A DNA stretch of 64,000 nucleotides, taken from the NCBI GenBank assembly GCA_964545795.1, contig CAZJGC010000002.1, positions 1,929 through 65,928 on the forward strand. The letters run 5' to 3'. Shown one piece after another: positions 1 to 64,000 of the stretch. The position numbers and the translations under genes are program-made. Every line of letters starts with the position of its first letter. The first letter of the stretch is position 1. The stretch comes from an uncultured archaeon. Its GTDB lineage: Archaea; Aenigmatarchaeota; Aenigmatarchaeia; Aenigmatarchaeales; DAIDAN01. The notes beneath the pieces are model-generated. The model was not told the DNA's origin, searched no databases, and was given only the letters and a program-made list of their open reading frames with translations.

Positions 1-570
1 TGCATCTCTTTCTTTTTCAATCCTTTCTTCAATGCTCTGCTCTATTAAACTTTGGGCTTCAATTATTCCTTCCAGTTCGTCAAGAGAAAGACCGGACAAT
101 TTTTTTAGTTCATTCAGGTCTGATGTCTGTTTCTGAAGTTCTTTTATTCTTTTTATTTTCTCTTTTTGCTCTATTGTTATTTTCTCAAGTTCAAGCATTC
201 TTAGCGTTTCCCAATTGGGGTCGTCTATTTTTTTGACAATCTCAGGCGCTATATATACTTCGTCATTATATTTCCTTACCTTTCCGACTACATCAACCAG
301 GTCTCCTGCATTTATATTGTCAAACATATCAATATCAATAAATATTTTACATCTTATTGTATCAGTTGAATCGTCAAGAGTTATTGCTCCATATTTTCCG
401 TCTTCGCTTATGAACTTGTCCACAACCAATGCCATTACGCGTATTCTTGAAAGTTTCCTTCCAAGCACTGACAGAATGTAGTTGCTTTCAAATCCCGGTT
501 TTTGAAAAAACTTTCCTGTTGTCAATTCTGATATAGACGCTTTTTTTGCTGTCAATCTTTTTATTTCCAT
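1..570 (-). CDS. OB-fold nucleic-acid-binding protein (RPA-like); N-terminal ~190 aa, C-terminus runs off the window start
   Basis: Manual minus-strand translation from the ATG at 568-570: MEIKRLTAKK...ALVVDKFISEDGKYGAITLDDSTDTIRCKIFID...DLVDVVGKVRKYNDEVYIAPEIV, then a coiled-coil segment. This is a classic RPA/SSB-type OB-fold pattern. The plus-strand ORFs 215..481 and 546..761 are shadows of this gene. Confidence 0.55.
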   Translation of the reverse strand, partial: MEIKRLTAKKASISELTTGKFFQKPGFESNYILSVLGRKLSRIRVMALVVDKFISEDGKYGAITLDDSTDTIRCKIFIDIDMFDNINAGDLVDVVGKVRKYNDEVYIAPEIVKKIDDPNWETLRMLELEKITIEQKEKIKRIKELQKQTSDLNELKKLSGLSLDELEGIIEAQSLIEQSIEERIEKERDA

Positions 571-701
571 ATCCAGAACCCATAAAACCTGCTTTTTGCA
601 AATTACAATATTCTTTATTGATTATAAATTTATTTATATTTATAATAGAGAACCAGAACAATTTGATTCTTTTGGTGCGGGGAAAGAGAGTTTCACTAAG
701 A

Positions 702-810
702 GTTGATAAGGGGTTGCATGTTTTGAACAGCCCCGCTTTTCATGCTCTTCAAAAGGGTTGATAAGGGGTTGCATGTTTTGAACAGCCCCTTATTTTGAAC
801 TCTTGAACGG
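702..810. repeat. Intergenic hairpin repeat, copy A: two tandem units of gttgataaggggttgcatgttttgaacagcccc separated by 22 nt
   Basis: The unit at 702-734 repeats exactly at 757-789. Each unit has a 7-bp stem, GGGGTTG/CAGCCCC. A near-identical copy sits at 47975-48085. Confidence 0.65.
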
Positions 811-980
811 ACTAACCGACAGGATAACTTTATCATCTTTTTATCAAATCTCAAGATAATTCTTGAGTCCTGCGCCTTTGACCTGGCTTTGTCCGTTTTC
901 CTGCAGCATGCTGCAAGAAACGTTTGGCTATCCCCGCATAATAATAAAAATATGGTAAGAATAAATTTAAAGTTATGTTA

Positions 981-1016
981 AGAAAAAATAAAAGGCGGAA
1001 AACCGCCTATATGTTT
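981..1016 (-). terminator. Hairpin followed by an oligo-T tract downstream of the small histone-fold-like gene (minus strand)
   Basis: GGCGG-AAAA-CCGCC at 994-1007. On the minus-strand transcript it is followed by TTTTATTTTTT, immediately after the stop codon at 1017-1019. Confidence 0.4.
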
Positions 1017-1181
1017 TTACAAGTCATGGGGTCTGACTGTTGCTCTTCCATTCTGTTTTGCTCTTGCTGCCGCTGCTTTTACTGTTTCAGTGACTTTTTT
1101 GTCCAAAGCATCAAAAAAATCACCTGAAAATCTCATGTTTTTTACAGTTTCTTTTACTTTGCTCCTTACAACAAGTGCCAT
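1017..1181 (-). CDS. Small (54 aa) histone-fold-like / DUF1931-like protein
   Basis: Manual translation: MALVVRSKVKETVKNMRFSGDFFDALDKKVTETVKAAAARAKQNGRATVRPHDL. The C-terminus resembles the archaeal histone end, RHAGRKTIKAEDI. It is not in the ORF track because it is under 60 aa. Confidence 0.4.
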   Translation of the reverse strand: MALVVRSKVKETVKNMRFSGDFFDALDKKVTETVKAAAARAKQNGRATVRPHDL

Positions 1182-1241
1182 TAAATCACCTCTTAATTGA
1201 ATTAATATCAGATATTTAAATAGATTTCTATATTAAGTTTT

Positions 1242-1733
1242 TTATTTCCCAAAAAAACAGTTTTCCATCTTTTGTATGGCATCACTTATAATATTTAATT
1301 CTGAAGAAGATGGAACAATGCAATCTATTCCATTAAAATTATATAAATTTCTAGTTATTGTTAGAGGAGTTCCAATTACGCCAACCTTTTTTATATTTAA
1401 ATTAAATAATACTTTCTTTACTTCATTTTTTAAATTAATAATAGGAACACCAATTTCTTTTTTTATTTCATTAAAGAAATTATAAAGAGTATTACATACA
1501 ATCACTATGAAATTGACCCTGAAATCACTTAATTCTTTTAGTCCCTGAATATATGGTTTCAGATCACTATAAGATATTCTTTCATAGATTATTTCTGGAG
1601 CAGGAATACTATTAATTATAATTTGAGGAAAATCTGTATTGTTTTTGATTAATTTTTCTTTCTGTAATTTTCTAATTAATCTATTATAAAATTCTGCTGT
1701 GGATTCTTTTATAAAAGTTAAATGATTATCTAA
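1242..1733 (-). pseudogene. Asp/Glu/hydantoin racemase family gene lacking a canonical start; likely truncated or decayed
   Basis: The track ORF 1242..1505 starts at GTG (MIVCNTLY...KKVGVIGTPLTI...IDCIV). The open frame continues upstream to 1733 (HLTFIKESTAEFYNRLIRKLQ...PQIIINSIPAPEI), which is racemase N-domain-like. There is no ATG, GTG or TTG before a stop at 1734-1736, and the expected GGMGP N-terminus is absent. The region abuts the divergent Ham1-like gene start at 1738. Confidence 0.45.
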
Positions 1734-1737
1734 TTAT

Positions 1738-2289
1738 ATGAGTAAAGTAATTCATATTGTCACTAGAAATAAAGGTAAAATTATGGCTGCTAAAAATGCT
1801 TTTTCTAAATATAATATTCAAGTAAAATTTATAGATAAAAATTATCCAGAAATTCAAGCAGATAGTAGTGTAGATGTAGCAAAATTTATTGCTATTAAAG
1901 CTTCTAAGGAGTTTAATGTACCTGTAGTCAGAGAGGACCATAGTCTTTTTATAAATGCATTAGGTTTTCCTGGTCCCTATACGAGTTTCATAGAAAAAAG
2001 GCTTTCTGCAGAGAAACTATTAAAGATTTTAGATGCATTAGAAGATAGGAGTGGTTACTTCGAAGTCGCTGCTGTTTATGCAGAACCAAATGGATTTACA
2101 AAAACCTTTGTTTTTAGGGTACCTATTATTTTTTCTAAAGAGATAAGAGGCACACTCTCAGGAGGATGGAACAGAATAATTATGCTCCAAGGTGAGAAAA
2201 GAACTCTGGCAGAATATCCTGAAGAAGAAAGAATCAATATTTGGAATAAAAATTATATTAAAATAGCAAAATATATTTTTAAAAAGTGA
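1738..2289 (+). CDS. Divergent Ham1/ITPase-like non-canonical NTP pyrophosphatase
   Basis: N-terminus KVIHIVTRNKGK..., plus FPGPYTSF and EVAAVYAEPNGF. These show Ham1-fold similarity. It is a paralog of the canonical Ham1 at 35564..36103. Confidence 0.55.
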   Translation: MSKVIHIVTRNKGKIMAAKNAFSKYNIQVKFIDKNYPEIQADSSVDVAKFIAIKASKEFNVPVVREDHSLFINALGFPGPYTSFIEKRLSAEKLLKILDALEDRSGYFEVAAVYAEPNGFTKTFVFRVPIIFSKEIRGTLSGGWNRIIMLQGEKRTLAEYPEEERINIWNKNYIKIAKYIFKK

Positions 2290-2654
2290 ATAAAAAATGA
2301 ATAATATTTCTCACTTATCTATTCCATGTCATTGAAAATTATTTATTTAAATCTAGATAAAGCAATCACTAATATATATGTATGGATATGGAACATTTGA
2401 AATAAATATTAGAGCAGACTCCTCTCCTTCTGAATGTTTTAAAACATTCGATACTAATATAAAAGAGTTGAATTTAAAAGAAAAAAGGTAATATTGGAGG
2501 TTGATTTCGAAAAATTATGTGATATAAACAAAATTGATATAAGAATACCATTATAATAACTTTGTATAATAATAGCCTTGAGGAAATTAATCGCCATTAT
2601 AGTATTAAAGGAGAATTTTATGTAGATAATATATCATATTGTTGATATAAATTG

Positions 2655-2771
2655 GTGCCCCCACCGAGATTTGAAATCCCGCAAAAAACTCGGGTCTTAT
2701 GGTTTTTGCCTTCTGCCCGCAACCATACGTTCTATATGCTCTGTTGTTCCAAGCTATACTATGGGGGCATA
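2655..2771 (-). tRNA. tRNA-like gene with non-canonical insertions; possibly tRNA-Arg(GCG) with multiple introns
   Basis: Minus-strand sequence GCCCCCA-UA-...-UGGGGGC-A-CCA. It has a 7-bp acceptor stem, U8 A9, a TTCAAAT T-loop and an encoded CCA. The length is about 116 nt. The putative anticodon stem is TATGG/CCATA and the putative T stem is CCGAG/CTCGG; each encloses a 20-nt loop, which is 7 plus 13 nt. The D region is 15 nt too long. I could not fold the D arm by eye. Confidence 0.45.
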
Positions 2772-2905
2772 AAAATAATATAATTTGAAAATTTAAAAAT
2801 TAGTGATTTGAGTATGAATAAAAATATCTAACTTTTTCATCTTAACAATAAGTTAACAGAACCCTAAACACAAAGATTTAAATACGTTAATCAGAAATTG
2901 ATTGT

Positions 2906-3070
2906 ATGGAACTCAAGTGTTCAATATGCGGTACAGTATTGATTGGACAGGAGAATTTTGTAAAACATAAGTGTCCGGCTTGTTTAGAGACAGAAATAAT
3001 AAGATGTGCAAGATGCAAAACGCTTTCAAGATTATACAAATGCGAAAAATGCGGATTTGAAGGACCGTGA
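2906..3070 (+). CDS. Zn-ribbon protein (COG2888-like) upstream of aEF-1beta
   Basis: Manual translation: MELKCSICGTVLIGQENFVKHKCPACLETEIIRCARCKTLSRLYKCEKCGFEGP. It has four CxxC pairs. The conserved archaeal gene pairing with ef1b supports the call. Confidence 0.6.
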   Translation: MELKCSICGTVLIGQENFVKHKCPACLETEIIRCARCKTLSRLYKCEKCGFEGP

Positions 3071-3321
3071 TGAATATGGGAAAAGTTGCTGTAACATACA
3101 AAGTAATGCCTTCTTCTGCTGATGTGAATATAGAAGATTTAAAGCAGGAAATAATTGAGAAAATAAAACCGAGTGATATTGCTATTGAGCCATTGGCTTT
3201 TGGGTTAAAGGCAATAAAAGTAATGCTTGTGTCAGATGATGCTGGACAGGATGCAGAAGAAAGGCTGAAAGAGATAGAAGGCGTTGGAGAAGTTGAAGCA
3301 GAATCTACAACTCTTTTATGA
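3070..3321 (+). CDS. ef1b: Translation elongation factor aEF-1 beta
   Basis: MGKVAVTYKVMPSSADVNIEDLKQEI...KAIKVMLVSDD matches the aEF-1beta family. The track ORF starts at a GTG at 3067, but the ATG at 3070 or 3076 is more likely the true start. Confidence 0.8.
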   Translation: MNMGKVAVTYKVMPSSADVNIEDLKQEIIEKIKPSDIAIEPLAFGLKAIKVMLVSDDAGQDAEERLKEIEGVGEVEAESTTLL

Positions 3322-3365
3322 TTTAATAATGTTCACCCAATAAAAATAAAAAAGAGGTAGTAGGA

Positions 3366-3698
3366 ATGGTAGAATTTGAAACATTAGAGACAGAAGATGT
3401 AAAATTCGGAAATAACAAGTTTTTGGAAGTTGCAAGAAAAAAAGCAAAAACACCCGAAGGAGAGACAGAGTTTATCTCAATCTCTAAGGGTTTTGTATTG
3501 CCTACAGGCAATAAAAGATTCAAGAATGCGCTTGGTTTTGAGGCAAATAAAAACATAATTGACGGACTTATAAATGCGCTTCAGAAAATAAAGGAAAACG
3601 TTCAGGACACAACATCTTCAGAAACAAGTGCAGCAGAACAGGCAGGCGAAGACACGGCTTCTGAAGCAGCAAAAGAAGAGAACAAGTCTGAAGAGTAA
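3366..3698 (+). CDS. Hypothetical protein with an acidic, Ser/Glu-rich C-terminal tail (possible PC4/YdbC-like DNA-binding fold)
   Basis: 110-aa ORF. The KFGNNKFLEVARKK...ISISKGFVLPTGNKRF segment resembles PC4-like proteins only weakly. Confidence 0.35.
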   Translation: MVEFETLETEDVKFGNNKFLEVARKKAKTPEGETEFISISKGFVLPTGNKRFKNALGFEANKNIIDGLINALQKIKENVQDTTSSETSAAEQAGEDTASEAAKEENKSEE

Positions 3699-3963
3699 AA
3701 TACAATAAGGATTTTTTTATTTTTTTAATTTTATTTTTCCATTGCATATTTTGCAGCCAAAAGGCAGTATGCAGTTGCTGCATACCTTTGCATTGCAAAC
3801 ATTGCAGTTTCTTAACAGGGAAACCCTTTTGCAAAAACGGCATATGCCTGTTTCTTCCATAAAATAATTATTCTGCTGTTATTAATAAGTTTGAATAAAT
3901 AAAGATTTATATTATTTGAGTGATAAATAATTTAGCATTTGTTATTATCTGTTGCGTGATATT

Positions 3964-5529
3964 ATGGATGTTATTCAAAAAACGCGGAGTTTATGCCCTG
4001 CTTGCTTGAAACATCTTGATGCTGAAATATATGAAGAGGAAGGCAAAGTATGGATAAGAAAAGAATGCCCGGAGCATGGAGAGGTTAAAGAAATTTACTG
4101 GTCTGACAGTGAAATGTTCAGAAAGGCAATGAAATTTGCTCATGACGGAAAAGGCATAGACAATCCAAATACTGAAACCATGGGAGATTGCCCGCAGAAT
4201 TGCGGTCTGTGCAAAAACCATAAGTCGCATACTGCTCTTGGGAACATTGTTATTACAAACAGATGCGACCTTGCATGTTTTTATTGTTTCTTTTATGCAA
4301 AAGCAATGGGATATGTTTATGAACCCACGCTTGAGCAAATAAGAGACATGTTAAGGTTAATGAGGCAGGAAAAACCTGTTAGATGCACTGCTGTTCAATT
4401 CACTGGCGGAGAGCCTTTGTTAAGAGATGATATATTGGATATAATAAAAACAGCAAAAGAAGAAGGGTACAGGCATGTTCAACTAAATACAAATGGAATA
4501 AAACTTTCTCAAAACCCTGAACTCGTAAGAAAAATAAGGCAAGCGGGAGTAAACACCATTTATCTTAGTTTTGATGGAACAACTCCAGAAACAAATCCTA
4601 AAAATCATTGGGAAGTGCCGTTTGTTCTTGAGAATGCAAGAAAAGTTGATTTAGGCATTGTTCTTGTGCCTACTGTAATAAGAGGAACAAATGACTTTGA
4701 AGTTGGAAATATTTTGAAGTTTGGAATAAAAAATATAGATGTTGTTCGCGGAGTAAATTATCAGCCCGTATCTCTTGTTGGAAGAATGACAAATGCAGAA
4801 AGAAAAAGAATGCGCATAACAATACCTGATGTAATCAAAAAACTTGAAGAGACAGGCATAGTTTCAAGAGATGATTTTTTCCCTGTGCCAACAGTTTCTG
4901 CTGTTACGCATTTCATTGAGGCATTTACAGGAACTTCAAAGTATGAGTTAAGCACGCACAGCGCATGCGGAATGGCAACTTATTTGTTTAAGGAAGGAGA
5001 TAAAATAATTCCTTTGCCAAGATTTCTTGATGTTGAAGGTTTTGTAGAATATTTGAATGAAGTGTCAGATGAAATCAAAAACGGAGCAAACAAATATGTT
5101 ATTGCAGGAAAAGGTCTTTATAATCTTGGCAGGTTTATTGACAAATCAAAACAGCCAAAGTCATTTGGCCTTGTGAATCTTTTGTATAATGTTCTTATCA
5201 GGGGAAAGTACAGCGCTCTTAGAGAGATACATAAAAAAAGTTTGTTTATAGGATTAATGCATTTTATGGACTTGTATAATTATGACATACAGCGCGTGGA
5301 GAGATGCTGCATACATTATGCGCAGCCTAATGGCACAATAATTCCTTTCTGCTCTTTCAATGTTATACCTGAGTGGTACAGAGACAGGATACAAAAGGAA
5401 TATGGCGTGAACCTTAAACAATGGGAAAAGGCAAACGGAAGAAATGTTGCAGATGATTTGTACAAAAGGGATGTGAAAAAATTGGAGTCTGATGCAATTT
5501 ACAGAAAAACTTATGAAGGATTTATTTAA
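3964..5529 (+). CDS. Radical SAM protein with an N-terminal Zn-ribbon (COG1964-like Fe-S oxidoreductase; possibly tetraether-lipid-synthase-like)
   Basis: CPACLKHL...CPEHG zinc ribbon. NRCDLACFYCFF carries a CxxxCxxC motif. 525-aa frame. The track start is a TTG at 3952; the first ATG is at 3964. Confidence 0.7.
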   Translation: MDVIQKTRSLCPACLKHLDAEIYEEEGKVWIRKECPEHGEVKEIYWSDSEMFRKAMKFAHDGKGIDNPNTETMGDCPQNCGLCKNHKSHTALGNIVITNRCDLACFYCFFYAKAMGYVYEPTLEQIRDMLRLMRQEKPVRCTAVQFTGGEPLLRDDILDIIKTAKEEGYRHVQLNTNGIKLSQNPELVRKIRQAGVNTIYLSFDGTTPETNPKNHWEVPFVLENARKVDLGIVLVPTVIRGTNDFEVGNILKFGIKNIDVVRGVNYQPVSLVGRMTNAERKRMRITIPDVIKKLEETGIVSRDDFFPVPTVSAVTHFIEAFTGTSKYELSTHSACGMATYLFKEGDKIIPLPRFLDVEGFVEYLNEVSDEIKNGANKYVIAGKGLYNLGRFIDKSKQPKSFGLVNLLYNVLIRGKYSALREIHKKSLFIGLMHFMDLYNYDIQRVERCCIHYAQPNGTIIPFCSFNVIPEWYRDRIQKEYGVNLKQWEKANGRNVADDLYKRDVKKLESDAIYRKTYEGFI

Positions 5530-5886
5530 AACATTACTCAGGTTTCAGGACAGAACAGGTTAGTCAAGTTTTTAGTCATCATATGAAAGCCTAATGTTAA
5601 ACCTGCAGTTTTATAAGTCCTTTTTTTCCAGAAATTAAAGATGAAGAAGCCAAAAAATTACCAAAAAAAGAAATAAATAATCGCTTTCGTATTTGGAATA
5701 TCAGTATCACTTAATTAAAAATTTAACTTCCGAACATGTCATATCCCGAATTAATTTTACACTTTCCCAACAACTCTTCCATAAATCACACTTCCGCAAC
5801 ATTCTCAGTCAAGAAACATATGAGGTTTCTGAATAGAATAACAAACTCTACCCACCATTCAGCAACAAGCAGGAACCTTAACGAAA

Positions 5887-5898
5887 TTTTATATAAAA
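5887..5898 (+). promoter_or_regulatory. TATA box (ttttatataaaa) about 26 nt upstream of the fen ATG; implies a leaderless transcript
   Basis: The archaeal TATA consensus TTTATATA is centred about 26 nt before the ATG at 5918. Confidence 0.35.
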
Positions 5899-5917
5899 GG
5901 ATCCACAATTAGGAAAA

Positions 5918-6943
5918 ATGGGCGTTCAACTTAAAAACCTTCTTGTTAAGCAAGAAGTTAGTATGGAAGAGTTAAAGGGAAGAAGAATAGCGATAGATGC
6001 ATTCAATTGGATTTATCAGTTTCTTTCAATAATACGGGATAGATATACGCAGCAGCCTTTGAGAAACAGCGAAGGAAAAATAACAAGCCATATTTCTGGA
6101 ATTTTTTACAGAACAGCCAAGTTAATAGAAAACGGAATAAAACCAGTCTGGGTTTTTGATGGAAAATCTCCTGATTTTAAGATAGTTGCAGAGAAAAGAA
6201 AGGAAATAAAAGAAAATGCAAAAAAAAGGCTTGAAGAAGCAATGGCAAAGGGAGATATGGAGGAGGCAAGAATAGCCGCTCAGCAAACAGCCACATTGAC
6301 AACCGAGATGATAGAAGAGTCAAAAATGGTCTTAAAGGCAATGGGGGTTCCTGTTGTGCAGGCTCCAAGCGAAGGCGAAGCCCAGTGCGCATATCTTTGC
6401 ATGACAGGCAAAGTTTATGCTGTTTCTTCTCAGGATGCTGATTCTCTTTTGTTTGGCGCGCCTCGTTTATTAAGAAATTTATCAATAACAGGCAAAAGAA
6501 AGGTGCCTAGGAAAATGACTTATGTAAAAATAAACCCTGAAATTATAGAGCTTAAAAAACTTCTTTCTTCCTTAAACATCAGCAGAGAACAGCTTGTAAT
6601 TTTGGGAATGCTTGTTGGCACTGATTTTAATCCTGGCATAAGCGGCATTGGACCAAAACGCGCTTTGGAACTTGTTAAAAGAGAAAAAAGTCTGGAAAAT
6701 GTTCTGTCAAAGATAGAATGGGAAAAACAGTTTGAACATGAAGTGATACCTGCGGAAAAGATTTACAACTTTTTTGTTAATCCTCCTGTAAGTGAAACTG
6801 GAATTGAATATCCAAGTCTCAACAAACAAGAACTTGAAGAGTTAATGGTTCATAAATTTGAATTCTCAAAAGAGAGAGTGGAAAAAACAATAAAATTGCT
6901 TGAGCAAACTCCAAAAAGCCTTGATATGTGGTTTAGAAAATAA
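5918..6943 (+). CDS. fen: Flap endonuclease FEN-1
   Basis: MGVQLKNLL...GRRIAIDAFNWIYQFL..., the XPG N and I domains, and a C-terminal PIP-like tail. Confidence 0.9.
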   Translation: MGVQLKNLLVKQEVSMEELKGRRIAIDAFNWIYQFLSIIRDRYTQQPLRNSEGKITSHISGIFYRTAKLIENGIKPVWVFDGKSPDFKIVAEKRKEIKENAKKRLEEAMAKGDMEEARIAAQQTATLTTEMIEESKMVLKAMGVPVVQAPSEGEAQCAYLCMTGKVYAVSSQDADSLLFGAPRLLRNLSITGKRKVPRKMTYVKINPEIIELKKLLSSLNISREQLVILGMLVGTDFNPGISGIGPKRALELVKREKSLENVLSKIEWEKQFEHEVIPAEKIYNFFVNPPVSETGIEYPSLNKQELEELMVHKFEFSKERVEKTIKLLEQTPKSLDMWFRK

Positions 6944-6998
6944 TACGACGATTTGTTATTCAAACTTCAACATATTTATATATTTATTCTTAGTATGT

Positions 6999-8201
6999 AT
7001 GCTTATGGATTTTGAGGAATTGTTAAAAAATATAAAGGAAGGGAAAATTAAGTTGCATGAACTTGAGAGTATAGAATCTCCTGAGGTTTCTGCCAAAGCA
7101 AGAAGAAAGTTTATTGAAACGGAAACAGGAGCAAAACTTGAAAACATGTCAAAATATTCTTTTCCCGCAGATGAGGTAAGGAAGAATATAGAGAATTTTA
7201 TTGGCGTTGCGCAGGTTCCAATAGGAGTAGCAGGAAAGATTAAGGTAAACAACTTAGGTGAATTCTACATTCCATTGGCAACCACTGAAGCTGCTCTTGT
7301 TGCTTCAGTAAACAGAGGATGTTCTGCAATAAGAAAATCAGGAGGATGCAATGTTTATGTGCTTAACAATGGCATGACGCGCGCGCCTGTATTAAGGGCA
7401 AGAAATACGGCAGATGCTTTAAATTGCGTTAAATGGATAAATGATAATTTTGAGTTAATAAAAAATGAGGCAGAATCAACAACGAGGTTTGGAAAGCTTT
7501 TAGAAATAAAAAAATGGGTTGTAGGAAAAAATGTTTTTCTCAGGTTTGTTTTTGATACAAAAGATGCCATGGGAATGAACATGGCAACTATTGCATGCAG
7601 AAGAGCAGTTGACAAAATAGAAGAGAATACAAATGCAAAGTGCGTAAGCGTATCAGGGAACATGTGCACAGACAAGAAACCGTCTGCAATAAATCTGATA
7701 GAAGGCAGAGGAAAGAGTTTGGTTGCAGAAGTTGTGCTAAAAAGGGAAGTTGTTGAAAATGTTTTGAAGACAACGCCTGAAAACATTGTGGAAGTATGCT
7801 ACAGAAAGAATATGCTTGGTTCTGCTCTTGCAGGTTCTCTTGGATTTAATGCTCAGGTAGGAAACATCATAGCCGCAGTTTTTATAGCAACCGGTCAGGA
7901 CCCTGCGCATGTAACTGAAGCTGCTATGAGCATCACAACAGCTGAGATGGAAGGGAAAGATTTATATTTCTCAGTTTACATACCAAGCCTTGATGTCGGC
8001 ACAGTTGGGGGCGGCACAAAGCTTGCTACGCAACGCGAGGCGTTGCAGATAATGAATATTGACAATTCGCTTGCTCCCGGAGAAAATTCAGAAAAATTTG
8101 CTAAAATAGTTGCTGCTGCTGTTCTTGCAGGAGAGATTTCGCTTTTATCTGCGGAAGTTGCAGGACAGCTTGCTTCAACCCATCAAAAACTTGCGAGGTA
8201 A
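6999..8201 (+). CDS. hmgA: HMG-CoA reductase (class I)
   Basis: DAMGMNM, ENLIEGRGKS and GTVGGGT motifs. The track ORF starts at 6900 and overlaps fen; the ATG at 6999 or 7005 (MLMDFEEL) is more likely. Confidence 0.85.
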   Translation: MLMDFEELLKNIKEGKIKLHELESIESPEVSAKARRKFIETETGAKLENMSKYSFPADEVRKNIENFIGVAQVPIGVAGKIKVNNLGEFYIPLATTEAALVASVNRGCSAIRKSGGCNVYVLNNGMTRAPVLRARNTADALNCVKWINDNFELIKNEAESTTRFGKLLEIKKWVVGKNVFLRFVFDTKDAMGMNMATIACRRAVDKIEENTNAKCVSVSGNMCTDKKPSAINLIEGRGKSLVAEVVLKREVVENVLKTTPENIVEVCYRKNMLGSALAGSLGFNAQVGNIIAAVFIATGQDPAHVTEAAMSITTAEMEGKDLYFSVYIPSLDVGTVGGGTKLATQREALQIMNIDNSLAPGENSEKFAKIVAAAVLAGEISLLSAEVAGQLASTHQKLAR

Positions 8202-8205
8202 AATT

Positions 8206-9243
8206 ATGGCAGGCATAGCTGGTTATGGCGCATATGTGCCAGTTTACAGAATAAAAATTAAGGATATAGCAGAGGCATGGGGGAAAGATGCTTCTATTAT
8301 AGAGAATGGTCTTCTTATAAAGGAAAAGTCTGTTGGAAGTATTGATGAAGATGCTGCAACAATTGCTGTAGAGGCTGCCATTAATGCATTAAAAAGGGCA
8401 TGCATAAAAGCTAACGAGATAGAAGCTATTTATGTTGGGAGCGAAAGTCATCCATATGCTGTCAAGCCAACATCTACTATAGTTGGGGATGCGATAGGTG
8501 TTGGCAACAAATACACAGGCGCTGATACAGAGTTTGCATGCAAGGCAGGAACAGCCGCAATGCAGATGTGTTTCGGGCTTGTAAGTTCCGGTATAATAAA
8601 ATATGGTCTTGCCATAGGCAGCGACACTGCTCAGGCTGCTCCAGGAGATGCTCTTGAATTTTCGGCAGCATCAGGCGGCGCTGCATTTATTATAGGAAAA
8701 GATAATGTGCTTGCAGAACTTGTGGACACGGTTTCGTATTCTTCCGACACTCCAGACTTCTGGAGAAGGCAGCATGCAGTTTACCCCAGACATGGCGGCA
8801 GGTTTACAGGGGAGCCTGCATATTTCAGGCATGTCATAGGAGCCACAAATCTTATTCTTGAAAAAACAGGGTTTAAAATATCAGATTTTGATTATTTTGT
8901 TTTTCATATGCCTAATGGCAAATTCCCGCTTTCAGTTGCAAAAAAATTTGGAATACCTTCCGAAAAAATTCAGGACGGGTTTGTTGTAAGCAAGATAGGA
9001 AACACATATTCCGGCTCGTCAATGCTTGGTCTGGCTTCTGTTTTGGATGTTGCAGACGCTGGAAAACGCATACTTGTTACATCTTATGGTTCAGGCGCAG
9101 GTTCAGATTCATTTATATTTGAAACAACTGAACTTTTGCAGGAAAGAAGGAAACTTGCACCTTTTGTTTCAGAATACATAGAAAGAAAAAAGTACATTTC
9201 TTACAGCGAATATCTTAAAATGAGGAAAAAAATGTTGTTGTGA
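8206..9243 (+). CDS. Archaeal HMG-CoA synthase
   Basis: [16 protein letters not shown]... is the initiation-condensing-enzyme fold. The ATG lies 5 nt after the hmgA stop. Confidence 0.85.
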
Positions 9244-9247
9244 TTAT

Positions 9248-10396
9248 ATGAGAGTTGCTGTTATAGGTTTGGGTATAACAAAATTCGGAGAACATTGGAA
9301 CAAAGGTTTGCGCGAACTTGCTGTTGATTCAGGAATAATGGCTATAGAAGATGCTGGAATAGAAGGAAAAGATTTGGATGCATTGTATATTGGAAACATG
9401 TCAGCAGGCAGGTTCGTAGGTCAGGAACATATAGGAGCTCTTATTGCAGACCAGATAGGCGTGGATATACCTTCAACTCATGTTGAGGCGGCATGCGCTT
9501 CTGGAGGTCTTGCACTGCGTCAGGCTGTTCTTTCTGTGATGTCGGGGCAGCATGATATTGTGCTTGCAGGCGGAGTGGAAAAAATGGTAGATGCAAGCGC
9601 AGAGAAAAGCACTGCAACTCTTATGGGGGCTGCAGATGAGGAATGGGAAGCGTTTCATGGCTTTACTTTCCCGGGAATATATGCTCTTATTGCAAGAAAG
9701 CATATGCATGATTTTGGCACAACCAGAGAACAGTTGGCGGCAGTTTCAGTAAAAAATCATAAAAATGCAATCTTAAATCCAATAGCGCAGTTTCCTTTTG
9801 AGGTTTCAACAGAAAAAGTTGTTAATTCTCCTATGGTTGCAGACCCGTTAAGGCTTCTTGATTGCTCGCCAATAACTGATGGCGCTGCTTCTGTAATAGT
9901 ATGCAGAGAAGATATTGCAAAAAAATATACTGACAATCCTGTGTATATTGTTGCATCAGCACACGCTTCAGATACTCTTGCTCTGCATGACAGACGCTCT
10001 ATCACAACTCTTGATGCAACAGTTAAAGCTGCGAAAATTGCCTATAAAATGGCTGGCATAACTGCAAAGGATATAGATGTTGCTGAAGTTCATGATTGCT
10101 TTACAATAGCCGAGCTTCTTGCAATAGAAGATTTGGGTTTTGTTGAAAAAGGCATGTCAGGAAAATTTGTTGAGGAAGGGAATACAGAGATAGGCGGAAC
10201 TATACCAATAAATACTTCAGGGGGTTTAAAAGCGTGCGGGCATCCTGTAGGCGCTACAGGAATAAAGCAGGTAATAGAGATTGCAAACCAACTTCGCGGA
10301 ACTGCAGGAAAAAGAAGCGTTGAATGCGAGTATGGACTTACGCATAATGTGGGTGGTTCAGGGGCAACTTGCATTATTCATATTTTAACAAGGTGA
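9248..10396 (+). CDS. Acetoacetyl-CoA thiolase (archaeal SCP-x type)
   Basis: Thiolase motifs VEAACASGG and GHPVGATG. Confidence 0.85.
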
Positions 10397-10400
10397 TTTA

Positions 10401-10799
10401 ATGACGCATAAGTCAAATATACCTCAGGCATGGAGAAGATTTGAAAACAGATACAGAATTGTTGGCGTTCATTGCAGCAATTGCAATACCGATTATTATC
10501 CTGTGCGATATATATGCCCTAAGTGCAGAAGAAAAGGAGATCTTGAAGAAAGGGAATTTTCTCAAAAAGGCACTATAATAACTTACTCTATAATACACAC
10601 ATCCACAAAAGATATGCAATTGCAGTTGCCTTATGTTATAGCGCTAATAAAATTGGATGATGGACCTGTAATATCAGCGCAGGTTGTTGAATGCGAAAAT
10701 CCTGAAATTGGTCAAAGAGTTCAGGGCGCATTCAGGAAAATCTGCGAAGACGGGGATACAGGAATAATACAATATGGAATAAAATTTAAACCTTTATGA
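10401..10799 (+). CDS. DUF35 OB-fold/Zn-ribbon protein; scaffold of the archaeal thiolase/HMG-CoA synthase complex
   Basis: CSNCNTDYYPVRYICPKCR zinc ribbon plus an OB fold. The conserved operon order, HMG-CoA synthase then thiolase then DUF35, supports the call. Confidence 0.75.
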   Translation: MTHKSNIPQAWRRFENRYRIVGVHCSNCNTDYYPVRYICPKCRRKGDLEEREFSQKGTIITYSIIHTSTKDMQLQLPYVIALIKLDDGPVISAQVVECENPEIGQRVQGAFRKICEDGDTGIIQYGIKFKPL

Positions 10800-11329
10800 A
10801 GGTGAATTATATTATTGAAATAATAATACATGGCAGAGGAGGGCAGGGAGTTGTTACAGCAGCAGAAGTGCTTGCAATGGCTGCTGCTTTTGAAGGCAAA
10901 AATTCTCAGGCTTTTCCTGTTTTTGGAAGCGAAAGAAGAGGAGCTCCTGTTAAGAGTTTTTGCAGAATAAATGATGGTCCAATAAGAGGTTATCAGCAAA
11001 TATATAATCCTGACATAGTTATGGTAATTGATGAAAAAATGTCGGATAACCAAGAATTGTATTCTAATATAAAACCAGGAGGGGTTGTTATCCTGAATAC
11101 AAGTAAGAAATTCCAGAGTGATAATATTATTTCAGTTGATGCTTCTGAAGTTGCTGACATAATAGGCAAACCTATTTACAATATAGCTATGTTGGGCGCC
11201 TTGATAAAAGCTACAGGAGTGTGTTCCTTTTCGTCATTAACAGAAGCAGTCAAAAACAGGTTCAACGATAAAATAGCAGAGAAGAATATTCTTGCTGCCG
11301 AAAAATGTTATAACGTGGTAAAATGTTAG
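10796..11329 (+). CDS. porG: Pyruvate:ferredoxin oxidoreductase gamma subunit
   Basis: [19 protein letters not shown] motif. Confidence 0.8.
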
Positions 11330-11541
11330 TTCCCATTTCAAAACCAGGTGAAAAAAACAATAAAACAGGAGATTGGGCTCAGTTAAGACCTGTGTTAGTT
11401 AAAGAATGCATAAAATGCGGCATATGCGAAAAATTCTGCCCTGATTCATGCATAAAGTTTGGAGTAGCTGATTATGATTATTGCAAAGGTTGCGGAATAT
11501 GTTCGCGGCAATGCCCAGTAAAAGCAATTGAAATGAAGTGA
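11323..11541 (+). CDS. porD: POR delta subunit (2x[4Fe-4S] ferredoxin)
   Basis: [12 protein letters not shown]...[12 protein letters not shown]. Confidence 0.8.
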
Positions 11542-11545
11542 TGTT

Positions 11546-12637
11546 ATGATTAAGACAGTTGAAGGTTCTATTGCTGTGGCTCATGCTGTCAGAAATTGCG
11601 AAATTGATCTGGCTGCATGTTTTCCTATAACTCCGTCCACTCATATTGCAGAGGAACTTGAAAGGCTTTATGCTAATGGAGAAATTAAGAATTACATTAC
11701 TACTGAGTCTGAATTTACTTCCATATCTGCGCTTATTGGCGCTTCTGCTGCTGGCGCGCGCGCATTCTCTGCAACTTCTTCTCAGGGGCTTGCGCTTATG
11801 CATGAAGCTTTGTTTAATGCAAGCGGCATGAGATTGCCTATGGTTCTTGCAGTAGGAAACCGTTCTCTTAGCGCTCCTCTGAATATATGGAATGACCATC
11901 AGGACAGCATATCTGAGAGGGACAATGGCTGGATACAACTTTATTGCGAAAACAATCAGGAAGCTGTTGACAATGTTATACAGGCGTTCAGAATCAGTGA
12001 AACTGCCAGAATTCCTGTAATGGTTTGCATGGACGGTTTCTTTCTTACTCATACAACTGAGCAGATTGACATTCCTGAACTTGAAAAAGTAAGAAAGTTT
12101 GCTCCTAAAGGAACATGGGATAAACTTGACCCTAACAATCCGTTAACCTTTGGTGCATATGCTTCTCCGGAGCATTATCAGATGTTCAGGGAAGATTTGC
12201 ATGAAGATTTGATGAAGTCAAAAACTGTGATAGAAGAGACAGGAAAAGAATTTGGAAAAAATTTTGGAAGAGAATATGGTCTTGTTGAAGATTACAAAAC
12301 CAAAGATTCAGAAACAATAATAATTTGCATGGGTTCAAGCGCGGCAAATGCGAAAAATGCTGTTGACGAGTCTGAATCAGTTGGGTTGCTAAGAGTAAGG
12401 TGCTACAGACCTTTTCCTTATGAGCAAATAAGAAGAATATGCGAGGATGCAAAAAAGATTATTGTTTTTGAGAAAGCCATGAGCGCGGGTTCGTTCCCTC
12501 CTTTATTTTCTGAAGTATGTTCAATGTTTCAGGGCAAAAATATAATAAGCGTGATTGGAGGTCTTGGCGGGAGGGATGTCACGGCGGAGCATTTCAAAAA
12601 AATGCTGGATTTTGAAAAGTCGGGTTTTATAAGGTGA
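11546..12637 (+). CDS. porA: POR alpha subunit
   Basis: GSIAVAHAVRNCEIDLAACFPITPST is the POR alpha N-terminal domain. Confidence 0.85.
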   Translation: MIKTVEGSIAVAHAVRNCEIDLAACFPITPSTHIAEELERLYANGEIKNYITTESEFTSISALIGASAAGARAFSATSSQGLALMHEALFNASGMRLPMVLAVGNRSLSAPLNIWNDHQDSISERDNGWIQLYCENNQEAVDNVIQAFRISETARIPVMVCMDGFFLTHTTEQIDIPELEKVRKFAPKGTWDKLDPNNPLTFGAYASPEHYQMFREDLHEDLMKSKTVIEETGKEFGKNFGREYGLVEDYKTKDSETIIICMGSSAANAKNAVDESESVGLLRVRCYRPFPYEQIRRICEDAKKIIVFEKAMSAGSFPPLFSEVCSMFQGKNIISVIGGLGGRDVTAEHFKKMLDFEKSGFIR

Positions 12638-12644
12638 AATAAAT

Positions 12645-13499
12645 ATGGAAGGTTTGATTCATGGGCACAGGGCATGCGCAGGTTGCGGATGCGCAATATG
12701 CATGAATATGATTTTAAGGACAATAGGAAAAGATGTTATAATTGTGAATGCTACTGGTTGCATGGAAATTATTTCAACTCTTTATCCTGAAACTTCGTGG
12801 GACGTGCCATATATACACAGCCTTTTTGAAAATGCGCCTGCAGTTGCTTCAGGAATTGCAAGGTATTTGCAGTCAGAGGGAAAGGAAACCAAAGTTATAT
12901 GCATAGGCGGAGACGGAGGCACTTATGATATAGGATTTGCTGCGTTGTCAGGAATGCTTGAAAGGAATGAAAATGTGCTTTATATTTGCTATGATAATGA
13001 GGCTTATATGAATACAGGCGTTCAAAGGAGTAGCGCCACTCCTCTGCATGCGGAAACTACAACATCGCAGTATGGCAACAAAGTTCATGGAAAACTGGAA
13101 TGGAAAAAGCCGATATTGGATATAGTTGCAGCCCATAAAGTTCCTTATGTAGCCAGCGCAAGCATAGCATTTCCTGAGGACCTGACAAACAAAATAAAAA
13201 AGGCATTGAATATAAAAGGCTCAAGATTTATAGACGTTCATTGTTCATGCCCGCTTGGTTGGGGGCATGACAGCAGTCTGACAATAGAGAAGTGCAGACA
13301 GGCTGTTGAATGCGGAATGTGGGTTTTGTTTGAGGTGGAAAACGGAAAAATCACGCTTAATAAAAAAGATAAAACCCTGCCTGTAAAAGATTATATTGCA
13401 GGGCAAAAAAGATTTTCCAAACTTTCTGAACAGGATATAAAAGAATTGCAGAGTATGGTTGACAAACAATGGGAAGAAATTATCAGAAGAAGTCAATAA
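12645..13499 (+). CDS. porB: POR beta subunit (TPP-binding)
   Basis: ACAGCGC...GCMEI...GGDGGTYDIG is a TPP-binding motif. Confidence 0.85.
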   Translation: MEGLIHGHRACAGCGCAICMNMILRTIGKDVIIVNATGCMEIISTLYPETSWDVPYIHSLFENAPAVASGIARYLQSEGKETKVICIGGDGGTYDIGFAALSGMLERNENVLYICYDNEAYMNTGVQRSSATPLHAETTTSQYGNKVHGKLEWKKPILDIVAAHKVPYVASASIAFPEDLTNKIKKALNIKGSRFIDVHCSCPLGWGHDSSLTIEKCRQAVECGMWVLFEVENGKITLNKKDKTLPVKDYIAGQKRFSKLSEQDIKELQSMVDKQWEEIIRRSQ

Positions 13500-13523
13500 A
13501 AAAGAAAACAAAAAAATAAAAAA

Positions 13524-13760
13524 TCAATGGCTTCTGAAATACTCCTCAAAACTTCTGCCTGCATTCTCATCCAGCTTCTTCAATTCCTCTACTACCATCT
13601 CACCTATTCGCCTCGTGGACATGCCGTCTTCTACCCTGCCTGCGACAGCGTCAGCCACCTGATTTGCCACATCTTCAGATGCTCCTGCTTTTTTGCAGGA
13701 TTCGCATATTTTGTTCTTGTCAAACTCCTGCGTGGAGCCGTCTTTTTTTGTTACATTCAT
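13524..13760 (-). CDS. Stand-alone ATP-cone domain protein
   Basis: MNVTKKDGSTQEFDKNKI... resembles the ATP-cone signature, VxKRDGxxExFdxxKI. Confidence 0.5.
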   Translation of the reverse strand: MNVTKKDGSTQEFDKNKICESCKKAGASEDVANQVADAVAGRVEDGMSTRRIGEMVVEELKKLDENAGRSFEEYFRSH

Positions 13761-13801
13761 TTAATCACCTAATTTAATTTTATAACCGGCATTTTAAAAA
13801 A

Positions 13802-14443
13802 CTATGTTTTAAAGCCGTATTTACCTTTCAATGGTACAAATGTAAAGAAGCCGGGAAATTTTTTTATTTCAAGTCCTTTTTTCAGTTTTGTTATCAAAGT
13901 CATTTTCTGGGTTTCCATATCTCCTATAGGTATCAGCAGCTTGCCGAAAGTTTTAAGTTGTTCAATAAGTTCTTTGGGAACTTCCTGCGTCGCTGCTGTT
14001 ATTATAATCTTGTCAAACGGCATGTATTTCCTTAGCCCAAGAGAACCGTCTGCATTAAATATTTTAATGTTCTTTATTTTGAGTTTCTGAATATTGTTTT
14101 TTGCAAATTCTGCAAGTTCTGGTATAATTTCTGTTGTATACACAAAACCTTTTTTTGCTATTCTGCTTAAAATTGCTGCCTGCCAGCCGCTGCCGGTTCC
14201 AATTTCAAGTATTTTATCATTTTCTTTAATATCAAGAATTTCAGTCATTAATACTACTGTAGAAGGTTGGGAAATTGTCTGCCCCCAACCTATGGGCAAA
14301 GGATTATTAATATATGCGAATTTTTTCAATTCTTCAGGCAAAAATTCATGTCTTGGCGCTTCCCTTAAGGCTTCTTCAACTCGTTCTGATTTCAGGATTC
14401 CTGATTTCTTCATATTTTCTATTAATTGCTCCAGTTCATACAT
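13802..14443 (-). CDS. pcm: Protein-L-isoaspartate O-methyltransferase
   Basis: ILEIGTGSGWQAAIL matches the SAM-binding motif of PIMT. Confidence 0.85.
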   Translation of the reverse strand: MYELEQLIENMKKSGILKSERVEEALREAPRHEFLPEELKKFAYINNPLPIGWGQTISQPSTVVLMTEILDIKENDKILEIGTGSGWQAAILSRIAKKGFVYTTEIIPELAEFAKNNIQKLKIKNIKIFNADGSLGLRKYMPFDKIIITAATQEVPKELIEQLKTFGKLLIPIGDMETQKMTLITKLKKGLEIKKFPGFFTFVPLKGKYGFKT

Positions 14444-14477
14444 AACAATATATATTAGTTAAACAGTTTAATAAACT

Positions 14478-15272
14478 ATGCAGTTAAATTTGTTAATAAG
14501 AAAAATCAAAAATATTGAAATACAGGGCGCAAAAGAAATAGCAATAGAGAGTTTGAAATTTCTTAAAACATTTGCATTAAAAAATGGTTTTGGAAAAAAA
14601 TTTGATGTTGTTTGCAAAGAACTTGAGAGCGCAAGACCTACTGCTGTGGTTCTTCATAATTGTATTGAAATAATAAAGAAGGAAAGGAGTATTGAGGCAA
14701 TAGACAAACTGCTTGAACAACTGCAAACTGACAATATATCAAAGCATGGATTAAAGGTAATCAGAAAGAAATCTGTTATAATGACTCATTGTCATTCTTC
14801 TGAGGCAATATCTCTTATAAAAAAGACAATGCCAAAAAAAGTCTTTGCAACTGAAACAGACCCGAAAGAGCAGGGAGTAAAAACGGCAAAAGAGTTGGCA
14901 AAAGAAAAAGTTTCCGTTGTTTTAATAATAGATTCTGCTTCAGGGTTTTTCATGCCTGAAGTTGATTATGTAATTGTAGGAGCCGATGCAATCAGAAAAG
15001 AAGGTGTTGTAAATAAAATTGGCACATACCCTTTAGGTGCGCTTGCAAAGGAACATAAAAAGCCGTTTTATGTTGTTGCCGATAGTTTAAAAATTGATAC
15101 ACGCAGGAATTTTGTAATAGAAGAACGGCCTGCTGAAGAGGTGCATAAAAAAATAAAGGGGGTAAAAATCAGAAACCCGGCTTTTGATATAACTCCATGG
15201 AAGTTTGTTACAGGCGTTATTATGGAAAGTGGTGTTTTTAAGCCGGTAAAAATAAAGGAGATGATAAAATGA
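14478..15272 (+). CDS. Ribose-1,5-bisphosphate isomerase (eIF-2B alpha/beta/delta family)
   Basis: eIF2B-like fold. It overlaps the rbcL start with ATGA and sits in an operon with RuBisCO and AMP phosphorylase. Confidence 0.7.
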   Translation: MQLNLLIRKIKNIEIQGAKEIAIESLKFLKTFALKNGFGKKFDVVCKELESARPTAVVLHNCIEIIKKERSIEAIDKLLEQLQTDNISKHGLKVIRKKSVIMTHCHSSEAISLIKKTMPKKVFATETDPKEQGVKTAKELAKEKVSVVLIIDSASGFFMPEVDYVIVGADAIRKEGVVNKIGTYPLGALAKEHKKPFYVVADSLKIDTRRNFVIEERPAEEVHKKIKGVKIRNPAFDITPWKFVTGVIMESGVFKPVKIKEMIK

Positions 15273-16486
15273 GATATATTGATTTTGTTGATTTGTCTTA
15301 TAAGCCTAAGAACGATTTAATATGCGATTTTTATCTGGAGGCAAAGGACATAAAAAAATCTGCGGGTGCTGTTGCTGCTGAGTCAAGTATTGGCACATGG
15401 ACAGATGTTTCTACAATAAAGAACTATGTTGAAAGAATGGCTGCAAAAGTTTTTTATATTAAAAAAACAGGAAAGGGCGCGGAAATAAAAATTGCATATC
15501 CAATAGATTTGTTTGAACAGGGAAGTATGCCGAATATTCTTTCTTCTGTAGCAGGAAATGTTTTTGGAATGAAAGAATTAAGGAATTTAAGGCTGAATGA
15601 TATTGTTTTTCCTAAGAAGTTGCTAAAAAGTTTCAAAGGACCAAAATACGGCATAACGGGAATAAGGAAAATTTTCAAAACAAAAAGGCCGTTGGTTGGC
15701 ACAATAATAAAGCCAAAATTAGGGTTAGTGACAAAAGACCATGCTAATGTGGCTTATGAGTCATGGAAAGGAGGCTGTGATATAGTAAAGGATGACGAGA
15801 ATTTAGGCAGCCAGAAGTTTAATTCATTCAGAAAAAGGTTTTTGGAAACAATAAAAATGCGGGATAAAGCAGAAAAAGAAACAGGGGAGAAAAAGATTTA
15901 CATGATAAATATAACTGCGGAAACAGAGGAAATGATTAGACGCGCTGATTTTGTTGCTAATAACGGCGGGGAATATATTATGGTTGATATAATTAGCGCA
16001 GGATGGTCTGCATTGCAGACTTTAAGAAACAAAAATTTTAATCTTGTAATGCATGCTCACAGGGCAGGGCATGCGGCATTTACGAAAAATCCAAAACACG
16101 GGATATCCATGAAAGTCGTATCTAAGATTGTAAGAATAGTTGGCTGCGACCAGCTTCATGTTGGAACCGGGGTAGGAAAAATGTATGAAACAAAAGAAGA
16201 AGTTCTTGAGAATGTTTCTGCATTAAAGGAAGAAAACGGATTAAGAACTGTAATGCCTGTTGCTTCAGGAGGTTTGCATCCGGGACATGTGCCTGCTTTG
16301 CTGAATATTTTTGGAAGTGATGTGGTAATACAGGCTGGCGGAGGAATACATGGAAATCCGTTAGGAACGCAGGCAGGCGCAACTGCTATGAGGCAGGCTG
16401 TTGATGCATGCCTTGAAGGGATTTCTTTGAAAGAATATGCTAAAAACCGCAAGGAGTTGACGGCGGCTTTGAAAAAGTGGAAATGA
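15269..16486 (+). CDS. rbcL: RuBisCO large subunit, archaeal form III
   Basis: IIKPKLGL, GGCDIVKDDENLGSQ, HAHRAGHAA and PVASGGLHPGH motifs. Confidence 0.85.
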   Translation: MRYIDFVDLSYKPKNDLICDFYLEAKDIKKSAGAVAAESSIGTWTDVSTIKNYVERMAAKVFYIKKTGKGAEIKIAYPIDLFEQGSMPNILSSVAGNVFGMKELRNLRLNDIVFPKKLLKSFKGPKYGITGIRKIFKTKRPLVGTIIKPKLGLVTKDHANVAYESWKGGCDIVKDDENLGSQKFNSFRKRFLETIKMRDKAEKETGEKKIYMINITAETEEMIRRADFVANNGGEYIMVDIISAGWSALQTLRNKNFNLVMHAHRAGHAAFTKNPKHGISMKVVSKIVRIVGCDQLHVGTGVGKMYETKEEVLENVSALKEENGLRTVMPVASGGLHPGHVPALLNIFGSDVVIQAGGGIHGNPLGTQAGATAMRQAVDACLEGISLKEYAKNRKELTAALKKWK

Positions 16487-16539
16487 AATTTGGGTTTGCA
16501 AGAAAAATCTTTTAAAGCCGCAAATTAATTAATTGATAG

Positions 16540-16896
16540 GTGGTATCTTTGAAAAACATAAAAATCTCAAAATGGGATGTTTTTGCAGTTCTTGGGTTGG
16601 CGGCATTTATAATTATTATGTCAGTTCTTGTTTATGCTCCAAAAGGCGAATGCGAGGTTGCAAGGCCCGGATACAAGTGCGCATCTGCAAAAAGTGTTAT
16701 GATAGAAAACTGCAATTACTGGGGAAAATATGCATGCAACACATCTGCAGATGTCAGCCTGCCTCAGGTGGAATGGTATATTGGAAATTTGTGCAAAATA
16801 GCAAATGAAAATCATGGGTATGGCTATGAGTGCGCAAATCTAAAACTTGCATGCAATCAGGTAACAGGAAAACAGGTTTGTCCGGTGGGAATATGA
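16540..16896 (+). CDS. Small Cys-rich secreted or membrane-anchored protein of unknown function
   Basis: N-terminal hydrophobic helix AVLGLAAFIIIMSVLVYA followed by 10 Cys. GTG start. The stop overlaps the deoA ATG (ATGA). The alternative frame 16533..16808 is rejected. Confidence 0.5.
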   Translation: MVSLKNIKISKWDVFAVLGLAAFIIIMSVLVYAPKGECEVARPGYKCASAKSVMIENCNYWGKYACNTSADVSLPQVEWYIGNLCKIANENHGYGYECANLKLACNQVTGKQVCPVGI

Positions 16897-18434
16897 AATT
16901 GTCAGCAAAGCCATTAAGTCTTGAAGTTGGAGACAAGAATGTAGTTGTTATTAACAGGAAAGACGCAGATTTTCTTGATTTGCATGCTCTTGAAAGGGTT
17001 AAATTAAAGTTTAAAGGAAATGAAATGGTTGCGATAGTAAATATAACAGACAAGTTTGTTAATGAAGGGGAAATAGCCACAAGCAATGAAATAAATTCTT
17101 TTTTTGGATTAAAAAAAGGAGATAAAATTTCTGTGTCAATAGAGAAAGAGCCTGATTCTGTTATTTTCATAAAACAAAAAATTGCAGGGCATAAGCTCAA
17201 CTATGAACAGATTGAGTCCATTGTCAGGGATGTTGTAAGCAAAAAACTTTCAGGCATAGAAATATCATCATTTTTGACAGCCCTTTATATCCGCGGCATG
17301 AGCAGAGATGAAGTTGAATATTTATCAAGAGCAATGATAAACAATGGAAAAAAACTGAATTTTGGAAATAGCGTTGTTGATAAACATTCTATAGGAGGCG
17401 TGCCCGGAGACAAAACTTCAATAGTTCTGGTTCCTGTGATTGCGTCTGCAGGGCTTATAATACCAAAGACATCTTCGCGGGCGATAACATCTGCAGCAGG
17501 AACAGCAGACAGAATGGAAGTGCTTGCAAACGTTGAGTTTGATTCTAAAGAAATAGTCAGAATTGTCAAAAAAACAAACGGTTGCCTTGTATGGGGAGGC
17601 GCGCTTGACCTTGCTCCTGCTGATGATGAATTTATAGAGGTTGAGTTTCCTCTTGGCATAGACCCGCTTTTACTGCCTTCTATAATGTCAAAGAAGAAGT
17701 CTGTTGGGGCAAAATATGTTGTTATTGACATACCTACAGGCAGCGGCGCAAAGATTAAGACGGTAGATGATGCCAAAATTTTGTCAGAGGAATTCATAGA
17801 GCTTGGCAAGAAATTTAACATGTCAGTTGTTTGCGGCATTACTGTTGGCGAGCAACCTATAGGATATAATATAGGGCCTGCTCTTGAAGCAAAAGAGGCT
17901 CTTGAAACAATAATGGGAAGAGGTCCAAAAGACCTTGTAGAGAAGGTTTCGCAACTTGGAGGCATAATATTTGAAATGACAGGAAAGGGAAATTATGATG
18001 ATGTTCTGAGAATTATAAAAACAGGAAAAGCTGAAAGGAAGTTCAGGCAAATAATTGCTGAGCAGGGAGGGAATCCGAAAATAAAACCTTCTGATATAGT
18101 TATTGGAGACAAAATCTTTGATGTTCGTTCAAGAAGGTCAGGAAAGGTGCTGCAAATAAAAAATATGGAAATAGCAAAAACCGCAAAAATGGCGGGTTCG
18201 CCTAAGGACAAAGGTGCAGGTGTGAGATTGCACAAAAAACTTGGAGATATTGTTAAGAAAGGCGAAAAATTGTTTACAATTTATGCTGAGAATACAATAA
18301 AGCTTAACAGGGCAGTGAAGTTTGCAAGAGAGTATGAACCTGTTGTGGTAGGCAGCTTGCTTAAAGGAAAAATACTTATTGACAGGTTTCCTTCTGATGT
18401 TTTGAATGCAAAAACTGTTTTTCTGGAGAGATAA
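16893..18434 (+). CDS. deoA: AMP phosphorylase (thymidine phosphorylase family)
   Basis: GGVPGDKTSIVLVPVIASAG and an N-terminal extension, as in archaeal AMPpase. The real start is probably the ATG at 16893 (MKLSAKPLSL). Confidence 0.8.
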   Translation: MKLSAKPLSLEVGDKNVVVINRKDADFLDLHALERVKLKFKGNEMVAIVNITDKFVNEGEIATSNEINSFFGLKKGDKISVSIEKEPDSVIFIKQKIAGHKLNYEQIESIVRDVVSKKLSGIEISSFLTALYIRGMSRDEVEYLSRAMINNGKKLNFGNSVVDKHSIGGVPGDKTSIVLVPVIASAGLIIPKTSSRAITSAAGTADRMEVLANVEFDSKEIVRIVKKTNGCLVWGGALDLAPADDEFIEVEFPLGIDPLLLPSIMSKKKSVGAKYVVIDIPTGSGAKIKTVDDAKILSEEFIELGKKFNMSVVCGITVGEQPIGYNIGPALEAKEALETIMGRGPKDLVEKVSQLGGIIFEMTGKGNYDDVLRIIKTGKAERKFRQIIAEQGGNPKIKPSDIVIGDKIFDVRSRRSGKVLQIKNMEIAKTAKMAGSPKDKGAGVRLHKKLGDIVKKGEKLFTIYAENTIKLNRAVKFAREYEPVVVGSLLKGKILIDRFPSDVLNAKTVFLER

Positions 18435-18473
18435 GCAAAGTTAATATATAAAACAAGACAAATAAATAAAATT

Positions 18474-19721
18474 ATGAAAACAATGTTCATAATTCTGGAC
18501 GGGGTTGCTGACAGGCCTGCTAAACTTCTGAATGGAAAAACCCCGCTTGAGTCAGCAGAAACGCCTAACCTTGACACGCTTGCTAAAGAAAGCATGCTTG
18601 GTTTAATAGATGTTATGGGCAGGACAGCGCCGGAAACTGATACGGCAGTAATGGCAATGTTTGGTTATAATCCGCTTGTTTATAATAAAGGGCGCGGACC
18701 ATTGGAGGCTGTCGGTATAGGGTATAATTTTAGGAATGAACTGGCAGTAAGATGCAATTTTGCGACAATAGCAAACGGCAAAATAATTGACACTGAAGCA
18801 GAGAGATTGGAAACCAAATATTCCAAAAAACTTGTAAAATATCTTGAAGACAATATAAGTCTTGATGTTGATTTTGAGTTAAAACATGAAATGAATTACA
18901 GGTTTCTTTTGATATTAAAGTCAAAACTTTCTGAATATGTTTCAAGCACTCATCCGGGCTATTACAGGCTAATGAAAAATCTTATAGAAGTTCCTAAGCC
19001 GTTGCATGGGAAGATGGTTTTTGAAAAGTGCAAACCTTTAAAGAGTTCTGCAAAGAAGACAGCTGATATTATAAATTCTTTTACTAAGCAGTCTGAGTTG
19101 CTGTTAAAAGAACATAAGATAAATGTTAAAAGAAGAGAAGCAGGAAAGCACGAGGCAAATATTGTCCTTACAAGAGGTGCAGGCAACTCTTTGCCCAGTA
19201 TCAGTAAAATAAAGGGAAAATGGCTGTGCTTCGCTGACACAGCAGCTGAGAAGGGCATAGCAAAACTGCTTGGCATGGAATGTCTTGATTTGCCGGAACC
19301 TTTTACAGACAGGCTTATGAAAAATGAAAGGCAGGTAAAGAACGCAGTCAGAAGAGATATGAAAGTTCGGGTTGCTCTTCTTAAAAAGAATATTGACAAA
19401 TATAGTTGCTTTTATCTTCATTTCAAAGGCGCAGACCCGTTTGGGCATAGAGGTCTGCCTGTTCTCAAAAAAGCCTATATTGAAGCAATGGACAGGTATT
19501 TTTTTGAAAAGATTGATTTTTCTGAATTCAGGGTTTGCATAACAAGCGACCATACGACTGCCTGCGAAGCAAGATCGCATACAGCAGACCCGGTGCCTGT
19601 TATGATTTCAAACATGCCGAAACAGGATAACAAGCGTTTTTCTGAGAAGAACTGCAGAAAAGGCTCTCTTGGAAAATTCAAGGCTACTGATTTGGTTAAA
19701 AGGTTTTTAATAAAAAGTTAA
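18474..19721 (+). CDS. apgM: Cofactor-independent phosphoglycerate mutase, archaeal type
   Basis: MKTMFIILDGVADRP...GKTPLESAETPNLD. Confidence 0.8.
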   Translation: MKTMFIILDGVADRPAKLLNGKTPLESAETPNLDTLAKESMLGLIDVMGRTAPETDTAVMAMFGYNPLVYNKGRGPLEAVGIGYNFRNELAVRCNFATIANGKIIDTEAERLETKYSKKLVKYLEDNISLDVDFELKHEMNYRFLLILKSKLSEYVSSTHPGYYRLMKNLIEVPKPLHGKMVFEKCKPLKSSAKKTADIINSFTKQSELLLKEHKINVKRREAGKHEANIVLTRGAGNSLPSISKIKGKWLCFADTAAEKGIAKLLGMECLDLPEPFTDRLMKNERQVKNAVRRDMKVRVALLKKNIDKYSCFYLHFKGADPFGHRGLPVLKKAYIEAMDRYFFEKIDFSEFRVCITSDHTTACEARSHTADPVPVMISNMPKQDNKRFSEKNCRKGSLGKFKATDLVKRFLIKS

Positions 19722-19747
19722 ATAATAAGTACCTTGTAATCTATGTT

Positions 19748-20743
19748 ATGAAGTCTTCATTTGATTTAAAACACAATATAGCAAAAATAACTCCTGAAAA
19801 CATGGATGATGTTTATCTGCTTGAAAAAATTATTGTGCCCGGAACTCTTATTACTGCAAAAACTGTAAGAAGCAGGGAAATAAAAAGAGGAGATGAGAAG
19901 GTAAAGGGAAAGAAGGAGAGTATGGTTTTGACAATAAAAGTTGAAAAAATAGAATTCAGAGAAGATTATGGTTTGAGGGCAGGAGGAAAAATAGTTTCCG
20001 GTCCTGAAGATGTTGAAAGAGGGCATCATACAATTGAGATTCTTCCCAACACTTTTCTTAAAATAGAAAAAAAATGGAAGTCATGGGAGATTGATAAAAT
20101 AAAGTCTGCTTCAAAAAAACAGGAAAAGGTTCTGGTCTGCATTCTTGATGAAATAGAAGCGGATTTATGGCTTGTGCAGGAAAGAAAGAAACATCTTATT
20201 CATTTAACATGTTCCTTGGGCAAAAAGTCCGGAGTTTCCACAAAGCCGCAGTATTATGCTGAACTTGCCAAACAAATAAAGCAGAACGAATCAGATTATG
20301 TTGTTATTGCAGGACCTGCTTTTGCAAAAGAAGAATTAGCAGCATATCTGAAAGAGAAAGGCGTAGAAAAGAAAATCACTGTTGATACCGTTTCTCATAC
20401 AGGAGAGTCAGGGTTGCATGAACTTTTTAATAGGGGAATTCTTGAAAGGGTTGCGAAATTTTCCCGCATTTCAGAAGAAACGCAGATTGTTGAAAAACTG
20501 CTTTCGGAAATATCCAAAGATGGAAAAGCTGTTTATGGCAGGGAGGAAACGAAAAAAGCCATTGAAATGGGGGCTGTTGAAATTCTGCTTGTTTCTGACA
20601 AAAAAGTTCGGGAAAACGAGGATATTATTGAACTTGCTGAAACCCTGAAGACAAAAACAATGATTATAAGCACAGAGCATCAGTCAGGCGAGAAACTGTA
20701 TAATTTAGGAGGGATTGGGGGAATATTAAGGTATAAATTTTAG
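19748..20743 (+). CDS. pelA: Pelota/Dom34 mRNA surveillance factor
   Basis: N-domain TPENMDDVYLLEKIIVPGTLITAKT. eRF1-like C-domain GGIGGILRY. No GGQ or NIKS motifs. Confidence 0.75.
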   Translation: MKSSFDLKHNIAKITPENMDDVYLLEKIIVPGTLITAKTVRSREIKRGDEKVKGKKESMVLTIKVEKIEFREDYGLRAGGKIVSGPEDVERGHHTIEILPNTFLKIEKKWKSWEIDKIKSASKKQEKVLVCILDEIEADLWLVQERKKHLIHLTCSLGKKSGVSTKPQYYAELAKQIKQNESDYVVIAGPAFAKEELAAYLKEKGVEKKITVDTVSHTGESGLHELFNRGILERVAKFSRISEETQIVEKLLSEISKDGKAVYGREETKKAIEMGAVEILLVSDKKVRENEDIIELAETLKTKTMIISTEHQSGEKLYNLGGIGGILRYKF

Positions 20744-20801
20744 GTTTTTTATGAACATAGCAACCTTAACTTTCAAAAAATATAATGAGAATAATTAATT
20801 T

Positions 20802-21302
20802 TTAGTTTTTCCTTCTTGCCGCAACAACTGCGTCCCATTCTTTTCCTTTAATAACAAATGATTTTTCCAATGCAAAATCTCTTGGAATAATGGATTTTAA
20901 AAAGTCCAATTTCTCATAATAGTTGTATCTGTTGCAAAAACAGGAGATAATTGCCCTTTTGCAAACTCTGAATATCTCATCTGTATTTTTCAATAAATGC
21001 ACAACATCTATGCAGAATGCAACATCAAAGACTTTTGATTTGAACGGAATGGCGTCGCCGGAGGCAAGGACTTTTAAGCCTTTCGCCTTTTTCAGATTTT
21101 CCAGGTCAATGTCAATGGAAATAACATTTATTAATTCTGACAAAAACCCCGGCCCCGAACCAATATCAAGCATTATGCCCTGCTGTCCAACTTCTTTCAG
21201 AATTTTCTTTATTTTCTCCTTCTGGCATGCTTCCATAAATGATTCATAAATTATATTTGTGAACATAATAAGTAGACATAAGCGAAAATATTTATTAATC
21301 AA
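20802..21302 (-). CDS. Class I SAM-dependent methyltransferase
   Basis: MLDIGSGPGFLSE motif I. Confidence 0.7.
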   Translation of the reverse strand: MINKYFRLCLLIMFTNIIYESFMEACQKEKIKKILKEVGQQGIMLDIGSGPGFLSELINVISIDIDLENLKKAKGLKVLASGDAIPFKSKVFDVAFCIDVVHLLKNTDEIFRVCKRAIISCFCNRYNYYEKLDFLKSIIPRDFALEKSFVIKGKEWDAVVAARRKN

Positions 21303-21318
21303 ATATCAAGAGAAAAAT

Positions 21319-21762
21319 ATGAAGCAATATGAAAAATTAAGAAAAAAATACGGTCTTCCCTCTTGGAAGTGGGTAGAAAGAAACTTCTACTTTGTTCCTG
21401 ACAATACCCCGTTAGTAATGCAGATTGAGAAAAGAATGACTGAAAAACTTCAGGAATTGTTGGAGTTGATTGAACCTCTAATAATAGTGAATGAAAATTA
21501 CATAAACTTCCTGGAAAGGAAAATGCTTACAAAAAGTAAAAAGAAAAATCTCTTTGAAATCTATAAAAAAATTAAGTTCCTTATATTTGAACATAACAAA
21601 CTATCTCTTTCTTATACTGAGAAAGACCAGGCAGAATGGATAAAAACCGTAGAAACTATATGGGAAGATATCAGGCCTGAACTGGAGGATGTTTTCAATA
21701 TTTTGTCAAAAGGCTGGAAACAATACAAGAAAAAGGAAATAAGGACGGATTATTACGGGTAA
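21319..21762 (+). CDS. Hypothetical protein
   Basis: ORF with no recognisable motif. The ATG chosen lies downstream of the overlap with the methyltransferase start. Confidence 0.35.
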   Translation: MKQYEKLRKKYGLPSWKWVERNFYFVPDNTPLVMQIEKRMTEKLQELLELIEPLIIVNENYINFLERKMLTKSKKKNLFEIYKKIKFLIFEHNKLSLSYTEKDQAEWIKTVETIWEDIRPELEDVFNILSKGWKQYKKKEIRTDYYG

Positions 21763-21838
21763 ATATTGATATTGCAATCTTTAAGAGCCAAACCATATCT
21801 TAATAAATGTTTGCGCCAAATATAAATGAGTGGTTTTT

Positions 21839-22168
21839 ATGCAGATAGAATTTAAAGATTTTGAAAAAATGAAGATTGTAACAGGAAAAGTGCTTGAAGT
21901 TGAGAAAATAAGAAAAAGCAACAAACTTTACAAACTTCGCGTTGATATTGGAGAAAAAATAGTTCAGATTGTTTCAGGTCTTGCTAATTATTATTCCGAA
22001 TCTGAATTAATTGGAAAAACTGTGATTGTTCTGGCAAATCTTGCGCCTCTTGAGTTAATGGGTGAAATTTCAGAAGGAATGCTCTTATGCGCTGTTGACC
22101 AGAAGAACGACAGGTGTTCTCTGCTTACTGTTGATAAGGATGCAGAAGAAGGAACTCCTGTTATGTGA
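21839..22168 (+). CDS. tRNA-binding domain protein (Trbp111/CsaA/Myf-like)
   Basis: KIVTGKVLEVEKIRKSNKLYKLRVDIGEKIVQIVSGLANYY is an OB-fold tRNA-binding signature. Confidence 0.7.
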   Translation: MQIEFKDFEKMKIVTGKVLEVEKIRKSNKLYKLRVDIGEKIVQIVSGLANYYSESELIGKTVIVLANLAPLELMGEISEGMLLCAVDQKNDRCSLLTVDKDAEEGTPVM

Positions 22169-22170
22169 AC

Positions 22171-22545
22171 TTACTTCTTTTCTTTTAGTATTTTCTTTAG
22201 TTCGGTTTTTGTTACGAAGTTATTTCTCAACGGGTTGTAAAGATTTATTAGATTTTCAATTTCTACAAGTTCTGTCTTCTTTGCGGTTCTTGTCATTTCT
22301 CTTGAGAGTTTTGATATATTGTTTTCTATTTTAAGAATTCTTGGTTCAAGTTCAGCCAGTTGTTTTGTTAACTTTGCCACCTGCTCGCGCAGATTGTTTG
22401 AACTTCTTAATATTGTTTCTTCTATTGAACTTATCCTTGCATCTACAGCCATATCTCTTTCTTCCAGAGCTCTAATTCTCCTTCCATGTTCATTTATTCT
22501 CCTCACAACTTCATTCAAAATGGTCTGAATGTCTTTTTGCGTAAC
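22171..22545 (-). CDS. Coiled-coil hypothetical protein, divergent from the pilus ATPase gene
   Basis: Heptad-rich sequence (RIRALEERDMAVDARISSIEE...). Confidence 0.35.
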   Translation of the reverse strand, partial: VTQKDIQTILNEVVRRINEHGRRIRALEERDMAVDARISSIEETILRSSNNLREQVAKLTKQLAELEPRILKIENNISKLSREMTRTAKKTELVEIENLINLYNPLRNNFVTKTELKKILKEKK

Positions 22546-22611
22546 CATTAATATCACTATACCTATAATATTAATAAAACTTATAATAATTATTGTTTGA
22601 GGTAGTATTTT

Positions 22612-24831
22612 ATGGTTTTTGAAACTGAGATAAAGGACGGAATATTGAAAATAAATTGTCTTGGTTCAATATACGGTGCAAGCATAGAAGATTCCGACGT
22701 GCTTATGGCAAGAGTTATAGATAATTTGATTTCTGAGCCTTCTATAAGGGGTATTATTCTTGCAGAATCAAGAGAATATGAATACAACACCCAACAAACA
22801 AAGATGCTTGTAGAAATAGCAAAAGCCATAACAACAATTTTAAGGGAAAGAAGACTTATATCCATAAAAAAGTTCCCTAAGGGTTGCGACAGGCTAATAT
22901 CTGTGTGGTATGGGTGGCTGCAGAATCTTATTACAATACAGTTGCGTTCAGACCCCGTAGGAGCTTATGTGAACCTTATCAGGGAGATAAGACATACAAC
23001 CATAAAGAAGGATAGGTGCAGGGAGGAGTATCTTAAAAATATATTGCTTCCGATAAAAGAGATTCTTGAGCAATGCTCTCTTATACAGTTGGTAAAACCC
23101 CATATAAGCGGTTATAATGTAGGCAACAGGGCAGTTTATAGAGAAATCTTTCATCCTACAATTAGACCCAATTTTATGTATACAAAATACATGGCAACCC
23201 CGCCTCCAGGAGAGGCAATAGAAAGATATGAAATAGGAAATGTTGAAATAAGTATATATAAGGTTCCCGGGCATGTAAGATATTTTTATCATGTTGTGCC
23301 TCCTGAGTTCAATCTTGCTGAAGATGAATATATATTGCTGGATGGCGCGCGCAGGATTTTGGAAGAAAGGCGCCCAAGAGAGTTTGAGACAAAAGACCAG
23401 GAGAAGATGAGAGAAATATTTAACAATATTGGGATTGAACTGCTGAGAGATTTGGCTGAACAAAGCGGAAAAAACTTCACTCCTCTTCAGATAAAAAAAC
23501 TTGCATCAATACTTACAAGGTATACGGCAGGTCTTGGTATATTAGAGATAATTCTTTCTGATGAAAAAATACAGGATGTTTTTGTTAATAGTCCGCTTGG
23601 TGAAATTCCTGTATATGTTTATCATAATGATTACGGCGAGTGCGAAACCAACCTTATACCAACAAGGGTAGATGGTGAAAGATGGGCAACAAGATTCAGG
23701 CTTTTGTCTGGAAGACCATTGGATGAGGCAAATCCTGTTCTGGATACAGAAACAAATGCTCCCGGAGGCAGGGCAAGAGTGTGCGCTATTTATCCCAATC
23801 TATCTCCTGAAGGCATGGGAATTTCATTGAGAAGGCACAGGGACAGACCATGGACTCTTCCGTTGTTTATAAATGTCGGCTTCTTGGACCCTTTGTTTGC
23901 AGGTCTTATAAGTTTTGTAACTGATTATGGAAGAACCTTCCTTATAGCAGGCACGCGTTCTTCAGGAAAAACATCATTGCTTGGGGCATGCATGCTTGAA
24001 ATACTTCCAAAACAAAGAATTGTAACTGTTGAGGATACCTTGGAACTTCCTGTCAAAAAACTGCAAAGTCTTGGTTACAACATTGAAAGATTGAAATCGC
24101 GTTCTGTTATAACAAGGGTTGAAACTGAGATGAGCGCAGATGATGCTATAAGAACTGCTTTGCGTATGGGCGACTCTTCATTGATAATAGGCGAAGTAAG
24201 GTCATTGGAGGCTAAAGCTCTTTATGAAGCAATGAGAATAGGAGCTCTTGCAAATGTTGTAGCAGGCACAATACATGGAGAGTCTGCTTATGGCGTATTT
24301 GACAGAGTTGTTAATGATTTAGGTGTTCCTGCAACAAGTTTTAAGGCGACAGACCTTGTGATAATATGCAATAAGATAAGAAGCGCTGACGGTCTTAAAA
24401 CTTTCAGAAAGGTCACAGAAGTCACAGAAGTCAGAAAACACTGGAAGAATGACCCTGTTGAAGAGGGAGGTTTTGTAAACCTTATGGAATATTCTTCAAA
24501 ATTAGGCATGCTCAAGCCAACTCCAACTTTTTTGAATGGCGAGAGTTTTATGTTGAATGAAATATCAAAACGCGTAAGAGAGTGGTCAGGCAATTGGGCT
24601 GCCGTTTGGGAAAACATAAACTTGCGTGCGAGAATATACAAATCAATAGTTGATATTGCAAAATCAACAAACAAGCCTGAACTTATGGAAGCAGAGAACA
24701 CTGTAAAAAGCAATGAAAAGTTTCATTTGTTGTCTGAGAGGTCCAGAATAGAGACAGGTTTTATTGATGCCGAACTTGTTTATAAAGAGTGGCTTGAGTG
24801 GTTCAAAAAACTTGCAAAAAGTCAGAGATGA
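22612..24831 (+). CDS. Type II/IV secretion-family ATPase (archaeal FlaI/TadA/PilB-like), unusually long at 739 aa
   Basis: Walker A AGTRSSGKTS. VTVEDTLELP matches the VirB11/GspE box. RIGALANVVAGTIHGESA. Confidence 0.8.
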   Translation: MVFETEIKDGILKINCLGSIYGASIEDSDVLMARVIDNLISEPSIRGIILAESREYEYNTQQTKMLVEIAKAITTILRERRLISIKKFPKGCDRLISVWYGWLQNLITIQLRSDPVGAYVNLIREIRHTTIKKDRCREEYLKNILLPIKEILEQCSLIQLVKPHISGYNVGNRAVYREIFHPTIRPNFMYTKYMATPPPGEAIERYEIGNVEISIYKVPGHVRYFYHVVPPEFNLAEDEYILLDGARRILEERRPREFETKDQEKMREIFNNIGIELLRDLAEQSGKNFTPLQIKKLASILTRYTAGLGILEIILSDEKIQDVFVNSPLGEIPVYVYHNDYGECETNLIPTRVDGERWATRFRLLSGRPLDEANPVLDTETNAPGGRARVCAIYPNLSPEGMGISLRRHRDRPWTLPLFINVGFLDPLFAGLISFVTDYGRTFLIAGTRSSGKTSLLGACMLEILPKQRIVTVEDTLELPVKKLQSLGYNIERLKSRSVITRVETEMSADDAIRTALRMGDSSLIIGEVRSLEAKALYEAMRIGALANVVAGTIHGESAYGVFDRVVNDLGVPATSFKATDLVIICNKIRSADGLKTFRKVTEVTEVRKHWKNDPVEEGGFVNLMEYSSKLGMLKPTPTFLNGESFMLNEISKRVREWSGNWAAVWENINLRARIYKSIVDIAKSTNKPELMEAENTVKSNEKFHLLSERSRIETGFIDAELVYKEWLEWFKKLAKSQR

Positions 24832-24837
24832 AGCATT

Positions 24838-26916
24838 ATGTTTTCCAATAAGAAAAAGAAGATTGAAAAAAGAATTGAAGAAATAAGAAAAAGACAGATA
24901 AAGAAGGTTCTAAAGGAGATTGAACCTACTGTGGAACTCCCTAAAGAAGAAAAGTTTGAGCCATATTCTATTGATTATAAAAAGTTCTTGGAAGATATAA
25001 AACGAAAACCTGAAACATTTTATGAAAAAGCATGTTTATTTTCCGAGAAGTTGATAAAGGTGAAACCTGATGATTCAACATCAGCAAAACTTAAGCAAGA
25101 CATAACTGCTGCTTATATTACCGCAACACCGGAAGGGGTTATGTCCTTTTCACTTCTGTCATTTTTTGCCATGATGCTCATATCAGTTACAGGCATTTTA
25201 GGAGGCTTTATTAATGCAGGGTTTGGATTGTTTTTGATATTGCTTGGAGGAGGTATTTCATATTTTATATACACTTACCCATCCACGCATGCAAGGTCCC
25301 TGCAGGCGAAAATGAGTTCTGAGATTGTGCTTGCTATTTTATATATGGTAATTTACATGCGCAATAATCCAAACATAGAAGGGGCTGTAAAATTTGCTTC
25401 AAAGAATCTTTCAGGACCTTTGAGCTGGGATTTGAAAAAAATTATGTGGGATGTTGAACTTGGAACATATAGTTCTATAGATGAAGCCTTTTCGTTTTAT
25501 CTGACAAAATGGAAGGACAAAAATGAGGAATTTTCAGAAGCTCTGCATATATTAAAGGCAAGCACTTCAGAATCTGAATCAAGAAGAACAGCAATGCTTG
25601 ACGAAGCAATAAATGTGATACTTGAGGGAACAAAAGAAAGAATGAAACATTATGCTCAGGGTTTAAGATTGCCAGTTATGCTTATACATGCTATGGGAGT
25701 TTTGCTTCCTGTAATAGGGCTTATAATGTTTCCTATAATTGTTCTTTTCATGCAGGATGTGATAAAGCCCGTTTTTATTTTCATAGGATATGATATAGCG
25801 CTCCCTGTATTTTTATATCTGTATATGAACTATATTTTGCAGACAAAGCCTCCAACGTTTTCGCAGCCAGACACAACCAAAAGCAAAGGCATACCGCCCA
25901 TAGGAAAATTCTCATTGTTTGGGAAAAACATACCTATACTTCCTATATCGCTTATTATTGGGCTTATAATAATAAGCATAGGATTTGCAGGCATAGGCAC
26001 AGCAGATGTTGCAACTTCAGTAAACTACTCTATTATTGTAGTTATAGGAATATGCGTTTCTGTAATAGTGTATTGTTATCTTGACAGTTATCAGAAAATC
26101 AAAATAAGAAATGATATTGAGAAAATAGAGAATGAATTTTCTGAGGCGCTGTTCCAGCTTGGAAACAGCATTGCAGGAGGAACGCCCATAGAAGTTTCTG
26201 TTGACAGGGCTGTTGAAAATCTTAAAAATATGAAAATTTCCGATTTGTTTCTTATCTCAAGCATGAATATGAAAAAGCTTGGCATGACTTTTGAGCAGTC
26301 GCTGTTTGACAAGGAATACGGGGCTATTCAGCAGTATCCATCAAAACTCATACATTCAATAATGCAAACCATTATAGAATCTTCCAGAAAAAGCGTAAAA
26401 ATAGCGTCGTTGTCCATGCTTACAATATCGCATTATTTGAAAGGGATGCATAATGTCAAGGAAGAAATAAATGAAATTCTTGGTGAAACTGTAACAAGCA
26501 TGAAATTCTTGGCATTGTTTCTTGCTCCTATGATAGCCGGTGTTACTGTTAGCATGGCTGTTGTAATAATACAGATACTTACATCCATTTCTACCCAGCT
26601 TTCAACTCTTGCTTCTGCACCAGACCTTGCAGGAGGGTTGCAGGGATTAGTGTTATTTGGATGGAATCAAGGAGGAACAGGACCTCCGATAGAGCCTGCC
26701 GCCTTCCAGCTTATAGTCGGCATTTACATGCTTCAGACAGCATTGCTCTTGTCGTATTTTATAAACAGGATACAGTATGGCGAAGATGCAATAGGATTAA
26801 GAAACGTTATATGGCAGACATTGATATTTGCGGCAATAATATATGCATTGAGCTGGTTTGTAACTTATAATATGTTTGGCGGACCAATAAAGAGTTTATT
26901 GAATCCAATAACGTAA
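24838..26916 (+). CDS. FlaJ/TadC-like polytopic membrane platform protein
   Basis: 692 aa with many TM helices. Immediately downstream of the ATPase, with a 6-nt gap. Confidence 0.7.
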   Translation: MFSNKKKKIEKRIEEIRKRQIKKVLKEIEPTVELPKEEKFEPYSIDYKKFLEDIKRKPETFYEKACLFSEKLIKVKPDDSTSAKLKQDITAAYITATPEGVMSFSLLSFFAMMLISVTGILGGFINAGFGLFLILLGGGISYFIYTYPSTHARSLQAKMSSEIVLAILYMVIYMRNNPNIEGAVKFASKNLSGPLSWDLKKIMWDVELGTYSSIDEAFSFYLTKWKDKNEEFSEALHILKASTSESESRRTAMLDEAINVILEGTKERMKHYAQGLRLPVMLIHAMGVLLPVIGLIMFPIIVLFMQDVIKPVFIFIGYDIALPVFLYLYMNYILQTKPPTFSQPDTTKSKGIPPIGKFSLFGKNIPILPISLIIGLIIISIGFAGIGTADVATSVNYSIIVVIGICVSVIVYCYLDSYQKIKIRNDIEKIENEFSEALFQLGNSIAGGTPIEVSVDRAVENLKNMKISDLFLISSMNMKKLGMTFEQSLFDKEYGAIQQYPSKLIHSIMQTIIESSRKSVKIASLSMLTISHYLKGMHNVKEEINEILGETVTSMKFLALFLAPMIAGVTVSMAVVIIQILTSISTQLSTLASAPDLAGGLQGLVLFGWNQGGTGPPIEPAAFQLIVGIYMLQTALLLSYFINRIQYGEDAIGLRNVIWQTLIFAAIIYALSWFVTYNMFGGPIKSLLNPIT

Positions 26917-26927
26917 AAATGAATTAG

Positions 26928-28559
26928 TTAAATCTGCTTTAAGACATAATTTTCTCCTGCAGTGAAGTTTGTTTTAAAGTATAGATTTTCAAAATCGGTT
27001 GTTCCTTTCTTTACAATTTTTATGGTGTTGTCAGTTAATTTTATTACTGCTTCAAAATCAGATATTGTAAATTTGTAGTTTCCTGTATAGGAGCAAGACC
27101 ATGATTCAGATGTTGAATATCTTTTGCTGTGCGAATATGCGTCACAGTCGCGGTAACATTTGAATAGAGTGCAGACAAGTTCCCATGAGCAGCAACTTCC
27201 TGTTCTGCAGCTTCCGCTTCTGCTGCATGAATATTTGTATTCATAATAATTTTTCTTTCCCCAATTATATGTGTTGTGATATTTTTTGTGAGAATAACTG
27301 TAACCGCTTATTCCGCATCCGCATGAGCCTGAATATGACAAGTCCTCGTAATTATATGCGCATGTTCCTGATATTTTATTGCCTGTTCTTAGATAATGGC
27401 TGCCTGCACAACCATTGTAAAAATTCTTTGGAGTCTTGTAATCATATAATTGCCATGTTTTTGAGAAAGATGGATTAATTTCTATGCTGATATCAATGCC
27501 ATTCAGATATTCATTAGTGAAAACAGATTTCAATGATGATATAATGTTGTTGATTTTTGAATCCAATCTTATCCAGTCAGTGTCTTTAACTGCTTTCTGC
27601 GCTGTGCAGCTCACTGTTTTTCTTCCTTCTGAGCAGTCGCTGCTTCCAGAGTATGATTGGGTTTCGGTGTATGTTCCTTGAAAGTCATTTATGCCTGCCA
27701 AGCCTTCACTGCTTCCAATTCCGCATAGAAGAGAATATCTGAACATATTGTCTATGCGCACATGAATTCTGCCTCCGGAGACAAAACCTGCATACTTTCC
27801 CGGGTTTTTGCTGTTGGTTATTCCTTCACATTCTGTCTTTAAACTGTTAACTTCATTCACGTTAAAATTAATGTTTTTTATTTTGCAGCCATCCACGCCT
27901 GATGATGAGAGCAAAGAGTTTGAAATATGCTTTTCGGCATTTCCATCATTGTCGCAGTCAAAATCTCCAGAGTTTACGTAAATTTTGTTAGAATCCCGGA
28001 CATATGTTCCGTTGGCATAGAACCTTCTTGAGAGTTTTGCAATTTTTAGATATCTTATTGGTTTTTTTATTTCCACTGTTCCTTTAAGATATGACTTTAT
28101 AATAGATTTTTTTCTTTCAAATGAAAAGGATTGCGGCTTCATTGTTGTAGTTATTATATAATCAGAAACAATTGTGTTTATATTGGAAGGAGGAGTAACT
28201 TTTATTCTTCCCCCGTTGCCTATAAATTCAGGATAGCTTGTTATTTTTCCTTTAAGTGTTTCTTTAAATTTGTTTTTAATTTCTTCTATGCTTGGCAGAT
28301 TTGCATGCCAGTTGCATTCAAAACCTCCGCACTTTTCTCCCAATTCCTTTGCGGTAATTTCAGTTACTATCTTAAGAAATTCATTCATATTTTTTTCTGA
28401 TAGATAATAGTAGTTTATTGTGGATAAACCGCCTGCAATTCTGTCAGACAATTTCATTTCTGTGCTGCTGTAAAAATTATGAAGGAAGATAAGGATAAAA
28501 CCTATTATTATTGCGCCTATCAAAACGCCTACTGTAATAATCGGAGCAACACCTTTCAT
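26928..28559 (-). CDS. Large Cys/Tyr/Ser-rich surface protein with a prepilin-like N-terminus
   Basis: MKG|VAPIITVGVLIGAIIIGFILIF. 543 aa. C-terminal CxC/CGC clusters. Confidence 0.5.
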   Translation of the reverse strand: MKGVAPIITVGVLIGAIIIGFILIFLHNFYSSTEMKLSDRIAGGLSTINYYYLSEKNMNEFLKIVTEITAKELGEKCGGFECNWHANLPSIEEIKNKFKETLKGKITSYPEFIGNGGRIKVTPPSNINTIVSDYIITTTMKPQSFSFERKKSIIKSYLKGTVEIKKPIRYLKIAKLSRRFYANGTYVRDSNKIYVNSGDFDCDNDGNAEKHISNSLLSSSGVDGCKIKNINFNVNEVNSLKTECEGITNSKNPGKYAGFVSGGRIHVRIDNMFRYSLLCGIGSSEGLAGINDFQGTYTETQSYSGSSDCSEGRKTVSCTAQKAVKDTDWIRLDSKINNIISSLKSVFTNEYLNGIDISIEINPSFSKTWQLYDYKTPKNFYNGCAGSHYLRTGNKISGTCAYNYEDLSYSGSCGCGISGYSYSHKKYHNTYNWGKKNYYEYKYSCSRSGSCRTGSCCSWELVCTLFKCYRDCDAYSHSKRYSTSESWSCSYTGNYKFTISDFEAVIKLTDNTIKIVKKGTTDFENLYFKTNFTAGENYVLKQI

Positions 28560-28563
28560 GAAA

Positions 28564-29055
28564 TCACGCTACGTACAATACAAGCCAATACTTTCCGGGA
28601 AGCACTGGTATTGAATCTCTCATGCCATAAGGCACTTTGTTAAAGTCTTTGTCTTCGCTGTTTTTTGCAAGGGTTTTTATGTCAGGCCCATAAAGGAACA
28701 GCCAGTATTTTTTTCCTTTATAAACATAGTCAATATATTTTTTTGCAACTGCTTTCAAGTCATAATCGCACAGGTCATCGGCGCAACCTGATTTTGGAAC
28801 TTTGGGTTTCAATGTGTCTTCATACAAGGCATATACAAGCGCTCTTTTGAATGTTATGCCATTGCTGTCTTTCATCTCCATCAGAGATAAAAGCGCATCC
28901 TGAACAGACACAGGTTCATATATTATATCAACTATTAGTTTTTTGGTTATTTTGACATTCAAAATATGACCTGCTCCTATGACAGCGGCAAAAAAAGCAG
29001 CTACAACAATAATGACAATGAGTGTGATTACCGAAATAACTATGGCTTTTTTCAT
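28564..29055 (-). CDS. Pilin-like protein
   Basis: MKKA|IVISVITLIVIIVVAAFFAAV N-terminus. Confidence 0.45.
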   Translation of the reverse strand: MKKAIVISVITLIVIIVVAAFFAAVIGAGHILNVKITKKLIVDIIYEPVSVQDALLSLMEMKDSNGITFKRALVYALYEDTLKPKVPKSGCADDLCDYDLKAVAKKYIDYVYKGKKYWLFLYGPDIKTLAKNSEDKDFNKVPYGMRDSIPVLPGKYWLVLYVA

Positions 29056-29057
29056 GT

Positions 29058-29999
29058 TCATGCGCACCCTGCTTCTATTATTGCTTTCTTTCCTATTATG
29101 TTCTTTGCAGTTATTTTTATGTTGTTTACAGTAATGGTTTTGCCTTTTTCAATTTCATGGTATTTGTCTATGCCTTCCATAACAGTTTCGCCGTTTTCCC
29201 TTACTTCAATCAGCACTGAAATATCGCTTGAAGCATTGTAAAATACTTCATAGTTTTTTGAGTTGCATGTTCCTGAAAAAACGGTGTCTCCGTATGACAG
29301 CCTTTTGCCCAGCACAAGGCAGCAGTCTATGTCTGGTTTGCAGCCGTTGCTTCCGCACTTTGGATTGCAGACGTCATCCTGCTTGCATATTTCAGTGCAT
29401 GAGTAGGCTGGTCTGCAGTAGTCTCCGTTCCATTTGCACCCCATTTTTTCGCATTCCTCTTTTTTAATGCAATTGTAACAATCCGCTCCTTTGTAACCAT
29501 AGCCGCAGTTGCCGGAAGGAGCATATTTTATTACCAGTTTTGCAGGTTCTGTTGAGCCGTCTTCCATTCTAACCAGAGCAGGAAATTCATATTCCGGAGA
29601 ATCAGCTTTTACTGCAGGAGGTATTCTGCCTGTCCTCATGTTCTTTACTCCAAAGTCCCATGATTTATCCTGCGTGGATATTGTGATTACAGAAGCAAGC
29701 AATGAGTCAATGCAGGAGATTCTGTCAAGCTCATTTACAGTGTTTCCATATTTTGCATAACATTCCTGCTGTTTCAGTTTTGTTTCATTAAAAACTCCTT
29801 TCATGTCTGCAAGGCATGGTGCCGAGAGCAGATTTTCTCCAAGGTCTATTGCGAGCCTTTCTTTGCTGTTTTCTCTTATATCTGCTTTGAATTGCGTAAG
29901 AGAAAGTATTCCGAATGCTATAAAGCCAACAAGAATAGCCAATACAGTTATTTTTATAAACATCTCGCTTATTTCCATTTGTCCTTTCAATAATTTCAC
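29058..29999 (-). CDS. Cys-rich pilin-like protein with a KGQ prepilin motif
   Basis: MKLLKGQMEISEMFIKITVLAILVGF resembles the archaeal class III signal peptide, KGQxSxEF. More than 20 Cys. The C-terminal domain is homologous to that of 31270..32799. Confidence 0.55.
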   Translation of the reverse strand: MKLLKGQMEISEMFIKITVLAILVGFIAFGILSLTQFKADIRENSKERLAIDLGENLLSAPCLADMKGVFNETKLKQQECYAKYGNTVNELDRISCIDSLLASVITISTQDKSWDFGVKNMRTGRIPPAVKADSPEYEFPALVRMEDGSTEPAKLVIKYAPSGNCGYGYKGADCYNCIKKEECEKMGCKWNGDYCRPAYSCTEICKQDDVCNPKCGSNGCKPDIDCCLVLGKRLSYGDTVFSGTCNSKNYEVFYNASSDISVLIEVRENGETVMEGIDKYHEIEKGKTITVNNIKITAKNIIGKKAIIEAGCA

Positions 30000-30434
30000 C
30001 TATTTATTCAAACCTATTTTTGTCTTTATGGCTGATTCTACCGTTACATTGTTTATATGGGTTTCAGAGAACATGCAATAGTCATTGACGCAGTCTCCTG
30101 TTATATCCTTTAAATAAACATATGGCAGCGGCGATTTCTGTTCAAACATCAGGTTTGCCCTTTTTGTCAGCTTTCCCACTATTATGTTTATTACAGGATT
30201 TTCTTCAAATACTTTCATGTTATGCGTTACTTTGGGAAAAAATTCAAGAGCATAAAAGTCAGGAGCAAAATTGCTCATTGAAAGCATGCCTGACATATAT
30301 TCCTGCATAATTCTTGCATCTGCATAAGCAAAATATTCCATTAACATAAGTCCTGTTTGAGTTACAAGATAAAAAAATAAAACAAGTATAATTATATCTC
30401 CTGCAAAAATAACAAGGTCGTATATTTCAGACAT
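30000..30434 (-). CDS. Membrane protein, hypothetical
   Basis: N-terminal TM segment DIIILVLFFYLVTQTGLML. Confidence 0.4.
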   Translation of the reverse strand: MSEIYDLVIFAGDIIILVLFFYLVTQTGLMLMEYFAYADARIMQEYMSGMLSMSNFAPDFYALEFFPKVTHNMKVFEENPVINIIVGKLTKRANLMFEQKSPLPYVYLKDITGDCVNDYCMFSETHINNVTVESAIKTKIGLNK

Positions 30435-30548
30435 AATTTCACCTGCTGCCTAAAGCAGTTTAAGCCACATAACAAGACCAAGCACTATTATAATAAATAC
30501 AATTATTCCAACTAACCACAGCAGTTCATCATCTAACATGCAAATCAA

Positions 30549-30806
30549 CTAACAAAATCCGCTTCTCCTGCATATTTTCCTACAATTGTCTGCGTTAGAG
30601 CAGCCGATTTTTTCCATAATGCTGTTTGTAAGTTTCGAGTCTTTGCATCCGTCAATATTCCATTTGCTGCAGGCTGCTGTTCTGTCGGCAAGGCTGCCTG
30701 TGTCTTTAACATTGTTGTTTATTGGATTTATTATGCCAATCAACAATGCAACAAACACTATTAGTGCTATTAAAATTAAAACCAAAAACCTTGCTGAAAG
30801 TTCCAT
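30549..30806 (-). CDS. Small Cys-rich pilin-like protein
   Basis: MELSARFLVLILIALIVFVALLIGI plus 6 Cys. Confidence 0.4.
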   Translation of the reverse strand: MELSARFLVLILIALIVFVALLIGIINPINNNVKDTGSLADRTAACSKWNIDGCKDSKLTNSIMEKIGCSNADNCRKICRRSGFC

Positions 30807-31000
30807 ATTGAAAATTATTTTCTTTTTCTTATAAGTTTAATGCAGAATAAGATTTATGAAGTTGTTTATGTAGTATGAAAGCATTGAAGTCATTTTTCCT
30901 GTTCCGGGAGTGATTATAATCACAATAACTGATATAAGAAAGAAAATGATAAGAACAAGGATAATAATATCTTTAAGCGAACTCACAGGCAGGCTTATTC

Positions 31001-31279
31001 TCATATACAGACACCTATGCTCTTATCGCACTTATTTCTGCATTGTTCATCAATAAAGCATAAACATTGCCCGTTTTTGCAAATGCCGTTTCCAGCGCAA
31101 TCAGAATTTTCTGAACATCCTGCCCTGAACTTAAAGGATTCCTCTGACATTTTTTCTATTGAGCTTGGCTCTTCTTCAGAACCAATAAAAATAGGCGAAT
31201 AAATTCCAGCCAGAACAACTATTGCAACAATTATTGTTATGGCTAACATAAGCATAGACCATGTGACTTTCATTTGCAA
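31001..31279 (-). CDS. Small Cys-rich pilin-like protein
   Basis: TM helix, then a GCSENSDCAGNGICKNGQCLC knot-like domain. Confidence 0.4.
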   Translation of the reverse strand: MQMKVTWSMLMLAITIIVAIVVLAGIYSPIFIGSEEEPSSIEKMSEESFKFRAGCSENSDCAGNGICKNGQCLCFIDEQCRNKCDKSIGVCI

Positions 31280-32799
31280 CTCACTCCTATAAGTGCTTTT
31301 CTATTATTGTAATCTATGTCTTTTACTGATATTTTTATGCTGTCAAATGTTTCTGTTTTCCCTTTGTCAACTATTTTGTTTTTGTATTTTTCTGCATTGT
31401 CTTCAAATACTGTCACTATGATGTTTTCTTGAACAACACCCGAGAGGAATACTTTATAGTATTTTTTATCTGAACATGTCCCTGAAAATATTGGCACGTC
31501 ATTGCTGACATGATATTCGCTTACAGAATAGCTGGTTTTGCATGATGTCCATTCATCTTCCTTTGCGTCCCTGCAGTCAAGATTAAATGTTCCTGCACCT
31601 CCTGCGTAAGATAAACTTATATCAAATGTTTTTGCTTTCCAGCAGAAATTGTCAAATTTAAATTCACATGTTTCCATGTTGTCAATATTGCCGCAATTTA
31701 CACTGGAAGTTTCTTTATCAAGGTCGCAATCTCTGTCCGGATTAGTAACTGCCACAGTTATTTTCGCATTTTCTATTTTTTTATTTGCATAATTATTGAG
31801 TTTGAACTCAAGGCTTGTGTCTTTATCAACAATGCCTTTGTATTTTATTTTTGCGCCTGAAATGTAAATTCCTTCTCCATATTCAATTACCCATTTGTAA
31901 TTTTTGCATTTAAGTTGTAAGTGGTTTTTATCTGTAATCGTCACACCTTCATTCTCTTCATTGCATACAAGCCATTTTGCTTCATTGGACCAGCCCTTTC
32001 CAGATTGTTCATAGCCGCAGGCAATATCATACTTTAACTTGTATACATGAGTGCCTCCTATTGTTGTGTCCAGCAATGGACAGCAGTCTTTTTTATCGTT
32101 TACTTTTGGGCAGTATTCTTTGAAATCAGAGCATTTGTCTGTCACAGAATCTGTGAAAACCTGCGTTAATATTTTGTCAGAGGATTTTTTATCGCAGCTA
32201 AAACCGTATCTGCGTTTGCACAGAACCCATGGCGCAATCTTGCATTCAGTAGCGCATATAGAATATTCTGACCTTCCCATGTCCTTGCATTTTACTTCTT
32301 CGCATCCCCTGTCAAAAGTTATAAAGTCCTTGATTTTGCTGTTAGAAACACCGCTTAATATAATGCTTCCCGGAATAACATAATGTATATAATCTTTGTC
32401 AAGCGGCTTATTTCTTATTAATCCTTCTTTCGTGGCTTCTGACGTGAATAATACGCACCTATCAGATCTGAATTTTTTTATTGAAAAGAACTGGTTTATT
32501 CTTTCTCCGGAATCTTCAACGTAGTCAGACAAGTGCTCGTTTCCATAAGTTCCTTCGTCTGTTGGGTGAAATTCAAATATGCTAACTGGTGTTGTGTCTG
32601 TATCAATTTTTACATGCAGTGCTTTATGCCCCGCGCTTATGCTAATTTCCTTTGAACTTACTCCTTTAAGGATATCAAATATGTTTCCCAAACCTTTTTT
32701 GGATTCATTTCCGTGAGAAACGAAAATAAACCCAAGCACTGCAAGCGCTAAAAAGGCTATTATAATAATAACCAGCGTGTTTGTTGGAAGAGGGTCCAT
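31270..32799 (-). CDS. Large Cys-rich surface protein
   Basis: The N-terminus MDPLPTNTLVIIIIAFLALAV is similar to ELPINTLVVVAIAV of the pilin at 34114. The C-terminal domain is shared with 29058..29999. Confidence 0.5.
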   Translation of the reverse strand: MDPLPTNTLVIIIIAFLALAVLGFIFVSHGNESKKGLGNIFDILKGVSSKEISISAGHKALHVKIDTDTTPVSIFEFHPTDEGTYGNEHLSDYVEDSGERINQFFSIKKFRSDRCVLFTSEATKEGLIRNKPLDKDYIHYVIPGSIILSGVSNSKIKDFITFDRGCEEVKCKDMGRSEYSICATECKIAPWVLCKRRYGFSCDKKSSDKILTQVFTDSVTDKCSDFKEYCPKVNDKKDCCPLLDTTIGGTHVYKLKYDIACGYEQSGKGWSNEAKWLVCNEENEGVTITDKNHLQLKCKNYKWVIEYGEGIYISGAKIKYKGIVDKDTSLEFKLNNYANKKIENAKITVAVTNPDRDCDLDKETSSVNCGNIDNMETCEFKFDNFCWKAKTFDISLSYAGGAGTFNLDCRDAKEDEWTSCKTSYSVSEYHVSNDVPIFSGTCSDKKYYKVFLSGVVQENIIVTVFEDNAEKYKNKIVDKGKTETFDSIKISVKDIDYNNRKALIGVSCK

Positions 32800-32812
32800 T
32801 TAATTTCACCTT

Positions 32813-33562
32813 TTAACCCGTGGTTTTGAATTCATGAATTTTTACTTTAATCACAGGTTTGCCTTTTAAAGGCAAAATACTGTCATCAGGATTATACATA
32901 ATTTCAACAGTATAATCTTTTCCCATTTCCATTTTGCCTTTCCATTTTATCCTGTCGTCTTTTTCCGGGGTGCCTTTGCATCTGTCATAACATTTTTTCC
33001 CTTTGCTTATATCATCATCACTGCTTCCGCAGTCTGAATTTCCCCATTCTCCTTCTTTTGTTTCAGAACCGCAAAGCCTGTTTTGGGCAAGCAGTCCCCA
33101 TATTGTGGTTGTCCATTCGTCCACTACCTTTGTCTTGTCTGTTCCTATGCTCTTTGCATTGCAGTAATCGTCTTTTATTATGCTTAAATCTGCCTGCGTC
33201 TTTGAGGCGTCTGTGCAGTCAAGTTGTTTTGCAATTTTTATTGGGTGGTCAACAAAAAAGTTTGAAAACAACGCGGTTTCCGATTTGCATCTCTTATAAC
33301 ATATTTTCCATGCATACTCAATTGCTTCCCCAATAAGCGCTGATGCTTCATAAGAATCAAAACCATCTTCTGCGTAACTGTTGTAACTGTTTTCAAGATT
33401 GTTTAAATAATTATCCTGCTCGTATTTTGTTGTGTATTTTGTCCAGTCATTTGTTATTGATTCTGTTGAATTTTTGAAAATATTTGTGATTCCAAGGTAT
33501 ATAACCAGCATTAAAATGGCTAAGACAATTATTATAATCGTGCTCATTGTCATTGATTTCAT
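32813..33562 (-). CDS. Cys-rich pilin-like or surface protein
   Basis: The likely start is MKSMTMSTIIIIVLAILMLVIY, not the track start at 33625. Confidence 0.45.
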   Translation of the reverse strand: MKSMTMSTIIIIVLAILMLVIYLGITNIFKNSTESITNDWTKYTTKYEQDNYLNNLENSYNSYAEDGFDSYEASALIGEAIEYAWKICYKRCKSETALFSNFFVDHPIKIAKQLDCTDASKTQADLSIIKDDYCNAKSIGTDKTKVVDEWTTTIWGLLAQNRLCGSETKEGEWGNSDCGSSDDDISKGKKCYDRCKGTPEKDDRIKWKGKMEMGKDYTVEIMYNPDDSILPLKGKPVIKVKIHEFKTTG

Positions 33563-33563
33563 T

Positions 33564-33743
33564 CTAACACCAAAACTTAGCAAGCCATCCTGCTTTTTCG
33601 CATACCATTTTCTTTGCAAATGCATCTATTGTATTTAGTTGGTCAGGAGCGCTTAAAAAGGAAACTATAAAAAATATTATTGCTGCAAGAATAGCCACAA
33701 GTATAAGGGCAACTATTGGGTTAATTACTATATCTCCTTTCAT
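33564..33743 (-). CDS. Small prepilin-like protein (59 aa)
   Basis: Manual translation: MKG|DIVINPIVALILVAILAAIIFFIVSF... Its stop is 1 nt from the next gene's start. Confidence 0.35.
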   Translation of the reverse strand: MKGDIVINPIVALILVAILAAIIFFIVSFLSAPDQLNTIDAFAKKMVCEKAGWLAKFWC

Positions 33744-34113
33744 GAATTCACCATTTCAAAAATATTTTCTTTATTATTGTGAACATATCAGGAACATTCA
33801 AAAATATTGAAGCAACTGCTGTTATTATTGTTAATAAAATTACGAAAAAGATAGCAGCAATAATAATGCTTTTTATGTTTGAAAATACTAATCTCATCCT
33901 ATCAGCACCTTAAACAATCCATGTGATTGGGTATAAAAATATAAAACGCTTATAAGTATGAGTATTCCTGCCAAAGCCAGTGCAAAATACATAATGGTTT
34001 TTATTAATTCTTCGTCCATATTCTTAGTTTGCAAAGTTCTTATTTATAATTGCCGTTATCTTTATATATAATGCTTTTTATTAATTTTTTAATTAATTTT
34101 GGGTGAGATTTCA

Positions 34114-34638
34114 ATGAAAAGGCAAAAAGGAATTGAGCTTCCGATAAATACGCTTGTTGTTGTTGCCATAGCTGTTATAATTCTTCTTGCTGTTGCTGCA
34201 TTCTTTATGGGTGTATGGACTCCAAGCGCAGGAGGAATGCAGGCTCTGGCAGCCAAAAACCGCGCATGCGGTCAGTTAATGAACATTGGTTGTAACGATG
34301 CTACTGAATCCGATATGAGGAGCATAAATTTTGATTTTGATTATGATAACTCTGGCACTACGGCTGATGATAATCTTTACGGCTATTGTAAATATAGTTA
34401 TCCTTCCCTGAGCGGCGGAGAACTTCTAAAGAGTTGCAAAAAGATGTGCGGTTGTCCCGGATATTCTGGTATAGGCACAAGCAGCGGAATTAATACAGGA
34501 GGAGGTTCTGCCGGAGGTTCCGGTTCTGGAGGCTCTGGGACAGGTTCAGGCGGCAGTTCCGGTTCAGGCAGCGGTTCCGGAACAGGAGGCGGAGTATCCG
34601 GAATAAATCTTCCGAATCCTATGCAAGGCGGCAGGTGA
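34114..34638 (+). CDS. Archaeal type IV pilin-like protein with a Gly/Ser-rich C-terminal tail
   Basis: MKRQKG|IELPINTLVVVAIAVIILLAVAAF class-III-like signal. The track start is a TTG about 15 nt upstream. Confidence 0.55.
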   Translation: MKRQKGIELPINTLVVVAIAVIILLAVAAFFMGVWTPSAGGMQALAAKNRACGQLMNIGCNDATESDMRSINFDFDYDNSGTTADDNLYGYCKYSYPSLSGGELLKSCKKMCGCPGYSGIGTSSGINTGGGSAGGSGSGGSGTGSGGSSGSGSGSGTGGGVSGINLPNPMQGGR

Positions 34639-34645
34639 TAAAATA

Positions 34646-35557
34646 ATGAAAATACTTTTGCCTTTTGTTGCGGTTTTGGGTTTAATATTTGTTTTTAGTG
34701 TTTTTGCTGTTGCATTAGATTGCCCACAGACATCATGTTATAATTATATTTCTGGCGGAAAGTTCTTTTCTTTTAAACTTTCAAATTTCAAGGCTAAACA
34801 ATTTTTTTCATGTGATAAAGATTTATGGGGTTCTTCAGAGGTAAAAGGACTTATTAGAGTATGTTGTTATCAAAAGTATGAATTCTGTAAGTATGGTTGC
34901 AAAGATGGTCAATGCCTGCCAAACCCTGAAGTAAAGAATGAAGAATTAGATAGTTATTTGAGTATGCCAGAATTCTCAACTATAAAAGTTTCCGGGAAAA
35001 AAGTAGAATTAAAGTTAAAAGCCGGTGCTAATCTTGTTGGAGGATTTAAGTTTGATATTAATACATTTAAGAACAATGACTGTGAATTGTTGTATTTTAA
35101 TGGTTTTTCTGATACAAAAAACCCTTTTGTATATTATACTCAAGGAGAGTTTAGAAAGACAAATAGTGTTGGCAGAACTTTAAGTACTCTTGGATACTGG
35201 ATACCTCTTAAAAAAGATTGCACAATAACAGTTGATTTGGAGGTTTGGGGTCAAATAAATCTTAAAAGGACTAACGAGAACAAGAATGGTGAAGCGCAGT
35301 TAATATCAGTTCCGTTTGATGTTACAAAGGCGGAATTAGAGAAAGCTGGCTGTAAATTTACTAGATTTAATAAATATTCAACAACTGACAAACCTTTTGT
35401 GTATTGGGACACAACTACTGAAAATGGAGAATTTAAATCCACAGATACGCTCAAAGCTGATGGCAGGGGTTATTGGATTCCTCTTTTAAAAGGCTGCACT
35501 CTGAAAGCAGGGATTGTGTACGCTAACGAAGGAGATGTTAATCAGCCATCAAAATAA
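34646..35557 (+). CDS. Secreted protein with an internal ~100-aa duplication
   Basis: Signal peptide MKILLPFVAVLGLIFVFSVFA. Repeats: KNPFVYYTQGEFRKTNSVGRTLSTLGYWIPLKKDCT and DKPFVYWDTTTENGEFKSTDTLKADGRGYWIPLLKGCT. Confidence 0.5.
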   Translation: MKILLPFVAVLGLIFVFSVFAVALDCPQTSCYNYISGGKFFSFKLSNFKAKQFFSCDKDLWGSSEVKGLIRVCCYQKYEFCKYGCKDGQCLPNPEVKNEELDSYLSMPEFSTIKVSGKKVELKLKAGANLVGGFKFDINTFKNNDCELLYFNGFSDTKNPFVYYTQGEFRKTNSVGRTLSTLGYWIPLKKDCTITVDLEVWGQINLKRTNENKNGEAQLISVPFDVTKAELEKAGCKFTRFNKYSTTDKPFVYWDTTTENGEFKSTDTLKADGRGYWIPLLKGCTLKAGIVYANEGDVNQPSK

Positions 35558-35563
35558 TTAATA

Positions 35564-36103
35564 ATGACTTTGTATTTTATTACAGGGAACAAAAGCAAGT
35601 TTGAGGAAGCCAGCGCAATTCTCCCTGGTATCAGGCAGTTTAATGTTGAATTGCCTGAAATCCAGAGTATTAATGCAAGAGAAATTGTTAAAACAAAACT
35701 TCTTGAAGCAATGAACCATAAAAAAGCTGAATTTATTGTTGAAGACACTTCTCTTTATCTTGATTGCCTTAATGGTTTGCCAGGCCCTTTAATAAAATGG
35801 TTTATGAAAACTATTGGAAATGAGGGGCTATTTAATATAGTTGAAAAGTTTGGAAATCCAAATGCAGAAGCAAAAACTGTTATTGGATATGCAAAAAACC
35901 CTAAGGAGGTTTATTATTTTGAGGGCTCAATCAAGGGGAGAATAGTGTCGCCGAAAGGCAGGTCTGGTTTTGGCTGGGACCCTGTCTTTCAGCCAGAGGG
36001 CTGTTCAAAAACATTTGCTGAAATTACTCAGGAAGAAAAGAACAAAATAAGCATGAGAAGAATTGCGCTTAACAAATTAAAAGAATTTTTAGAATCGTTT
36101 TAA
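35564..36103 (+). CDS. Ham1/RdgB dITP/XTP pyrophosphatase
   Basis: LYFITGNKSKFEEA, FIVEDTSL and GFGWDPVFQP motifs. Confidence 0.8.
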   Translation: MTLYFITGNKSKFEEASAILPGIRQFNVELPEIQSINAREIVKTKLLEAMNHKKAEFIVEDTSLYLDCLNGLPGPLIKWFMKTIGNEGLFNIVEKFGNPNAEAKTVIGYAKNPKEVYYFEGSIKGRIVSPKGRSGFGWDPVFQPEGCSKTFAEITQEEKNKISMRRIALNKLKEFLESF

Positions 36104-36152
36104 TTTGGCATTCAAAACGAATTAATAAATATATGTTAACGCAAATAATAAT

Positions 36153-36521
36153 ATGATAGTTGATAAAAAACTCCTGTTATTGTCTGTTCCTTTAATGGTT
36201 GTTGTGTTTGCAAGCGGTTGCATTCATGAGCAGGCGCAAAAAAATGGAGATAATGTTAAAACACCTGTTTCTCAAGAAGGAAGCGTTTTCATTAAAGATT
36301 TTTCCTTTATTCCCAAAACTCTTAATGTAAAAGTTGGAACTACCGTGATTTGGACTAATAAAGATTCTGTTTCGCATACCATTACATCAGGAGAAGATTT
36401 TGATTCAGGAAATCTGAAAAAAGGAGAGACATTTTCATATACTTTCAACAAGCCCGGAACTTTCAATTATATTTGCACAATACACCCCTACATGAAAGGC
36501 AAAATAATAGTCAGTGAGTAA
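36153..36521 (+). CDS. Cupredoxin (plastocyanin/halocyanin-like blue copper protein), lipoprotein-like
   Basis: ASGC lipobox-like sequence. Copper ligands in H...CTIHPYM. Confidence 0.7.
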   Translation: MIVDKKLLLLSVPLMVVVFASGCIHEQAQKNGDNVKTPVSQEGSVFIKDFSFIPKTLNVKVGTTVIWTNKDSVSHTITSGEDFDSGNLKKGETFSYTFNKPGTFNYICTIHPYMKGKIIVSE

Positions 36522-36776
36522 ATATGTTGGAAAGCATAACTTATTATCAAATTTTTGGAAAACCTTTAATATTTTATTTGGGTATTATTGTTTTGTCTTC
36601 TTTTCTGTTTACTGCGTTAATTGCAATTCTAAACAAAAGAGGTATAAACAAGATATCAATTAAGTGGCATTCAAGAATGGCAATTTTGTCAATAATTTTG
36701 GCATTGATTCATGGCGTTCTTGGCATATTAGCTTATTTCTAAAGTTTAAAAAATAATGAAAAATAAAAAAATATTT

Positions 36777-36926
36777 CTAAACTTTAAGTTGCAGTATTTT
36801 TGCGGCTTCTTCAACGCTTACTTCAATATATTTGTCATCCTGCTGGCATGTTGGACAATGCACTGGCGGAGCAACTCCATAATGTATGTCATCGCATACA
36901 GTGCATCTCCAGAATTTTTTCTCCAT
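36777..36926 (-). CDS. Rubredoxin-like Zn-ribbon protein (49 aa)
   Basis: Manual translation: MEKKFWRCTVCDDIHYGVAPPVHCPTCQQDDKYIEV... Confidence 0.45.
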   Translation of the reverse strand: MEKKFWRCTVCDDIHYGVAPPVHCPTCQQDDKYIEVSVEEAAKILQLKV

Positions 36927-36974
36927 TTTTCAACCTCGCATATTTTTTTTATAAAACAGCGCCCCTATGAAAGC

Positions 36975-38264
36975 CTATGAAAAATTGGGAACACAGCACT
37001 TATGGCCAATTTCCTTTTTTGCGTTTTTGCTTATTCTTTTTATTGCAAGAATATAGGCTCCCAACCTTGGGCTTACTTTATATTCTTTTGCTGTTTCCAT
37101 GACTTTGTTTGTGTTTATTTTCATTCTCTTCTTAAGTTCTTTTTCAACCTTTTTTTCGTCCCAATAGTTATTTTCCATGTTTTGTTTCCATTCAAAATAA
37201 GATACTGTAACGCCTCCTGCATTGGCAAGTATGTCGGGAATCACAAAAATATTCTTCTTTTCTATAACTTTATCGGCGCTTGGAGTAATAGGTCCGTTTG
37301 CAAGTTCTAAAATAATTTTTGGATTTATTCTGTTTACATTCTCCATATTTATAACATTCTCAAGCGCGGCAGGAACCAATATATCGCAATCCATTTCTAA
37401 TATAGCCCTGTTTGTTGTGTTTGTGCTTTTTTTGCATTCGCTTACGCAGCCGTTTCTTTTTTTGTGTTCAATTAGCAGAGGTATGTCTAAGCCATCTTTA
37501 TTATATACTGCGCCTTTTGAATCAGAAGCAGCTATTACTTTTGCACCTTCTTCATATGCAAATTTTGCAAAATTCATTCCTGCGTTGCCAAATCCCTGTA
37601 TAACAATTTTTTTATCTTTCAACGAATCAATGTTTTTGACATATTTCTTTTCTATGATTTCTTTTAATACAAACAGCCCTCCTTTTGCTGTAGCAGTATC
37701 TCTTCCATAAGAGCCGCCTTTTTCTACAGGTTTTCCTGTTACAACCGCCGGTTCCTTTTTTCCTATGCATTTGCTGTATTCGTCCATAATCCATGACATA
37801 ACTTCTGCATTAGTGTAAACGTCAGGAGCAAGTATATCAATTTTAGGACCTATTAACGGAAATATTCTTTGAACAAAAGCTCTGGTCATTTCTTCAAGTT
37901 CTCGTTTGGACATGTCTTTTGGATTGCATATAATACCGCCTTTTCCGCCGCCAAAAGGAATGTCTGCAACAGCGCATTTGATTGTCATCCATGTAGCCAA
38001 TGCTCTTATTTCGTCCTGGTCAACCTTCCAATGATATCTTATTCCCCCTTTAAATGGGCCTCTCATATGGTTGTGCTGAATTCTGTAGCCTGTAAATATT
38101 TTTACTGAGCCGTCATCCATCTTTACAGGAAATGTAACTTTCAGTTCTTTGTGCGTTGAGAGCAAAGCTTCTCTAACCCATGGCTCTAAATTTATCTTTT
38201 CAGATGCTTTGATTATATTTTCTTTTGCATTTTCAAAAGGATTTGTTTGCGTCATATCTTTCAC
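36975..38264 (-). CDS. gdhA: Glutamate dehydrogenase
   Basis: GGGKGG Lys-containing active-site region and GFGNAG Rossmann motif. Confidence 0.85.
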   Translation of the reverse strand: MKDMTQTNPFENAKENIIKASEKINLEPWVREALLSTHKELKVTFPVKMDDGSVKIFTGYRIQHNHMRGPFKGGIRYHWKVDQDEIRALATWMTIKCAVADIPFGGGKGGIICNPKDMSKRELEEMTRAFVQRIFPLIGPKIDILAPDVYTNAEVMSWIMDEYSKCIGKKEPAVVTGKPVEKGGSYGRDTATAKGGLFVLKEIIEKKYVKNIDSLKDKKIVIQGFGNAGMNFAKFAYEEGAKVIAASDSKGAVYNKDGLDIPLLIEHKKRNGCVSECKKSTNTTNRAILEMDCDILVPAALENVINMENVNRINPKIILELANGPITPSADKVIEKKNIFVIPDILANAGGVTVSYFEWKQNMENNYWDEKKVEKELKKRMKINTNKVMETAKEYKVSPRLGAYILAIKRISKNAKKEIGHKCCVPNFS

Positions 38265-38295
38265 TTTATTTTTGGTTTTTGCATAATTTAAAGAT

Positions 38296-38652
38296 TTATA
38301 ATTCGCATGTTGAGCAGTCTTTTGTTTCGCATGCTTTGTTTTTTATCTTCCATTTCAATGCCCATTTTTTAATGTCCTTTATTATGGTTATAATGCTTCT
38401 GCCGCTTTCTGTAAGACTGTATTCGCATCTTATTGGAACAGTTTCAGAATAAGTTCTTTTTTCTATCAGCCCAAGGTTTTTTAGTTCTGCAAGTCTTTGA
38501 GAAAGAATTTTAGGCGTTATATCAGGTATGCTTTTTTTAATTTCTGTATACCTTTTTGTTCCCTTCCCTTTGTACAGTTCAAGAAGTATTAGGAGGCTCC
38601 ATTTTTTGCTGATAATATCAACAGTTTTATATACAGTGCAATTTTTGTTCAT
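38296..38652 (-). CDS. HxlR-family HTH transcriptional regulator
   Basis: CTVYKTVDIISKKWSLLILLEL. Confidence 0.7.
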   Translation of the reverse strand: MNKNCTVYKTVDIISKKWSLLILLELYKGKGTKRYTEIKKSIPDITPKILSQRLAELKNLGLIEKRTYSETVPIRCEYSLTESGRSIITIIKDIKKWALKWKIKNKACETKDCSTCEL

Positions 38653-38729
38653 GCTATATATTTAGAAACTAATGCATATTTATTTGTATCTTTTCTATAT
38701 TAGGTATAAAAATAATTGCGGCGGTTTAA

Positions 38730-38924
38730 ATGCATAGGAAAGTTATTGCAATAAACAAAGATTTGTGCAATGGCTGCGGTCTGTGCGTTACAGGCTGTGC
38801 AGAAAAAGTTCTTAGAGTTATAAATGGCAAGGCAGAGGTTGTCAATGAAAACTATTGCGATGGTATCGGGCATTGCATTAATAAATGCCCTCGCGGCGCT
38901 ATAAAACTTGAAGATGCTTTATGA
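38730..38924 (+). CDS. 2x[4Fe-4S] ferredoxin
   Basis: [11 protein letters not shown]...[12 protein letters not shown]. Confidence 0.75.
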
Positions 38925-38958
38925 GTTAATAAAAAGTTTTTGACGGGGTGGGTTTGCT

Positions 38959-40245
38959 ATGTTTTGTTATCAATGCGAGCAGACAATCAGCGGAGGTTGC
39001 AATAAAGCAGGGGTGTGCGGAAAGGATGAAGATATTGCAAGCATGCAGGATACTTTGGTTTTTGCCCTGAAAGGCATTGCTGCCTATTCTTATCATGCGC
39101 GCGAACTTGGTTATGTTGATGCTGAACTTGACGGCTTTATGCATAGAGCATTATTTTCTACATTGACTAATACCAATTTCAACCGAAATGAGTTTATGAA
39201 ACTTTTGCTTGAGGCAGGTTCTTATGCATTGCGCACAATGGAACTTCTTGACAAAGCGCATACTGAAACTTTTGGTGTTCCTGAACCAGTGACAGTTACT
39301 CAGGATAAGATTGAGGGCAGGTCAATTCTTGTTACAGGCCATGATTTGTATGCTCTGAAAATGCTGCTTGAGCAGACAAAAGATAAAGGCATTAATGTGT
39401 ACACGCATTCAGAGATGCTGCCCGCGCATGGATATCCAAATCTTAGAAAGTATAAACATCTTGCAGGCAATGTTGGCAAGTCATGGTGCGACCAGAGAAA
39501 ACTCTTTGAGGAATTCCCGGGAGCAATATTAGGGACTACAAACTGCGTTATGCCTGCTGGCAATTATAAGGATAGAATGTTTACTTATGGGGTTGCAGGG
39601 CTTGAAGGTGTGCAGAAAATAGAAAATAATGATTTTGCGCCTTTGATAGAGAAAGCATTATCGCTTCCTCCAGCGCGCATTGATTCCGATAAGACTCTTA
39701 CTACCGGGTATCATCATAATACTGTGCTTGCGCTTGCTCCTAAGATTCTTGATGCGGTTAAGTCTGGAAAGATAAAGAGATTCTTTGTTATAGCAGGTTG
39801 CGATGCCCCAGGAAGCACTGAATATTACAGGTCGCTTGCATTATCTTTGCCTGAAGATTGCATATTGCTTACTACTTCCTGCGGCAAGTTCAGGTTTAAT
39901 GACCATGATTTCGGAGAAATTGACGGCATTCCGCGATATCTTGATTTTGGGCAATGCAATAATTCTATATCGCTTGTTAAAGTAGCCAGCGGGCTTGCCG
40001 ATGCTCTTGGTTGCAGCGTAAATGATTTGCCGCTTACAATTGTGTTATCATGGTTTGAGCAGAAGGCTGTTGCAATTCTTCTTGGATTGTTTAGCCTTGG
40101 AGTAAGGAACATATACCTGGGGCCAAAAGCTCCTGAATTTTTATCAGAAAATATTGCCAAGGCGCTTGCGGATAATTTTGGTTTGAAACTGACAGGTGAT
40201 GTTGAAACTGATTTAAAGGGCATGCTTGGTAAAAACTACGCATAA
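38959..40245 (+). CDS. hcp: Hybrid cluster protein (short class)
   Basis: MFCYQCEQT N-terminal Cys motif and a prismane fold. Confidence 0.8.
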   Translation: MFCYQCEQTISGGCNKAGVCGKDEDIASMQDTLVFALKGIAAYSYHARELGYVDAELDGFMHRALFSTLTNTNFNRNEFMKLLLEAGSYALRTMELLDKAHTETFGVPEPVTVTQDKIEGRSILVTGHDLYALKMLLEQTKDKGINVYTHSEMLPAHGYPNLRKYKHLAGNVGKSWCDQRKLFEEFPGAILGTTNCVMPAGNYKDRMFTYGVAGLEGVQKIENNDFAPLIEKALSLPPARIDSDKTLTTGYHHNTVLALAPKILDAVKSGKIKRFFVIAGCDAPGSTEYYRSLALSLPEDCILLTTSCGKFRFNDHDFGEIDGIPRYLDFGQCNNSISLVKVASGLADALGCSVNDLPLTIVLSWFEQKAVAILLGLFSLGVRNIYLGPKAPEFLSENIAKALADNFGLKLTGDVETDLKGMLGKNYA

Positions 40246-40281
40246 AAACAGACTTATAAGTTTAACGGTATAATATATAAT

Positions 40282-40704
40282 ATGGACAATAAGTTAGAAG
40301 AATATGTTAAGTCTGGTTTTAAGTTTTTTAATGAGTATATTGTTTACAAGGAAGATAATGGAGAATATGATATTAAGTACATAGATCCAAGAAACAATGA
40401 GTTGCGTGAAGTTGTCATGTCACCAGGTTCTGATGGCTCGTATATGCCAAAACTTCCTAATTGCGAAATATGCGGAAATCCTTATGTATTTGTTGAGAAG
40501 CGCGAGATGACAGAAATATTAAAGGATAAAAGTTTGGCAGACTTTGCTGTTTTAAAAGTAAGGTGCGAATGCAAAGAAAACAGCGAAGATAATAAGGAGA
40601 GAGAAGGCAAATATGTTTATGCTGCGAAAATAATACCTTTGGAGATATATCAACTCATAGAATCAGACATTAACAAAAAAGAATTGTTGATTGAGAATTT
40701 CTAA
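40282..40704 (+). CDS. Hypothetical Zn-binding protein
   Basis: CEICGNPY...RCECK. Confidence 0.35.
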   Translation: MDNKLEEYVKSGFKFFNEYIVYKEDNGEYDIKYIDPRNNELREVVMSPGSDGSYMPKLPNCEICGNPYVFVEKREMTEILKDKSLADFAVLKVRCECKENSEDNKEREGKYVYAAKIIPLEIYQLIESDINKKELLIENF

Positions 40705-42548
40705 TTAATAAATTCTACCAGCCTTGCATTTTTTCTTATATAATCAGGCAAAAGCCGGAAGAATCTTTTATGGGCATAACGTTCATCTCCAAGAACAAAG
40801 ACAGCTTTATCGTTTTTTGAGCGCAATGCTCTGCCAAGCGTCTGGGAAACCCTGCGGAAAGCAGGCACAATATATGCATAATGCTGCCCCTTTTCGTTTC
40901 CATAAATTTTTTTATAATAGTCTATAAAGGCTTTTGTCTTAACTGAAATTTTATCAAATGGTATGCCTACCAGAAATATTCCCTCAAGTTCGCTGCCCGG
41001 AAAGTCGGCGCCTTCTGCAAACCTGCCTGTTGCTGTTGCCACCAATACTCCATTGGCAGAACGTTTAAACCCTTCAAGAATTTTCTTGGCAGTTTCGCCG
41101 CCTGAGTTTTGCGTTTCAAGAAACAACTTCTTATTATGCTCTTCTATTGCTTCTTTCAAACCGTTTTGCATAAGCTCATTTTGTATTCTGTAACTTGCAG
41201 AGAAAACTGCCAGGTTTTTGTCCTGCGATAGGAATGATTTTATGGCTGAAACATACTTGGCAGCCATTCTTGAGTCAAAAAATTTCCATGCTGTTGTCAG
41301 ACCCCTTGTTATAAGGGTTTGCGCATTTTCTTCTGTATATGGCGATGGTATAGTTTTTTTTGAGTAATTATCAATGCCCACAACCTCGCAAAAACCTTCT
41401 ATAGGTTCAAGAGTTCCGGAACAGAAAATGCATGAATCAAACATATTCCATTTATCGCGCATAATCTGCGCGCATCTCATATCAAATTTTTCAAGCGTCA
41501 GATTTTTGTTGTTTTTTGTTGCAATCAATATAACGCCATCTTCGTCAGAATCCTGCAACACAGACAAAATAAAGTCAGCAAGATGATATAAGCTTGAACG
41601 GGGAGCTTTGCCTTCTTTCATTTGCCTTTCTTTTATTATATCCCCAAAATCTTTCATTGTTTTCAATAAACTTTCAATGTCATTTATTCCTGAAGAAATA
41701 TATTTAATAAATTCATGCATGTTTACAATATCTTCTTCGCTGTTCATATTATCTTTCTTTCCGGATAAAAACTCAAATGTATTTTTGACAAGTTTTTTAA
41801 TTTCATGATATTCAGGTTCTTTTTTAAATGCATCCATTTCTTTCACTACCCTCTCCAGAGCATGAAAATAAATTTTTGACGAATTTATGTTTGAGGCAGC
41901 CTGTTGAATATTATGAGCCTCATCAACAACCAGAATTGAGTTAGAAAAGTCAATTTTTGATGAAATGCCCTCTCCTATTGTGTCGCTTATAATATAGTTA
42001 TAGTTCATTGAAACTACTTTTGCATGTTTTAACATTTCCTTCTGGAGCATATACGGGCATATGTTTTTGTTTTCGCAGAATTCAAGAATCTCTGAAAATA
42101 ACAGCGGTCTGGACAAAAAGTAGGAAAGGTTGCTTTTGTCTATAGCTTTAAAGTTTCTGAGATATTTGCAGTCTTTATAATTGTGCCTGCATAAAAATGA
42201 TACATCAGAATAGTCAAACCCTGTTTCATATCTGAAATCCTTTAGGAGCAGGCACATGTCCTTTTTGCCTCTGTATGAAAAACCGAAAATGCTGTTTTTT
42301 GTTTTGTCATTTATTTCTTTTAATTCTTCAATTGGTCTGTCTGTTTCATTTCCTGTTTTTACAATCCAAATTATTTTTTTGTTATTTTTGATTGCGGTAG
42401 GAAGCAGCGTTGATAGAATTGAAGTTGTTTTTCCAAAGCCGGATGCCGCCTGTATGCATATATGCCTATGAGGGCTTTTCTGTATAAATGCCATTAATTC
42501 TTTCTGGTTTTTTCTGAACTCATAAGGAAAGTAGGAGAAGTCAGGCAT
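40701..42548 (-). CDS. XPD/Rad3/DinG-family helicase
   Basis: Walker A QAASGFGKTT and VVDEAHNI, a DEAH box. Confidence 0.7.
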   Translation of the reverse strand: MPDFSYFPYEFRKNQKELMAFIQKSPHRHICIQAASGFGKTTSILSTLLPTAIKNNKKIIWIVKTGNETDRPIEELKEINDKTKNSIFGFSYRGKKDMCLLLKDFRYETGFDYSDVSFLCRHNYKDCKYLRNFKAIDKSNLSYFLSRPLLFSEILEFCENKNICPYMLQKEMLKHAKVVSMNYNYIISDTIGEGISSKIDFSNSILVVDEAHNIQQAASNINSSKIYFHALERVVKEMDAFKKEPEYHEIKKLVKNTFEFLSGKKDNMNSEEDIVNMHEFIKYISSGINDIESLLKTMKDFGDIIKERQMKEGKAPRSSLYHLADFILSVLQDSDEDGVILIATKNNKNLTLEKFDMRCAQIMRDKWNMFDSCIFCSGTLEPIEGFCEVVGIDNYSKKTIPSPYTEENAQTLITRGLTTAWKFFDSRMAAKYVSAIKSFLSQDKNLAVFSASYRIQNELMQNGLKEAIEEHNKKLFLETQNSGGETAKKILEGFKRSANGVLVATATGRFAEGADFPGSELEGIFLVGIPFDKISVKTKAFIDYYKKIYGNEKGQHYAYIVPAFRRVSQTLGRALRSKNDKAVFVLGDERYAHKRFFRLLPDYIRKNARLVEFIN

Positions 42549-42652
42549 ATTAAGAGAATTGTATGCAATTTTTAATAAGTTTTGTTGTGATTGGAATAAT
42601 ATTCTAAAAAACAGATATATTAATATAATTGATTGAATAACAGTTAATTGTT

Positions 42653-43804
42653 GTGATATTTATGGCAAATCCTGATTTCAAGGTAACACCATGGGATGTT
42701 GAAGGCAAAGTTGATTATAATAAATTGATAAAAGAGTTTGGAACAAAATTGATAGGTGCAGAACTCAAAGAGAAAATAAAAAGCCTTGTTGGAGAATTGC
42801 ATGTTTTTTTAAGAAGAAATTTTTATTTTTCGCACAGGGACCTGGATTTAATACTAAAGGATTATGAAAATGGTAAGGGGTTCTATCTTTATAATGGCAT
42901 TGCCACGGGAGGGAAAACTCATATAGGGCATCTGATTCCTTTCATTTTTGCAAAATGGATTCAAAAAAAATTCAATATAAACTATTATATTCAAATACCA
43001 GATGAGGAGAAATTCCTGTATAAACAAAAACTTGACTGGAATGTCGTCCAAAAAAACGCAAAAGAAAACGAACTTCATCTCGCTGCTTTGGGTTTTGATA
43101 CGGACAAAACATTCATGTTCAGAAACAGCGAATACGTAAAAAATATATACCCTATATTAATGAAAACCGCCAAAAAGATAAATTTCTCAACAGTCAGGGC
43201 GGTTTTTGGCTTTAACGAACAGTCAAATATAGGCATGCTTTTCTATCCTGCACTGCAAATTATACCGACATTTTTTGAAAGGAAAAGATGCCTAATACCA
43301 TGCGGCATAGATCAGGACAATTACTGGAGGCCCCAGAGGGATATTGCTGAAAAATTGGGATTTTACAAAACCGCTGCAATACACAACAAATTTTTGCCTC
43401 CTCTTACAGGAGTAAGCGGAAAGATGAGCGCAAGCAAGCCAGAAACTGCAATTTATCTTTCAGATGATGAAGAAACTGTAAGAAGTAAAATAGTGAAATA
43501 TGCTTTTTCTGGAGGGCAGGCAACAATAGAAGAGCATAGAAAGAAAGGAGGGAATCCTGATATTGATGTGGCTTTCCAGTGGCTGTATATATTTTTTGAA
43601 GAAGATGACAAAAAAATTGAGCAAATAAGAGAAGATTATAAATCCGGGATTTTATTGACTGGCGAACTTAAGCAGATATTAATTGACAAAATAAATGCCT
43701 TCCTTAAAGAGCACAATAAAAGAAAAGAGAAGTCTGAGAAGATTCTGGAAAAGTTAAAATATTCTGGCAAACTCGCAAGGCAGATGTGGGAGAAAACTAT
43801 TTAA
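42653..43804 (+). CDS. trpS: Tryptophanyl-tRNA synthetase
   Basis: GIATGGKTHIGH HIGH-like motif and KMSASK KMSKS motif. Confidence 0.85.
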   Translation: MIFMANPDFKVTPWDVEGKVDYNKLIKEFGTKLIGAELKEKIKSLVGELHVFLRRNFYFSHRDLDLILKDYENGKGFYLYNGIATGGKTHIGHLIPFIFAKWIQKKFNINYYIQIPDEEKFLYKQKLDWNVVQKNAKENELHLAALGFDTDKTFMFRNSEYVKNIYPILMKTAKKINFSTVRAVFGFNEQSNIGMLFYPALQIIPTFFERKRCLIPCGIDQDNYWRPQRDIAEKLGFYKTAAIHNKFLPPLTGVSGKMSASKPETAIYLSDDEETVRSKIVKYAFSGGQATIEEHRKKGGNPDIDVAFQWLYIFFEEDDKKIEQIREDYKSGILLTGELKQILIDKINAFLKEHNKRKEKSEKILEKLKYSGKLARQMWEKTI

Positions 43805-44120
43805 ATATAACCATTCATATTAAAGGAAGTGAGTGTGATGCCGAACCAATTTATAAGATTTTGACTGTTCAGCATAATCTTGCTAGTTCTGTTTCTGAAT
43901 GTTTATTTTTGTTAATGAGGTGATAAAATGTATAATTTAGATAAAGGTGTATATAACAAGGACAACGAACTATGTGGATATAGAGATAATAAAGAAAGGG
44001 ACGAGTATAACAGAGCAGTAGAGAGAAGGCATTACAGCTTTGCAAACATGAGGTAAATAGAGTTGCAGTGAAAAATATTAAAAGTGAAAGAATATTAAGT
44101 AATGAATATAGTGATAAAAT

Positions 44121-45365
44121 ATGTATAGACTGACAAGAGAGGGAGAAGAATATAGAAAGAATGGTTTGCCTGAAATACAGTTGCTTCATGAGATAAAAAA
44201 AGGTCTGCACATAGGCAGAGCAAAGAAAAGGCTTGATGAATTAAAGGATAAAAAATATTTTGCGATAGGTTTTGGGTGGGCAAAAAAGAACGGATGGATT
44301 GAAGTCAAAGACGGCGAAGTGCAAATTACAGAGCAGGGGGAACATGCTTTAAAGGAGAAAGATAAAATCACAAGCGCAATAGAAAATATTGAAACTGCTG
44401 ATATCGAGGCAATAAAGATATTAATCAGCAGGAAACTTATAGAGGAGGTCAAGGAGAAAACTGTTGAGAAAGTCAAGGAAACAACAAATGAGATTGCGCA
44501 GTTAACGCCTGAAATAATAAAAACAGGTTTATGGAAATTTAAGCAGTTTAGAAAGTATAATGCAGTTGCGCCTGCACCGCAGATTTATCCTGGAAAAAAG
44601 CAGCCTTATGTCAGATTTCTGAATGATATAAGAGAGAGATTGGCATCTTTGGGTTTTGTTGAAGTAAATTCTCCTTTGGTTGAGCTTGAATTCTGGAACT
44701 TTGATGCTTTGTTTCAGGCGCAAGACCATCCTGCAAGAGAAGTTCATGATGTTTTTAATGTTAAAGGCATGAACGGTTCCTTTAAGGGCAGAGTTGTTGA
44801 TTCTGTCAAAAAAATGCATGAAGACAGCTGGGGATACAAGTGGAGTTTTGAAAAGGCAATGAATCTTGTGTTAAGAAGCCAGACAACAACATCATCAGCA
44901 AGGTATTTGTCTGAAAATCATGAATCGCCTTTAAAAATGTTTTGCATAGGAAGGATTTTTAGGCCTGATGTTCTTGATAAGACTCATCTTATAGAGTTTG
45001 ACCAATGCGAAGGCATAATAATGGATAAGAATTTGAATTTCAGGCATTTGCTTGGAATTTTAAAGGAGTTTGGAGAGAACATAATAGGGGTTGAAAAACT
45101 GAAGTTTGTTCCAAGTTATTATCCTTTCACTGAACCTTCTGTTGATATGTATGTTTATTTCCCGAAATTAAAGAAATGGGTTGAAGTTCTTGGGGCAGGA
45201 ATGTTCAGACCTGAAATACTTTCAAGTTTTGGAATAAATGAGCCTGTGCTTGCATGGGGCATAGGAATATCAAGGCTTGCCATGCTGAAATTGGGGATAG
45301 ATGATATAAGATATTTGTTTGCAGATGATTTGAATTGGTTGAGAAATAAGAGTTTGGTGAGTTAA
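44121..45365 (+). CDS. pheS: Phenylalanyl-tRNA synthetase alpha subunit
   Basis: Class II motifs FRPDVLDKTHLIEFDQCEG and GAGMFRPE. Confidence 0.85.
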   Translation: MYRLTREGEEYRKNGLPEIQLLHEIKKGLHIGRAKKRLDELKDKKYFAIGFGWAKKNGWIEVKDGEVQITEQGEHALKEKDKITSAIENIETADIEAIKILISRKLIEEVKEKTVEKVKETTNEIAQLTPEIIKTGLWKFKQFRKYNAVAPAPQIYPGKKQPYVRFLNDIRERLASLGFVEVNSPLVELEFWNFDALFQAQDHPAREVHDVFNVKGMNGSFKGRVVDSVKKMHEDSWGYKWSFEKAMNLVLRSQTTTSSARYLSENHESPLKMFCIGRIFRPDVLDKTHLIEFDQCEGIIMDKNLNFRHLLGILKEFGENIIGVEKLKFVPSYYPFTEPSVDMYVYFPKLKKWVEVLGAGMFRPEILSSFGINEPVLAWGIGISRLAMLKLGIDDIRYLFADDLNWLRNKSLVS

Positions 45366-46978
45366 TGCCTGTTATTAATGTTAGTAAAGGTGATTTGCTA
45401 AATTTAGTGAAAATAAATGAAACTGAACTTGAGGAAGTATTGGAAATGGCAAAGGCTCCTGTTGATGAAAAAAATGGAGATGAATGGAAAATTGAAATAA
45501 CTGCTGACAGGCCTGATATGTTTTCAGTTGAAGGAATTGCGCGGGCTATTAAAGGTTATCTTGGTTTGGAAACAGGCTTGGCGAACTATCCTGTAAGGAA
45601 ATCCGATATTAAATTGATTGCAAAAAGAGTTGACTCAAGACCATTTATAGCATGCGCTGCAATAGAAAATGTTAAACTTTCAGATGAACTTGTAAAAAGT
45701 CTTATGCAGATGCAGGAAAAACTGCACACAACAATAGGAAGAAACAGGAAAAAGGTTGCAGTTGGTGTTCATGACCTTGACAAAATAGAGCCGCCTTTTA
45801 CTTACAAGCAGGTCAGTCCAGAAGAAGTTAGTTTTGTGCCTCTTGATATGAAGGAAGAAATGAATCTAAAGCAAATTCTTGAGAAGCACCCAAAAGGCAG
45901 GAGTTATGCCTTCTGTCTTGAGAATTATGAGAAATATCCTGTAATAGTTGATAAGAATAATAATGTGTTAAGTTTTCCTCCAATTATAAACGGTGAACTA
46001 ACAAGAGTTACAGAAAAAACGAAAAATCTGTTGATAGAGGTAACAGGCACTGATGAAAGAACAGTTGAAAAAACGCTTAATATTCTTGCCTGCAACATAG
46101 CAGAAAGGTCTGGAGAAATTGTTTCAGTTATGGTTGATAAAAAAACATATCCTGATTTGTCTCCAGCGCAGAGGAGTTTGACTGTGAAGGAAGTTGACTC
46201 TTTGCTGGGTCTTGATATTGACCATAATCAGATTGCAAGAATTCTGGAAAGAATGAGATACGGAGTAATGAAATTGAAAGGCAAACTTGATATTCTTATA
46301 CCTGCTTATAGGAATGATATACTTCATAATGTTGATTTAATAGAGGATGTTGCAATAGGTTATGGATATAATAATATTGTGCCTATTCTGCCAAGAGTTG
46401 CGACAATCGGCGAAATTCATCCGTCTGAGAAACTTGCAGACATAACAAGAGATATTATGACAGGCATGGGTTTTCAGGAAGTTCTTACATATATTCTGAC
46501 AAGCAAGGAAAATCAATTTGAGAAAAACTGCATAGAGCATGAGAAAATCGTGGAAATAGAAAATCCTGTCAGCAATGAAATGAATGTGTGCAGGAAATGG
46601 CTTATTCCAAACCTTCTGAAGTTCCTTTCTTCAAATTTGCATGTTGAGTATCCGCAGAAAATATTTGAAGTCGGGGATTGCATTATTTTTGGAGAAAGCG
46701 AAACAGGAACAGTAACCGTAAAGAAGCTTGCAGGAGCTGTTTCTCATGACAGCGCAAATCTTACAGAAATAAAATCTGTTCTTGAATCTGTTTTGCATAA
46801 TCTGAATTATAATTACTCATTAAAACCATTTGAGCATAAGAGTTTTATAGAAAGCAGATGCGGAGAAGTTATTGTTGATGGAAAACATATTGGATTTTTT
46901 GGAGAAATACATCCTCAAGTGCTTGAAAACTGGAAACTTGAAAGGCCTGTAATAGCATTTGAGATATATTTGAAGTGA
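45365..46978 (+). CDS. pheT: Phenylalanyl-tRNA synthetase beta subunit (archaeal)
   Basis: B3/B4 and B5 domains. The start overlaps the pheS stop. Confidence 0.85.
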   Translation: MPVINVSKGDLLNLVKINETELEEVLEMAKAPVDEKNGDEWKIEITADRPDMFSVEGIARAIKGYLGLETGLANYPVRKSDIKLIAKRVDSRPFIACAAIENVKLSDELVKSLMQMQEKLHTTIGRNRKKVAVGVHDLDKIEPPFTYKQVSPEEVSFVPLDMKEEMNLKQILEKHPKGRSYAFCLENYEKYPVIVDKNNNVLSFPPIINGELTRVTEKTKNLLIEVTGTDERTVEKTLNILACNIAERSGEIVSVMVDKKTYPDLSPAQRSLTVKEVDSLLGLDIDHNQIARILERMRYGVMKLKGKLDILIPAYRNDILHNVDLIEDVAIGYGYNNIVPILPRVATIGEIHPSEKLADITRDIMTGMGFQEVLTYILTSKENQFEKNCIEHEKIVEIENPVSNEMNVCRKWLIPNLLKFLSSNLHVEYPQKIFEVGDCIIFGESETGTVTVKKLAGAVSHDSANLTEIKSVLESVLHNLNYNYSLKPFEHKSFIESRCGEVIVDGKHIGFFGEIHPQVLENWKLERPVIAFEIYLK

Positions 46979-46981
46979 AAA

Positions 46982-47743
46982 TTATTTCATCCATCCAAGA
47001 ATTGTTTCAATCCATGATTTTTTCTGTTCTGTGTATTCTACTCCTTCAATGTAGTGCGCAACTCTCTTGAATTCTTTGGATGCTCTGGATTTTGGATAAT
47101 AATGAACCACAGGCATTTTCATTGCTATTGATTCCTTAACTTTTTTGTCTTCTGGCACAACTCCTATAATTGGAACTTCAAGTATGGATTGTATTTCATC
47201 TATAGAGAGTTCGTGTTTATGCCCCTTTATCTTATTAACAACAGCGCCTATTATTCTGTTTCCTTCATTTTCTGCTATTTTTATTGTTTTTAGCGCGTCT
47301 GTTACTGCCGGAAGTTCAGGGTTTGTTACAACAATTATTTCGTCTGAAGACCTTATGGATGCATGCGCTTCCCTGCCAAGCCCTGCGGCAGAATCTATTA
47401 GAACAATACCATTCTTTCCCGACAGTGTTCTAATAACATTTTGCAGTTTTTTTGGTTTTAGTCCTTTTAGCGCGTCAACTGAAAGCGAGGCAGGTATAAC
47501 TTTGATGCCTGAGGGATGTATGTATATTGCTTCTGTCAAATATGCATTTCCTTTGAGGACATCATGCAAAGTTATTGGATATAAAGGAATCCCAAGATGC
47601 AAAGAAAGATTTGGAGTTGTAAGATTTCCATCAATTATTGTGACATCTCTCCCCATTTCAACAAGAGATGCGCCAAGATTTACAGCAGTTGTTGTCTTTC
47701 CAACGCCGCCTTTTCCTGATATTATAGAAATAACTCTTGCCAT
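46982..47743 (-). CDS. MinD/ParA-family ATPase
   Basis: IISGKGGVGKTTTAVNLGASL, a deviant Walker A. Confidence 0.75.
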   Translation of the reverse strand: MARVISIISGKGGVGKTTTAVNLGASLVEMGRDVTIIDGNLTTPNLSLHLGIPLYPITLHDVLKGNAYLTEAIYIHPSGIKVIPASLSVDALKGLKPKKLQNVIRTLSGKNGIVLIDSAAGLGREAHASIRSSDEIIVVTNPELPAVTDALKTIKIAENEGNRIIGAVVNKIKGHKHELSIDEIQSILEVPIIGVVPEDKKVKESIAMKMPVVHYYPKSRASKEFKRVAHYIEGVEYTEQKKSWIETILGWMK

Positions 47744-47974
47744 AATATTTATTAAAAAAGAAAGTATAAAAAGGTTGTTAGTTGCAGCAGGATTTTTGCT
47801 GCTGAAGCCTCTTGAATCTGCCGCTATGATTTGCGGAGAAGATTTAATTTTCTCTGTATGTGATTATGAAAAATATTTTGTCGGCTTCATTTCAAGCATG
47901 GCTTATGCATTATTAAATTATGTGCAGGTTTAAAGAAAATCTGTTTTGGTGGGCCCAACGGGACTCTCAAAAGG

Positions 47975-48085
47975 GTTGATAAGGGGTTGCATGTTTTGGA
48001 CAGCCCCGCTTTTCATGTTCTTCAAAAGGGTTGATAAGGGATTTCAAGATCTACACCTTCCCTTATTTTGAACCCGCGACATCTC
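47975..48085. repeat. Intergenic hairpin repeat, copy B (related to 702-810)
   Basis: gttgataaggggttgcatgttttgGacagccccgcttttcatgTtcttcaaaagggttgataaggg...cttattttgaac differs from copy A by 2 mismatches in the first unit and a truncated second unit. Confidence 0.65.
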
Positions 48086-48298
48086 GGTTTCTTCCTGTCA
48101 TTAATCCTTGCAGGATTTCAACATGCTTTTATCAACAGATAAAAGCCGAGCACTCTATTGTCCGAATTTTTCTTTTGCTGAAGATTTTTCTTTTTAAAGA
48201 AAACTTCTCCAGACTGAGTTATGGGCCCTTTCCAAAAATAATTACTTATTAAAACTTTTAAAGTTAATTGCGAAACAAAAGAAGTGAAGGTTAACATA

Positions 48299-48661
48299 TC
48301 ACTTAATAAGTTTTGCGTTAACAACTCCATGCTGTCCTGGCCTTGACGTTACTTTTGCCATGCCATCTTCTGTTTCAATTATTGCGCCTTTTGTTATTAC
48401 ATTCATTCGCACAAAGTGCGGGTTTGCGCTGTTTTCTTTAACGCTCAAAATTTTAGATACTTTGCCGTTTGAGAGAACTGCTTTGTCGCATTTAAGTAGT
48501 CTTACTTTTATATTGCAACCTCTTGCATCAACAATCTTTCTTTTTGTTTCAGCAACTTTAACAGGAAAGAAATCTCTGGCTAACTCATGCAAATGTTTCT
48601 TTGAATTTCTCTTGTACAGCCCGCCAGTCGGTTTTCTCTTGCTTCTGCTTTGAGTTTTCAT
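48299..48661 (-). CDS. rps8e: Ribosomal protein S8e
   Basis: MKTQSRSKRKPTGGLYKRNSKKH matches the S8e N-terminus. Confidence 0.85.
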   Translation of the reverse strand: MKTQSRSKRKPTGGLYKRNSKKHLHELARDFFPVKVAETKRKIVDARGCNIKVRLLKCDKAVLSNGKVSKILSVKENSANPHFVRMNVITKGAIIETEDGMAKVTSRPGQHGVVNAKLIK

Positions 48662-48925
48662 AACAGAAATTAATAACTATAAGTATATAAACTTAACACT
48701 TGCGCGTGTTCTGTTAATTTATGCTGGTTATAACGATTTTCAGATAAAAATGAAGCCAGTATTTTGGGATTTTTTGCGGGAAAATCCCAGATAATCGCTG
48801 TTAGTTTCTCCGAACGAATGTGAGGATTGAGTTTTAGTGCAACGTCCTTTCCGAAGGAAAGGCTGGTAAGAGTAAAAAATGGGTCGCAGCCGAAAATATA
48901 TACTCAAGTATATAAATTAAGTTTT

Positions 48926-48965
48926 GGAGATTTTTCGTCGTTTTATTTCTTTGAGAGAGGGTGTC
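48926..48965. repeat. Left terminal inverted repeat of the cassette
   Basis: See the mobile_element entry. Confidence 0.55.
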
Positions 48966-49018
48966 TTTCAATATATTTATAAATATGTCTAAATATTTCT
49001 ATTATAGAGGGATTTGAA

Positions 49019-49165
49019 ATGCCAAGTAAAAGCGTTACATTAAAAGTTGATTCTGAGTTATATGACAAATATAGAGAGTATTGTAAAAAGAAAGGTTTAA
49101 TTATTTCAAGACAATTTGAAATTTTTATTGAGAATGAATTAAAAAAGAGGTCACAAAATGAATAA
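49019..49165 (+). CDS. Ribbon-helix-helix (CopG/antitoxin-like) small protein
   Basis: Manual translation: MPSKSVTLKVDSELYDKYREYCKKKGLIISRQFEIFIENELKKRSQNE. The beta-strand then two helices fit the RHH pattern. Its stop overlaps the next gene's ATG. Confidence 0.5.
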   Translation: MPSKSVTLKVDSELYDKYREYCKKKGLIISRQFEIFIENELKKRSQNE

Positions 49166-49730
49166 TATATTCAATAATCTTGATGATGAAGAGAAAATTG
49201 TATTATATTCGCTAGGAGCTTTAAATAACACTCCGCTTAGAAGCAGAATTAAAATACAAAAATTATTATTTTTGATATCAAATGTTTTTAGTGAATATAA
49301 AGATCTTCTAGAATTTGAACCACATTTGTTTGGTCCTTATAGTGAAACTTTGGAAAATATCTTAGATGATTTAATAAAATTAGGTTTGGTTGTTAAGAAA
49401 GGAGTTAAATATGAATTAACTGAAAAAGGAAAGAAATTGTATGCACACCTTAAACCTAAGAAAGAATTAATAAAAGTTATAGAAGACTTTAAAGAATTTC
49501 TAAATGACTTGCCGGATGATGAAATCCTTGCTTTTGTATATGTAACTTATCCTGATTATATTAGTGAATCTGCCAAGTGGGATGAATTAAAAAAAGACAG
49601 AGTAGAAATTGCAATATCCTTGTTAAAGAAAGAGAAAGTTAGTTTTGGCAAAGCTGTAGAAATCTCTGGTTTAACTTCTCAAAAATTTGAAAAAATTTTA
49701 GAAGAGAGGGGCATCAAATGGAAGAAGTGA
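49158..49730 (+). CDS. Panacea (DUF4065)-like N-domain fused to a UPF0175-like antitoxin C-domain
   Basis: RSRIKIQKLLFLIS...FGPYSETL is Panacea-like. C-terminus: KVSFGKAVEISGLTSQKFEKILEERGIKW, compared with the UPF0175 consensus slgkAAElaGmsrweF.elL.erGIp. Confidence 0.5.
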   Translation: MNNIFNNLDDEEKIVLYSLGALNNTPLRSRIKIQKLLFLISNVFSEYKDLLEFEPHLFGPYSETLENILDDLIKLGLVVKKGVKYELTEKGKKLYAHLKPKKELIKVIEDFKEFLNDLPDDEILAFVYVTYPDYISESAKWDELKKDRVEIAISLLKKEKVSFGKAVEISGLTSQKFEKILEERGIKWKK

Positions 49731-50290
49731 CTACAAAGATATTGGATAATACTGTGCTCTCTGCAAGCATAAAAGAGATTAAATGTATCGATTTAATTAA
49801 GACCTGTTCTTCAAAATATAACCTTGCCACGACAGAAGAAGTCTTTGATGAGTGCCAAGATGGTTTTGATGGCATACAGATAGAAGAACAATTAAAGTTA
49901 ATTGATGTACATAATTTAATGAATAATGAAAAATACTGTGAATTAAAAGATTTTTTATTAGCCAGGTATCCTTATTTACACAAAGGGGAGATTTCATCTT
50001 TTTTATTATCTCTTTTGAAGTTTGAATTAAGTTGTATTCCATACTATTTTGTTACAGATGATAATAAAATGCGTAAGGTTGTATCGAAAATCCATGAAGA
50101 CACATTGTTTATATCAAAGCTGGGGAAAAATATTAGAAGATTTAGAATGACAGGAACTATAGGATTAATAAAGAGAATGTATATTAGAGGTATAATTTCA
50201 CAAGAAGATATTGATAAAATAATTGGAGACCTACAAAACAGTACATTTCGTATAACTCCTGATTTGATAAACTATTTGCGAGGTAGTTAA
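49718..50290 (+). CDS. DUF3368-like predicted PIN-domain nuclease (putative toxin partner of UPF0175)
   Basis: KILDNTVL..., HKGEISSFLLSL...FVTDDNKMRKV...TGTIGLIKRMYIRGIIS matches the GEaeaI...DDrkaR...GTlGvL pattern. Confidence 0.5.
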   Translation: MEEVTTKILDNTVLSASIKEIKCIDLIKTCSSKYNLATTEEVFDECQDGFDGIQIEEQLKLIDVHNLMNNEKYCELKDFLLARYPYLHKGEISSFLLSLLKFELSCIPYYFVTDDNKMRKVVSKIHEDTLFISKLGKNIRRFRMTGTIGLIKRMYIRGIISQEDIDKIIGDLQNSTFRITPDLINYLRGS

Positions 50291-50291
50291 T

Positions 50292-51368
50292 ATGAAACTA
50301 AAAGTAAAACTAGATAATATTGATGAAGAATTAATGTTTAAGAGAATTATATTTAAGGTAGGAGATAAAAAAGTCGTGACTCCAATTAAAGTTAGTCATA
50401 AACAGAATCCTATCAGTCATATAAATGAAATCTACAAAAAGTTTGATTCAATTAAACTGGATAAATGTGCGAACGATGAATCTTTTGAAAGAAAAATAAA
50501 CTCAGAATTGAAGAATTTAATGACACAAGGAATTAATGTTTGTTTAGTTGATTATGCTGACTTAAAAATACCCACTAGTGCGCAATTGGAAACTTTATCT
50601 GATTTACAATACGAGCATAGCGATATAGTTACAACACCTATTATGTCAAAGATAATGAGAGACAAAGAAATATATGTTGGAGAAAAATTAATTAATACAT
50701 TTCTTAATGTAGCGAACAAGTATATAGAGATTGTTGAAACGCTAAATAATAAATCTATTATGGGTGTGATACCTTCAAAAATACCTCGACTATTCTTAGA
50801 ACCCATAATTAAAAATTATCATAACAGAGGTGTGAACTCGTTTATCTTAGATTTGGATGGAAGGTCTATAGAAAGTAATCTTAGTTGGATAAGAAAATTG
50901 ATGAGATTATTAAAAGAATATGATTTAATAGAAGTATCTGTACTTTACACTGTTAATTCTAATAAAGGAAAGTTTATGAAAAATGCGACAGAAATATTGG
51001 CTAAGGACTTTATAAGCGCTGGCTTTGGGGCTGATATTTTAGGCCTTAACCATATTCCTCTAAGGATGCCCTCTGAAGCATGGATTAAAATAAAAATGCA
51101 AAGAAGAGAGAACACATTGAGATTATTTAATAAAAGAAGTTACGGTTATCTAAAAAAGACAGAAACAGAACTAAAACAATTAGGCCTCTATAATAGGAAT
51201 GAAATAGAAAATTTCAACATCTCAGAACAATTCAAAGAAACACAAGTTTTACAACAAAAGTTAAAAGAAGAGAACACTATAGAACCTTACATTAAATCAA
51301 AATCACAAGTTAAGGAAGATGTTATAAAGAAAATAAAGAAGATCAGATCTAATACATTCAGAAGGTAA
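50292..51368 (+). CDS. Uncharacterised 358-aa protein inside the cassette
   Basis: No recognisable motifs. Tightly packed between the DUF3368 gene (1-nt gap) and mod (4-nt gap). Confidence 0.5.
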   Translation: MKLKVKLDNIDEELMFKRIIFKVGDKKVVTPIKVSHKQNPISHINEIYKKFDSIKLDKCANDESFERKINSELKNLMTQGINVCLVDYADLKIPTSAQLETLSDLQYEHSDIVTTPIMSKIMRDKEIYVGEKLINTFLNVANKYIEIVETLNNKSIMGVIPSKIPRLFLEPIIKNYHNRGVNSFILDLDGRSIESNLSWIRKLMRLLKEYDLIEVSVLYTVNSNKGKFMKNATEILAKDFISAGFGADILGLNHIPLRMPSEAWIKIKMQRRENTLRLFNKRSYGYLKKTETELKQLGLYNRNEIENFNISEQFKETQVLQQKLKEENTIEPYIKSKSQVKEDVIKKIKKIRSNTFRR

Positions 51369-51372
51369 TAAC

Positions 51373-53871
51373 ATGGCAAGAAAGAAAATTATAAAGAAAG
51401 ATGAAATAAAACAGTACATTCATGAAGATAAACAGAGAGTGAATAATCCCCCTGTTGGCTTAGTGAGTGCAGAAACTGACAAGCTAAATGGCAAAAAAAC
51501 TTACAAGTTTGACCCACATCTTGATCCAGAACTTCAATGGGCAGGCAAAGCAGAAGGAGTCAGTTTTGAAGTTGATACTGTTTCTCTCCATGTTCATGAA
51601 AGAATAGACCCACTAACAATTATCGAAGCAGTTAAAAAGAAGGATTTAAAAGAACAACAAACACTGTTCCATTATTTTGAAAGTCCATCTGAGAATCTTC
51701 CAATTAGAGAAGCTATAGAGTTCTATAAACATTCTCATGGTTGGTCTAACAGGCTTATAGCAGGGGATTCTCTTCTTGTTATGAATTCTTTATTAGAAAA
51801 AGAAGGAATGGCTGGAAAAGTGCAAATGATTTATATTGATCCGCCCTACGGTATAAAATACAGTTCTAATTTCCAACCATTTGTCAATAAGAGAGATGTA
51901 AAAGATGGCAAAGACGAAGACTTAACTCAAGAACCAGAGATGATTAAAGCATTCAGAGATACTTGGGAATTAGGTATTCACTCCTATTTGACATATCTTA
52001 GAAATAGATTACTTTTAGCAAGAGAACTATTAACTGAAAGCGGAAGCATTTTTGTGCAGATCTCAGATGAAAATTTGCATCATGTCAGAGAAATAATGGA
52101 TGAAATTTTTGGACCAGAGAATTTTATGTACATTATTCCTTTTAGGACAGCCATTAGTACTAATATGATATATTCTATTGCAGATTTCCTTATCTGGTAT
52201 GCAAAAAATAAAAAAGAAGTAAAATTCAACAAACTATTGGATAAAAGATCTCAAGAGAATATAAACAAGACTTTTAATTGGATTGAACTATATAATGATA
52301 TAGAAAGACCTATTAAACCAAAAGAAATATCAGAAAATAATATTCCTAATGGTAAGAGATTTAAACCTGTCGATATCACTAGTAAGAGTGGTTCTGAAGA
52401 GAATTATTTCCCTATAAAGTTAAAAGGCAAAGTATTTTACCCACCTAAAGGAAAATTTTGGTTCTTTAATAAAGAAGGTTTTGAGAAACTAAAAAAAGAA
52501 AATCGTTTTGTAATTATAAACAACAAACTATATGGAAAAAAGTATGAAAGTGATTTCCCCTATATGTTACAGACAAATCTGTGGACTGATACTGCTTCAA
52601 GTACATTCTCTTCAGATAAGATTTATGTCGTTCAAACAAATACAAAAGTTGTTGAAAGGTGTATCTTAATGACTACTGATCCAGGAGATTTAGTTTTTGA
52701 TCCGACTTGCGGTTCAGGAACAACTGCTTTTGTTGCGGAAAAATGGGGTAGAAGATGGATAACTTGTGATACTTCAAGGGTTGCAATAGCATTAGCAAAG
52801 CAAAGGTTAATGACAGCTGTTTTTGATTATTATGAATTAGCTCATCCCGATGAAGGAATCTCGAGTGGTTTTAATTATAAGAAATTCAAACATAGAAGCT
52901 TAAAAGCTCTAGCTAGAAATGAGCCTTATCGTGAGACCGTTCTTTATGATCAACCAATAATTGACAAAAACAAGAAAAGAGTAACTGGTCCTTTCACTGT
53001 TGAGGCAGTTCCTTCTCAAAGAGTTTGGTCTTTTGAGGAAGTTGAAAAAGCAAGGCAAGAGGCAGATATGAGTATCGCCAGAGAAGGAGAAACAGTAAAA
53101 CAAAATGATTGGATTGACAAGATGCTTTCATCAGGAATTAGGGGAAAAGGTGGACAAATTCTTGAATTTGCAAGAATTGAATTATTACCTGGAACAAGAT
53201 GGATTCATGCAGAAGCAGAAACAAAAGACGGACAAAGAGCAGTAATATCTTTTGGTCCTGAATATGCTCCATTAGAGCAAAGACAAGTAGAGTTAGCAAT
53301 TGAAGAGGCACAAACATTAGTTCCGAAACCAAAATTAGTAATTTTTGCATCTTTCCAATTCGATCCCGAAGCTGCAAAAGATATTGATGAATTAAAATGG
53401 CCTGGCGTCACAGTCTTAAAAGCTCAAATGGATACTGATTTGCTTACAGAAGATTTGAAGAAAAAACCAAAGGATTCGCCCGCATTTTGGTTGATAGGAC
53501 AGCCTGATGTTGAACTCACTAAAAAGGGAGATAAATATATTGTTACGGTCAATGGCTTTGATTACTACAACACAAAAACTAGTGAAATTGAATCAGGAGA
53601 TGTTTCAAAAATAGCAATGTGGGAATTAGATACTGATTATGATGGAAGAAGTCTCTATCCAAGGCAGGTATTTTTCCCAATAGCTGGTTCAAAAGAAGGA
53701 TGGAGTAAACTTGCAAGAAGTCTTAAAGCACAGATTGACGAAGAACTGATTGAAAAATATAGAGGAAATGTTTCTTTACCATTCAAATTAGGAAAAAACA
53801 AACAGATTGCTGTAAAAATAATTGATGATAGAGGAATTGAATCTCTAAAAATAATAAAGGTAAGAGAATGA
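51373..53871 (+). CDS. mod: Type III restriction-modification Mod subunit (beta-class N6A/N4C DNA methyltransferase)
   Basis: Motif IV IYIDPPYGI comes before motif I FDPTCGSGTT, which is the beta-class permutation. 832 aa. Confidence 0.75.
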   Translation: MARKKIIKKDEIKQYIHEDKQRVNNPPVGLVSAETDKLNGKKTYKFDPHLDPELQWAGKAEGVSFEVDTVSLHVHERIDPLTIIEAVKKKDLKEQQTLFHYFESPSENLPIREAIEFYKHSHGWSNRLIAGDSLLVMNSLLEKEGMAGKVQMIYIDPPYGIKYSSNFQPFVNKRDVKDGKDEDLTQEPEMIKAFRDTWELGIHSYLTYLRNRLLLARELLTESGSIFVQISDENLHHVREIMDEIFGPENFMYIIPFRTAISTNMIYSIADFLIWYAKNKKEVKFNKLLDKRSQENINKTFNWIELYNDIERPIKPKEISENNIPNGKRFKPVDITSKSGSEENYFPIKLKGKVFYPPKGKFWFFNKEGFEKLKKENRFVIINNKLYGKKYESDFPYMLQTNLWTDTASSTFSSDKIYVVQTNTKVVERCILMTTDPGDLVFDPTCGSGTTAFVAEKWGRRWITCDTSRVAIALAKQRLMTAVFDYYELAHPDEGISSGFNYKKFKHRSLKALARNEPYRETVLYDQPIIDKNKKRVTGPFTVEAVPSQRVWSFEEVEKARQEADMSIAREGETVKQNDWIDKMLSSGIRGKGGQILEFARIELLPGTRWIHAEAETKDGQRAVISFGPEYAPLEQRQVELAIEEAQTLVPKPKLVIFASFQFDPEAAKDIDELKWPGVTVLKAQMDTDLLTEDLKKKPKDSPAFWLIGQPDVELTKKGDKYIVTVNGFDYYNTKTSEIESGDVSKIAMWELDTDYDGRSLYPRQVFFPIAGSKEGWSKLARSLKAQIDEELIEKYRGNVSLPFKLGKNKQIAVKIIDDRGIESLKIIKVRE

Positions 53872-56654
53872 AAACAACAAAACATCTTATAATAAACAGT
53901 CCATACGAAAAGCCTAAGAAACATCTTAAATACATAAGAGAGATCAGGCAGTTTCAATTAGTTGAAGGAAGAAGACCAGCCGGTTATGTTGTTGCATCTG
54001 AACATTCTGACAGTTTTGATGATCCTGGTTTTTTCATAGAATTACCTTTAGTAAATAAAATAAGAGAAAGGATTGATAAATGGCGCGACGCAGGATATCC
54101 TGGAATAACAAGCATAACAAGAGACCTCTTAGATTATTGGACAAACACCCAAAGAGAGATGAGATTGTTCTTTTGTCAATTAGAAGCTATTGAAACATTA
54201 ATTTGGTTGATTGAAGCTCCAGAAAATGAGAAGCAAGGTATTGAAATTCCTAATGATGGGGGTGAATTCCAAAGATTATGCTCAAAAATGGCAACAGGGA
54301 CTGGAAAAACTGTTGTTATGGCAATGCTCATTGCTTGGCAGATTTTAAATAAAGTTACTTATCCAAAAGATACGAGATTTTCTAAATATGTTCTAGTTGT
54401 AGCTCCTGGATTAACCGTTAAGAACAGGCTACAGGTGCTAAATCCTTCTGATGAAAATAACTATTACATGCAGTTTGATCTTATCCCTCCTGGAATGTTT
54501 GATAAGTTAAGACAAGGTTATGTCAAAATAATAAACTGGCACAAATTATCTTGGGAAACTGAAGAACAAATTAAAAGAAAGAAAACTGTAGATAAACGAG
54601 GGGTAAAAAGTGATGAAGCTTACACGAGGGAAGTTCTTGGAGAAATGCGAAATGCAAAAAATATTATTGTTATAAATGATGAAGCGCATCACGCATGGAG
54701 AGTAAATCCTGAAGCAGTAGGAAAATATATTAGACAAAGAGACTTAAAAGATAGTGCAGAAGAAGCTACTGTTTGGATTGGTGGATTAGATAAAATACAT
54801 AAAACTAGAAACATTTTAAAATGCTTTGACTTCTCGGCAACTCCCTTTTACCCTTCAGGAAAAAAAGCTTCAGAGGAACTTCTGTTTGGTTGGATTGTTA
54901 GTGATTTTGGGCTAAATGACGCAATAGAGTCTGGTTTGGTAAAAACTCCAAGAGTTGTTATAAGGGATGATGGAAGATTAACCACTAAAATGAAGTCAAG
55001 ATTTTATCATATATATAACGATCCTGAAGTTAAATCAGATTTAGGTCGTAAAGCAGAACCACATGAACCTTTACCTGATTTAGTCATTAATGCTTATTAT
55101 TATTTAGGTCTTGACTGGCTTGAAACTTTAAAAAAGTGGAAAGGCAAAGTCGAAACTCCTCCTGTTATGATTACAGTTTGTAATCGTACAGAAACCGCAG
55201 CCCGCCTCGAATACGCATTTAATAATGGAAAAATAAGAATTGATGAATTAAAGAACCCCGACAAAACATTAAGAATTGATTCTAAAATACTTACAGAAGC
55301 TGAGAGCAAAGAAGAATCTGCATCGGATTCAGATGAGCAAGATACAAAAAATAAATTATCAAAAAAAGATAAAGCAGAATATCTTAGATTATTAGTTGAT
55401 ACTGTTGGAAAAGTTGGAGAACCGGGAGAGCAAATCCAAAATGTTATCTCGGTTGGTATGCTTTCAGAAGGATGGGATGCAAAAACCGTTACTCATATTA
55501 TGGGTCTGAGGGCATTCTCAAGTCAATTGCTTTGTGAACAAGTTGTTGGAAGAGGATTAAGAAGAACATCTTATGAAATAAATCCAGAAACAGGGCTATT
55601 TGAACCCGAATATGTTAATATTTTCGGGGTGCCATTTACTTTCTTGCCACACGAAGGTGGTAAAGATACGCCACCAGCACCACCAAAGCCAAAAACTAGG
55701 ATTTATGTAGATCCTAATAAAAAAGAACATGAAATAAGATGGCCTAATGTAATTAGAATTAATCATGTTTATAAATCAATGTTATCATTAGATATGAAGA
55801 AAGTTAGAAGATTGGAATTAAGACCTGAAGACACGCCATTAAGAACAGAACTTGCGCCAATTGTAGAAGGAAAGCCAGATGTTACTAAACTTAGTGACAT
55901 AAATCTCGCTGACGAGCAAGTTGAAAAAATTCTGAAGGTTTTAAGAAAACAAAGATTGATTTTTGAAATATCAAGAGAAATATTTGATCAAGTAAAACCA
56001 ACATGGACTGGAAATAAAGAATATTTGTTAATCCAGCTAGTTAAAATTGTGGAGGAGTTTATAGATTCAAATAAATTGGTTATAAAAAGTAAAAGTTATC
56101 AAGATGACTTGAAAAAAAGATTACTTATTTTGTTAAATATGAATAAGATTGTACAGCATGTTTTTAATGCTATTCGATTTGAGAATACTGAAGAACTAGT
56201 GCCTATTTTTGATAAGGAAATACCAATAAAATCAACAGCAAAAATGATGACTTGGTACACTAGTAAACCTTGTGAAATTACAAAAAAATCACATATTAGT
56301 CATGTTGTTTTTGATAGTTCGTGGGAGGCTTCTGAAGCTTTTGAATTTGATAGAAATGAGAATGTCGTTTCTTGGGTAAAAAATGATCATATAGGTTTTG
56401 TTATAAATTACGTCTATAGAGGAGTTATTCACAAATATTATCCAGACTTTCTAATTAAACTAAAAAATGGAAAGATGTTAATACTGGAAGTTAAAGGAAA
56501 AGATGATCAAAAGAATAAAACAAAAAGAGAATATTTAGATGAGTGGGTCAAAGCAGTTAATGCAGATGGAAGATTTGGGAAATGGGCCTGGGACGTTTCA
56601 TTTAGAACTTCTGATATTAAAGATATAATAAATAAACATTCAAAGGAAGACTGA
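53868..56654 (+). CDS. res: Type III restriction enzyme Res subunit (SF2 helicase plus a C-terminal PD-(D/E)xK nuclease)
   Basis: MATGTGKT Walker A. VINDEAHH DEAH box. C-terminal YYPDFLIKLKNGKMLILEVKGKDD. The start overlaps the mod stop (ATGA). Confidence 0.75.
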   Translation: MKTTKHLIINSPYEKPKKHLKYIREIRQFQLVEGRRPAGYVVASEHSDSFDDPGFFIELPLVNKIRERIDKWRDAGYPGITSITRDLLDYWTNTQREMRLFFCQLEAIETLIWLIEAPENEKQGIEIPNDGGEFQRLCSKMATGTGKTVVMAMLIAWQILNKVTYPKDTRFSKYVLVVAPGLTVKNRLQVLNPSDENNYYMQFDLIPPGMFDKLRQGYVKIINWHKLSWETEEQIKRKKTVDKRGVKSDEAYTREVLGEMRNAKNIIVINDEAHHAWRVNPEAVGKYIRQRDLKDSAEEATVWIGGLDKIHKTRNILKCFDFSATPFYPSGKKASEELLFGWIVSDFGLNDAIESGLVKTPRVVIRDDGRLTTKMKSRFYHIYNDPEVKSDLGRKAEPHEPLPDLVINAYYYLGLDWLETLKKWKGKVETPPVMITVCNRTETAARLEYAFNNGKIRIDELKNPDKTLRIDSKILTEAESKEESASDSDEQDTKNKLSKKDKAEYLRLLVDTVGKVGEPGEQIQNVISVGMLSEGWDAKTVTHIMGLRAFSSQLLCEQVVGRGLRRTSYEINPETGLFEPEYVNIFGVPFTFLPHEGGKDTPPAPPKPKTRIYVDPNKKEHEIRWPNVIRINHVYKSMLSLDMKKVRRLELRPEDTPLRTELAPIVEGKPDVTKLSDINLADEQVEKILKVLRKQRLIFEISREIFDQVKPTWTGNKEYLLIQLVKIVEEFIDSNKLVIKSKSYQDDLKKRLLILLNMNKIVQHVFNAIRFENTEELVPIFDKEIPIKSTAKMMTWYTSKPCEITKKSHISHVVFDSSWEASEAFEFDRNENVVSWVKNDHIGFVINYVYRGVIHKYYPDFLIKLKNGKMLILEVKGKDDQKNKTKREYLDEWVKAVNADGRFGKWAWDVSFRTSDIKDIINKHSKED

Positions 56655-56696
56655 GACGCCCTCTCGTTTTCTAATTTTCATAGACGAAAAATCTCC
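56655..56696. repeat. Right terminal inverted repeat of the cassette
   Basis: See the mobile_element entry. Confidence 0.55.
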
Positions 56697-56928
56697 TTAT
56701 TAATATCCTCGCCAAAGGCGAGACAATCTGTGCCGAAGGCACTCCCGCGACCCATTTTTATTTCACTTAACACCCATTACCCTTACTTTTTATTTGCATA
56801 ATCCCAAAAAAGATAAACCGAGATTTTTATAAAGTCGCTTTTGATTCTCTTTTATTTTTTATTGCGCCAACAAAGTTAAGAAAGCCATATGCGATAAGTT
56901 TAAATATTATACTTTTTTATTAGTTTCT

Positions 56929-57147
56929 ATGAGTTCAAGACCAGTTGATATTTTGGAGAAGTCAAGAGGAAAGAAAGTAATAATTAAACTTAAGAATGGT
57001 TCCGACATAATAGGCTCTCTTCAGGCTTTTGATTTGCATCTGAACATATGGCTTGAAGATGCAGAAGAAGTGAAGAATGATTCAAAAACAAGGTTCGGTT
57101 CTGTGCTTGTTAGGGGAGATACTATTGTATTAATATCTCCTGAATAA
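56929..57147 (+). CDS. Sm-like archaeal protein (SmAP/LSm)
   Basis: ILEKSRGKKVIIKLKNGSDIIGSLQAFDLHLNIWLEDAEE covers the Sm1 and Sm2 motifs. Confidence 0.8.
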   Translation: MSSRPVDILEKSRGKKVIIKLKNGSDIIGSLQAFDLHLNIWLEDAEEVKNDSKTRFGSVLVRGDTIVLISPE

Positions 57148-57185
57148 ATTTTCAAATTATTTAAATGTTAAACAACTATTAAAAA

Positions 57186-57383
57186 TTGATAGTTATGACA
57201 AAGGGAACGCCAAGCAAGGGAAGGCACAATAAGACAACGCATCTAAGGTGCAGAAGATGCGGAAGAAACAGTTATCATAAGAAAGATGGAAGATGCAGCG
57301 CTTGCGGATATCCTGATGCAAAGTTAAGAAGTTATGCTTGGCAAAATAAAAAGGTCAACAGAACAAGAAAAAACAATAAGTAA
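57186..57383 (+). CDS. rpl37e: Ribosomal protein L37e
   Basis: [37 protein letters not shown]. Confidence 0.85.
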
Positions 57384-57429
57384 TTTCTTTTTGCGCCCAA
57401 TATTTATATTTTCAAAACAAACTATTATT

Positions 57430-58701
57430 ATGTTCTCTTTTCAAATTCTGAAATACTATTCGCAGCCATTTGTGCAAAAAGCGATTCTGGAAACTGCAAA
57501 GGGAAGGGAAACTGTATGCGCAATGGAAGACAGAAGGTATATGAGAAGACCTGATACTATATTGTATGCAAGAGATATAGAAGAAAAGGTAAAGTCTGGT
57601 GCAACAAGTTTTCACTGTTCTGTAGAAAGATGGAGCCAGCCAATGCAATTGTCGCCTGACATGAAGCATGAGGAAATTGAACAGTTGCGAACAGGATGGG
57701 ATTTTATACTTGATATTGATGCAAAAGGAAAGATAGAACATGCAAGAATAGCCGCTTCAATTATTCTTGACTTCTTAAGAGATATGAATGTAAAGGCAGG
57801 CATAAAGTTTTCAGGAAGCCGCGGATTTCATATAGGAATATCCTGCAATGCATTTCCCAAAAAAATTGATTATAAGGAAACAAGAACATTGTATCCTGAA
57901 CTCCCAAGGGCAATAACATGTTTTTTAAGGGATAAGATAAGCGATTATCTTCTTGATGAACTTATAAAGGAGGAGGGAGGAGTGGCGTCTCTTGTAAAAT
58001 CTGTTGGCGGCTCAGTTTCAAGCCTTTCTCCATATATGTTTGTTGACCTTGAAAAGGAATGGGGAAACAGGCACTTGTTCAGGGCGCCGTATTCTCTTAA
58101 TGAGAAGAAATGGTTTGCTTCAGTTCCAATAAAAAGCATACATAATTTCAATATTGAGGACATGAAACCTGAAAAGGTAAAAGAATATATTCCTTTTCTT
58201 GACAATAAGGATGAGGAGGCAAGCGAACTTCTTGTGGCTGCATCCGACTGGATTAGTAAAAGGAAAAAGCATGAAAAACCCAAAGAAAAGAGGAAGATAA
58301 TAATAAAGAACAGGATTCCGGAAGAGTATTTTCCGCCGTGCATAAAAAATATACTTTCAGGTTTATCAGACTATAGAAAAAGGTCAGTATTCACATTAGC
58401 GACATTCCTGAGAAACATGAATTGGTCTAATGAAGAAATAGAAAGTCTTATGCATGAGTGGAATGAAAGAAACAAACCTCCGTTGCGCGGAATATCAAAT
58501 CAAATAAAATGGCATTTAAACCAAACAAGGAAGTTGCTTCCCGCAAATTGCAAGAGCGAATTGTTTTACGCGGAAATATGCAGACCTGACAATAATTGCA
58601 AAGGCTTAAAAAATCCTATAAATTACCCATTCAGGATTATTAAGAAAAAAACACATATAAAAATTAAAAAGAAAAATAGCAATAAGAGTGTTGCGAAATG
58701 A
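57430..58701 (+). CDS. priS: DNA primase small (catalytic) subunit PriS
   Basis: AEP motifs DFILDIDAK (DxD) and FSGSRGFHIGI (sGxRG.H). The track ORF at 57334 overlaps rpl37e; the ATG at 57430 is more plausible. Confidence 0.75.
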   Translation: MFSFQILKYYSQPFVQKAILETAKGRETVCAMEDRRYMRRPDTILYARDIEEKVKSGATSFHCSVERWSQPMQLSPDMKHEEIEQLRTGWDFILDIDAKGKIEHARIAASIILDFLRDMNVKAGIKFSGSRGFHIGISCNAFPKKIDYKETRTLYPELPRAITCFLRDKISDYLLDELIKEEGGVASLVKSVGGSVSSLSPYMFVDLEKEWGNRHLFRAPYSLNEKKWFASVPIKSIHNFNIEDMKPEKVKEYIPFLDNKDEEASELLVAASDWISKRKKHEKPKEKRKIIIKNRIPEEYFPPCIKNILSGLSDYRKRSVFTLATFLRNMNWSNEEIESLMHEWNERNKPPLRGISNQIKWHLNQTRKLLPANCKSELFYAEICRPDNNCKGLKNPINYPFRIIKKKTHIKIKKKNSNKSVAK

Positions 58702-59252
58702 GCGAAATAATATCTTATGAGACAATAAGAAATGTTCAGAGGAGAGAGAAAGAGGAGAAGGTATTGCAAAAGCTTCCTGAAAATTTCTTTCTTCTTGTAA
58801 GGGAGTGGCTTAGAACCAAAAAGGATTCTGCAAAAGACAGTGCTGGAATAATAGAGCTTGAAAATGCCAAAAATCTTTTGAATGACATAATTAACAGAAG
58901 AGAGACCAAAATAATAATGTCAGCGCTCAATACAGCAAGAGGAAACCTTCCGCCAGAAGGTTTGACAGACGAGGAGGCAAAGTTTTTTGACGAGATTTTA
59001 ATGCTTTTGAAAAATTTTAAGTCAAAGATGCAGGAGGAGATACTTGGTTATGACGGAATAATAGAAGACAAAATCAAATCAGCAAGAGAAGCCGTTTCTG
59101 CAACATTAAAAAAAGTTGAATTTATAGCAGACGTGCCTGAGTTTGTTGATGAAAATATGAATAGATATGGCCCGTTTTCAGCTGGAAGCACAGCAGAAAT
59201 TCCTGCTTCTGTGGCAGAAACATTAATTAAAAGAGGAGTTGTTAAAGTATGA
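58698..59252 (+). CDS. GINS subunit Gins51 (Gins15)-like protein
   Basis: The helical N-domain has LPENFFLLVREWL. The C-terminal beta domain, VEFIADVPEFVDENMNRYGPFSAGSTAEIPASVAETLIKRGVVKV, resembles the Gins51 B-domain. The start overlaps the priS stop, which matches the known priS-gins linkage. Confidence 0.5.
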   Translation: MSEIISYETIRNVQRREKEEKVLQKLPENFFLLVREWLRTKKDSAKDSAGIIELENAKNLLNDIINRRETKIIMSALNTARGNLPPEGLTDEEAKFFDEILMLLKNFKSKMQEEILGYDGIIEDKIKSAREAVSATLKKVEFIADVPEFVDENMNRYGPFSAGSTAEIPASVAETLIKRGVVKV

Positions 59253-59506
59253 ATGCAGATATGCAGAATAGTCAAATAGAGGCAATGAAAAAAATGATTT
59301 TAAGGAGGATACTTGATAAAAATGCATTGGAGAGGCTTGGTCGCGTAAAAATAGCAAATCCTGTTCTTGCTTCGCAGGTTGAGCTATACTTATTGCAGCT
59401 TTACAATGCAGGGCAGATAAGAGGAATAATAAGTGATGCAAAGCTTAAAGAAATTCTTAATGTTCTTGTTGCAAAAAAAGAATGGAGAATAAGAAGGCAA
59501 TCTTAA
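59249..59506 (+). CDS. PDCD5/TFAR19-like dsDNA-binding protein
   Basis: EAMKKMILRRILDKNALERLGRVKIANPVLASQVELYLLQLYNAGQI matches the dsDNA_bind family pattern. Confidence 0.65.
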   Translation: MNADMQNSQIEAMKKMILRRILDKNALERLGRVKIANPVLASQVELYLLQLYNAGQIRGIISDAKLKEILNVLVAKKEWRIRRQS

Positions 59507-59508
59507 AA

Positions 59509-61980
59509 TTAGTTTGGCATTTTAATTCCAAGAAGCCTTGATTCGCCGTTATCCATGCTTACTCCATATACGCAGTCAGCGCTTCTTATTGTTAGGTCGT
59601 TGTGGGTTATTACAATAAACTGCGAGTTTTCCGAATATTTCTTAATAAGTTCAACTATCTTTTTTGTGTTTGTTTTGTCAAGGGCGGCTTCTATTTCGTC
59701 AAGAATATAAAACGGCGCAGGCTTGAACCTTTGCAGCGCGAACAGGAAGGCAAGTGCAACTAATGTTTTTTCTCCTCCTGACATAGAGTCAATATTTAAA
59801 AGCTTCTTTCCTGCCGGAGATGCCTCTATTAAAAGTCCTGATTCAATGTTATCTTCTTCCAGGCGCAGTTCAGCAGCTCCGCCAGTCAAGTCATTATAAA
59901 CCTGCTTAAACTGTTCAGAAACCTTATAGAGCGTTTCCATAAAAGTTTGTTTTCTTTTGTCTTCTATTTCCGTTATTAATTCAACTATTTTGTCTCTTTC
60001 AGCAATGAGTTTTTCAACTTTTTGTTTAAGTTCGTCAAAAACAACTTTCAGTTCTTTATACTCTTCAACGGCTTTCATGTTTATTGGACCAAGGGCATGT
60101 ATTTGAGATGAAACTTCTTTTATTTTCGCTTCAAGCGCTTCAACATCAATATCATAGGTTTCAACTTTCTTGCATTCGCTAAATTCAAGCTTTATGTTTT
60201 CAAGCTCTGCTTCAAGGCGCGCTTTTTGTATCCTTAATCTGTTTATATCATTCTGCAATACAGCCTTTTTCTCAAACAATTTTTTCCTTTTCTGTTTTAT
60301 GGCTTCAAATTCCGAATTGAGTTTGTTTCTTTTGTTTTCAGTCTCTTTTAGTTTTTCACTGCCTTCTGTTTCCTCAGACTGCAGTTCCTTAAGATTTTTT
60401 TCTATTTCAATAATTTCGTTGCTAAGCGCGTCTATTGTTTCGCGCAGTTGCTTCTTTCTTTCATTGTATTTTTTAATTTCATTGATTTCAAATGTTTTTT
60501 GCTTTTTCGCATAAAAACCTCCTACCATAACTCCGCTTCTTTCTATCATGTCCCCGTCTAAACTAACATATCGCCCTCTCTCCAAATTCTTTGCTGTATT
60601 GATATTGTCTGTTATTATCGTGTCGCCAAGAACAAAGGAAAACGCATTTTCGTATTTTTTGTCAAATTCCACAAGGTTTACAGCCACGTCTATGACTCCC
60701 GGTTTTTTCGGAACAGAACAGGATTTTGGTCTTATTTTGTTTAGGGGAAGAAATGTTGCTCTCCCGGATTTTTTCATTTTTAACAGTCTTATGCATTCTA
60801 TTGCTGTGTTGTCGTCTTTAACAATTATGCTGCTTTTATGGTTCCCGCATGCAACTTCTATTGCAGTCTGGTATTCAACAGGGACATTCATTAAAGAAGT
60901 AACAGTTCCATATACTCCTGTTATTCCTGCATTAAGTATTTCGTTTACTGCCTGAGAAGAAACAGACCTGTTCATAATGTTTTTTAGTTTGTCAATAATT
61001 CCGTCAAGACGCTGTTCTTCATCTTTTGCAAATTCAATTTTTGTTCTTTTTGTTGCAATCTCGCTTTTCAGTTTTTCAACTTCTCTTATGAGAGCGACAT
61101 CCTTTGTTCTGTCAAACAGTTCCTTTTCCATTTCCTTTATTTGTTTCTCCTTTTCTTCAAGTTCTTTTTCTGCCAAGTTAAATTCCGAGTCAATTTCTTT
61201 AAGTATCTGTTCCTTTTCATTTATTTTTTCTTCAAGATGCTTCATTGCATCATTTGCTTCTGCAAGTTTCTTTGATGCAAGAGACGCTCTCAGCTTGTCA
61301 AGTTCTGCGGACAAACTTGAATATTGTTCTGCTGCTTTGCTTTCCTTTTCAAGCCTTTCCAGAAGTTTTGACCTTTCGGTTATTACAATGCTTGTTTCTT
61401 TAAGCCTTTCTTCTACTGTCAGCAATTCTCTTTGCGCCTTTGCTTTCTTTTCGTCATATTCCGATATTCCTGATATTTCATTTATTATTTCCTTTCTTTC
61501 AAGCGGGGACATTTCTATAAGTTCTGTAACATCGCCCTGCATGATTATGTTGTATCCGTCAGGCTGAACATTTATATGCCTTAACACTTCAATAATTTTT
61601 TCCCTTGTTACTGTCCTGCCGTTTAATTTATAGATTGATATGCCCTTTCTGTTTATTGTTCTTGATATAACGACAGTGTCTTCTTGAATTGGAATTTCTC
61701 TTTTCTTATTGTCAAAATATATTGAAACTTTTGCGAATTCGGATGGTTTTTTTGATTTGGCGCCGTTGAATATAAGTTCAGTTAGCCTTCCTGCTCTCAT
61801 GCTTTTTGCAGAGCTTCTTCCAAGAACAAAGGCTATTGAATCAAGAATGTTTGACTTTCCCGAACCATTTGGTCCGCATACAACAGAAAAGTTGTCCGGA
61901 AAGGCGACTACTGTCTTTTTTGAGAAGCTCTTAAACCCCTGCATTTCTATTTTCTCTATTTTTGACATTTTATCACACAA
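59509..61980 (-). CDS. smc: SMC chromosome segregation ATPase (short, 823 aa)
   Basis: N-terminal GPNGSGKSN Walker A. Hinge GRATFLPLNKI. Signature motif SGGEKTLVALAFLFALQ. Walker B FYILDEIEAALD. The plus-strand Ser/Phe-rich ORFs 60170..61567 are its shadows. Confidence 0.8.
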   Translation of the reverse strand: MCDKMSKIEKIEMQGFKSFSKKTVVAFPDNFSVVCGPNGSGKSNILDSIAFVLGRSSAKSMRAGRLTELIFNGAKSKKPSEFAKVSIYFDNKKREIPIQEDTVVISRTINRKGISIYKLNGRTVTREKIIEVLRHINVQPDGYNIIMQGDVTELIEMSPLERKEIINEISGISEYDEKKAKAQRELLTVEERLKETSIVITERSKLLERLEKESKAAEQYSSLSAELDKLRASLASKKLAEANDAMKHLEEKINEKEQILKEIDSEFNLAEKELEEKEKQIKEMEKELFDRTKDVALIREVEKLKSEIATKRTKIEFAKDEEQRLDGIIDKLKNIMNRSVSSQAVNEILNAGITGVYGTVTSLMNVPVEYQTAIEVACGNHKSSIIVKDDNTAIECIRLLKMKKSGRATFLPLNKIRPKSCSVPKKPGVIDVAVNLVEFDKKYENAFSFVLGDTIITDNINTAKNLERGRYVSLDGDMIERSGVMVGGFYAKKQKTFEINEIKKYNERKKQLRETIDALSNEIIEIEKNLKELQSEETEGSEKLKETENKRNKLNSEFEAIKQKRKKLFEKKAVLQNDINRLRIQKARLEAELENIKLEFSECKKVETYDIDVEALEAKIKEVSSQIHALGPINMKAVEEYKELKVVFDELKQKVEKLIAERDKIVELITEIEDKRKQTFMETLYKVSEQFKQVYNDLTGGAAELRLEEDNIESGLLIEASPAGKKLLNIDSMSGGEKTLVALAFLFALQRFKPAPFYILDEIEAALDKTNTKKIVELIKKYSENSQFIVITHNDLTIRSADCVYGVSMDNGESRLLGIKMPN

Positions 61981-62099
61981 TAAACTAATGTAAGTTTAAG
62001 TTTTTAATGATTTGTTTTTTTTTTTTGCATTGAAAATATTAAGTGCAGGAAATGCCAAGTAAAGATATTTATAGATAATATAACTTAATAGTATTAGAT

Positions 62100-63119
62100 A
62101 TGATAAAGGTTTCTGCTCCCGGAAAAGTGCATTTTATTGGCGAACATTCCGTTGTCTATGGCGAGCCTGCCATAATATCTACGATTGGCAACAGGTGTTA
62201 TGTTGAGGCTGAAGTTAGCGATGCGGTTGTAATAGATGATGCAACTTTTGGCGAAAAGGCAGAGTTTTCTGTTGAAGAGGTAAAAGATTTTTCAAGAAAA
62301 TTGACAGAATTATGGAAGCAGTGTTATAAGAAAATGGATTTTAGCGAATTAAAAACAATGCTTAAAGAGCACCCATTGAATTATCCCAAAGAGATAATTG
62401 GAAAAAGTTTGGATATGCTGAATATTGATTCTGGAGTTTCAATAAAGATTAATTCCGAAATTCCAATTGGTTCAGGGAACGGTTCTTCTGCTGCGCTGTC
62501 AGTAGCTATAGCAAGGGCTGTTGCCGCTTTGTATGTTCCGGGCGAAACTATTGATAAAATTAATAAAATTGCATTTGAAACAGAGAAGTTTCATAATGGA
62601 AATCCGAGCGGAGGAGACAACTCTACTTGCTGTTATGGTGGAATGGTATGGTTTAAAAAACCTGATATAATAGAACCCTTAAGGCATGAAATTCCATACA
62701 AACTTGAAAATTTCGTGCTTGTCAATAGCGGAACCCCTGAAAAAACAACGGCAGAACTTGTAGCGCATGTCAGAAACCTAAATCCGGAATATAGAAATCC
62801 ATTAATAAAAGGCTTGGGCATCATGACTATGGAAATGAGAGAAGCTTTAAAAAGAAAAGATTTTGGTTTAATGAAGAAGCTGATGAATAGGGCTCAGGAA
62901 AATCTTTCAAAACTTGGCGTCTCTACGCAGAATATAGATAACATTCACGAATGCGTAAAAGATGCAGGAGGTGCTGCAAAACTTTCAGGTGCTGGCGGAG
63001 GAGGAACTGTAATATGTTATCATGATGATAAATCAAAACTTTTGGAAATAGTTCGTGAATTGGGCTATAAATCATGGGAAACAGAACTTGGGGTTGAAGG
63101 AGTTAGAATAGAAACATAA
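62100..63119 (+). CDS. mvk: Mevalonate kinase
   Basis: SAPGKVHFIGEHSVVYG and GSGNGSSAA are GHMP kinase motifs. Confidence 0.8.
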   Translation: MIKVSAPGKVHFIGEHSVVYGEPAIISTIGNRCYVEAEVSDAVVIDDATFGEKAEFSVEEVKDFSRKLTELWKQCYKKMDFSELKTMLKEHPLNYPKEIIGKSLDMLNIDSGVSIKINSEIPIGSGNGSSAALSVAIARAVAALYVPGETIDKINKIAFETEKFHNGNPSGGDNSTCCYGGMVWFKKPDIIEPLRHEIPYKLENFVLVNSGTPEKTTAELVAHVRNLNPEYRNPLIKGLGIMTMEMREALKRKDFGLMKKLMNRAQENLSKLGVSTQNIDNIHECVKDAGGAAKLSGAGGGGTVICYHDDKSKLLEIVRELGYKSWETELGVEGVRIET

Positions 63120-63140
63120 TAAAAATTAAGTGGTGGTGTT

Positions 63141-64000
63141 ATGCATAATCTGAAAAAACAGACAGTTATTCCGGCAGGGTTTGAAAATGTTTACGAAGAA
63201 ATGAAATTAAATAATGATGTTATTCTTAAGAAGTTAATGAGTTACAGAAAAATTCAGGAGTTTCCTGAAATTCCTGAGAATATTGGAAGCTTGAACGGCG
63301 AAGGCGCTGCTTTGGGATATCCTATACAAGGAATTCTAAAATATCATGGAATGAGCGATTGGCAGAACAGGATTGCCTACCTTCCTTCAATCTCTTTAAA
63401 TAACGATGCGGCGCACACAAAAACTTATGTTAGGTTTTCTCCGGATTTTGCTAAAGATAAAATTATTATAAATGGAAGAATCGCAGAAGGCAGAGAGGCT
63501 GATAGAGTTTTGCAAACTCTTGATTTTATAAGAGAAATTACAAATACAAATACAAAAGCCCTTGTGGTGTCAAAAAACTTTGTCTCTATCCCGGAAGCCA
63601 AAGGTCTTGGGACTTCGGCATCTGGTTCTGTTGCATTGGCTCTTGCTGCAATACAGGCTTCATTAGGCGAGGAATATGTGCGTAACAAAAGATTTTCAAG
63701 CATAGTTTCAAGATATCTTGCTGGTTCTGGTTGCAGGTCTGCTGCAGGCGGAATTTCTTTATGGTTATCTTATCCCGGAATACCGTCCATAGATTCTTAT
63801 GCAGTTCGCCTTGATGATAACAGCCTTGATGATATAAGTTTGATAACAATTCCCATAAAGTCAAGAATATCTTTGAAGACGGAAGAGGCGCATAGAGACG
63901 CTCCAAATTCTGATTTCTTTAAAACATGGATGCTTCAGAGAAAGGATAAGGTAATTGATGTTATAGACGCAATAAGAGATTCAGATTTTGAAAGGGTTGC
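63141..64000 (+). CDS. Mevalonate-pyrophosphate decarboxylase family enzyme; 3-prime end truncated by the window
   Basis: ILKYHGMSDWQNRIAYLPSISL, KGLGTSASGSVALA and RYLAGSGCRSAAGGISLW are MVD-family motifs. The frame is open to the window end, so the ORF is absent from the track. Confidence 0.65.
   Translation, partial: MHNLKKQTVIPAGFENVYEEMKLNNDVILKKLMSYRKIQEFPEIPENIGSLNGEGAALGYPIQGILKYHGMSDWQNRIAYLPSISLNNDAAHTKTYVRFSPDFAKDKIIINGRIAEGREADRVLQTLDFIREITNTNTKALVVSKNFVSIPEAKGLGTSASGSVALALAAIQASLGEEYVRNKRFSSIVSRYLAGSGCRSAAGGISLWLSYPGIPSIDSYAVRLDDNSLDDISLITIPIKSRISLKTEEAHRDAPNSDFFKTWMLQRKDKVIDVIDAIRDSDFERV

Follow-up and report, generated by a model that had tools for sequence, protein, structure and literature searches.

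What is a hairpin-containing repeat, found in two copies about 47 kb apart, doing between the protein-coding genes of an archaeon? Within the window, by which we mean the whole 64,000-nt stretch of DNA that was analysed, an earlier note had recognized a 33-nt unit (GTTGATAAGGGGTTGCATGTTTTGAACAGCCCC) arranged as a doublet, and both units are present as described, the first at 702-734 and the second, after a 22-nt linker (735-756), at 757-789 (copy A). The 25-nt core motif has three exact or near-exact matches in the window (710-734, 765-789 and 47983-48007), against an expectation of zero from 100 shuffles, and TRF reports copy A as a tandem repeat of period 55, with 1.9 copies and 86% matches, across 698-804. 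The near-identical copy placed at approximately 47975-48085 (copy B) also exists, its first unit and its linker each differing by 1 nt, but the similarity does not extend to the whole of its second unit: the frame GTTGATAAGGG...CCCTTATTTTGAAC is kept, whereas the hairpin interior differs (GGGATTTCAAGATCTACACCTTCCC) yet still pairs. Because of this different interior, TRF calls no tandem repeat at copy B.

Genomic setting of the repeat

The surroundings of the element in other genomes point to its nature. When each GTDB species, represented by a single genome, was scanned for the frame GTTGATAAGGG-N10-40-CCCTTATTTTGA, 12 loci were returned, 10 of them in archaeal MAGs that are labelled Aenigmatarchaeota or are unclassified, one in Micrarchaeota and one on a Gracilibacteria contig; the archaeal MAGs carry 2-3 loci each. 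At every archaeal locus, the plus-strand flanks comprise TGGTG, a GC-rich 7-mer and CGGGA before the element and TTTTGAACCCGCGAC after it. These flanks are the reverse complement of the 3' end of a tRNA, namely CCA, the discriminator, the acceptor strand and the T-arm, which places the element within the T-loop of tRNA genes that run on the opposite strand. The description of both copies as intergenic thus holds only relative to protein-coding ORFs, since both are located inside unannotated minus-strand tRNA genes; the interval that had been singled out, 702-810, corresponds to most of the intron at position 59/60 of a tRNA-Leu gene together with the 5' half of its T-arm.

Neither gene is visible to standard searches. 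ARAGORN, applied to the whole 64-kb window with and without its intron mode (-i), returned no tRNA genes, and Rfam searches, run over the whole window at gathering thresholds and at E<=0.5 and over 560-1020 at E<=10, gave only chance miRNA and CRISPR-DR matches. A custom scan of the whole window for acceptor- and T-stem complementarity recovered exactly the tRNA-Leu gene (as 937..677) and the tRNA-Lys gene (as 48228..47951), each followed by ACCA, and nothing else convincing. Several other identities were considered for the element and rejected: a CRISPR mini-array, because the 22-nt "spacer" is conserved between both copies, and K-turn, C/D-box and H/ACA readings, which were evaluated by eye on both strands, the G-A pairs of the putative K-turn being present on the antisense strand only and out of register.

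The proteins encoded in the window (S8e, PheRS alpha/beta, EF-1beta and eIF-type factors) are archaeal, and a few of its ORFs have homologs of 27-48% identity on archaeal MAG contigs. For the flanking genes, no synteny between the window and the MAG loci was found, the homologs being scattered elsewhere, and an exact-protein look-up of the neighbour genes returned the same organism only (L001, L002). The encoded proteins and these homologs, taken with the distribution of the intron family described below, on which the assignment mainly depends, suggest a DPANN archaeon that belongs to Aenigmatarchaeota or is close to it. The neighbour that had been called histone-like is a 54-aa ORF on the minus strand (1017-1181), and its match to DUF1931 is sub-threshold only (E=0.0099, 16.5 bits, cutoff 21.8). 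A terminator-like hairpin at 993-1008 separates this ORF from the tRNA-Leu gene.

Two triple-interrupted tRNA genes and the motif at 59/60

The better-resolved gene is that of tRNA-Lys(UUU) (48228..47947, minus strand), which has an encoded CCA, three introns, a fully paired acceptor stem (GGGCCCA/UGGGCCC, 7/7) and the anticodon loop CTTTTAA. The unspliced sequence receives no ARAGORN call, and removal of all three introns yields a 77-nt tRNA-Lys(ttt) with a clean cloverleaf. Its canonical 37/38 intron (51 nt, 48089..48139, minus strand) displays a textbook hBHBh' motif, cucgg[CUUU](UA|U)cuguug...ugacag[GAAG](AA|A)ccgag, and is the top match of an unbiased BHB scan, with 4/4 pairs in the central helix and with 5 and 6 bp in the outer ones. 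The D-loop intron, also of 51 nt (48158..48208, minus strand), is supported by in silico splicing and by a BHB read from the sequence, in which the central helix GUCU/GGAC is 4/4 paired, the bulges are GG|A and AA|U and the inner helix is GAA/UUC; once this intron is taken out, the D-loop has the canonical form AGUCUGGUA. The third intron is copy B itself, a 103-nt insertion at T-loop position 59/60 (48066..47964, minus strand) with the same doubled architecture as copy A. When only this T-loop insert is removed, ARAGORN proposes a tRNA-Phe(aaa) with a 98-nt intron; we rejected this call in favour of a three-intron Lys(UUU) because of the two 4/4 BHBs and the presence of an ortholog at the MAG locus L011.

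The tRNA-Leu(CAA) gene (937..673, minus strand) likewise has an encoded CCA and three interruptions, together with a long variable arm, a 7/7-paired acceptor stem (GCGGGGA/UCCCCGC) and the anticodon loop CTCAAGA. No ARAGORN call is obtained for the unspliced gene, removal of the T-loop and 37/38 inserts is sufficient for a tRNA-Leu(caa) call, and the gene spliced in silico gives a clean tRNA-Leu(caa) cloverleaf of 84-90 nt. Copy A is the 104-nt T-loop intron at 59/60 of this gene (793..690, minus strand), delimited by splicing, TRF and the family alignment. The canonical 37/38 intron (36 nt, 826..861, minus strand), identified from the spliced call and a BHB read from the sequence, has a relaxed motif with 2/4 central pairs, CAGGA[CUCA](AG|A)AUUAUC...GAUGAU[AAAG](UU|A)UCCUG. 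The weakest part of the gene model is the D-loop insertion of 35-41 nt (approximately 884..924, minus strand), which is based on splicing and hand analysis: its borders are ambiguous because AGCCA and CAAA are repeated, and brute-force D-loop deletions revealed ARAGORN to be too permissive to fix them. Read as 923..888, removal of the insert restores a 13-nt class-II D-loop, AAGCCAGGUCAAA; hand analysis of the insert found no convincing BHB. The tRNA-Leu model is less secure than that of tRNA-Lys because of this D-loop result and the 2/4 pairing at 37/38.

The T-arm, like the anticodon arm, consists of a 5-bp stem and a 7-nt loop, and on this geometric ground position 59/60 may be regarded as the structural counterpart of 37/38. 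In both spliced window tRNAs, the T-stem has 5 bp, the 7-nt T-loop reads UUCAAAU (TTCAAAT in the DNA) and ACCA is encoded. In the pre-tRNAs, pairing is possible between U54-A57 of the T-loop and the tetranucleotide UGAA (Leu) or UGAG (Lys) at the intron's 3' end; the 4-bp central helix so formed has a 3-nt bulge on either side and stacks on the 5-bp T-stem. The motif of copy A (684..804, minus strand) is composed of the T-stem AAGAG (804-800)/CUCUU (688-684), the 4/4-paired central helix UUCA (799-796)/UGAA (695-692), the 5' bulge A58 A59|A (795-793) and the 3' bulge A C|U60 (691-689). In copy B (47958..48077, minus strand), the T-stem GCGGG (48077-48073)/CCCGU (47962-47958) is followed by the central helix UUCA (48072-48069)/UGAG (47969-47966), which is 4/4 paired with one G-U, and by the bulges A A|A and A G|U60, with the inner helix AAGGG/CCCUU adjacent.

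On the intron side of the 5' bulge, the conserved hairpin AUAAGGG...CCCUUAU provides the helix; the window copies could in addition form a short helix, AAGGG/CCCUU or UAAG/CUUA, directly adjacent. This inner helix is imperfect or non-adjacent, with one mismatch or a 1-nt bulge in the window copies, and most family members have extra sequence between the hairpin and the central helix. As modelled, the T-loop motifs of the window are slightly relaxed rather than strict hBHBh' motifs. A strict BHB scan, which refuses a mismatch beside a bulge, misses both the T-loop and the D-loop motifs, and a relaxed scan combined with a hand check was used for them. The BHB fold is not the MFE structure: the best BHB-containing folds have energies of -29.6 kcal/mol for copy A (MFE, -32.7) and -26.4 kcal/mol for copy B (MFE, -30.6), the BHB-constrained folds lie 1.3-4.5 kcal/mol above the MFE in 8/8 genes tested, and a competitor in which intron AACCC pairs with G51-U55 is often more stable. 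The arrangement shares with the canonical archaeal 37/38 hBHBh' intron the 5-bp stem, the four loop bases paired to the 3' end of the intron, the two 3-nt bulges and the predicted cuts after the second bulge base, and differs from it in location, in length and in its imperfect or branched inner helix.

Judged from the sequence, the element is very probably a BHB intron located at T-loop position 59/60 of two triple-interrupted tRNA genes on the minus strand, from whose transcripts it would be excised. An archaeal EndA would cut each bulge behind its second base, and the exons would then be joined by an RtcB-type ligase to give the T-loop UUCAAAU. EndAs of the L3-loop alpha4 type occur in several DPANN lineages (PMC5829648).

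A homologous intron family and its possible mobility

A metagenome scan added 39 further loci. Once duplicates and non-tRNA matches had been removed from the GTDB and metagenome loci, there were 22 distinct tRNA genes from Aenigmatarchaeota MAGs and metagenomes, the two of the window included, in all of which the insert lies exactly after UUCAAA. The excluded pattern matches that are not tRNA-associated comprise nine metagenome loci (L017, L019, L021, L023, L028, L031, L043, L049 and L051) and two Gracilibacteria loci (L008 and L052). In all 22 genes, the halves of the T-stem are complementary at 5/5 positions and the acceptor stems at 7/7. ARAGORN made no tRNA call on the non-tRNA decoys; the 3'-exon finder, however, produces spurious pairings on AT-rich decoys, so that stem complementarity alone is no proof, and an independent feature of the 3' junction was used. 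The heptamer WGRR-NN|U, which played no part in site selection, coincides with the inferred 3' splice site of 20 of the 22 genes, compared with a background of 0.56% of intron-internal positions. A central helix with an A57-A mismatch (3/4 paired) was observed in 12 of the 22 members, and no recognisable central helix was found in L011 and L042.

The family introns range from 46 to 279 nt, and those at 59/60 cover 15 different anticodons. With the insert removed, ARAGORN identifies the host genes as Ala(CGC), Ala(UGC), Arg(GCG), Asp(GUC), Glu(CUC), Gly(GCC), Gly(UCC), Ile, Leu(CAA), Leu(UAG), Lys(UUU), Pro(GGG), Ser(UGA), Ser(CGA), Tyr(GUA) and Val(CAC), and many of these genes carry a 37/38 intron too. 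Sequence comparison thus groups these introns into one homologous family, which occupies position 59/60 in tRNA genes of many identities from Aenigmatarchaeota-like DPANN archaea.

The short introns have a common layout, consisting of the hairpin, UCAACCC, WUCCGNGCC, an A-rich stretch and WGRR-NN|U. Thirteen distinct tRNA genes have the identical hairpin interior GGGCGCCUUCCCCGCCC, and members differ in the first variable pair of the conserved hairpin stem, which may be C-G, A-U or G-C. The window introns are a doubled version of the short layout. Copy A is the internally duplicated form, with a period of 55, and is composed of the hairpin AUAAGGGGCUG..CAACCCCUUAU, CAACCC, a linker, a second hairpin and UGAA-AC; the internal junction of the window introns keeps a pseudo 3' splice module, CCCUU-U-UGAA-GA. 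The long introns of the family share a degenerate copy of a tRNA 3' exon (..AAUCCUUCCCUGCACCC..) despite the differing identities of their host tRNAs.

The repeated, hairpin-containing family that had been suspected is therefore genuine, and the alternative explanation of its two window copies, a segmental duplication including the flanking sequence, fails: compared over their entire length, the T-loop introns are 84% identical (87/104), whereas the similarity drops to 56% (51/91) in the flanking exons that make up the mature tRNAs. Both window introns carry the same derived 55-nt tandem duplication, which together with the difference in identity points to transfer or homogenisation of the intron. 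The tRNA-Lys(UUU) gene of L011 has the same anticodon and a near-identical sequence in the variable region and the 5' part of the T-arm, but its intron is a single unit of 48 nt. These sequence relationships are most simply explained by copying of the duplicated intron from one of the two genes to the other, 47 kb away, or by homogenisation between them. Internal tandem duplication lengthens the family introns and has produced the 55-nt doublet of the window, and the intron probably moves, or is homogenised, between tRNA genes.

At the locus L020, the intron core is situated in the D-loop of a tRNA-Leu(UAG), after GGUCAA, and has its own 4/4 central helix, GGUC/GACC; in the tRNA-Leu(UAG) of L010, the D-loop is intact and the intron is in the T-loop. 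The insertion sites of these two genes both follow G-G-U-(U)-C-A-A. This shift of position between D-loop and T-loop is seen in the comparison of these two loci, outside the window.

As an addition to the intron model and not as its competitor, the excised intron, probably circular, could itself be functional or an active mobile element, although we consider this rather unlikely. An identical hairpin interior in thirteen genes goes far beyond the needs of a BHB helix, the same core is found at two tRNA positions that share UCAAA, the degenerate exon copy of the long introns looks as if exon sequence had been co-mobilised, and stable circles are known to arise from archaeal and metazoan tRNA introns (PMC4536317). 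The high identity, however, may reflect recent spread among close genomes from the same environments; moreover, no antisense target was found, the intron has no Rfam family, no C/D or H/ACA boxes are recognisable by eye and the hairpin interiors of the window copies have diverged. In its most specific form, this addition supposes an active, site-specific mobile BHB intron that reinserts, probably as a circle, at GGU(U)CAAA in the T- or D-loops of other pre-tRNAs or tRNA genes. We regard this version as doubtful; if it applied, 3'-exon sequence would sometimes be carried along, and the near-invariant 25-nt hairpin and the UCAACCC box would represent a mobility or recognition determinant, or would reflect a trans-acting function of the free intron.

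Alternative readings, known systems and the missing tRNAs of DPANN

A MITE-like hairpin with a preference for T-loops might have inserted into both tRNA genes and inactivated them, with nothing being spliced. The element is indeed repeated, hairpin-rich and internally duplicating, in L020 it occupies a second target that resembles the first, and the D-loop insert of tRNA-Leu is devoid of a recognisable BHB. Against this, the 22 genes, for all the variety of their stem sequences, retain perfect complementarity in the acceptor stems (7/7) and T-stems (5/5), and the T-stem changes in Lys(UUU) are compensatory (GCGGG/CCCGU in the window versus GCGUG/CACGC in L011). The conservation of WGRR-NN|U at the 3' junction of 20/22 genes makes sense only if the junction is used, and the family interrupts genes for 15 anticodons in small-genome archaea. 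Moreover, the junctions that were inspected have no target-site duplication or terminal inverted repeats bracketing the insert, and no free-standing copy was found within the window. We therefore regard inactivation of both genes as very unlikely. A REP/MITE-like element, considered in the earlier note, is not what these copies represent. The family resembles such repeats in being short, repeated and hairpin-forming, with several copies per genome, and it behaves partly as a spreading element; it differs from them in that it is neither intergenic nor dispersed but occupies a defined tRNA position, with splice motifs at its flanks instead of target-site duplications, and every window copy is at T-loop 59/60 of one of the two tRNA genes.

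The other suggestions, in which the element would act from the plus strand of an intergenic region as small RNA, intrinsic terminator or protein-binding site, are extremely unlikely. In their favour, the stem GGGGUUG/CAGCCCC contains a G-U pair on the plus strand, in place of which the actual minus-strand RNA has a C-A mismatch, UUAUUUU follows the second unit, and copy A gives z = -3.4 when its plus strand is folded. However, this z value is due to the internal repeat, that of copy B being -0.3; the terminator scan flags only 993-1008 and nothing at the element; and the protein genes on either side of each copy are all encoded on the minus strand, with no plus-strand gene ending upstream of copy A or B. 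Rfam has no match, the motif copies in the window all belong to T-loop 59/60 of minus-strand tRNA genes, and every homolog is embedded in the reverse complement of the 3' half of a tRNA, for which a plus-strand function offers no explanation.

The BHB-intron reading places the element among documented features, since both 59/60 introns and the transposition of tRNA introns have already been described, and the window introns belong to this known kind. In ARMAN-2 (Candidatus Micrarchaeum), BHB introns are present at 59/60 in pre-tRNA-Cys(GCA) and pre-tRNA-Pro(GGG) (Fujishima et al. 2011, PMC3239211), and the EndA of this organism is of the epsilon2 type. The genes described here resemble those of ARMAN-2 in the T-loop insertion point, in their assignment to the DPANN superphylum, in the BHB or relaxed-BHB junction and in the presence of several introns per tRNA gene that are missed by standard finders. 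Unlike in ARMAN-2, one homologous, sequence-conserved 59/60 family is found in 22 genes with 15 anticodons, the introns are much longer (46-279 nt in the family, 103-104 nt in the window) and, in the window, internally duplicated, and the lineage is Aenigmatarchaeota-like. In the literature searched, we found no published description of an Aenigmatarchaeota 59/60 intron family.

In Thermoproteales, tRNA genes contain up to three introns, and similar introns have been transposed among tRNA species (PMC4033280; PMC8450103). The present case is similar in the number of introns per gene, in the occurrence of similar introns in different tRNA species and in the non-canonical positions, including D- and T-loops; homologous introns across tRNA identities and the same intron at different positions, the two hallmarks of the Thermoproteales type, are both found here. 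Unlike in Thermoproteales, which belong to TACK, the family is found in DPANN, is focused on 59/60 with one D-loop variant observed and has grown by tandem duplication that includes the 3' splice-site module.

An unexplained "intergenic repeat" has thus turned into two essential genes, tRNA-Leu(CAA) and tRNA-Lys(UUU), that ARAGORN and Rfam had missed entirely. Kaneta et al. noted that the incomplete tRNA sets of new DPANN genomes imply undetected disrupted genes (PMC5829648), and in a 2026 preprint, tRNAs are still reported as missing from complete Nanobdellota genomes (10.64898/2026.05.13.725050). Hidden intron-bearing genes of the type described here bear on these recurring reports of "missing tRNAs" in DPANN (PMC5829648; bioRxiv 10.64898/2026.05.13.725050). 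The BHB models of tRNAscan-SE 2.0 were trained on Crenarchaeota, Euryarchaeota and Thaumarchaeota (PMC8450103). The sequence signature of the family, GGUUCAAA|AUAAGGG...CCCUUAUCAACCC...WGRR-NN|U, could serve to find disrupted tRNA genes throughout Aenigmatarchaeota and as training material for intron models of clades outside the reach of the current tools. Because a near-identical core is present in many tRNAs and at two positions, with a shared duplication in the window, the family also offers a tractable case of the spread and growth of archaeal tRNA introns. If the intron were indeed mobile, it would constitute a natural system for working out how the protein-spliced introns of archaea are gained.

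Intron core and modules among the T-loop introns

In two tRNA-Leu(UAG) genes from our genome and metagenome pattern scans, the same intron core (AUAAGGGCGCCUUCCCCGCCCUUAUCAACCC...) occupies different positions. At locus L020 it interrupts the D-loop, at locus L010 the T-loop of the corresponding gene, and in both it is directly preceded on its 5' side by GGU(U)CAA. The L020 gene, for which the minus strand of the locus is the tRNA strand, starts approximately 137 nt from the contig end, and its T-loop carries another insert, different from the intron core and truncated by the contig end.

Modules are also shared among the long introns of the family (125-279 nt). The T-loop introns of L007, L010, L014, L026 and L032 have a degenerate tRNA 3'-exon copy (..UGAAAAAUCCUUCCCUGCACCC..) in common, and this copy recurs in more diverged form in the T-loop introns of L015, L033 and L039; the host genes of these introns differ (Val, Leu, Ala, Arg and Ser). 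A second module, a hairpin (GGGGCUCUGCCCC..UUUCCAAACCCC), is present in one to three copies in long family introns, and L007, L010 and L014 carry it in their flanks as well.

D-loop inserts and surroundings of the window tRNA genes

The D-loop insertion of tRNA-Leu(CAA) (window 884-924, minus strand) folds as a long palindromic hairpin (UGCAGCAUGCUGCA), and a search of this insertion for a bulge-helix-bulge motif found none. It includes the stretch GCAGGAAAACGGAC, which resembles the 3' part of the class-II D-arm of haloarchaeal tRNA-Leu. A bidirectional terminator-like hairpin with U-runs (AGGCGGAAAACCGCCU) at 993-1008 separates the 54-aa DUF1931-like ORF, which lies immediately upstream of it, from the tRNA-Leu gene, whose 5' end is approximately 55 nt further downstream.

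The D-loop intron of tRNA-Lys (48158-48208) has 16 of 17 nt (AAAAAUCUUCAGCAAAA) in common with the T-loop intron of L035, the host of which is a tRNA-Ile-like gene. An equal or higher score was obtained in 0 of 300 shuffles; because the stretch is A-rich, this match is a weak indication that AAAAAUCUUCAGCAAAA is an intron module common to the two. When the T-loop intron was the sole one removed, ARAGORN -i called a tRNA-Phe(aaa) with a 98-nt intron at 47947-48228; we reject this call, in which an A/U-rich part of the D-loop intron was taken for the anticodon arm, and regard the region as an annotation pitfall.

Elsewhere in the window, an 832-aa ORF (51373-53871, plus strand) contains IYIDPPYG, which we take to be motif IV of N6-adenine/N4-cytosine DNA methyltransferases, and small ORFs without known function lie upstream of it (49158-51368). 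Together these ORFs could represent a restriction-modification or defence island.

Extent of the intron family

A separate conserved element, GGAGAUGAAAUUUCAAAAUAAGGGAGCAGUUC...GCUCCCUUAUCAAU, fits the search pattern at nine loci (L017, L019, L021, L023, L028, L031, L043, L049 and L051). Since it has neither T-stem/acceptor context nor a tRNA call at these loci, this hairpin-containing element is unrelated to the family. The approximately 600 nt around the pattern match of L003 include another T-arm-like site (..GACCCGGGUUCAAA|AUAAGGG..) near the first, pointing to an adjacent tRNA gene whose T-loop holds a related intron that the exact pattern missed. The intron family therefore probably exceeds the 22 genes counted.

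Follow-up and report, generated by a model that had tools for sequence, protein, structure and literature searches.

A tRNA-Arg(GCG) gene with three probable 13-nt introns in a genome fragment of a likely DPANN archaeon

Results

Locus and genomic setting

The window, by which we mean the whole 64,000-nt stretch of DNA analysed here, carries on its minus strand a pre-tRNA-Arg(GCG) gene of 116 nt, GCCCCCAUAGUAUAGCUUGGAACAACAGAGCAUAUAGAACGUAUGGUUGCGGGCAGAAGGCAAAAACCAUAAGACCCGAGUUUUUUGCGGGAUUUCAAAUCUCGGUGGGGGCACCA (direct read), in which four exons are separated by three insertions of 13 nt (Table 1). The two ends form a perfect 7-bp acceptor stem (GCCCCCA/UGGGGGC), U8-A9 and the T-loop UUCAAAU are present, and the discriminator A at 2656 is followed by an encoded CCA at 2655-2653. 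In the unspliced gene two 5-bp stems, UAUGG/CCAUA and CCGAG/CUCGG, enclose exactly 20 nt each. A preliminary description of this DNA had named all these elements, and our reading of the sequence agrees with it on each of them, as well as on the strand and on a length of about 116 nt; its limits, 2655-2771, have to be corrected to 2653-2768.

The exons are colinear on one strand within the 116 nt, which rules out a split or permuted tRNA gene; a group I self-splicing intron is likewise ruled out by the insertion size of 13 nt and the absence of any Rfam intron match. No ORF of at least 60 aa overlaps the gene. In a separate Logan assembly, that of run SRR9849955, a segment of 4845 bp that includes the tRNA gene is identical (0 mismatches), so that the three insertions are not an artefact of one assembly. 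A TATA-box-like element upstream is a possible archaeal promoter, a weak candidate because the flank is very A+T-rich.

Table 1. Positions of the tRNA gene, its parts, its interrupted homologues and other features of the window. Numbering is that of the window unless another sequence is named.
Feature	Position	Strand	Remarks
TATA-box-like element TTTTTAAAT	2791..2799	-	23-31 nt upstream of the first tRNA base (sequence read)
Pre-tRNA-Arg(GCG) gene	2653..2768	-	116 nt
Exon 1	2749..2768	-	Acceptor 5' strand, U8 A9, D-stem 5' strand GUAU, D-loop to G18 G19
Intron 1, AACAACAGAGCAU	2736..2748	-	D-loop, between G19 and A20; 13 nt
Exon 2	2717..2735	-	A20 to G37: remaining D-loop, D-stem 3' strand GAAC, G26, anticodon-stem 5' strand UAUGG, loop UUGCGG; anticodon GCG at 2720-2718
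Intron 2, GCAGAAGGCAAAA	2704..2716	-	Canonical 37/38 site; 13 nt
Exon 3	2689..2703	-	A38, anticodon-stem 3' strand CCAUA, variable loop AGAC, T-stem 5' strand CCGAG
Intron 3, UUUUUUGCGGGAU	2676..2688	-	53/54; 13 nt
Exon 4	2653..2675	-	T-loop UUCAAAU, T-stem 3' strand CUCGG, acceptor 3' strand UGGGGGC, ACCA
Ham1-like gene	1738-2289	+	Beside the tRNA gene
IF-2B-family (ribose-1,5-bisphosphate isomerase-like), form III RuBisCO and AMP-phosphorylase-like genes	14478-18434	+	Consecutive
T2SSE-type ATPase domain gene	22612-24831		Adjoins the following ORF run upstream
Run of seven ORFs	26928-35557	both	Consecutive
Second Ham1/ITPase-like gene	35564-36103	+
UPF0175/HTH and DUF3368 (PIN-like) ORFs	49158-50290	+	Adjacent
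DNA methylase gene	51373-53871		Downstream of the preceding pair
ResIII helicase-like gene	53868-56654		Downstream of the same pair
Two hairpins	56700-56760		Intergenic, G+C-rich
Primase gene	57334-58701	+	Small- and large-subunit domains fused in one 455-aa ORF
Tes (tetraether lipid synthase-like radical SAM), FEN1, HMG-CoA reductase, HMG-CoA synthase, thiolase genes	within the window		Pfam/gene content
Pyruvate:ferredoxin oxidoreductase subunit and aRF1 genes	within the window		Gene content
PheRS alpha and beta, class I Trp/Tyr-type aminoacyl-tRNA synthetase genes	within the window		Gene content
Interrupted tRNA-Arg(GCG) homologue, Micrarchaeota-type	L003, 4807-5062	+
Interrupted tRNA-Arg(GCG) homologue, Micrarchaeota-type	L007, 990-1103	+
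Interrupted tRNA-Arg(GCG) homologue, Micrarchaeota-type	L008, from 3025	-

The host genome fragment has about 35% G+C, and its gene content is archaeal: it encodes the Tes lipid synthase, FEN1, enzymes of the mevalonate pathway, form III RuBisCO, aRF1 and a fused primase, and three consecutive genes form an archaeal AMP salvage module. For two window proteins, the best homologues are 66-77% identical, and those that bear a name come mostly from Aenigmatarchaeota, with some from Micrarchaeota and Nanoarchaeota. Gene content and homologues thus bear out the archaeal setting suggested at the outset and point to a DPANN host close to Aenigmatarchaeota or Micrarchaeota, a placement that stops short of a single phylum. 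Among 533 arginine codons counted in 27 Pfam-supported ORFs, 51 are CGU or CGC; because these codons, though rare, do occur, an arginine tRNA with G34 is needed. A Pfam search of the 45 larger ORFs returned no EndA or ligase gene in the 64-kb window, with five ORFs of at least 150 aa falling outside that scan.

The tRNA gene lies between a Ham1-like gene and the aEF-1beta gene, and there is no integrase or recombinase near it. Of the two Ham1/ITPase-like genes in the window, the one beside the tRNA gene scores 73 bits in Pfam and has its best named homologues in Patescibacteria (55-60% identity), so it may have been transferred from CPR bacteria to a DPANN archaeon; the other scores 156 bits.

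Several other features of the window deserve mention in their own right. A T2SSE-type ATPase domain gene adjoins an unbroken run of seven ORFs (167-543 aa, from both strands), none of which has a Pfam match. The adjacent UPF0175/HTH and DUF3368 ORFs, each of 190 aa, are a probable toxin-antitoxin pair, and the methylase and helicase-like genes downstream of them are likely a restriction-modification or defence island. Beyond these, an intergenic G+C-rich segment contains the hairpins CTCGCC-AAA-GGCGAG and GTGCC-GAA-GGCAC, which match no Rfam family.

Standard tRNA finders

ARAGORN at default settings reported no tRNA in the whole 64-kb window, and with introns allowed it made no call on the unspliced gene. 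Rfam gave no match in the window at gathering thresholds, nor at E<=10, whether the search was local or window-wide. These failures are explained by the insertions, which break the cloverleaf. We also scanned both strands of the window for a T-loop combined with a 7-bp acceptor pairing: among eight matches, only the tRNA-Arg locus was G+C-rich and tRNA-like. Four GC-rich intergenic islands, read for further disrupted tRNAs, contained nothing tRNA-like.

The outcome changes when the insertions are taken out. The form lacking all three is called tRNA-Arg(gcg), 77 nt, by ARAGORN at default settings, and the form in which intron 2 alone is kept is called Arg(gcg) with a 13-nt intron at the same site when the intron option is set; every other partial removal yields no call. 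The use of ARAGORN as a check, which the preliminary description had suggested, thus gave nothing on the gene as it stands and the expected tRNA once the introns were removed. Such a call says little when taken by itself, since the program accepted 453 of 1184 alternative single-deletion variants, and the case rests on colinearity with an intron-free homologue. Two opposite-strand calls made at the 80% threshold were rejected as structurally poor.

The predicted spliced product and its intron-free homologue

Removal of the three insertions in silico gives GCCCCCAUAGUAUAGCUUGGAUAGAACGUAUGGUUGCGGACCAUAAGACCCGAGUUCAAAUCUCGGUGGGGGCA plus CCA, that is, a tRNA-Arg(GCG) of 74 nt (+CCA). All its stems are intact, the sole mismatch being A12·A23 in the D-stem. 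The conserved positions U8, A14, G15, G18, G19, A21, U33, G37, C48, G53, U54, U55, C56, A58 and C61 are all in place, and the tertiary-contact nucleotides include G15-C48, G26-A44, G53-C61 and U54-A58. The anticodon GCG stands in the 7-nt loop UUGCGGA, with U33 and a purine at 37. A20, the first base after intron 1, and C35, which we take to be ArgRS identity elements, are both present.

Homologues were sought in genome and metagenome collections by means of an exact 20-mer, the first 20 nt of the gene. Exact matches fell in tRNA-Arg genes from two metagenome contigs and from four GTDB genomes, three of them Micrarchaeota and the fourth an unclassified archaeon. One of the matching genes, L006, from another DPANN genome, is an intron-free tRNA-Arg(GCG) that obtains 52 bits on the Rfam tRNA model, against a gathering score of 29, and is called Arg(gcg) by ARAGORN. 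Our spliced product is identical to it at 62 of 74 positions, with no gap. The D-loop AGCUUGGAUA, the anticodon loop and the T-loop are the same in both, the variable loops are equally long, and the A12·A23 mismatch is common to the two; the differences are paired changes in the anticodon and T stems. The original proposal of a tRNA with introns is thereby upheld and made specific: what the removal restores is a tRNA-Arg(GCG) colinear with L006.

When the unspliced gene is aligned to L006 on sequence alone, the first insertion falls at precursor positions 21-33 (or, equivalently, 22-34). In the anticodon and T regions the likeness between intron 3 (GCGGGAU) and the T-stem of the homologue led the same alignment astray, and the placement of insertions 2 and 3 is decided by structure.

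Predicted splice-site motifs

The junctions were placed with the bulge-helix-bulge (BHB) rule, under which the cut follows the second base of each 3-nt bulge, and the 4 exon bases that immediately precede the first bulge pair with the 4 intron bases that immediately precede the second. Repeated bases at the junctions leave 2, 1 and 3 cut registers for introns 1, 2 and 3, respectively, all giving the same product. Only one of the equivalent registers of each intron has a 4/4 helix, the losing ones reaching 1/4 for intron 1 and 1/4 and 0/4 for intron 3. The central helices are GCUU/GAGC for intron 1 (intron GAGC with exon GCUU, nt 15-17a), UUGC/GCAA for intron 2 (intron GCAA with U32-C35) and CCCG/CGGG for intron 3 (intron CGGG with exon C48-G51). 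In each case the paired intron bases are positions 8-11, and their exon partners lie 2 nt upstream of the 5' junction. The introns have this architecture in common and no common sequence.

All three sites are of the relaxed hBH (BHL) form of the BHB motif. The inner helix amounts to 0 bp at the D intron, one C-G pair at the anticodon intron and one U·G pair at the T intron, and with so little pairing the 5' site comes to lie in a 9-nt loop closed by the central helix. There the 5' cut falls 2 nt into the loop, while the 3' cut falls 2 nt into a 3-nt bulge (AUA, AAA and AUU for introns 1, 2 and 3). The outer helix has 2, 5 and 2 bp at the D, anticodon and T introns, respectively, that of the anticodon intron being the anticodon stem itself. 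We rejected the strict hBHBh' form, the substrate of alpha4 and alpha'2 endonucleases, which has two 3-nt bulges and helices of at least 2 bp, h' included.

How often would such helices arise by chance? At a fixed 13-nt register, a 4/4 helix has a base rate of 0.019-0.025 per position in the window, and it occurs in 0.012-0.045 of intron shuffles. The joint chance of three such helices, with six register combinations allowed for, is then roughly 6 x 0.022^3, or about 6e-5. By contrast, triplets of BHL-like motifs within 120 nt are found about 15 times in the window by chance, so that a mere count of motifs is no evidence.

These results refine what had been proposed from the two 20-nt loops and the overlong D region. 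The search for BHB motifs at the predicted junctions, named in the preliminary description as a further check, found a 4/4 central helix at all three. The 13-nt insertions expected in the anticodon loop and the T region are both supported, with helices in register, although the latter, first assigned to the T-loop, sits at the 53/54 stem/loop junction. An intron in the D region was also correctly anticipated and is located between G19 and A20; the excess there, estimated at 15 nt, proves to be one 13-nt insertion plus a normal D-loop of 10 nt.

Interrupted homologues as a control

The homologues with insertions allow the splice-site rule to be tried on independent genes. Compared with L006, L007 has one insertion of 40 nt in the alignment (L008 is a near-identical copy), and L003 has two, of 99 and 83 nt. 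ARAGORN and Rfam missed these interrupted homologues, and removal of the insertions restored Arg(gcg) in both L007 and L003. On L007 the register rule selected one of six registers, with the helix UUCA/UGAA, at position 59/60. The 83-nt insertion of L003 has the same helix and the same position, and its 99-nt intron lies at 37/38. The rule thus picks a published site, 59/60, and behaves correctly on independent introns of a known type.

Introns at 19/20 or 53/54 occur in none of L003, L006, L007 and L008. The differing sites among these homologues indicate that intron positions turn over between lineages. Exact 20-mer scans found no close relative with the same three introns, only Micrarchaeota-like homologues with other ones, so that the splice-site helices stand without covariation support. 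L002, related through the Tes gene, has no tRNA at the matching place by synteny. Another tRNA-Arg homologue, in L005 (minus strand from 6366), has the anticodon CCG and no matching 3' end within 260 nt; such a copy could be a split gene or contain very long introns.

Folding of the precursor

The three motifs do not overlap and can coexist, with an energy of -21.6 kcal/mol as written and of -32.6 kcal/mol if only the central helices are enforced. The minimum free energy (MFE) of the precursor is -36.6 kcal/mol, and the BHB conformer is not the minimum. In the MFE structure intron 2 pairs with intron 3 instead: 9 bp, four of them G·U, join GCAGAAGGC, the first nine bases of intron 2, to GUUUUUUGC, in which G53 of exon 3 is followed by eight bases from the start of intron 3 (minus strand, window 2716-2704 and 2689-2681). 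The heptamer UUGCGGG is found both at the anticodon loop and within intron 3; this repeat and the pairing could be chance events. Folding also has the T-site motif and the T-stem competing at nearly equal energy. MFE folding returned no cloverleaf for the spliced form, nor for the bona fide tRNA L006; it is therefore uninformative here and weighs little either way.

Discussion

Our preferred explanation, to which we give a probability of roughly 85%, is that in a DPANN archaeon this locus functions as a tRNA-Arg(GCG) gene with three introns, at 19/20, 37/38 and 53/54. Transcription of the minus strand would yield a precursor of about 116 nt containing the three 13-nt introns, which would adopt three non-overlapping hBH motifs. 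The archaeal tRNA splicing endonuclease (EndA) would then cut all six junctions, and a ligase of the RtcB type would join the four exons. The predicted outcome is a 74-nt tRNA, its CCA already encoded, that would read the rare arginine codons CGU and CGC.

The chief alternative is that the locus is a tRNA pseudogene in decay, or an integration remnant, from which the three insertions are never removed. The Patescibacteria homologues of the adjoining Ham1-like gene do hint at foreign DNA, and the BHB conformer is not the MFE structure. However, the stems are perfect except for A12·A23, a mismatch also found in a functional-looking homologue, and none of the conserved tertiary nucleotides has been lost. 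The joint chance that three insertions would all measure exactly 13 nt and have 4/4 helices in register is about 6e-5, as estimated above. Nor does the neighbourhood favour integration: integrase and recombinase genes are absent nearby, and neither ARAGORN nor our own scan of the window revealed a further tRNA, whatever its kind. We tend to discard this alternative, which the preliminary description had kept in reserve, and regard it as unlikely.

Even less probable, in our opinion, is that the insertions are retained in an unspliced, expanded tRNA-like RNA with a non-translational or regulatory role. In such a molecule G19 would be parted from A20 and G53 from U54, which would break the D-loop/T-loop contacts that are, to our knowledge, required by every elongator tRNA. 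Moreover, the unspliced form matches no Rfam family, while the product of excision is almost identical to a normal tRNA-Arg. Finally, other exon-intron layouts have next to no chance of being right: the reading as tRNA-Tyr(AUA), with one intron of 41 nt in the anticodon loop and a T-arm CGGGA/UCUCG, which ARAGORN returns with introns allowed at an 80% threshold, appears only below the normal threshold of that program. To fold in this way, the RNA would have to add an eighth acceptor pair (U·G), move its T-loop by one base to UUUCAAA, and make do with a D-stem of 2 bp and an anticodon stem rich in G·U pairs. This reading also gives up the perfect UAUGG/CCAUA and CCGAG/CUCGG stems, and it is colinear with no homologue.

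If the gene is indeed a functional three-intron tRNA-Arg(GCG) gene, it predicts a splicing endonuclease of relaxed specificity in the host. A broader and more tentative idea, which we would not bet on though it is far from negligible, is that the lineage has a genome-wide set of uniform 13-nt BHL mini-introns, the D-loop 19/20 site included, handled by such an endonuclease. If true, it would account both for the failure of standard tools to find a tRNA in 64 kb and for the frequent apparent lack of tRNAs in DPANN genomes. Since ARAGORN and Rfam miss the gene, estimates of tRNA counts, completeness and codon capacity for such genomes would be too low without an intron-aware archaeal search.

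Comparison with known systems

A full-text literature search found no report specific to tRNA introns of Aenigmatarchaeota. Archaeal tRNA genes with multiple, non-canonical introns have a maximum of three per gene and are most abundant in Thermoproteales (PMC4033280, PMC8450103), and 53/54 is a listed non-canonical archaeal site (PMC4090602). Disrupted genes that escape detection have been put forward as the reason why tRNA sets of DPANN genomes are incomplete, and DPANN lineages with loop-bearing alpha4 endonucleases show more tRNA gene disruption (PMC5829648). The prediction of a relaxed endonuclease bears on the proposal that endonuclease type and the disruption of tRNA genes evolved together.

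The three-intron genes of Thermoproteales such as Pyrobaculum calidifontis (Sugahara et al. 2008), as far as the articles citing them describe them (PMC4033280, PMC8450103), resemble ours in having three BHB-type introns in one gene, at the canonical 37/38 site plus non-canonical ones. By the same accounts, their hosts are TACK-group Crenarchaeota with (alpha-beta)2 endonucleases, whereas ours is placed in DPANN, and sequence similarity among many of their introns has been interpreted as transposition, whereas the introns of the window gene are unrelated in sequence. A eukaryotic nuclear three-intron tRNA gene likewise has one intron in each of three arms and a BHB-guided choice of sites; it differs by its eukaryotic endonuclease and by a sequence unrelated to the window gene.

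Closer to our gene are its Micrarchaeota-type homologues L003 and L007/L008, together with the intron-free L006, all with the same first 20 nt, the same loops and a mature length of 74 nt. They differ in their introns: L006 has none, L007/L008 have one at 59/60 and L003 has two, at 37/38 and 59/60, against 19/20, 37/38 and 53/54 in the window gene.

The closest published parallel is ARMAN-2, in which a 13-nt hBH intron at 59/60 is cut in vitro by the epsilon2 endonuclease, and tRNA-Pro has introns at 53/54 and 59/60 (PMC3239211). The likeness extends to a DPANN host, the intron size of 13 nt, the hBH form, in which a loop holds the 5' site and a 3-nt bulge the 3' site, as well as to the use of position 53/54, with in vitro cleavage belonging to the ARMAN-2 intron only. 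In contrast, the window gene has three 13-nt introns in one gene, one of them at G19/A20, and the proteins of its host are nearer to named Aenigmatarchaeota than to ARMAN-2. It would thus represent, in a DPANN archaeon outside the well-studied ARMAN-2 group, a single tRNA with three introns of the minimal 13 nt each. The gene reveals no new mechanism and would not surprise a specialist: it fits the known picture, in which multi-intron genes, the 53/54 site and the 13-nt hBH intron are all already published, and is notable for joining the maximum number of introns to their minimal size and for the D-loop site at G19/A20.

What the first reader, a model, noticed from the sequence alone, without database searches (positions are those of the whole stretch)
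14478..19721. Compact AMP-salvage/RuBisCO operon extended by phosphoglycerate mutase
The gene order is R15P isomerase, RuBisCO-III, a small Cys-rich ORF, AMP phosphorylase, then apgM. Start and stop codons overlap: e2b2/rbcL overlap with ATGA, and the ORF at 16540 overlaps deoA with ATGA. This would encode the full route AMP to R15P to RuBP to 3-PGA to 2-PGA in one transcription unit. That fits nucleotide or nucleoside salvage as a carbon and energy source in a reduced-genome archaeon.
Basis: partly seen in the sequence, partly recalled or inferred. Interest (0 to 1): 0.5.

Follow-up and report, generated by a model that had tools for sequence, protein, structure and literature searches.

The report
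Archaeal RuBisCO nucleotide-salvage operon, unknown membrane protein
This is the already-known archaeal gene cluster that breaks down AMP through RuBisCO into a glycolysis intermediate, here in a small-genome (DPANN-type) archaeon. Its one new feature is a highly conserved, uncharacterised cysteine-rich membrane protein wedged between the enzyme genes.

Summary
Five + strand genes lie at 14478-19721: a compact R15P-isomerase homologue, form III RuBisCO, a 115-aa Cys-rich protein, AMP phosphorylase and an apgM-type mutase. Both ATGA overlaps are real. RuBisCO keeps every catalytic residue and passes the type III model, so it is not a RuBisCO-like protein. AMP phosphorylase also passes its model. 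The isomerase is below its cut-off but keeps the catalytic Cys and Asp.

The apgM has Thr at the Ser-nucleophile position. Thr-type homologues sit directly upstream of enolase elsewhere, so a phosphoglycerate mutase role is likely.

The claim of one transcription unit is only partly supported. rbcL, the Cys gene and deoA have Shine-Dalgarno sites or overlaps. apgM has none, and it has a TATA-like box placed like the one before e2b2, so it probably has its own promoter.

Clustering of the three AMP-pathway genes is published. The Cys-rich protein is not. It is a narrow family with 8 invariant Cys, one TM helix and no Pfam or fold match. It lies between rbcL and deoA in most of 80 related metagenome loci and is as conserved as the enzymes. 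Its function is unknown. The apgM linkage is conserved in 30 of 31 testable loci.

The parts
14447..14457 (+). TATA-like box AATATATATTA in the 34-nt divergent spacer between PCMT (-) and e2b2 (+). It ends 20 nt before the e2b2 ATG, and there is no Shine-Dalgarno site. Putative promoter of a leaderless operon transcript.
   Evidence: Sequence. The same layout is seen at other unit-leading genes of the window. Inferred, not shown.
14478..15272 (+). Compact ribose-1,5-bisphosphate isomerase homologue (e2b2 / eIF2B-related), 264 aa.
   Evidence: PF01008 E=1.8e-59. Best NCBIfam hit is TIGR00511 at 187.5 bits, below the 314.1 cut-off. Best PDB hits are the T. kodakarensis and P. horikoshii R15P isomerases, with the THCHS Cys and GAD Asp conserved. 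Found upstream of rbcL in 31 of 31 testable related loci.
15269..16486 (+). Form III (III-b type) RuBisCO large subunit, 405 aa. GGAG Shine-Dalgarno at 15257-15260. The ATG overlaps the e2b2 stop (ATGA, 15269-15272).
   Evidence: TIGR03326 540.5 bits against a 497.45 cut-off. PF02788 plus PF00016. Best PDB hit is 2cwx at 440.7 bits; form II/III 5mac scores 265.4. Catalytic residues E38, T43, W44, N97, K148, K150, K174, D176, E177, H264, R265, H268, H297, K304, S333, G334, G335, G357 and G358 are invariant across 30 homologues. A homologue at 71% identity is named 'Form III-b' by its source.
16549..16896 (+). Conserved Cys-rich membrane-anchored protein of unknown function, 115 aa. TTG start, GGTGG Shine-Dalgarno at 16539-16543, stop overlapping the deoA start. 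It has an N-terminal TM helix (residues ~8-29) and an ~85-aa domain with 8 invariant Cys that is predicted to be extracytoplasmic.
   Evidence: Called as 115 aa in public assemblies. 134 homologue clusters at 51-76% identity, none with Pfam domains. Only 19 clusters among 1.84 billion representatives. AF2 pLDDT 91. No PDB or BFVD fold match. rbcL lies upstream in 51 of 63 loci and deoA downstream in 53 of 60. Fusions P0250 and P0253.
16893..18434 (+). AMP phosphorylase (deoA), 513 aa. GGTGGG Shine-Dalgarno at 16884-16889 and an ATGA overlap with the Cys gene.
   Evidence: TIGR03327 606.6 bits against a 535 cut-off. Best PDB hit is 4ga5 at 439 bits, covering query residues 15-486 and so most of the N-terminal domain.
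18441..18453 (+). TATA-like box TTAATATATAAAA in the 39-nt deoA-apgM spacer. It ends 20 nt before the apgM ATG, and there is no Shine-Dalgarno site. Putative separate promoter for apgM.
   Evidence: Sequence. Comparison with other genes of the window. Inferred.
18474..19721 (+). apgM-type cofactor-independent phosphoglycerate mutase homologue, 415 aa, with Thr55 at the position of the Ser nucleophile.
   Evidence: TIGR00306 322.7 bits against a 320 cut-off; equivalog NF003104 296 bits against 489. Best PDB hit is 2zkt. The PETD motif is conserved in most of the ~40 closest homologues (37 of 124 aligned sequences overall). Thr-type homologues P0301 and P0295 lie directly upstream of enolase. 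Only 30% identical to the apgM-like gene at the same position in the sister clade.

Best explanation
The locus is the archaeal AMP (pentose-bisphosphate) salvage module of a DPANN-type archaeon, probably an Aenigmatarchaeota relative.

The proposed route has four steps:
1. AMP phosphorylase splits AMP, and probably other NMPs, with phosphate into the base and ribose-1,5-bisphosphate.
2. The compact e2b2 homologue isomerises that to ribulose-1,5-bisphosphate.
3. The form III-b RuBisCO adds CO2 and water to give two 3-phosphoglycerate.
4. The adjacent Thr-type apgM most likely converts 3-PGA to 2-PGA, feeding lower glycolysis.

The pyruvate:ferredoxin oxidoreductase and mevalonate genes encoded just upstream could use the products.

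e2b2, rbcL, the Cys-rich gene and deoA form one translationally coupled operon driven from the TATA-like box at 14447-14457. apgM lies immediately downstream but probably has its own leaderless promoter; read-through is possible.

The 115-aa Cys-rich protein is a real co-expressed component. It is anchored in the membrane with a disulfide-rich domain outside the cell. Its role is unknown. My best guess is an accessory of nucleotide or nucleic-acid acquisition at the cell surface.

Shown here: gene presence, order and overlaps; family membership; catalytic residues; conservation of the gene order. Inferred: enzyme activities, transcript structure, topology and role of the Cys protein.
For: - Gene structure and overlaps.
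- Family scores.
- RuBisCO catalytic residues: aligned to 2cwx and invariant in 30 homologues.
- R15P isomerase: catalytic Cys and Asp present, and the best solved relatives are R15P isomerases.
- AMP phosphorylase: matched over query residues 15-486 to 4ga5.
- Thr-type apgM homologues are operonic with enolase, next to GAPDH and PGK or to FBPase.
- The five-gene order is conserved in about 31 sufficiently long metagenome loci. Per-junction counts are 51/63, 53/60, 30/31 and 31/31. It is also conserved in the GTDB MAGs L068 and L079 and in L162 and L163.
- Shine-Dalgarno sites occur at rbcL, cys and deoA. A TATA-like box without a Shine-Dalgarno site occurs at e2b2 and apgM.
- The Cys family is as conserved as the enzymes, at 48-67% against 47-62%.
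- The pathway and its clustering in DPANN and CPR organisms are documented in PMC6389311, PMC5113843 and PMC8407114.
Against: - No expression or biochemical data exist for this organism.
- The e2b2 homologue is far below the equivalog cut-off (187.5 against 314.1) and is about 60 residues shorter than the characterised enzymes.
- apgM has Thr instead of the canonical Ser, fails all equivalog cut-offs, and PGAP names its closest relative only 'alkaline phosphatase family protein'.
- Enolase and pyruvate kinase or PPDK are not in the 64-kb window, so the continuation of the route is not shown.
- The promoter inference rests on an A/T-rich motif in an A/T-rich genome (about 35% GC).
- The Cys gene persists in related loci that have lost rbcL and deoA (L147, L144, L121). 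Its link to the pathway may therefore be positional rather than functional.
Confidence: 0.75

Rival explanations
1. All five genes, apgM included, form a single obligatory transcription unit that encodes AMP to 2-PGA.
For: All five genes are on the same strand and the spacer is only 39 nt. No convincing terminator lies between deoA and apgM. An apgM-like gene follows deoA in 30 of 31 related loci, in 11 of them with a gap of 69 nt or less.
Against: apgM has no Shine-Dalgarno site, unlike rbcL, cys and deoA. It has a TATA-like box at the same distance as e2b2 and other unit-leading genes. In the closest relatives an Ogg-type DNA glycosylase gene separates deoA from apgM. In the sister clade another small gene often intervenes. 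The apgM at this position is a different paralogue in the two clades, at 30% identity.
Confidence: 0.3
2. The Cys-rich gene is functionally unrelated to the pathway. Its position reflects inherited local synteny in one DPANN lineage whose genomes are full of small membrane proteins.
For: The family is narrow, with 19 representative clusters. The flanking genes FEN1, ATP-cone and PCMT are also syntenic across the same loci. The Cys gene stays in place in loci lacking rbcL and deoA (L147, L144, L121). RuBisCO operons of Bathyarchaeia lack it.
Against: It is translationally coupled to deoA by the ATGA overlap and has its own Shine-Dalgarno site. It is as conserved as the enzymes at enzyme divergences of 50-60% identity. 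Relatives interleave further small membrane or Cys-rich genes at other junctions of the same operon. A different secreted Cys-rich ORF occupies the same junction in another Aenigmatarchaeota MAG (L022). A fusion joins it to one of the other operon-embedded small proteins (P0250).
Confidence: 0.35
3. The apgM-like protein is not a phosphoglycerate mutase. It would be another alkaline-phosphatase-superfamily phosphomutase, for example one acting on pentose phosphates and feeding ribose phosphates into the pathway.
For: Thr55 replaces the Ser nucleophile. To my knowledge a Thr nucleophile is used by bacterial phosphopentomutase and by NPPs. All equivalog cut-offs fail. The family includes non-PGM members such as PhpG and the proposed homoserine kinase.
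Against: Thr-type homologues are directly upstream of enolase and beside GAPDH and PGK or FBPase, the classic context for PGM. The best PDB match is the P. horikoshii apgM entry 2zkt. The N-terminal Asp and the D-H motifs I take, from my own knowledge of the superfamily, to be metal ligands are conserved in that alignment. The Ser-to-Thr change is conservative and is fixed across the clade.
Confidence: 0.12
4. The 'RuBisCO' is a RuBisCO-like protein that works with an MtnA-type isomerase in methionine salvage.
For: The e2b2 homologue also hits MtnA models, and it passes only the eIF-2B_rel subfamily cut-off.
Against: All carboxylase active-site residues are present and invariant. TIGR03326 is passed, while the MtnW models score 208-245 bits against cut-offs of 409-514. 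AMP phosphorylase is in the same operon.
Confidence: 0.02

Closest known systems
AMP / pentose-bisphosphate pathway of Thermococcus kodakarensis: AMP phosphorylase TK0353, R15P isomerase TK0185, form III RuBisCO TK2290 (Sato 2007 and Aono 2015, as cited in PMC6389311).
   Same: It has the same three enzyme families. The best solved relatives of each window protein are the Thermococcales enzymes. The same chemistry, AMP to two 3-PGA, is expected.
   Different: To my knowledge the three genes are dispersed in T. kodakarensis, whereas here they form one overlapping operon. The isomerase is about 60 residues shorter. A membrane protein gene is embedded in the operon, and an apgM follows it.
Co-located deoA-RuBisCO-e2b2 clusters in CPR bacteria and DPANN archaea (Jaffe et al. 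2019, PMC6389311; Wrighton et al. 2016, PMC5113843).
   Same: RuBisCO sits between the other two genes on one fragment, in a reduced-genome organism. The reported DPANN forms include III-b.
   Different: Where I searched them, neither paper mentions a conserved small Cys-rich membrane protein between rbcL and deoA, nor a conserved downstream apgM. The fusions reported there are RuBisCO-isomerase fusions, not seen here.
Archaeal cofactor-independent phosphoglycerate mutase (apgM, TIGR00306; solved as 2zkt, 3kd8 and 3idd).
   Same: Same two Pfam domains, full-length alignment and conserved metal-ligand motifs.
   Different: Thr replaces the Ser nucleophile in a DPANN subclade. Scores fall below the equivalog cut-offs.
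Bathyarchaeia form III-b RuBisCO loci.
   Same: RuBisCO is 64-68% identical, and deoA and e2b2 are adjacent.
   Different: The arrangement is divergent: deoA(-), rbcL(+), e2b2(-). No Cys-rich gene and no apgM are found within 10 kb.

Membership tests
Bona fide RuBisCO, form III (versus RuBisCO-like protein) | Large-subunit N-terminal and catalytic domains, scoring above the curated type III model cut-off. | tested here: met
   PF02788 E=2.9e-38 and PF00016 E=4.5e-88. TIGR03326 540.5 bits against 497.45.
Bona fide RuBisCO, form III (versus RuBisCO-like protein) | Catalytic and substrate-binding residues in spinach numbering: E60, T65, W66, N123, K175, K177, K201, D203, E204, H294, R295, H298, H327, K334, S379, G380, G381, G403, G404. 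| tested here: met
   The window residues are E38, T43, W44, N97, K148, K150, K174, D176, E177, H264, R265, H268, H297, K304, S333, G334, G335, G357 and G358. All are present, aligned to 2cwx and invariant in 30 homologues. The mapping to spinach numbers goes through the conserved motifs and rests on my own knowledge.
Form III-b rather than II/III | Closest to Thermococcales-type enzymes, and lacking the extra insertion of form II/III enzymes. | tested here: met
   2cwx scores 440.7 bits and 1geh 358.2, against 265.4 for 5mac (the M. burtonii II/III enzyme). The protein is 405 aa. A 71%-identical homologue is labelled 'Form III-b'. No formal tree was built.
Bona fide RuBisCO | Carboxylase activity. 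| not testable with these tools
   Needs an enzyme assay or complementation.
AMP phosphorylase (TIGR03327) | Score above the equivalog cut-off, and the N-terminal extra domain that ordinary thymidine phosphorylases lack. | tested here: met
   606.6 bits against 535. The alignment to 4ga5 covers query residues 15-486, while pyrimidine nucleoside phosphorylases align only from residue ~92.
Ribose-1,5-bisphosphate isomerase (TIGR00511) | Score above the equivalog cut-off. | tested here: not met
   187.5 bits against 314.1. Only the eIF-2B_rel subfamily cut-off is reached, at 186.4 against 185.85. Relatives in the same operon also fail (239.9).
Ribose-1,5-bisphosphate isomerase | Catalytic Cys (Tk Cys133) and Asp (Tk Asp202); numbering from my own knowledge of the Tk-R15Pi structure papers. 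| tested here: met
   VIMTHCHS and VGADAI align with vimthchs and vmgadsi of 3a11. R15P isomerases rank ahead of MtnA and eIF2B chains.
Archaeal cofactor-independent phosphoglycerate mutase (apgM) | Score above the curated cut-offs. | tested here: inconclusive
   The TIGR00306 subfamily cut-off is just met, at 322.7 against 320. The equivalog NF003104 scores 296 against 489 and is not met.
Archaeal cofactor-independent phosphoglycerate mutase (apgM) | Ser nucleophile in the G/E-S-D motif. | tested here: not met
   Thr55 (PETD) aligns with the Ser of GSDT in 2zkt and 3kd8. Thr is fixed in most of the ~40 closest homologues, 37 of 124 aligned sequences overall.
Archaeal cofactor-independent phosphoglycerate mutase (apgM) | Glycolytic gene context in homologues (supporting, not defining). 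| tested here: met
   Thr-type P0301 lies in GAPDH(-), PGK(-) | apgM, enolase. Thr-type P0295 lies in FBPase(-) | apgM, enolase.
Single operon (one transcription unit) for all five genes | No internal promoter or terminator, and co-transcription. | tested here: inconclusive
   Shine-Dalgarno sites and overlaps link e2b2, rbcL, cys and deoA. A TATA-like box without a Shine-Dalgarno site precedes apgM. T-runs are uninformative. RNA data are needed.
Any known protein family, for the Cys-rich protein | A significant sequence or fold match. | tested here: not met

The most novel reading that the evidence does not exclude
The Cys-rich membrane-anchored protein may form a previously unrecognised cell-surface module. 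In relatives it would act together with the two small multi-TM proteins and the second Cys-rich protein interleaved in the same operon. The module would capture or import host-derived nucleotides or nucleic-acid fragments and feed them directly into the RuBisCO salvage pathway. Uptake and catabolism of nucleotides in episymbiotic DPANN archaea would then be encoded as one unit.
Probability: 0.12. Interest if true: 0.75.

Novelty: new variant of a known kind. Interest (0 to 1): 0.4.

Why it matters
The AMP/RuBisCO salvage route is thought to let ultra-small symbiotic archaea and CPR bacteria live on nucleotides scavenged from hosts. How those nucleotides reach the enzymes is not known.

A small extracytoplasmic protein family is as conserved as the enzymes and is translationally coupled to AMP phosphorylase. 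That makes it a concrete, testable candidate for a missing accessory function. Even if it is not one, it is a new conserved protein family tied to a well-known pathway.

The conserved apgM linkage, and the Thr-for-Ser nucleophile in a DPANN apgM subclade that sits next to enolase, refine the annotation of lower glycolysis in these organisms. PGAP currently names such a protein only 'alkaline phosphatase family protein'.

The core claim, an AMP-salvage RuBisCO operon in a reduced archaeon, is correct but already known.

Tried and rejected
- **Bacterial promoter and terminator scan.** Counts equalled the shuffled expectation, and the scan is irrelevant for an archaeon. I replaced it with an in-window comparison of Shine-Dalgarno sites and A/T boxes.
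- **Oligo-T terminator scan.** T5 runs are frequent inside genes: 22 were observed against about 7 expected from composition. The scan is not discriminating.
- **tRNA and Rfam scans of the window.** Nothing was found. An apparent 1-kb gene-free, GC-rich gap at 8201-9248 was an artefact of my ORF picker. It holds a 377-aa ORF (8110-9243) that I read as HMG-CoA synthase from its sequence and position; no family search was run on it.
- **Exact look-ups for the source organism's name.** The AMP phosphorylase with the start I chose was not found by exact match.
- **GTDB scan.** It did not contain the window's own genome. The best hit was 68% identical, and most hits were Bathyarchaeia with a different gene arrangement.
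- **RuBisCO-like protein / methionine salvage reading.** Rejected on the active-site residues.
- **Cys domain as a cytosolic metal or Fe-S binder.** Considered less likely. There are no CxxC motifs, positive residues lie on the N-terminal side of the TM helix, and a fusion places the domain behind a signal or lipobox sequence. It is not excluded.


Full report
**1. The observation**

The ORF list and direct reads of the junctions confirm five co-directional genes on the + strand:

| Gene | Coordinates | Length |
|---|---|---|
| eIF2B-related (e2b2) homologue | 14478-15272 | 264 aa |
| RuBisCO large subunit | 15269-16486 | 405 aa |
| small Cys-rich ORF | to 16896 | 115 aa |
| AMP phosphorylase (deoA) | 16893-18434 | 513 aa |
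| apgM-type mutase | 18474-19721 | 415 aa |

The two ATGA start/stop overlaps, at 15269-15272 and 16893-16896, are real.

A GGTGG Shine-Dalgarno (SD) sequence at 16539-16543 is followed 5 nt later by TTG 16549. That gives the 115-aa product that public gene calls also use.

Four-base overlaps occur at about 8 of roughly 60 junctions in this window. They show ordinary translational coupling rather than anything exceptional.

**2. Identity of the enzymes**

*RuBisCO.*
- It passes NCBI's type III equivalog model: TIGR03326, 540.5 bits against a 497.45 cut-off.
- Its best solved relatives are 2cwx (440.7 bits) and 1geh (358.2 bits). To my knowledge these are the Pyrococcus horikoshii and Thermococcus kodakarensis form III-b enzymes. 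The form II/III enzyme 5mac scores only 265.4 bits.
- The nearest database relatives are 73% identical or less. They include one labelled 'Form III-b' and MAGs named Aenigmatarchaeota, Micrarchaeota, Pacearchaeota and Bathyarchaeota.
The rest of the active site is also present: E38, T43, W44, N97, H264, R265, H268, H297, K304, S333-G335, G357-G358.
- All of these residues are invariant in an alignment of 30 homologues.

*AMP phosphorylase.* It passes its equivalog model, TIGR03327, at 606.6 bits against 535. It aligns over query residues 15-486 to 4ga5, to my knowledge the T. kodakarensis AMP phosphorylase. That includes most of the N-terminal domain, which nucleoside phosphorylases lack.

*The isomerase.* This is the weakest assignment by score: TIGR00511 gives 187.5 bits against a 314.1 cut-off. 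The protein is compact, about 60 residues shorter than the Thermococcales enzymes. However:
- the characterised R15P isomerases (3a11, 5yfj) are its best solved relatives, ahead of MtnA and eIF2B subunits;
- the catalytic Cys (THCHS) and Asp (GAD) are conserved;
- it sits upstream of rbcL in 31 of 31 testable related loci.

**3. The apgM**

The protein only just reaches the apgM subfamily cut-off (322.7 against 320) and fails the equivalog models.

Alignment to solved archaeal apgM entries shows Thr55 where they have the Ser I take to be the phosphorylated nucleophile: PETD against GSDT. This Thr is fixed in most of the ~40 closest homologues (37 of 124 aligned sequences). More distant relatives have Ser.

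Two Thr-type homologues give strong contextual support for a phosphoglycerate mutase role:
- P0301, in a Micrarchaeota MAG, lies directly upstream of enolase and beside GAPDH and PGK.
- P0295 lies directly upstream of enolase and beside FBPase.

The apgM-like gene at the same position in the sister clade is only 30% identical and keeps Ser. The position is conserved, but the paralogue is not.

**4. Transcription unit**

Within the window, closely spaced genes usually have an SD-like motif (16 of 23) and rarely have an A/T run of 8 or more at -38 to -18 (3 of 23). Genes with a spacer over 25 nt usually do have such an A/T box (28 of 37).

| Gene | SD site | A/T box |
|---|---|---|
| rbcL | GGAG | none |
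| Cys gene | GGTGG | AAATTAATTA |
| deoA | GGTGGG | none |
| e2b2 | none | AATATATATTA, ends 20 nt before the ATG |
| apgM | none | TTAATATATAAAA, ends 20 nt before the ATG |

FEN1 and pelota have a similar layout, with an A/T box ending 18-19 nt before the ATG.

This is the pattern expected for archaeal TATA boxes driving leaderless mRNAs. My reading is a four-gene operon, e2b2-rbcL-cys-deoA, plus a separately promoted apgM, with read-through possible. This is inference from sequence in an A/T-rich genome. Only RNA data can decide.

**5. Conservation of the arrangement**

A GTDB scan seeded with RuBisCO shows two patterns:
- Bathyarchaeia have a different, divergent arrangement: deoA(-), rbcL(+), e2b2(-).
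- A few uncultured archaea (L065, L068, L079) share the window's order, including the Cys gene.

A metagenome scan seeded with the Cys family returned 80 loci. Among the testable ones:

| Junction | Loci |
|---|---|
| rbcL immediately upstream of the Cys gene | 51 of 63 |
| deoA downstream of the Cys gene | 53 of 60 |
| apgM-like gene after deoA | 30 of 31 |
| e2b2 upstream of rbcL | 31 of 31 |

The closest relatives are the Aenigmatarchaeota assemblies GCA_049303335.1 and GCA_053529735.1 (L162, L163). Their order is PCMT(-) | e2b2, rbcL, cys, deoA, Ogg-type glycosylase, apgM. One of them also has a CorA gene inserted.

**6. The Cys-rich protein**

This is the only new element in the locus.
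- *Family size and conservation.* There are 134 clusters at 51-76% identity, all 'hypothetical' and none with a Pfam domain. A profile search of 1.84 billion representative proteins finds just 19 clusters.
- *Architecture.* The alignment shows a variable charged N-terminal tail, one TM helix and an ~85-residue domain with eight invariant Cys. The spacings are Cx8C, Cx7C, Cx12C and Cx8C, with no CxxC.
- *Structure.* AlphaFold2 gives a confident model (pLDDT 91): the TM helix, a β-hairpin and three helices. No significant fold match exists in PDB or BFVD.
- *Selection.* Across related loci it is as conserved as the enzymes: 48-67% identity, against 47-62% for e2b2, rbcL and deoA.
- *Topology.* Positive residues precede the TM helix. 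One homologue (P0253) carries the domain behind a signal/lipobox-like N-terminus. Another (P0250) fuses it to a small multi-TM protein. An extracytoplasmic, disulfide-bonded domain is the most likely reading.
- *Relatives.* They interleave up to three further small genes into the same operon: a ~90-aa multi-TM protein between e2b2 and rbcL, a ~110-aa membrane protein after the Cys gene, and a second TM-anchored Cys-rich protein between deoA and apgM. The window has the compact version, with only the first Cys protein.
- *A parallel case.* Another Aenigmatarchaeota MAG (L022) has a different secreted Cys-rich ORF at the same rbcL-deoA junction.
- *Evidence against a strict functional tie.* Loci that lack rbcL and deoA (L147, L144, L121) keep the Cys gene next to the PCMT, ATP-cone or apgM-like genes.

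**7. Comparison with what is known**

The pathway is attributed to Sato 2007 and Aono 2015, as cited in PMC6389311. Clustering of deoA and e2b2 around RuBisCO in CPR and DPANN genomes is published (PMC6389311). Form III-b RuBisCO with the AMP pathway has been reported for Aenigmarchaeota (PMC8407114).

Those papers, and PMC5113843, do not mention an embedded Cys-rich membrane protein or a conserved apgM linkage where I searched them. A full-text search for such a description found nothing.

The finding is therefore a correct identification of a known system. It adds a lineage-specific variant: a compact overlapping operon, an embedded unknown membrane protein family, and an adjacent Thr-type apgM.

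**8. Verdict**

| Question | Verdict |
|---|---|
| Observation | confirmed |
| Interpretation | partly supported: pathway yes, PGM step likely, single transcript doubtful |
| Novelty | new variant of a known kind |
| Interest | moderate (0.4), carried almost entirely by the uncharacterised Cys-rich family and the interleaving of small membrane proteins with cytosolic salvage enzymes |

Noticed in passing
window 6999-13499 (+): One continuous + strand block. It joins mevalonate-pathway genes (HMG-CoA reductase 6999-8201, a likely HMG-CoA synthase at ~8203-9243, thiolase 9248-10396, DUF35/OB-fold partner 10401-10799) to the four subunits of pyruvate/2-oxoacid:ferredoxin oxidoreductase (10796-13499). 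Several junctions have overlaps or spacers of only 4-7 nt. This acetyl-CoA production and consumption cluster sits just upstream of the RuBisCO operon.
   Followed up: partly
window 13524-13760 (-) and 13802-14443 (-): A stand-alone 78-aa ATP-cone protein and protein-L-isoaspartate methyltransferase lie divergently upstream of the operon. This pair is syntenic with the RuBisCO operon in relatives (L162, L163; a PCMT-like gene also in L083 and L068). The 34-nt PCMT/e2b2 spacer holds a single near-palindromic TATA-like box that might serve both directions.
   Followed up: partly
L087 5429-5701, 7351-7680, 9226-9708; L068 9723-10004, 11615-11971, 13668-14087: In related operons three further small genes are interleaved with the enzymes: a multi-TM protein, a second membrane protein and a second TM-anchored Cys-rich protein. 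None has a homologue in the 64-kb window. P0250 is a natural fusion of the multi-TM protein with the Cys domain.
   Followed up: partly
L022 11221-11493: An Aenigmatarchaeota MAG has a different small secreted Cys-rich ORF (MMKNFLILLFFGIAF...CKCEEGKCVIR) at the same rbcL-deoA junction. By eye it resembles the second Cys-rich protein of the sister clade.
   Followed up: no
L147 6277-8592; L144 4560-7960; L121 6284-7883: Related loci without rbcL or deoA still keep the Cys-rich gene next to PCMT, ATP-cone or apgM-like genes. In L147 it follows a 233-aa protein that looks ComB-like by eye and precedes an apgM-like gene whose nucleophile position appears to be Cys.
   Followed up: no
L163 5093-6193; L162 8337-8969: The closest relatives carry insertions inside the cluster: a CorA Mg2+ transporter between rbcL and the Cys gene, and an Ogg-type DNA glycosylase between deoA and apgM. 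The cluster tolerates gene insertions.
   Followed up: no
window 57334-58701 (+): A single 455-aa protein carries both small-subunit and large-subunit primase domains (PF01896 plus PF04104), so it is a fused PriS-PriL primase. A GINS51 gene follows, overlapping it by 4 nt.
   Followed up: no
window 49158-56654 (+): A type III restriction-modification pair: an N6/N4 DNA methylase of 832 aa and a ResIII helicase-nuclease of 928 aa. It is preceded by a UPF0175/DUF3368 pair that looks like a toxin-antitoxin module.
   Followed up: no
window 22612-33625: A T2SSE-type secretion/archaellum ATPase (22612-24831) is followed by 7 larger ORFs, up to 692 aa, that gave no Pfam hit, plus two small ORFs that were not scanned. 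This may be a divergent pilus or cell-surface locus.
   Followed up: no
window 36975-40245: Glutamate dehydrogenase (36975-38255, -) and a hybrid-cluster (prismane) protein (38959-40245, +) are present. This is metabolic capacity beyond a minimal symbiont core.
   Followed up: no

Follow-up and report, generated by a model that had tools for sequence, protein, structure and literature searches.

The window, by which we mean the whole 64-kb stretch of DNA analyzed, carries a gene for a secretion ATPase and, starting 6 nt downstream of it, a gene for a membrane platform protein. A coiled-coil protein is encoded divergently on one side of this pair; on the other lies a run of minus-strand genes whose products begin with a hydrophobic helix, followed by two plus-strand genes, p1 and p2 (Table 1). 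The two core reading frames named in the original prediction, 22612-24831 (+, 739 aa) and 24838-26916 (+, 692 aa), are genuine. That prediction had also counted at least nine helix-bearing ORFs; the minus-strand run (34034 to 26928) and p1 were recovered, and the minus-strand count rose to 13 because it includes short reading frames (32-59 aa) preceded by good ribosome-binding sites of the GGTG type. The conserved divergent coiled-coil gene at 22171-22557 (-) had been overlooked.

Table 1. Genes of the candidate type IV filament locus (positions in the window; L048 and L050 are related loci).
Feature	Coordinates	Strand	Length (aa)	Character	Evidence
Divergent coiled-coil gene	22171..22557	-	128	coiled-coil protein	tblastn in related loci
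Secretion ATPase	22612..24831	+	739	predicted ATPase	Pfam T2SSE
Membrane platform	24838..26916	+	692	~9 predicted TM segments	T2SSF via orthologs
m13	26928..28559	-	543	pilin-like, 20 Cys	homolog alignment
m12	28564..29067	-	~163-167	pilin-like, 2 Cys	orthologs in L048, L050
m11	29058..29999	-	313	Cys-rich pilin-like, 18 Cys	orthologs, family profile
m10	30000..30434	-	144	N-terminal helix anchor, 2 Cys	orthologs in L048, L050
m09	30450..30548	-	32	hydrophobic ORF, one TM segment; doubtful gene	
m08	30549..30806	-	85	Cys-rich pilin-like, leaderless, 6 Cys	BLASTP to p1
m07	30837..31004	-	55	single-TM ORF	TAGGTG ribosome-binding site
m06	31001..31279	-	92	Cys-rich, N-terminal helix, 8 Cys	orthologs in L048, L050
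m05	31270..32799	-	509	surface protein, 22 Cys	AlphaFold model, alignment A2
m04	32813..33562	-	~249	Cys-rich, 8 Cys	L050 ortholog
m03	33564..33743	-	59	small pilin-like	FlaFind-type pattern, L050 ortholog
m02	33748..33897	-	49	single-TM ORF	AAGGTG ribosome-binding site
m01	33894..34034	-	46	single-TM ORF; first gene of minus-strand operon	
p1	34114..34638	+	174	pilin candidate	class III signal, ribosome-binding site, public annotation
p2	34646..35557	+	303	secreted protein, Sec-type signal, 12 Cys	

The ATPase carries all four nucleotide-binding motifs, namely Walker A (GTRSSGKTS, residues 447-455), the Asp box (VEDTLEL, 473-479), Walker B (LIIGEVR, 524-530) and the His box (GTIH, 552-555), and residues 401-590 match Pfam T2SSE (2.5e-18), identifying it as a predicted secretion ATPase of the PilB/TadA/FlaI/VirB11 superfamily. 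It had been described as FlaI/TadA-like on its Walker A and Asp box motifs; both motifs and the superfamily membership stand, while "FlaI-like" is too specific, since the NCBIfam FlaI model (NF058587, aligning residues 211-681) gave 125.2 bits where 550 are required, and no archaellin or KaiC-like gene was found among the scanned ORFs. A Tad/Flp pilus was rejected as well: the TadA-family model TIGR03819 reached 127.8 bits, well short of its cutoff of 373, and there was no Flp-family match. The closest solved structure was 2oap ("Type II secretion system protein", 7e-28), followed by CpaF and FlaI (FlaI 1.7e-17). More than 6000 homologs of about 745 aa were found, and the best 120 listed share 59-82% identity. 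Residues 1-300 gave no match in the PDB, and for the N-terminal 210-280 residues no relatives were detectable outside the protein's own clade.

The platform protein of the window had no Pfam or NCBIfam match of its own, and the top match of its profile in the PDB was the GspF cytoplasmic domain, a weak one (E 0.8). Among its orthologs in alignment A1, 11 of 18 matched PF00482 T2SSF (best 2.3e-8); the protein is therefore a predicted GspF/PilC/TadC/FlaJ-type platform by orthology, not directly, and this is the sense in which the earlier label "FlaJ/TadC-like" holds. The coiled-coil gene was found by tblastn in L001, a duplicate contig of the window, and in 23 related loci at 31-55% identity, mostly immediately upstream of the ATPase and on the opposite strand. 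Its product gave only weak, coiled-coil-type Pfam matches, and we regard it as a conserved accessory of the ATPase-platform module.

As the original prediction had proposed, conservation was examined in related archaea, and parts of the module of ATPase, platform and coiled-coil gene recur in 46 DPANN loci, with helix-protein clusters beside the platform. The loci with the ATPase are mostly labelled Aenigmatarchaeota, Woesearchaeota, Pacearchaeota and Nanoarchaeota, with a few from Micrarchaeota and Iainarchaeum. In 33 of 47 loci the ATPase gene is followed directly by a platform homolog, and in relatives 8-12 N-terminal-helix ORFs follow the platform, many of them starting with Lys or Arg and then Gly at the cleavage position. 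The order m04-m13, convergent on the platform, is retained whole in L048, L049 and L050, where these genes are 28-54% identical to those of the window, against 60% for the platform. In L048 and L050 the ATPase gene lies apart from the platform gene, so physical linkage is not obligatory. The window holds no prepilin peptidase, as had been noted: the platform is the only ORF product predicted to span the membrane four or more times, and DPANN A24 peptidases used as tblastn queries had no match. The peptidase is also absent from the closest (Aenigmatarchaeota) loci; in six Woese-/Pacearchaeota loci a Peptidase_A24 gene (46-53 bits against a cutoff of 26.5) closes the helix-protein cluster.

We then consider the signal sequences of the helix proteins, where class III sites were judged by a regular expression together with homolog alignments. 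Each protein had been said to begin with a short basic segment. This is borne out for m13 (MKG↓V; the arrow marks the cleavage-type site), m12 (KKA↓I), m11 (KG↓Q), m03 (MKG↓D) and p1 (KG↓I), all with a conserved Lys-Gly/Ala site before the helix, and perhaps for m04 (MKS↓M), and it fails for m05 (MDPLPTN), m08 (MELSAR), m10 (MSEIYD), m06, m01, m02, m07 and m09. Alignment of the N-termini with homologs, the test by which the original prediction could be refuted, gave a divided answer: the site is conserved across the m13, m12, m11 and m03 families, and the feature also occurs in orthologs of m04 and m06, while neither m05, m08 and m10 nor their well-conserved families carry a Lys-Gly/Ala site.

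The clearest class III signal at the locus is that of p1, MKRQKG↓IELPINTLVVVAIAV; the protein also has a small domain with 6 Cys and a tail of 55 aa rich in Gly and Ser. Its start at 34114, also the one in the public annotation, has GGGTGA 8 nt upstream and a TATA-like box ~42 nt upstream, and m01 diverges from it over an AT-rich region with TATA-like elements; partial matches to p1 were found in L007, L009 and L050. The N-terminus of m03, MKG↓DIVINPIVALIL, fits the FlaFind-type pattern, and its L050 ortholog starts MKG↓IETMQNTVLL. m13 opens with the class III-type N-terminus MKG↓VAPIITVGVL. Its long helix is conserved, as is a strand region at the C-terminus, and the middle, rich in Cys, Ser and Tyr, is hypervariable. 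Seven homologs of m13 keep the Lys-Gly before the helix with leaders of 2 to about 30 residues, and a 100-aa Cys-rich indel occurs in 3 of the 8 sequences. The true start of m12 is probably the MKKA methionine at 29055; its orthologs in L048 and L050 (45-54% identity) start MKKG↓F and MKG↓Q and thus keep the Lys-Gly/Ala site. For m11, which begins MKLLKG↓QMEISEMF, the orthologs read MIFMKG↓QTELSEF and MIMAEA↓DITVF, and the family profile reaches L008, L009, L014, L016, L017 and L020. The start of m04 is probably MKSMTMSTIIII; its longest possible ORF extends to 33625 and would overlap m03, and the L050 ortholog (35% identity) starts MLTMKA↓QSLPINKS. Orthologs of m06 in L048 and L050 have KG↓M before the helix and the window copy lacks it; m06 gave weak Pilin_N (0.018) and EGF-like matches in Pfam.

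Among the leaderless proteins, m10 begins MSEIYDLVIFAGD, without a basic leader, and its orthologs in L048 and L050 retain an MxEIYD..V...GD start with no Lys/Arg-Gly; the m10-m11 pair recurs in L020. The N-terminus of m08 is MELSARFLVL (orthologs MELPMRF and M(ICM)ELPVNTL), and its Met1 aligns with the first residue past the KG↓ site of p1 (BLASTP 1e-4), a weak link by which m08 may be a p1 paralog; the m08 profile reaches L023 and L009 as well. The 509-aa m05 starts with a leaderless helix (MDPLPTNTLV) followed by four mostly beta domains. In alignment A2 (7 sequences), 14 Cys together with H62, E76, H78 and H89 are invariant and Lys/Arg-Gly is present in none, and the m05 profile found only 43 relatives among 1.84 billion cluster representatives. 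Fold prediction, suggested earlier as a check on the ectodomains, succeeded for m05 (30-sequence alignment, pLDDT 86.3, pTM 0.73), giving an N-terminal helix with beta-sandwich domains for which fold searches returned only generic domain-level beta-sandwich matches and no specific structural match; for m13 the model was unusable (pLDDT 48.9). Such an arrangement also occurs in surface adhesins. No homolog of m09 was found, and the m07 position is filled by small ORFs in L048 and L050. Finally, p2 begins after an 8-nt gap from p1 behind a CAGGTGA ribosome-binding site and is predicted to be co-transcribed with it. The two halves of p2 are an internal duplication (42% identical, E 1e-11); it has no Pfam match and no homolog among the related loci, and its membership of the pilus system is uncertain.

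The ectodomains had been described as extremely Cys/Tyr/Ser-rich. Overall this enrichment was confirmed against the 38 other window ORFs (Cys 4.5 vs 1.34%, Tyr 5.4 vs 3.2%, Ser 8.8 vs 5.8%), although only 8 of 15 N-terminal-helix proteins are Cys-rich (at least 3%), with two Cys each in m10 and m12 and none in m01, m02 and m07. The Cys count is even in all 11 Cys-bearing ectodomain proteins, and every Cys lies outside the N-terminal helix. The idea of a single Cys-rich family was not upheld: all-against-all BLAST joined only m05 and m11, through a common C-terminal 75-aa beta domain (36% identity, E 6e-7), besides the weak p1-m08 link, and the 13 minus-strand genes and p1 are distinct, syntenic, fast-diverging components. 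No component matched a Pfam pilin family above threshold. N-terminal-helix proteins of these lineages are Cys-rich in general (3.1% vs 0.97%), so Cys-richness is not specific to this system; nor are such components without precedent, as they are already described in archaeal type IV pilus loci (PMC4858521).

Taken together, these results point to a machine of the type IV filament (type IV pilus-like) kind, which most probably serves adhesion to a surface or host cell; we give this reading a probability of roughly 75%. Its owner is a very small, probably symbiotic archaeon of the DPANN group, most probably a member of the Aenigmatarchaeota. The type IV pilus-like assignment put forward originally is thus supported, on stronger evidence than was then available, and attachment to a host or surface is suggested by the anatomy of the locus and by analogy with other adhesive pili. 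The system is genuine but largely expected in kind, and no new kind of machine. By homology, the hexameric-type ATPase and the GspF/TadC-type platform would form the assembly motor, accompanied by the cytoplasmic coiled-coil protein. The proteins with class III signals (p1, m03, m11, m12, m13 and probably m04) would be inserted into the membrane and cleaved after Lys-Gly/Ala by a prepilin peptidase whose gene would lie outside the window, and the motor would pull the trimmed proteins from the membrane and polymerize them by way of the N-terminal helices. The filament body would likely consist of the small Cys-rich subunits p1, m08, m06 and m03, and the large m13, m11 and m04 are likely minor or tip pilins displaying disulfide-stabilized ectodomains that diverge strongly between related genomes. 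The leaderless m05, m10 and m08 and the tiny ORFs may be membrane-anchored base or adhesin components, or uncleaved filament subunits, and specificity for a host or an environment would account for the fast divergence of the exposed parts. At the groundwater source of several related genomes, pili-like appendages join ultrasmall cells to hosts (PMC7906910).

Four alternatives were weighed against this reading. Surface display of the kind proposed for the Sulfolobus bindosome, in which the motor builds no long pilus and inserts class III-signal proteins that it keeps at the cell surface as a short stalk or raft, with the large ectodomains as cargo (adhesins, binding proteins), is unlikely. The 543, 313 and ~249 aa of m13, m11 and m04 are large for pilins, yet these proteins have conserved class III-type sites; the subunits are many and different, with no obvious abundant major pilin; and functionalized systems of this kind are proposed in a 2026 census covering the type IV filaments of archaea (bioRxiv 10.64898/2026.04.22.720090). 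However, the BasE model NF053672 scored 58.6 bits against a cutoff of 1000, Pfam scans found no substrate-binding-protein domain among the components, and small filament-suited subunits (p1, m03, m06, m08) are present. A competence-type pseudopilus, which would mainly import macromolecules such as DNA from the surroundings or the host and so offset a reduced genome, has in its favour that type IV filament machines are versatile in general and serve DNA uptake in natural transformation, and that ultrasmall Saccharibacteria are reported to be naturally competent; it is highly improbable, as no ComEA/ComEC-like DNA-binding or channel component was found among the scanned proteins and large hypervariable ectodomains suit adhesion better. 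That the helix proteins are coincidental neighbours, ordinary membrane-anchored or S-layer-associated proteins unconnected to the ATPase and platform, would accommodate the missing motif in m05, m08 and m10, the abundance of Cys-rich N-terminally anchored proteins in these genomes and the displaced ATPase of L048 and L050. We consider it more improbable still, given the similar clusters beside the platform in distant DPANN lineages (six ending in the A24 peptidase), the synteny with the platform kept in L048 and L050, and the Lys-Gly sites conserved in four families. An archaellum or its remnant, with FlaI/FlaJ (ArlI/ArlJ) followed by archaellins or ArlF/G-like proteins, would fit the "FlaI" label that some sources give the ATPase homologs, the listing of FlaG, FlaI and FlaJ in most Aenigmarchaeota genomes (PMC8407114) and the long FlaI model alignment, but it has next to no probability and was rejected, as the FlaI score is no better than that of the TadA family, the non-archaellum 2oap is closer than FlaI, no archaellin domain occurs in the scanned helix proteins and no KaiC-like ArlH in the scanned window ORFs, and the related loci inspected contain no recognizable archaellum gene set.

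Returning to the adhesive filament, we propose only tentatively, and think it rather doubtful, that a DPANN-wide, vertically inherited machine with a long-form ATPase bears rapidly diverging, disulfide-rich exposed components that would act as the host-recognition determinants of Aenigmatarchaeota, and that "leaderless" pilin paralogs (m08, m05), starting at the processed-pilin +1 position, would enter the filament or its base uncleaved as a previously undescribed class. No DPANN archaeon in culture is known to live unattached to other cells, and few of the molecules with which these archaea find and hold a host are known. For one DPANN lineage the locus supplies a concrete list of parts that is fairly complete, in which the conserved motor is a possible target and the exposed proteins, given their fast divergence, are candidates for host specificity; it also yields one confident structural model (m05), and the leaderless pilin-like proteins are a testable oddity.

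Compared with known systems, the archaellum (ArlI/ArlJ) has an ATPase and platform of the same superfamily, and the locus differs from it in the missed FlaI equivalog threshold and in lacking archaellins and ArlH among the scanned window proteins. Pilin-like proteins whose N-terminal helix is retained without cleavage have precedents in ArlF and ArlG. In Saccharibacteria, which are ultrasmall episymbiotic bacteria, type IV pili are conserved and are reported to drive host attachment (PMC9894109, PMC11623550); the reduced-genome symbiont biology would be alike, the domain of life is another, and the relation is a functional analogy within one superfamily, not orthology. By published descriptions, the locus also resembles the Thermoproteales subclade 4E, where nearly every component has multiple conserved cysteines and fast-evolving small minor pilins occur with large putative adhesins, in its Cys-rich components and its small and large subunits, and subsystem 4A, reported in some Nanoarchaeota/DPANN, in the accessory genes downstream of the platform (PMC4858521; Sivabalasarma and Albers 2026 preprint). 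Unlike 4E and 4A, it has one fused 692-aa platform instead of two, and no PilY-like adhesin was recognized in the window, m05 having only generic beta-sandwich matches. The archaeal adhesive type IV pili (Sulfolobus Aap, Haloferax PilA/PilB-PilC, Methanococcus Epd) share with the locus a secretion ATPase, a TadC/FlaJ-type platform, several predicted class III pilins and the expected role in adhesion; their peptidase is usually encoded elsewhere, as would be the case here. In contrast to these pili, no window component reaches the threshold of the Pfam pilin families, the ATPase is ~200 residues longer at an N-terminus without PDB relatives, and the locus has a conserved divergent coiled-coil partner and 13-15 N-terminal-helix genes, some encoding proteins of 300-540 aa.

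The ATPase and platform ORFs are present where the original prediction had placed them, and the minus-strand operon of N-terminal-helix proteins (m01-m13) converges on this pair, leaving a gap of 11 nt to the platform stop. The count of 13 takes in small ORFs with good GGTG-type ribosome-binding sites. Two plus-strand genes, p1 and p2, are separated from the operon by an AT-rich divergent promoter region. That prediction's inventory of the motor genes stood, while a coiled-coil gene divergent from the ATPase had been overlooked. When inverted repeats around the inverted pilin cluster were sought as a test for an invertible segment, just short AT-rich chance matches were found. The archaeal origin of the window (GC ~35%) is indicated by genes for pelota, archaeal-type PheT, AMP phosphorylase, archaeal glutamate dehydrogenase and SMC.

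Coordinates of the locus and of other features in the window
Feature	Position	Strand	Description
Ham1 paralog	1738-2289		Ham1 family (non-canonical NTP pyrophosphatase)
Metabolic gene row	14478-18434		consecutive genes: IF-2B-family (ribose-1,5-bisphosphate isomerase-like) protein, RuBisCO large subunit, AMP phosphorylase
Coiled-coil gene	22171-22557		128 aa
AT-rich element	22564-22588		~25 nt, coiled-coil/ATPase promoter region
ATPase ORF	22612-24831	+	739 aa
Platform ORF	24838-26916	+	692 aa, ~9 predicted TM segments, 6 nt after ATPase
m01-m13 operon	34034 down to 26928	-	13 ORFs, one N-terminal hydrophobic helix each
m05	31270-32799	-	operon member
AT-rich element	33987-34012		third copy, within m01
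AT-rich element	34067-34091		~25 nt, m01/p1 promoter region
p1	34114-34638	+	N-terminal-helix protein
p1 3′ end	34449-34586	+	imperfect 27-nt repeats
p2	34646-35557	+	Sec-type signal, internal duplication
Ham1 paralog	35564-36103		directly after the pilus locus
Defence-type island	49158-56654		UPF0175/HTH and DUF3368 proteins (toxin-antitoxin-like pair), 358-aa gene without assignment, 832-aa DNA methyltransferase, 928-aa BPTD_3080-family restriction endonuclease

A genome scan with the ATPase returned 46 loci, mostly labelled Aenigmatarchaeota (~50-72% identity), Woese-/Pacearchaeota (~43-45%) or Nanoarchaeota (45-66%), with a few labelled Iainarchaeum (47-48%) or Micrarchaeota; the top match was one Micrarchaeota-labelled contig (73%). 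Of 47 loci, 33 have the platform gene after that of the ATPase, and the coiled-coil gene, for which Pfam, NCBIfam and PDB searches gave nothing specific, is present in 23 related loci. In the relatives, 8-12 N-terminal-helix ORFs lie after the platform in the same direction, some small (40-140 aa), others large (280-630 aa), several of them Cys-rich and many starting with K/R-G before the predicted class III cleavage position. A Peptidase_A24 (prepilin peptidase) gene closes this cluster in six Woese-/Pacearchaeota loci, scoring 46-53 bits (cutoff 26.5). It is these peptidase-ended clusters that best support reading the conserved module as a genuine type IV filament system. As originally predicted, no prepilin peptidase is encoded within the 64-kb window itself. 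We consider the machine to be a type IV pilus-like system, with a probability of roughly three in four, and its most likely role would be adhesion.

Upstream of the ATPase, many relatives from both Aenigmatarchaeota and Woesearchaeota (L003, L006, L011, L016, L017, L019, L023, L024, L027, L030, L033, L039, L041 and other loci) carry 2-4 paralogous membrane proteins in tandem, each ~160-190 aa long with at least four predicted TM segments (typically ~5), beside a 210-270-aa coiled-coil protein. These 5-TM, ~170-aa proteins were ruled out as prepilin peptidases by the lack of any Peptidase_A24 match; they matched no Pfam family and have no homolog in the window.

The ATPase matched Pfam T2SSE (2.5e-18) and contains Walker A, Asp box, Walker B and His box; its nearest solved structures are 2oap (annotated 'Type II secretion system protein'), Caulobacter CpaF and Sulfolobus FlaI. 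It scored below every curated equivalog threshold, namely TadA-family (128 vs 373 bits), FlaI (125 vs 550) and BasE (59 vs 1000). The first 210-280 residues fall outside the part aligned to these models, and residues 1-300 had no sequence relative in PDB and nothing specific in Pfam or NCBIfam. More than 6000 homologs of ~745 aa were found, the best 120 of these being 59-82% identical. Because 11 of the 18 aligned platform orthologs matched Pfam T2SSF (best 2.3e-8), the 692-aa protein, which had no family match of its own, is identified through them as a GspF/TadC/FlaJ-type platform. Roughly a tenth of the best ATPase homologs listed carry an intein (Pfam Intein_splicing and LAGLIDADG_3) and reach ~1250 aa; such inteins occur in loci L021, L023, L033 and L039, one L039 ORF being 1778 aa, and none is present in the window ATPase.

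A bindosome-like function, displaying proteins at the surface, is a reasonable rival to the type IV pilus-like reading, and the very large size of several class III-type proteins speaks for it. An archaellum is ruled out: the FlaI score lies far under threshold, and among the proteins scanned there was neither an archaellin nor a KaiC-like gene.

The original prediction of prepilin signals was then set against N-termini aligned with homologs, which upheld it for m13, m12, m11 and m03 and not for m05, m08 and m10. In the m13 family K-K-G precedes the helix after a leader of 2 to ~30 residues; m12 and its orthologs start MKKA/, MKKG/ or MKG/ (slash, predicted cleavage), m11 and its orthologs carry KG/Q, KG/Q and EA/D, and m03 has MKG/ in both genomes compared. 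The p1 site is a textbook one (MKRQKG/IELPINTL), and for m04 and m06 a site was seen in orthologs. None of seven aligned m05-family sequences has a basic leader or Gly, and m08 and m10 showed no conserved site. Met1 of m08 aligned to the residue immediately after the predicted p1 cleavage site, as if m08 were a pilin that begins already 'processed'; this is a lead only, since the m08/p1 similarity partly rests on hydrophobic composition.

A single paralogous Cys-rich family, as originally claimed, was ruled out by all-against-all BLAST: m05 and m11, with a common C-terminal 75 aa (36% identity), are the sole domain-sharing pair, and p1 and m08 show weak paralogy. The proteins have separate sets of orthologs. 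The order m04-m05-m06-m08-m10-m11-m12-m13, convergent on the platform, is kept in the closest contigs (L048, L049 and L050), where the platform is 60% identical and the m04-m13 set merely 28-54%. More distant loci keep just m11, the m10-m11 pair or m08-like genes. Searches of billions of proteins gave seven relatives for m13 and, with full HMMER, 43 for m05 (6-7 by word-based search). The exposed parts appear to diverge very fast. The ATPase does not adjoin the platform in L048 and L050, and the closest relative, L048, has an inserted AbiEii-type toxin gene with its partner (10758-12031) separating the m13 ortholog from the platform gene.

AlphaFold gave an unusable model for m13 (8 sequences, pLDDT 48.9) and a pLDDT of 86.3 (pTM 0.73) for m05 with a 30-sequence alignment, predicting helices 6-28 and 31-44 ahead of four domains that are mostly beta. 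In the first beta-sandwich of the m05 family, residues 57-89 include invariant G57, K59, A60, H62, V63, E76, F77, H78, G83, G86 and H89, which could form a metal- or ligand-binding site. The secreted p2 has 12 Cys, and its two halves share 42% identity (E 1e-11) and the motif PFVY...GEF.K...GYWIPL.K.CT; it matched no Pfam family and has no homolog among the related loci. The repeats of p1 encode a Gly/Ser-rich tail of ~55 aa, unusual in a pilin.

The AT-rich elements of the two divergent promoter regions are inverted relative to each other and 76% complementary; they could mark a regulatory site common to both regions, or could be a chance similarity between AT-rich stretches. Elsewhere in the window, we take the row of genes that includes RuBisCO to be the archaeal AMP-salvage pathway.

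Four points merit some attention: the extended N-terminal part of the ATPase, its conserved coiled-coil partner, the pilin-like paralogs that lack a leader, and the exposed parts with their very fast divergence. Given that type IV filament loci have been reported in DPANN (bioRxiv 10.64898/2026.04.22.720090), FlaI/FlaJ-like genes in Aenigmarchaeota (PMC8407114) and pili-like appendages on ultrasmall groundwater cells (PMC7906910), we file the locus with an already known kind of system. Cysteine makes up 4.5% of the ectodomains vs 1.34% in 38 other window ORFs, never lies inside the N-terminal helix, and is even in number (range 2-22) in all 11 Cys-bearing ectodomain proteins, a pattern compatible with extracellular disulfides. 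The enrichment is real, yet it is no unique or specific mark of this system, because it is general among N-terminal-helix proteins of related loci (3.1% vs 0.97%) and Cys-rich type IV pilus components have already been described in Thermoproteales, whose pilus loci share this feature with the present one (PMC4858521).
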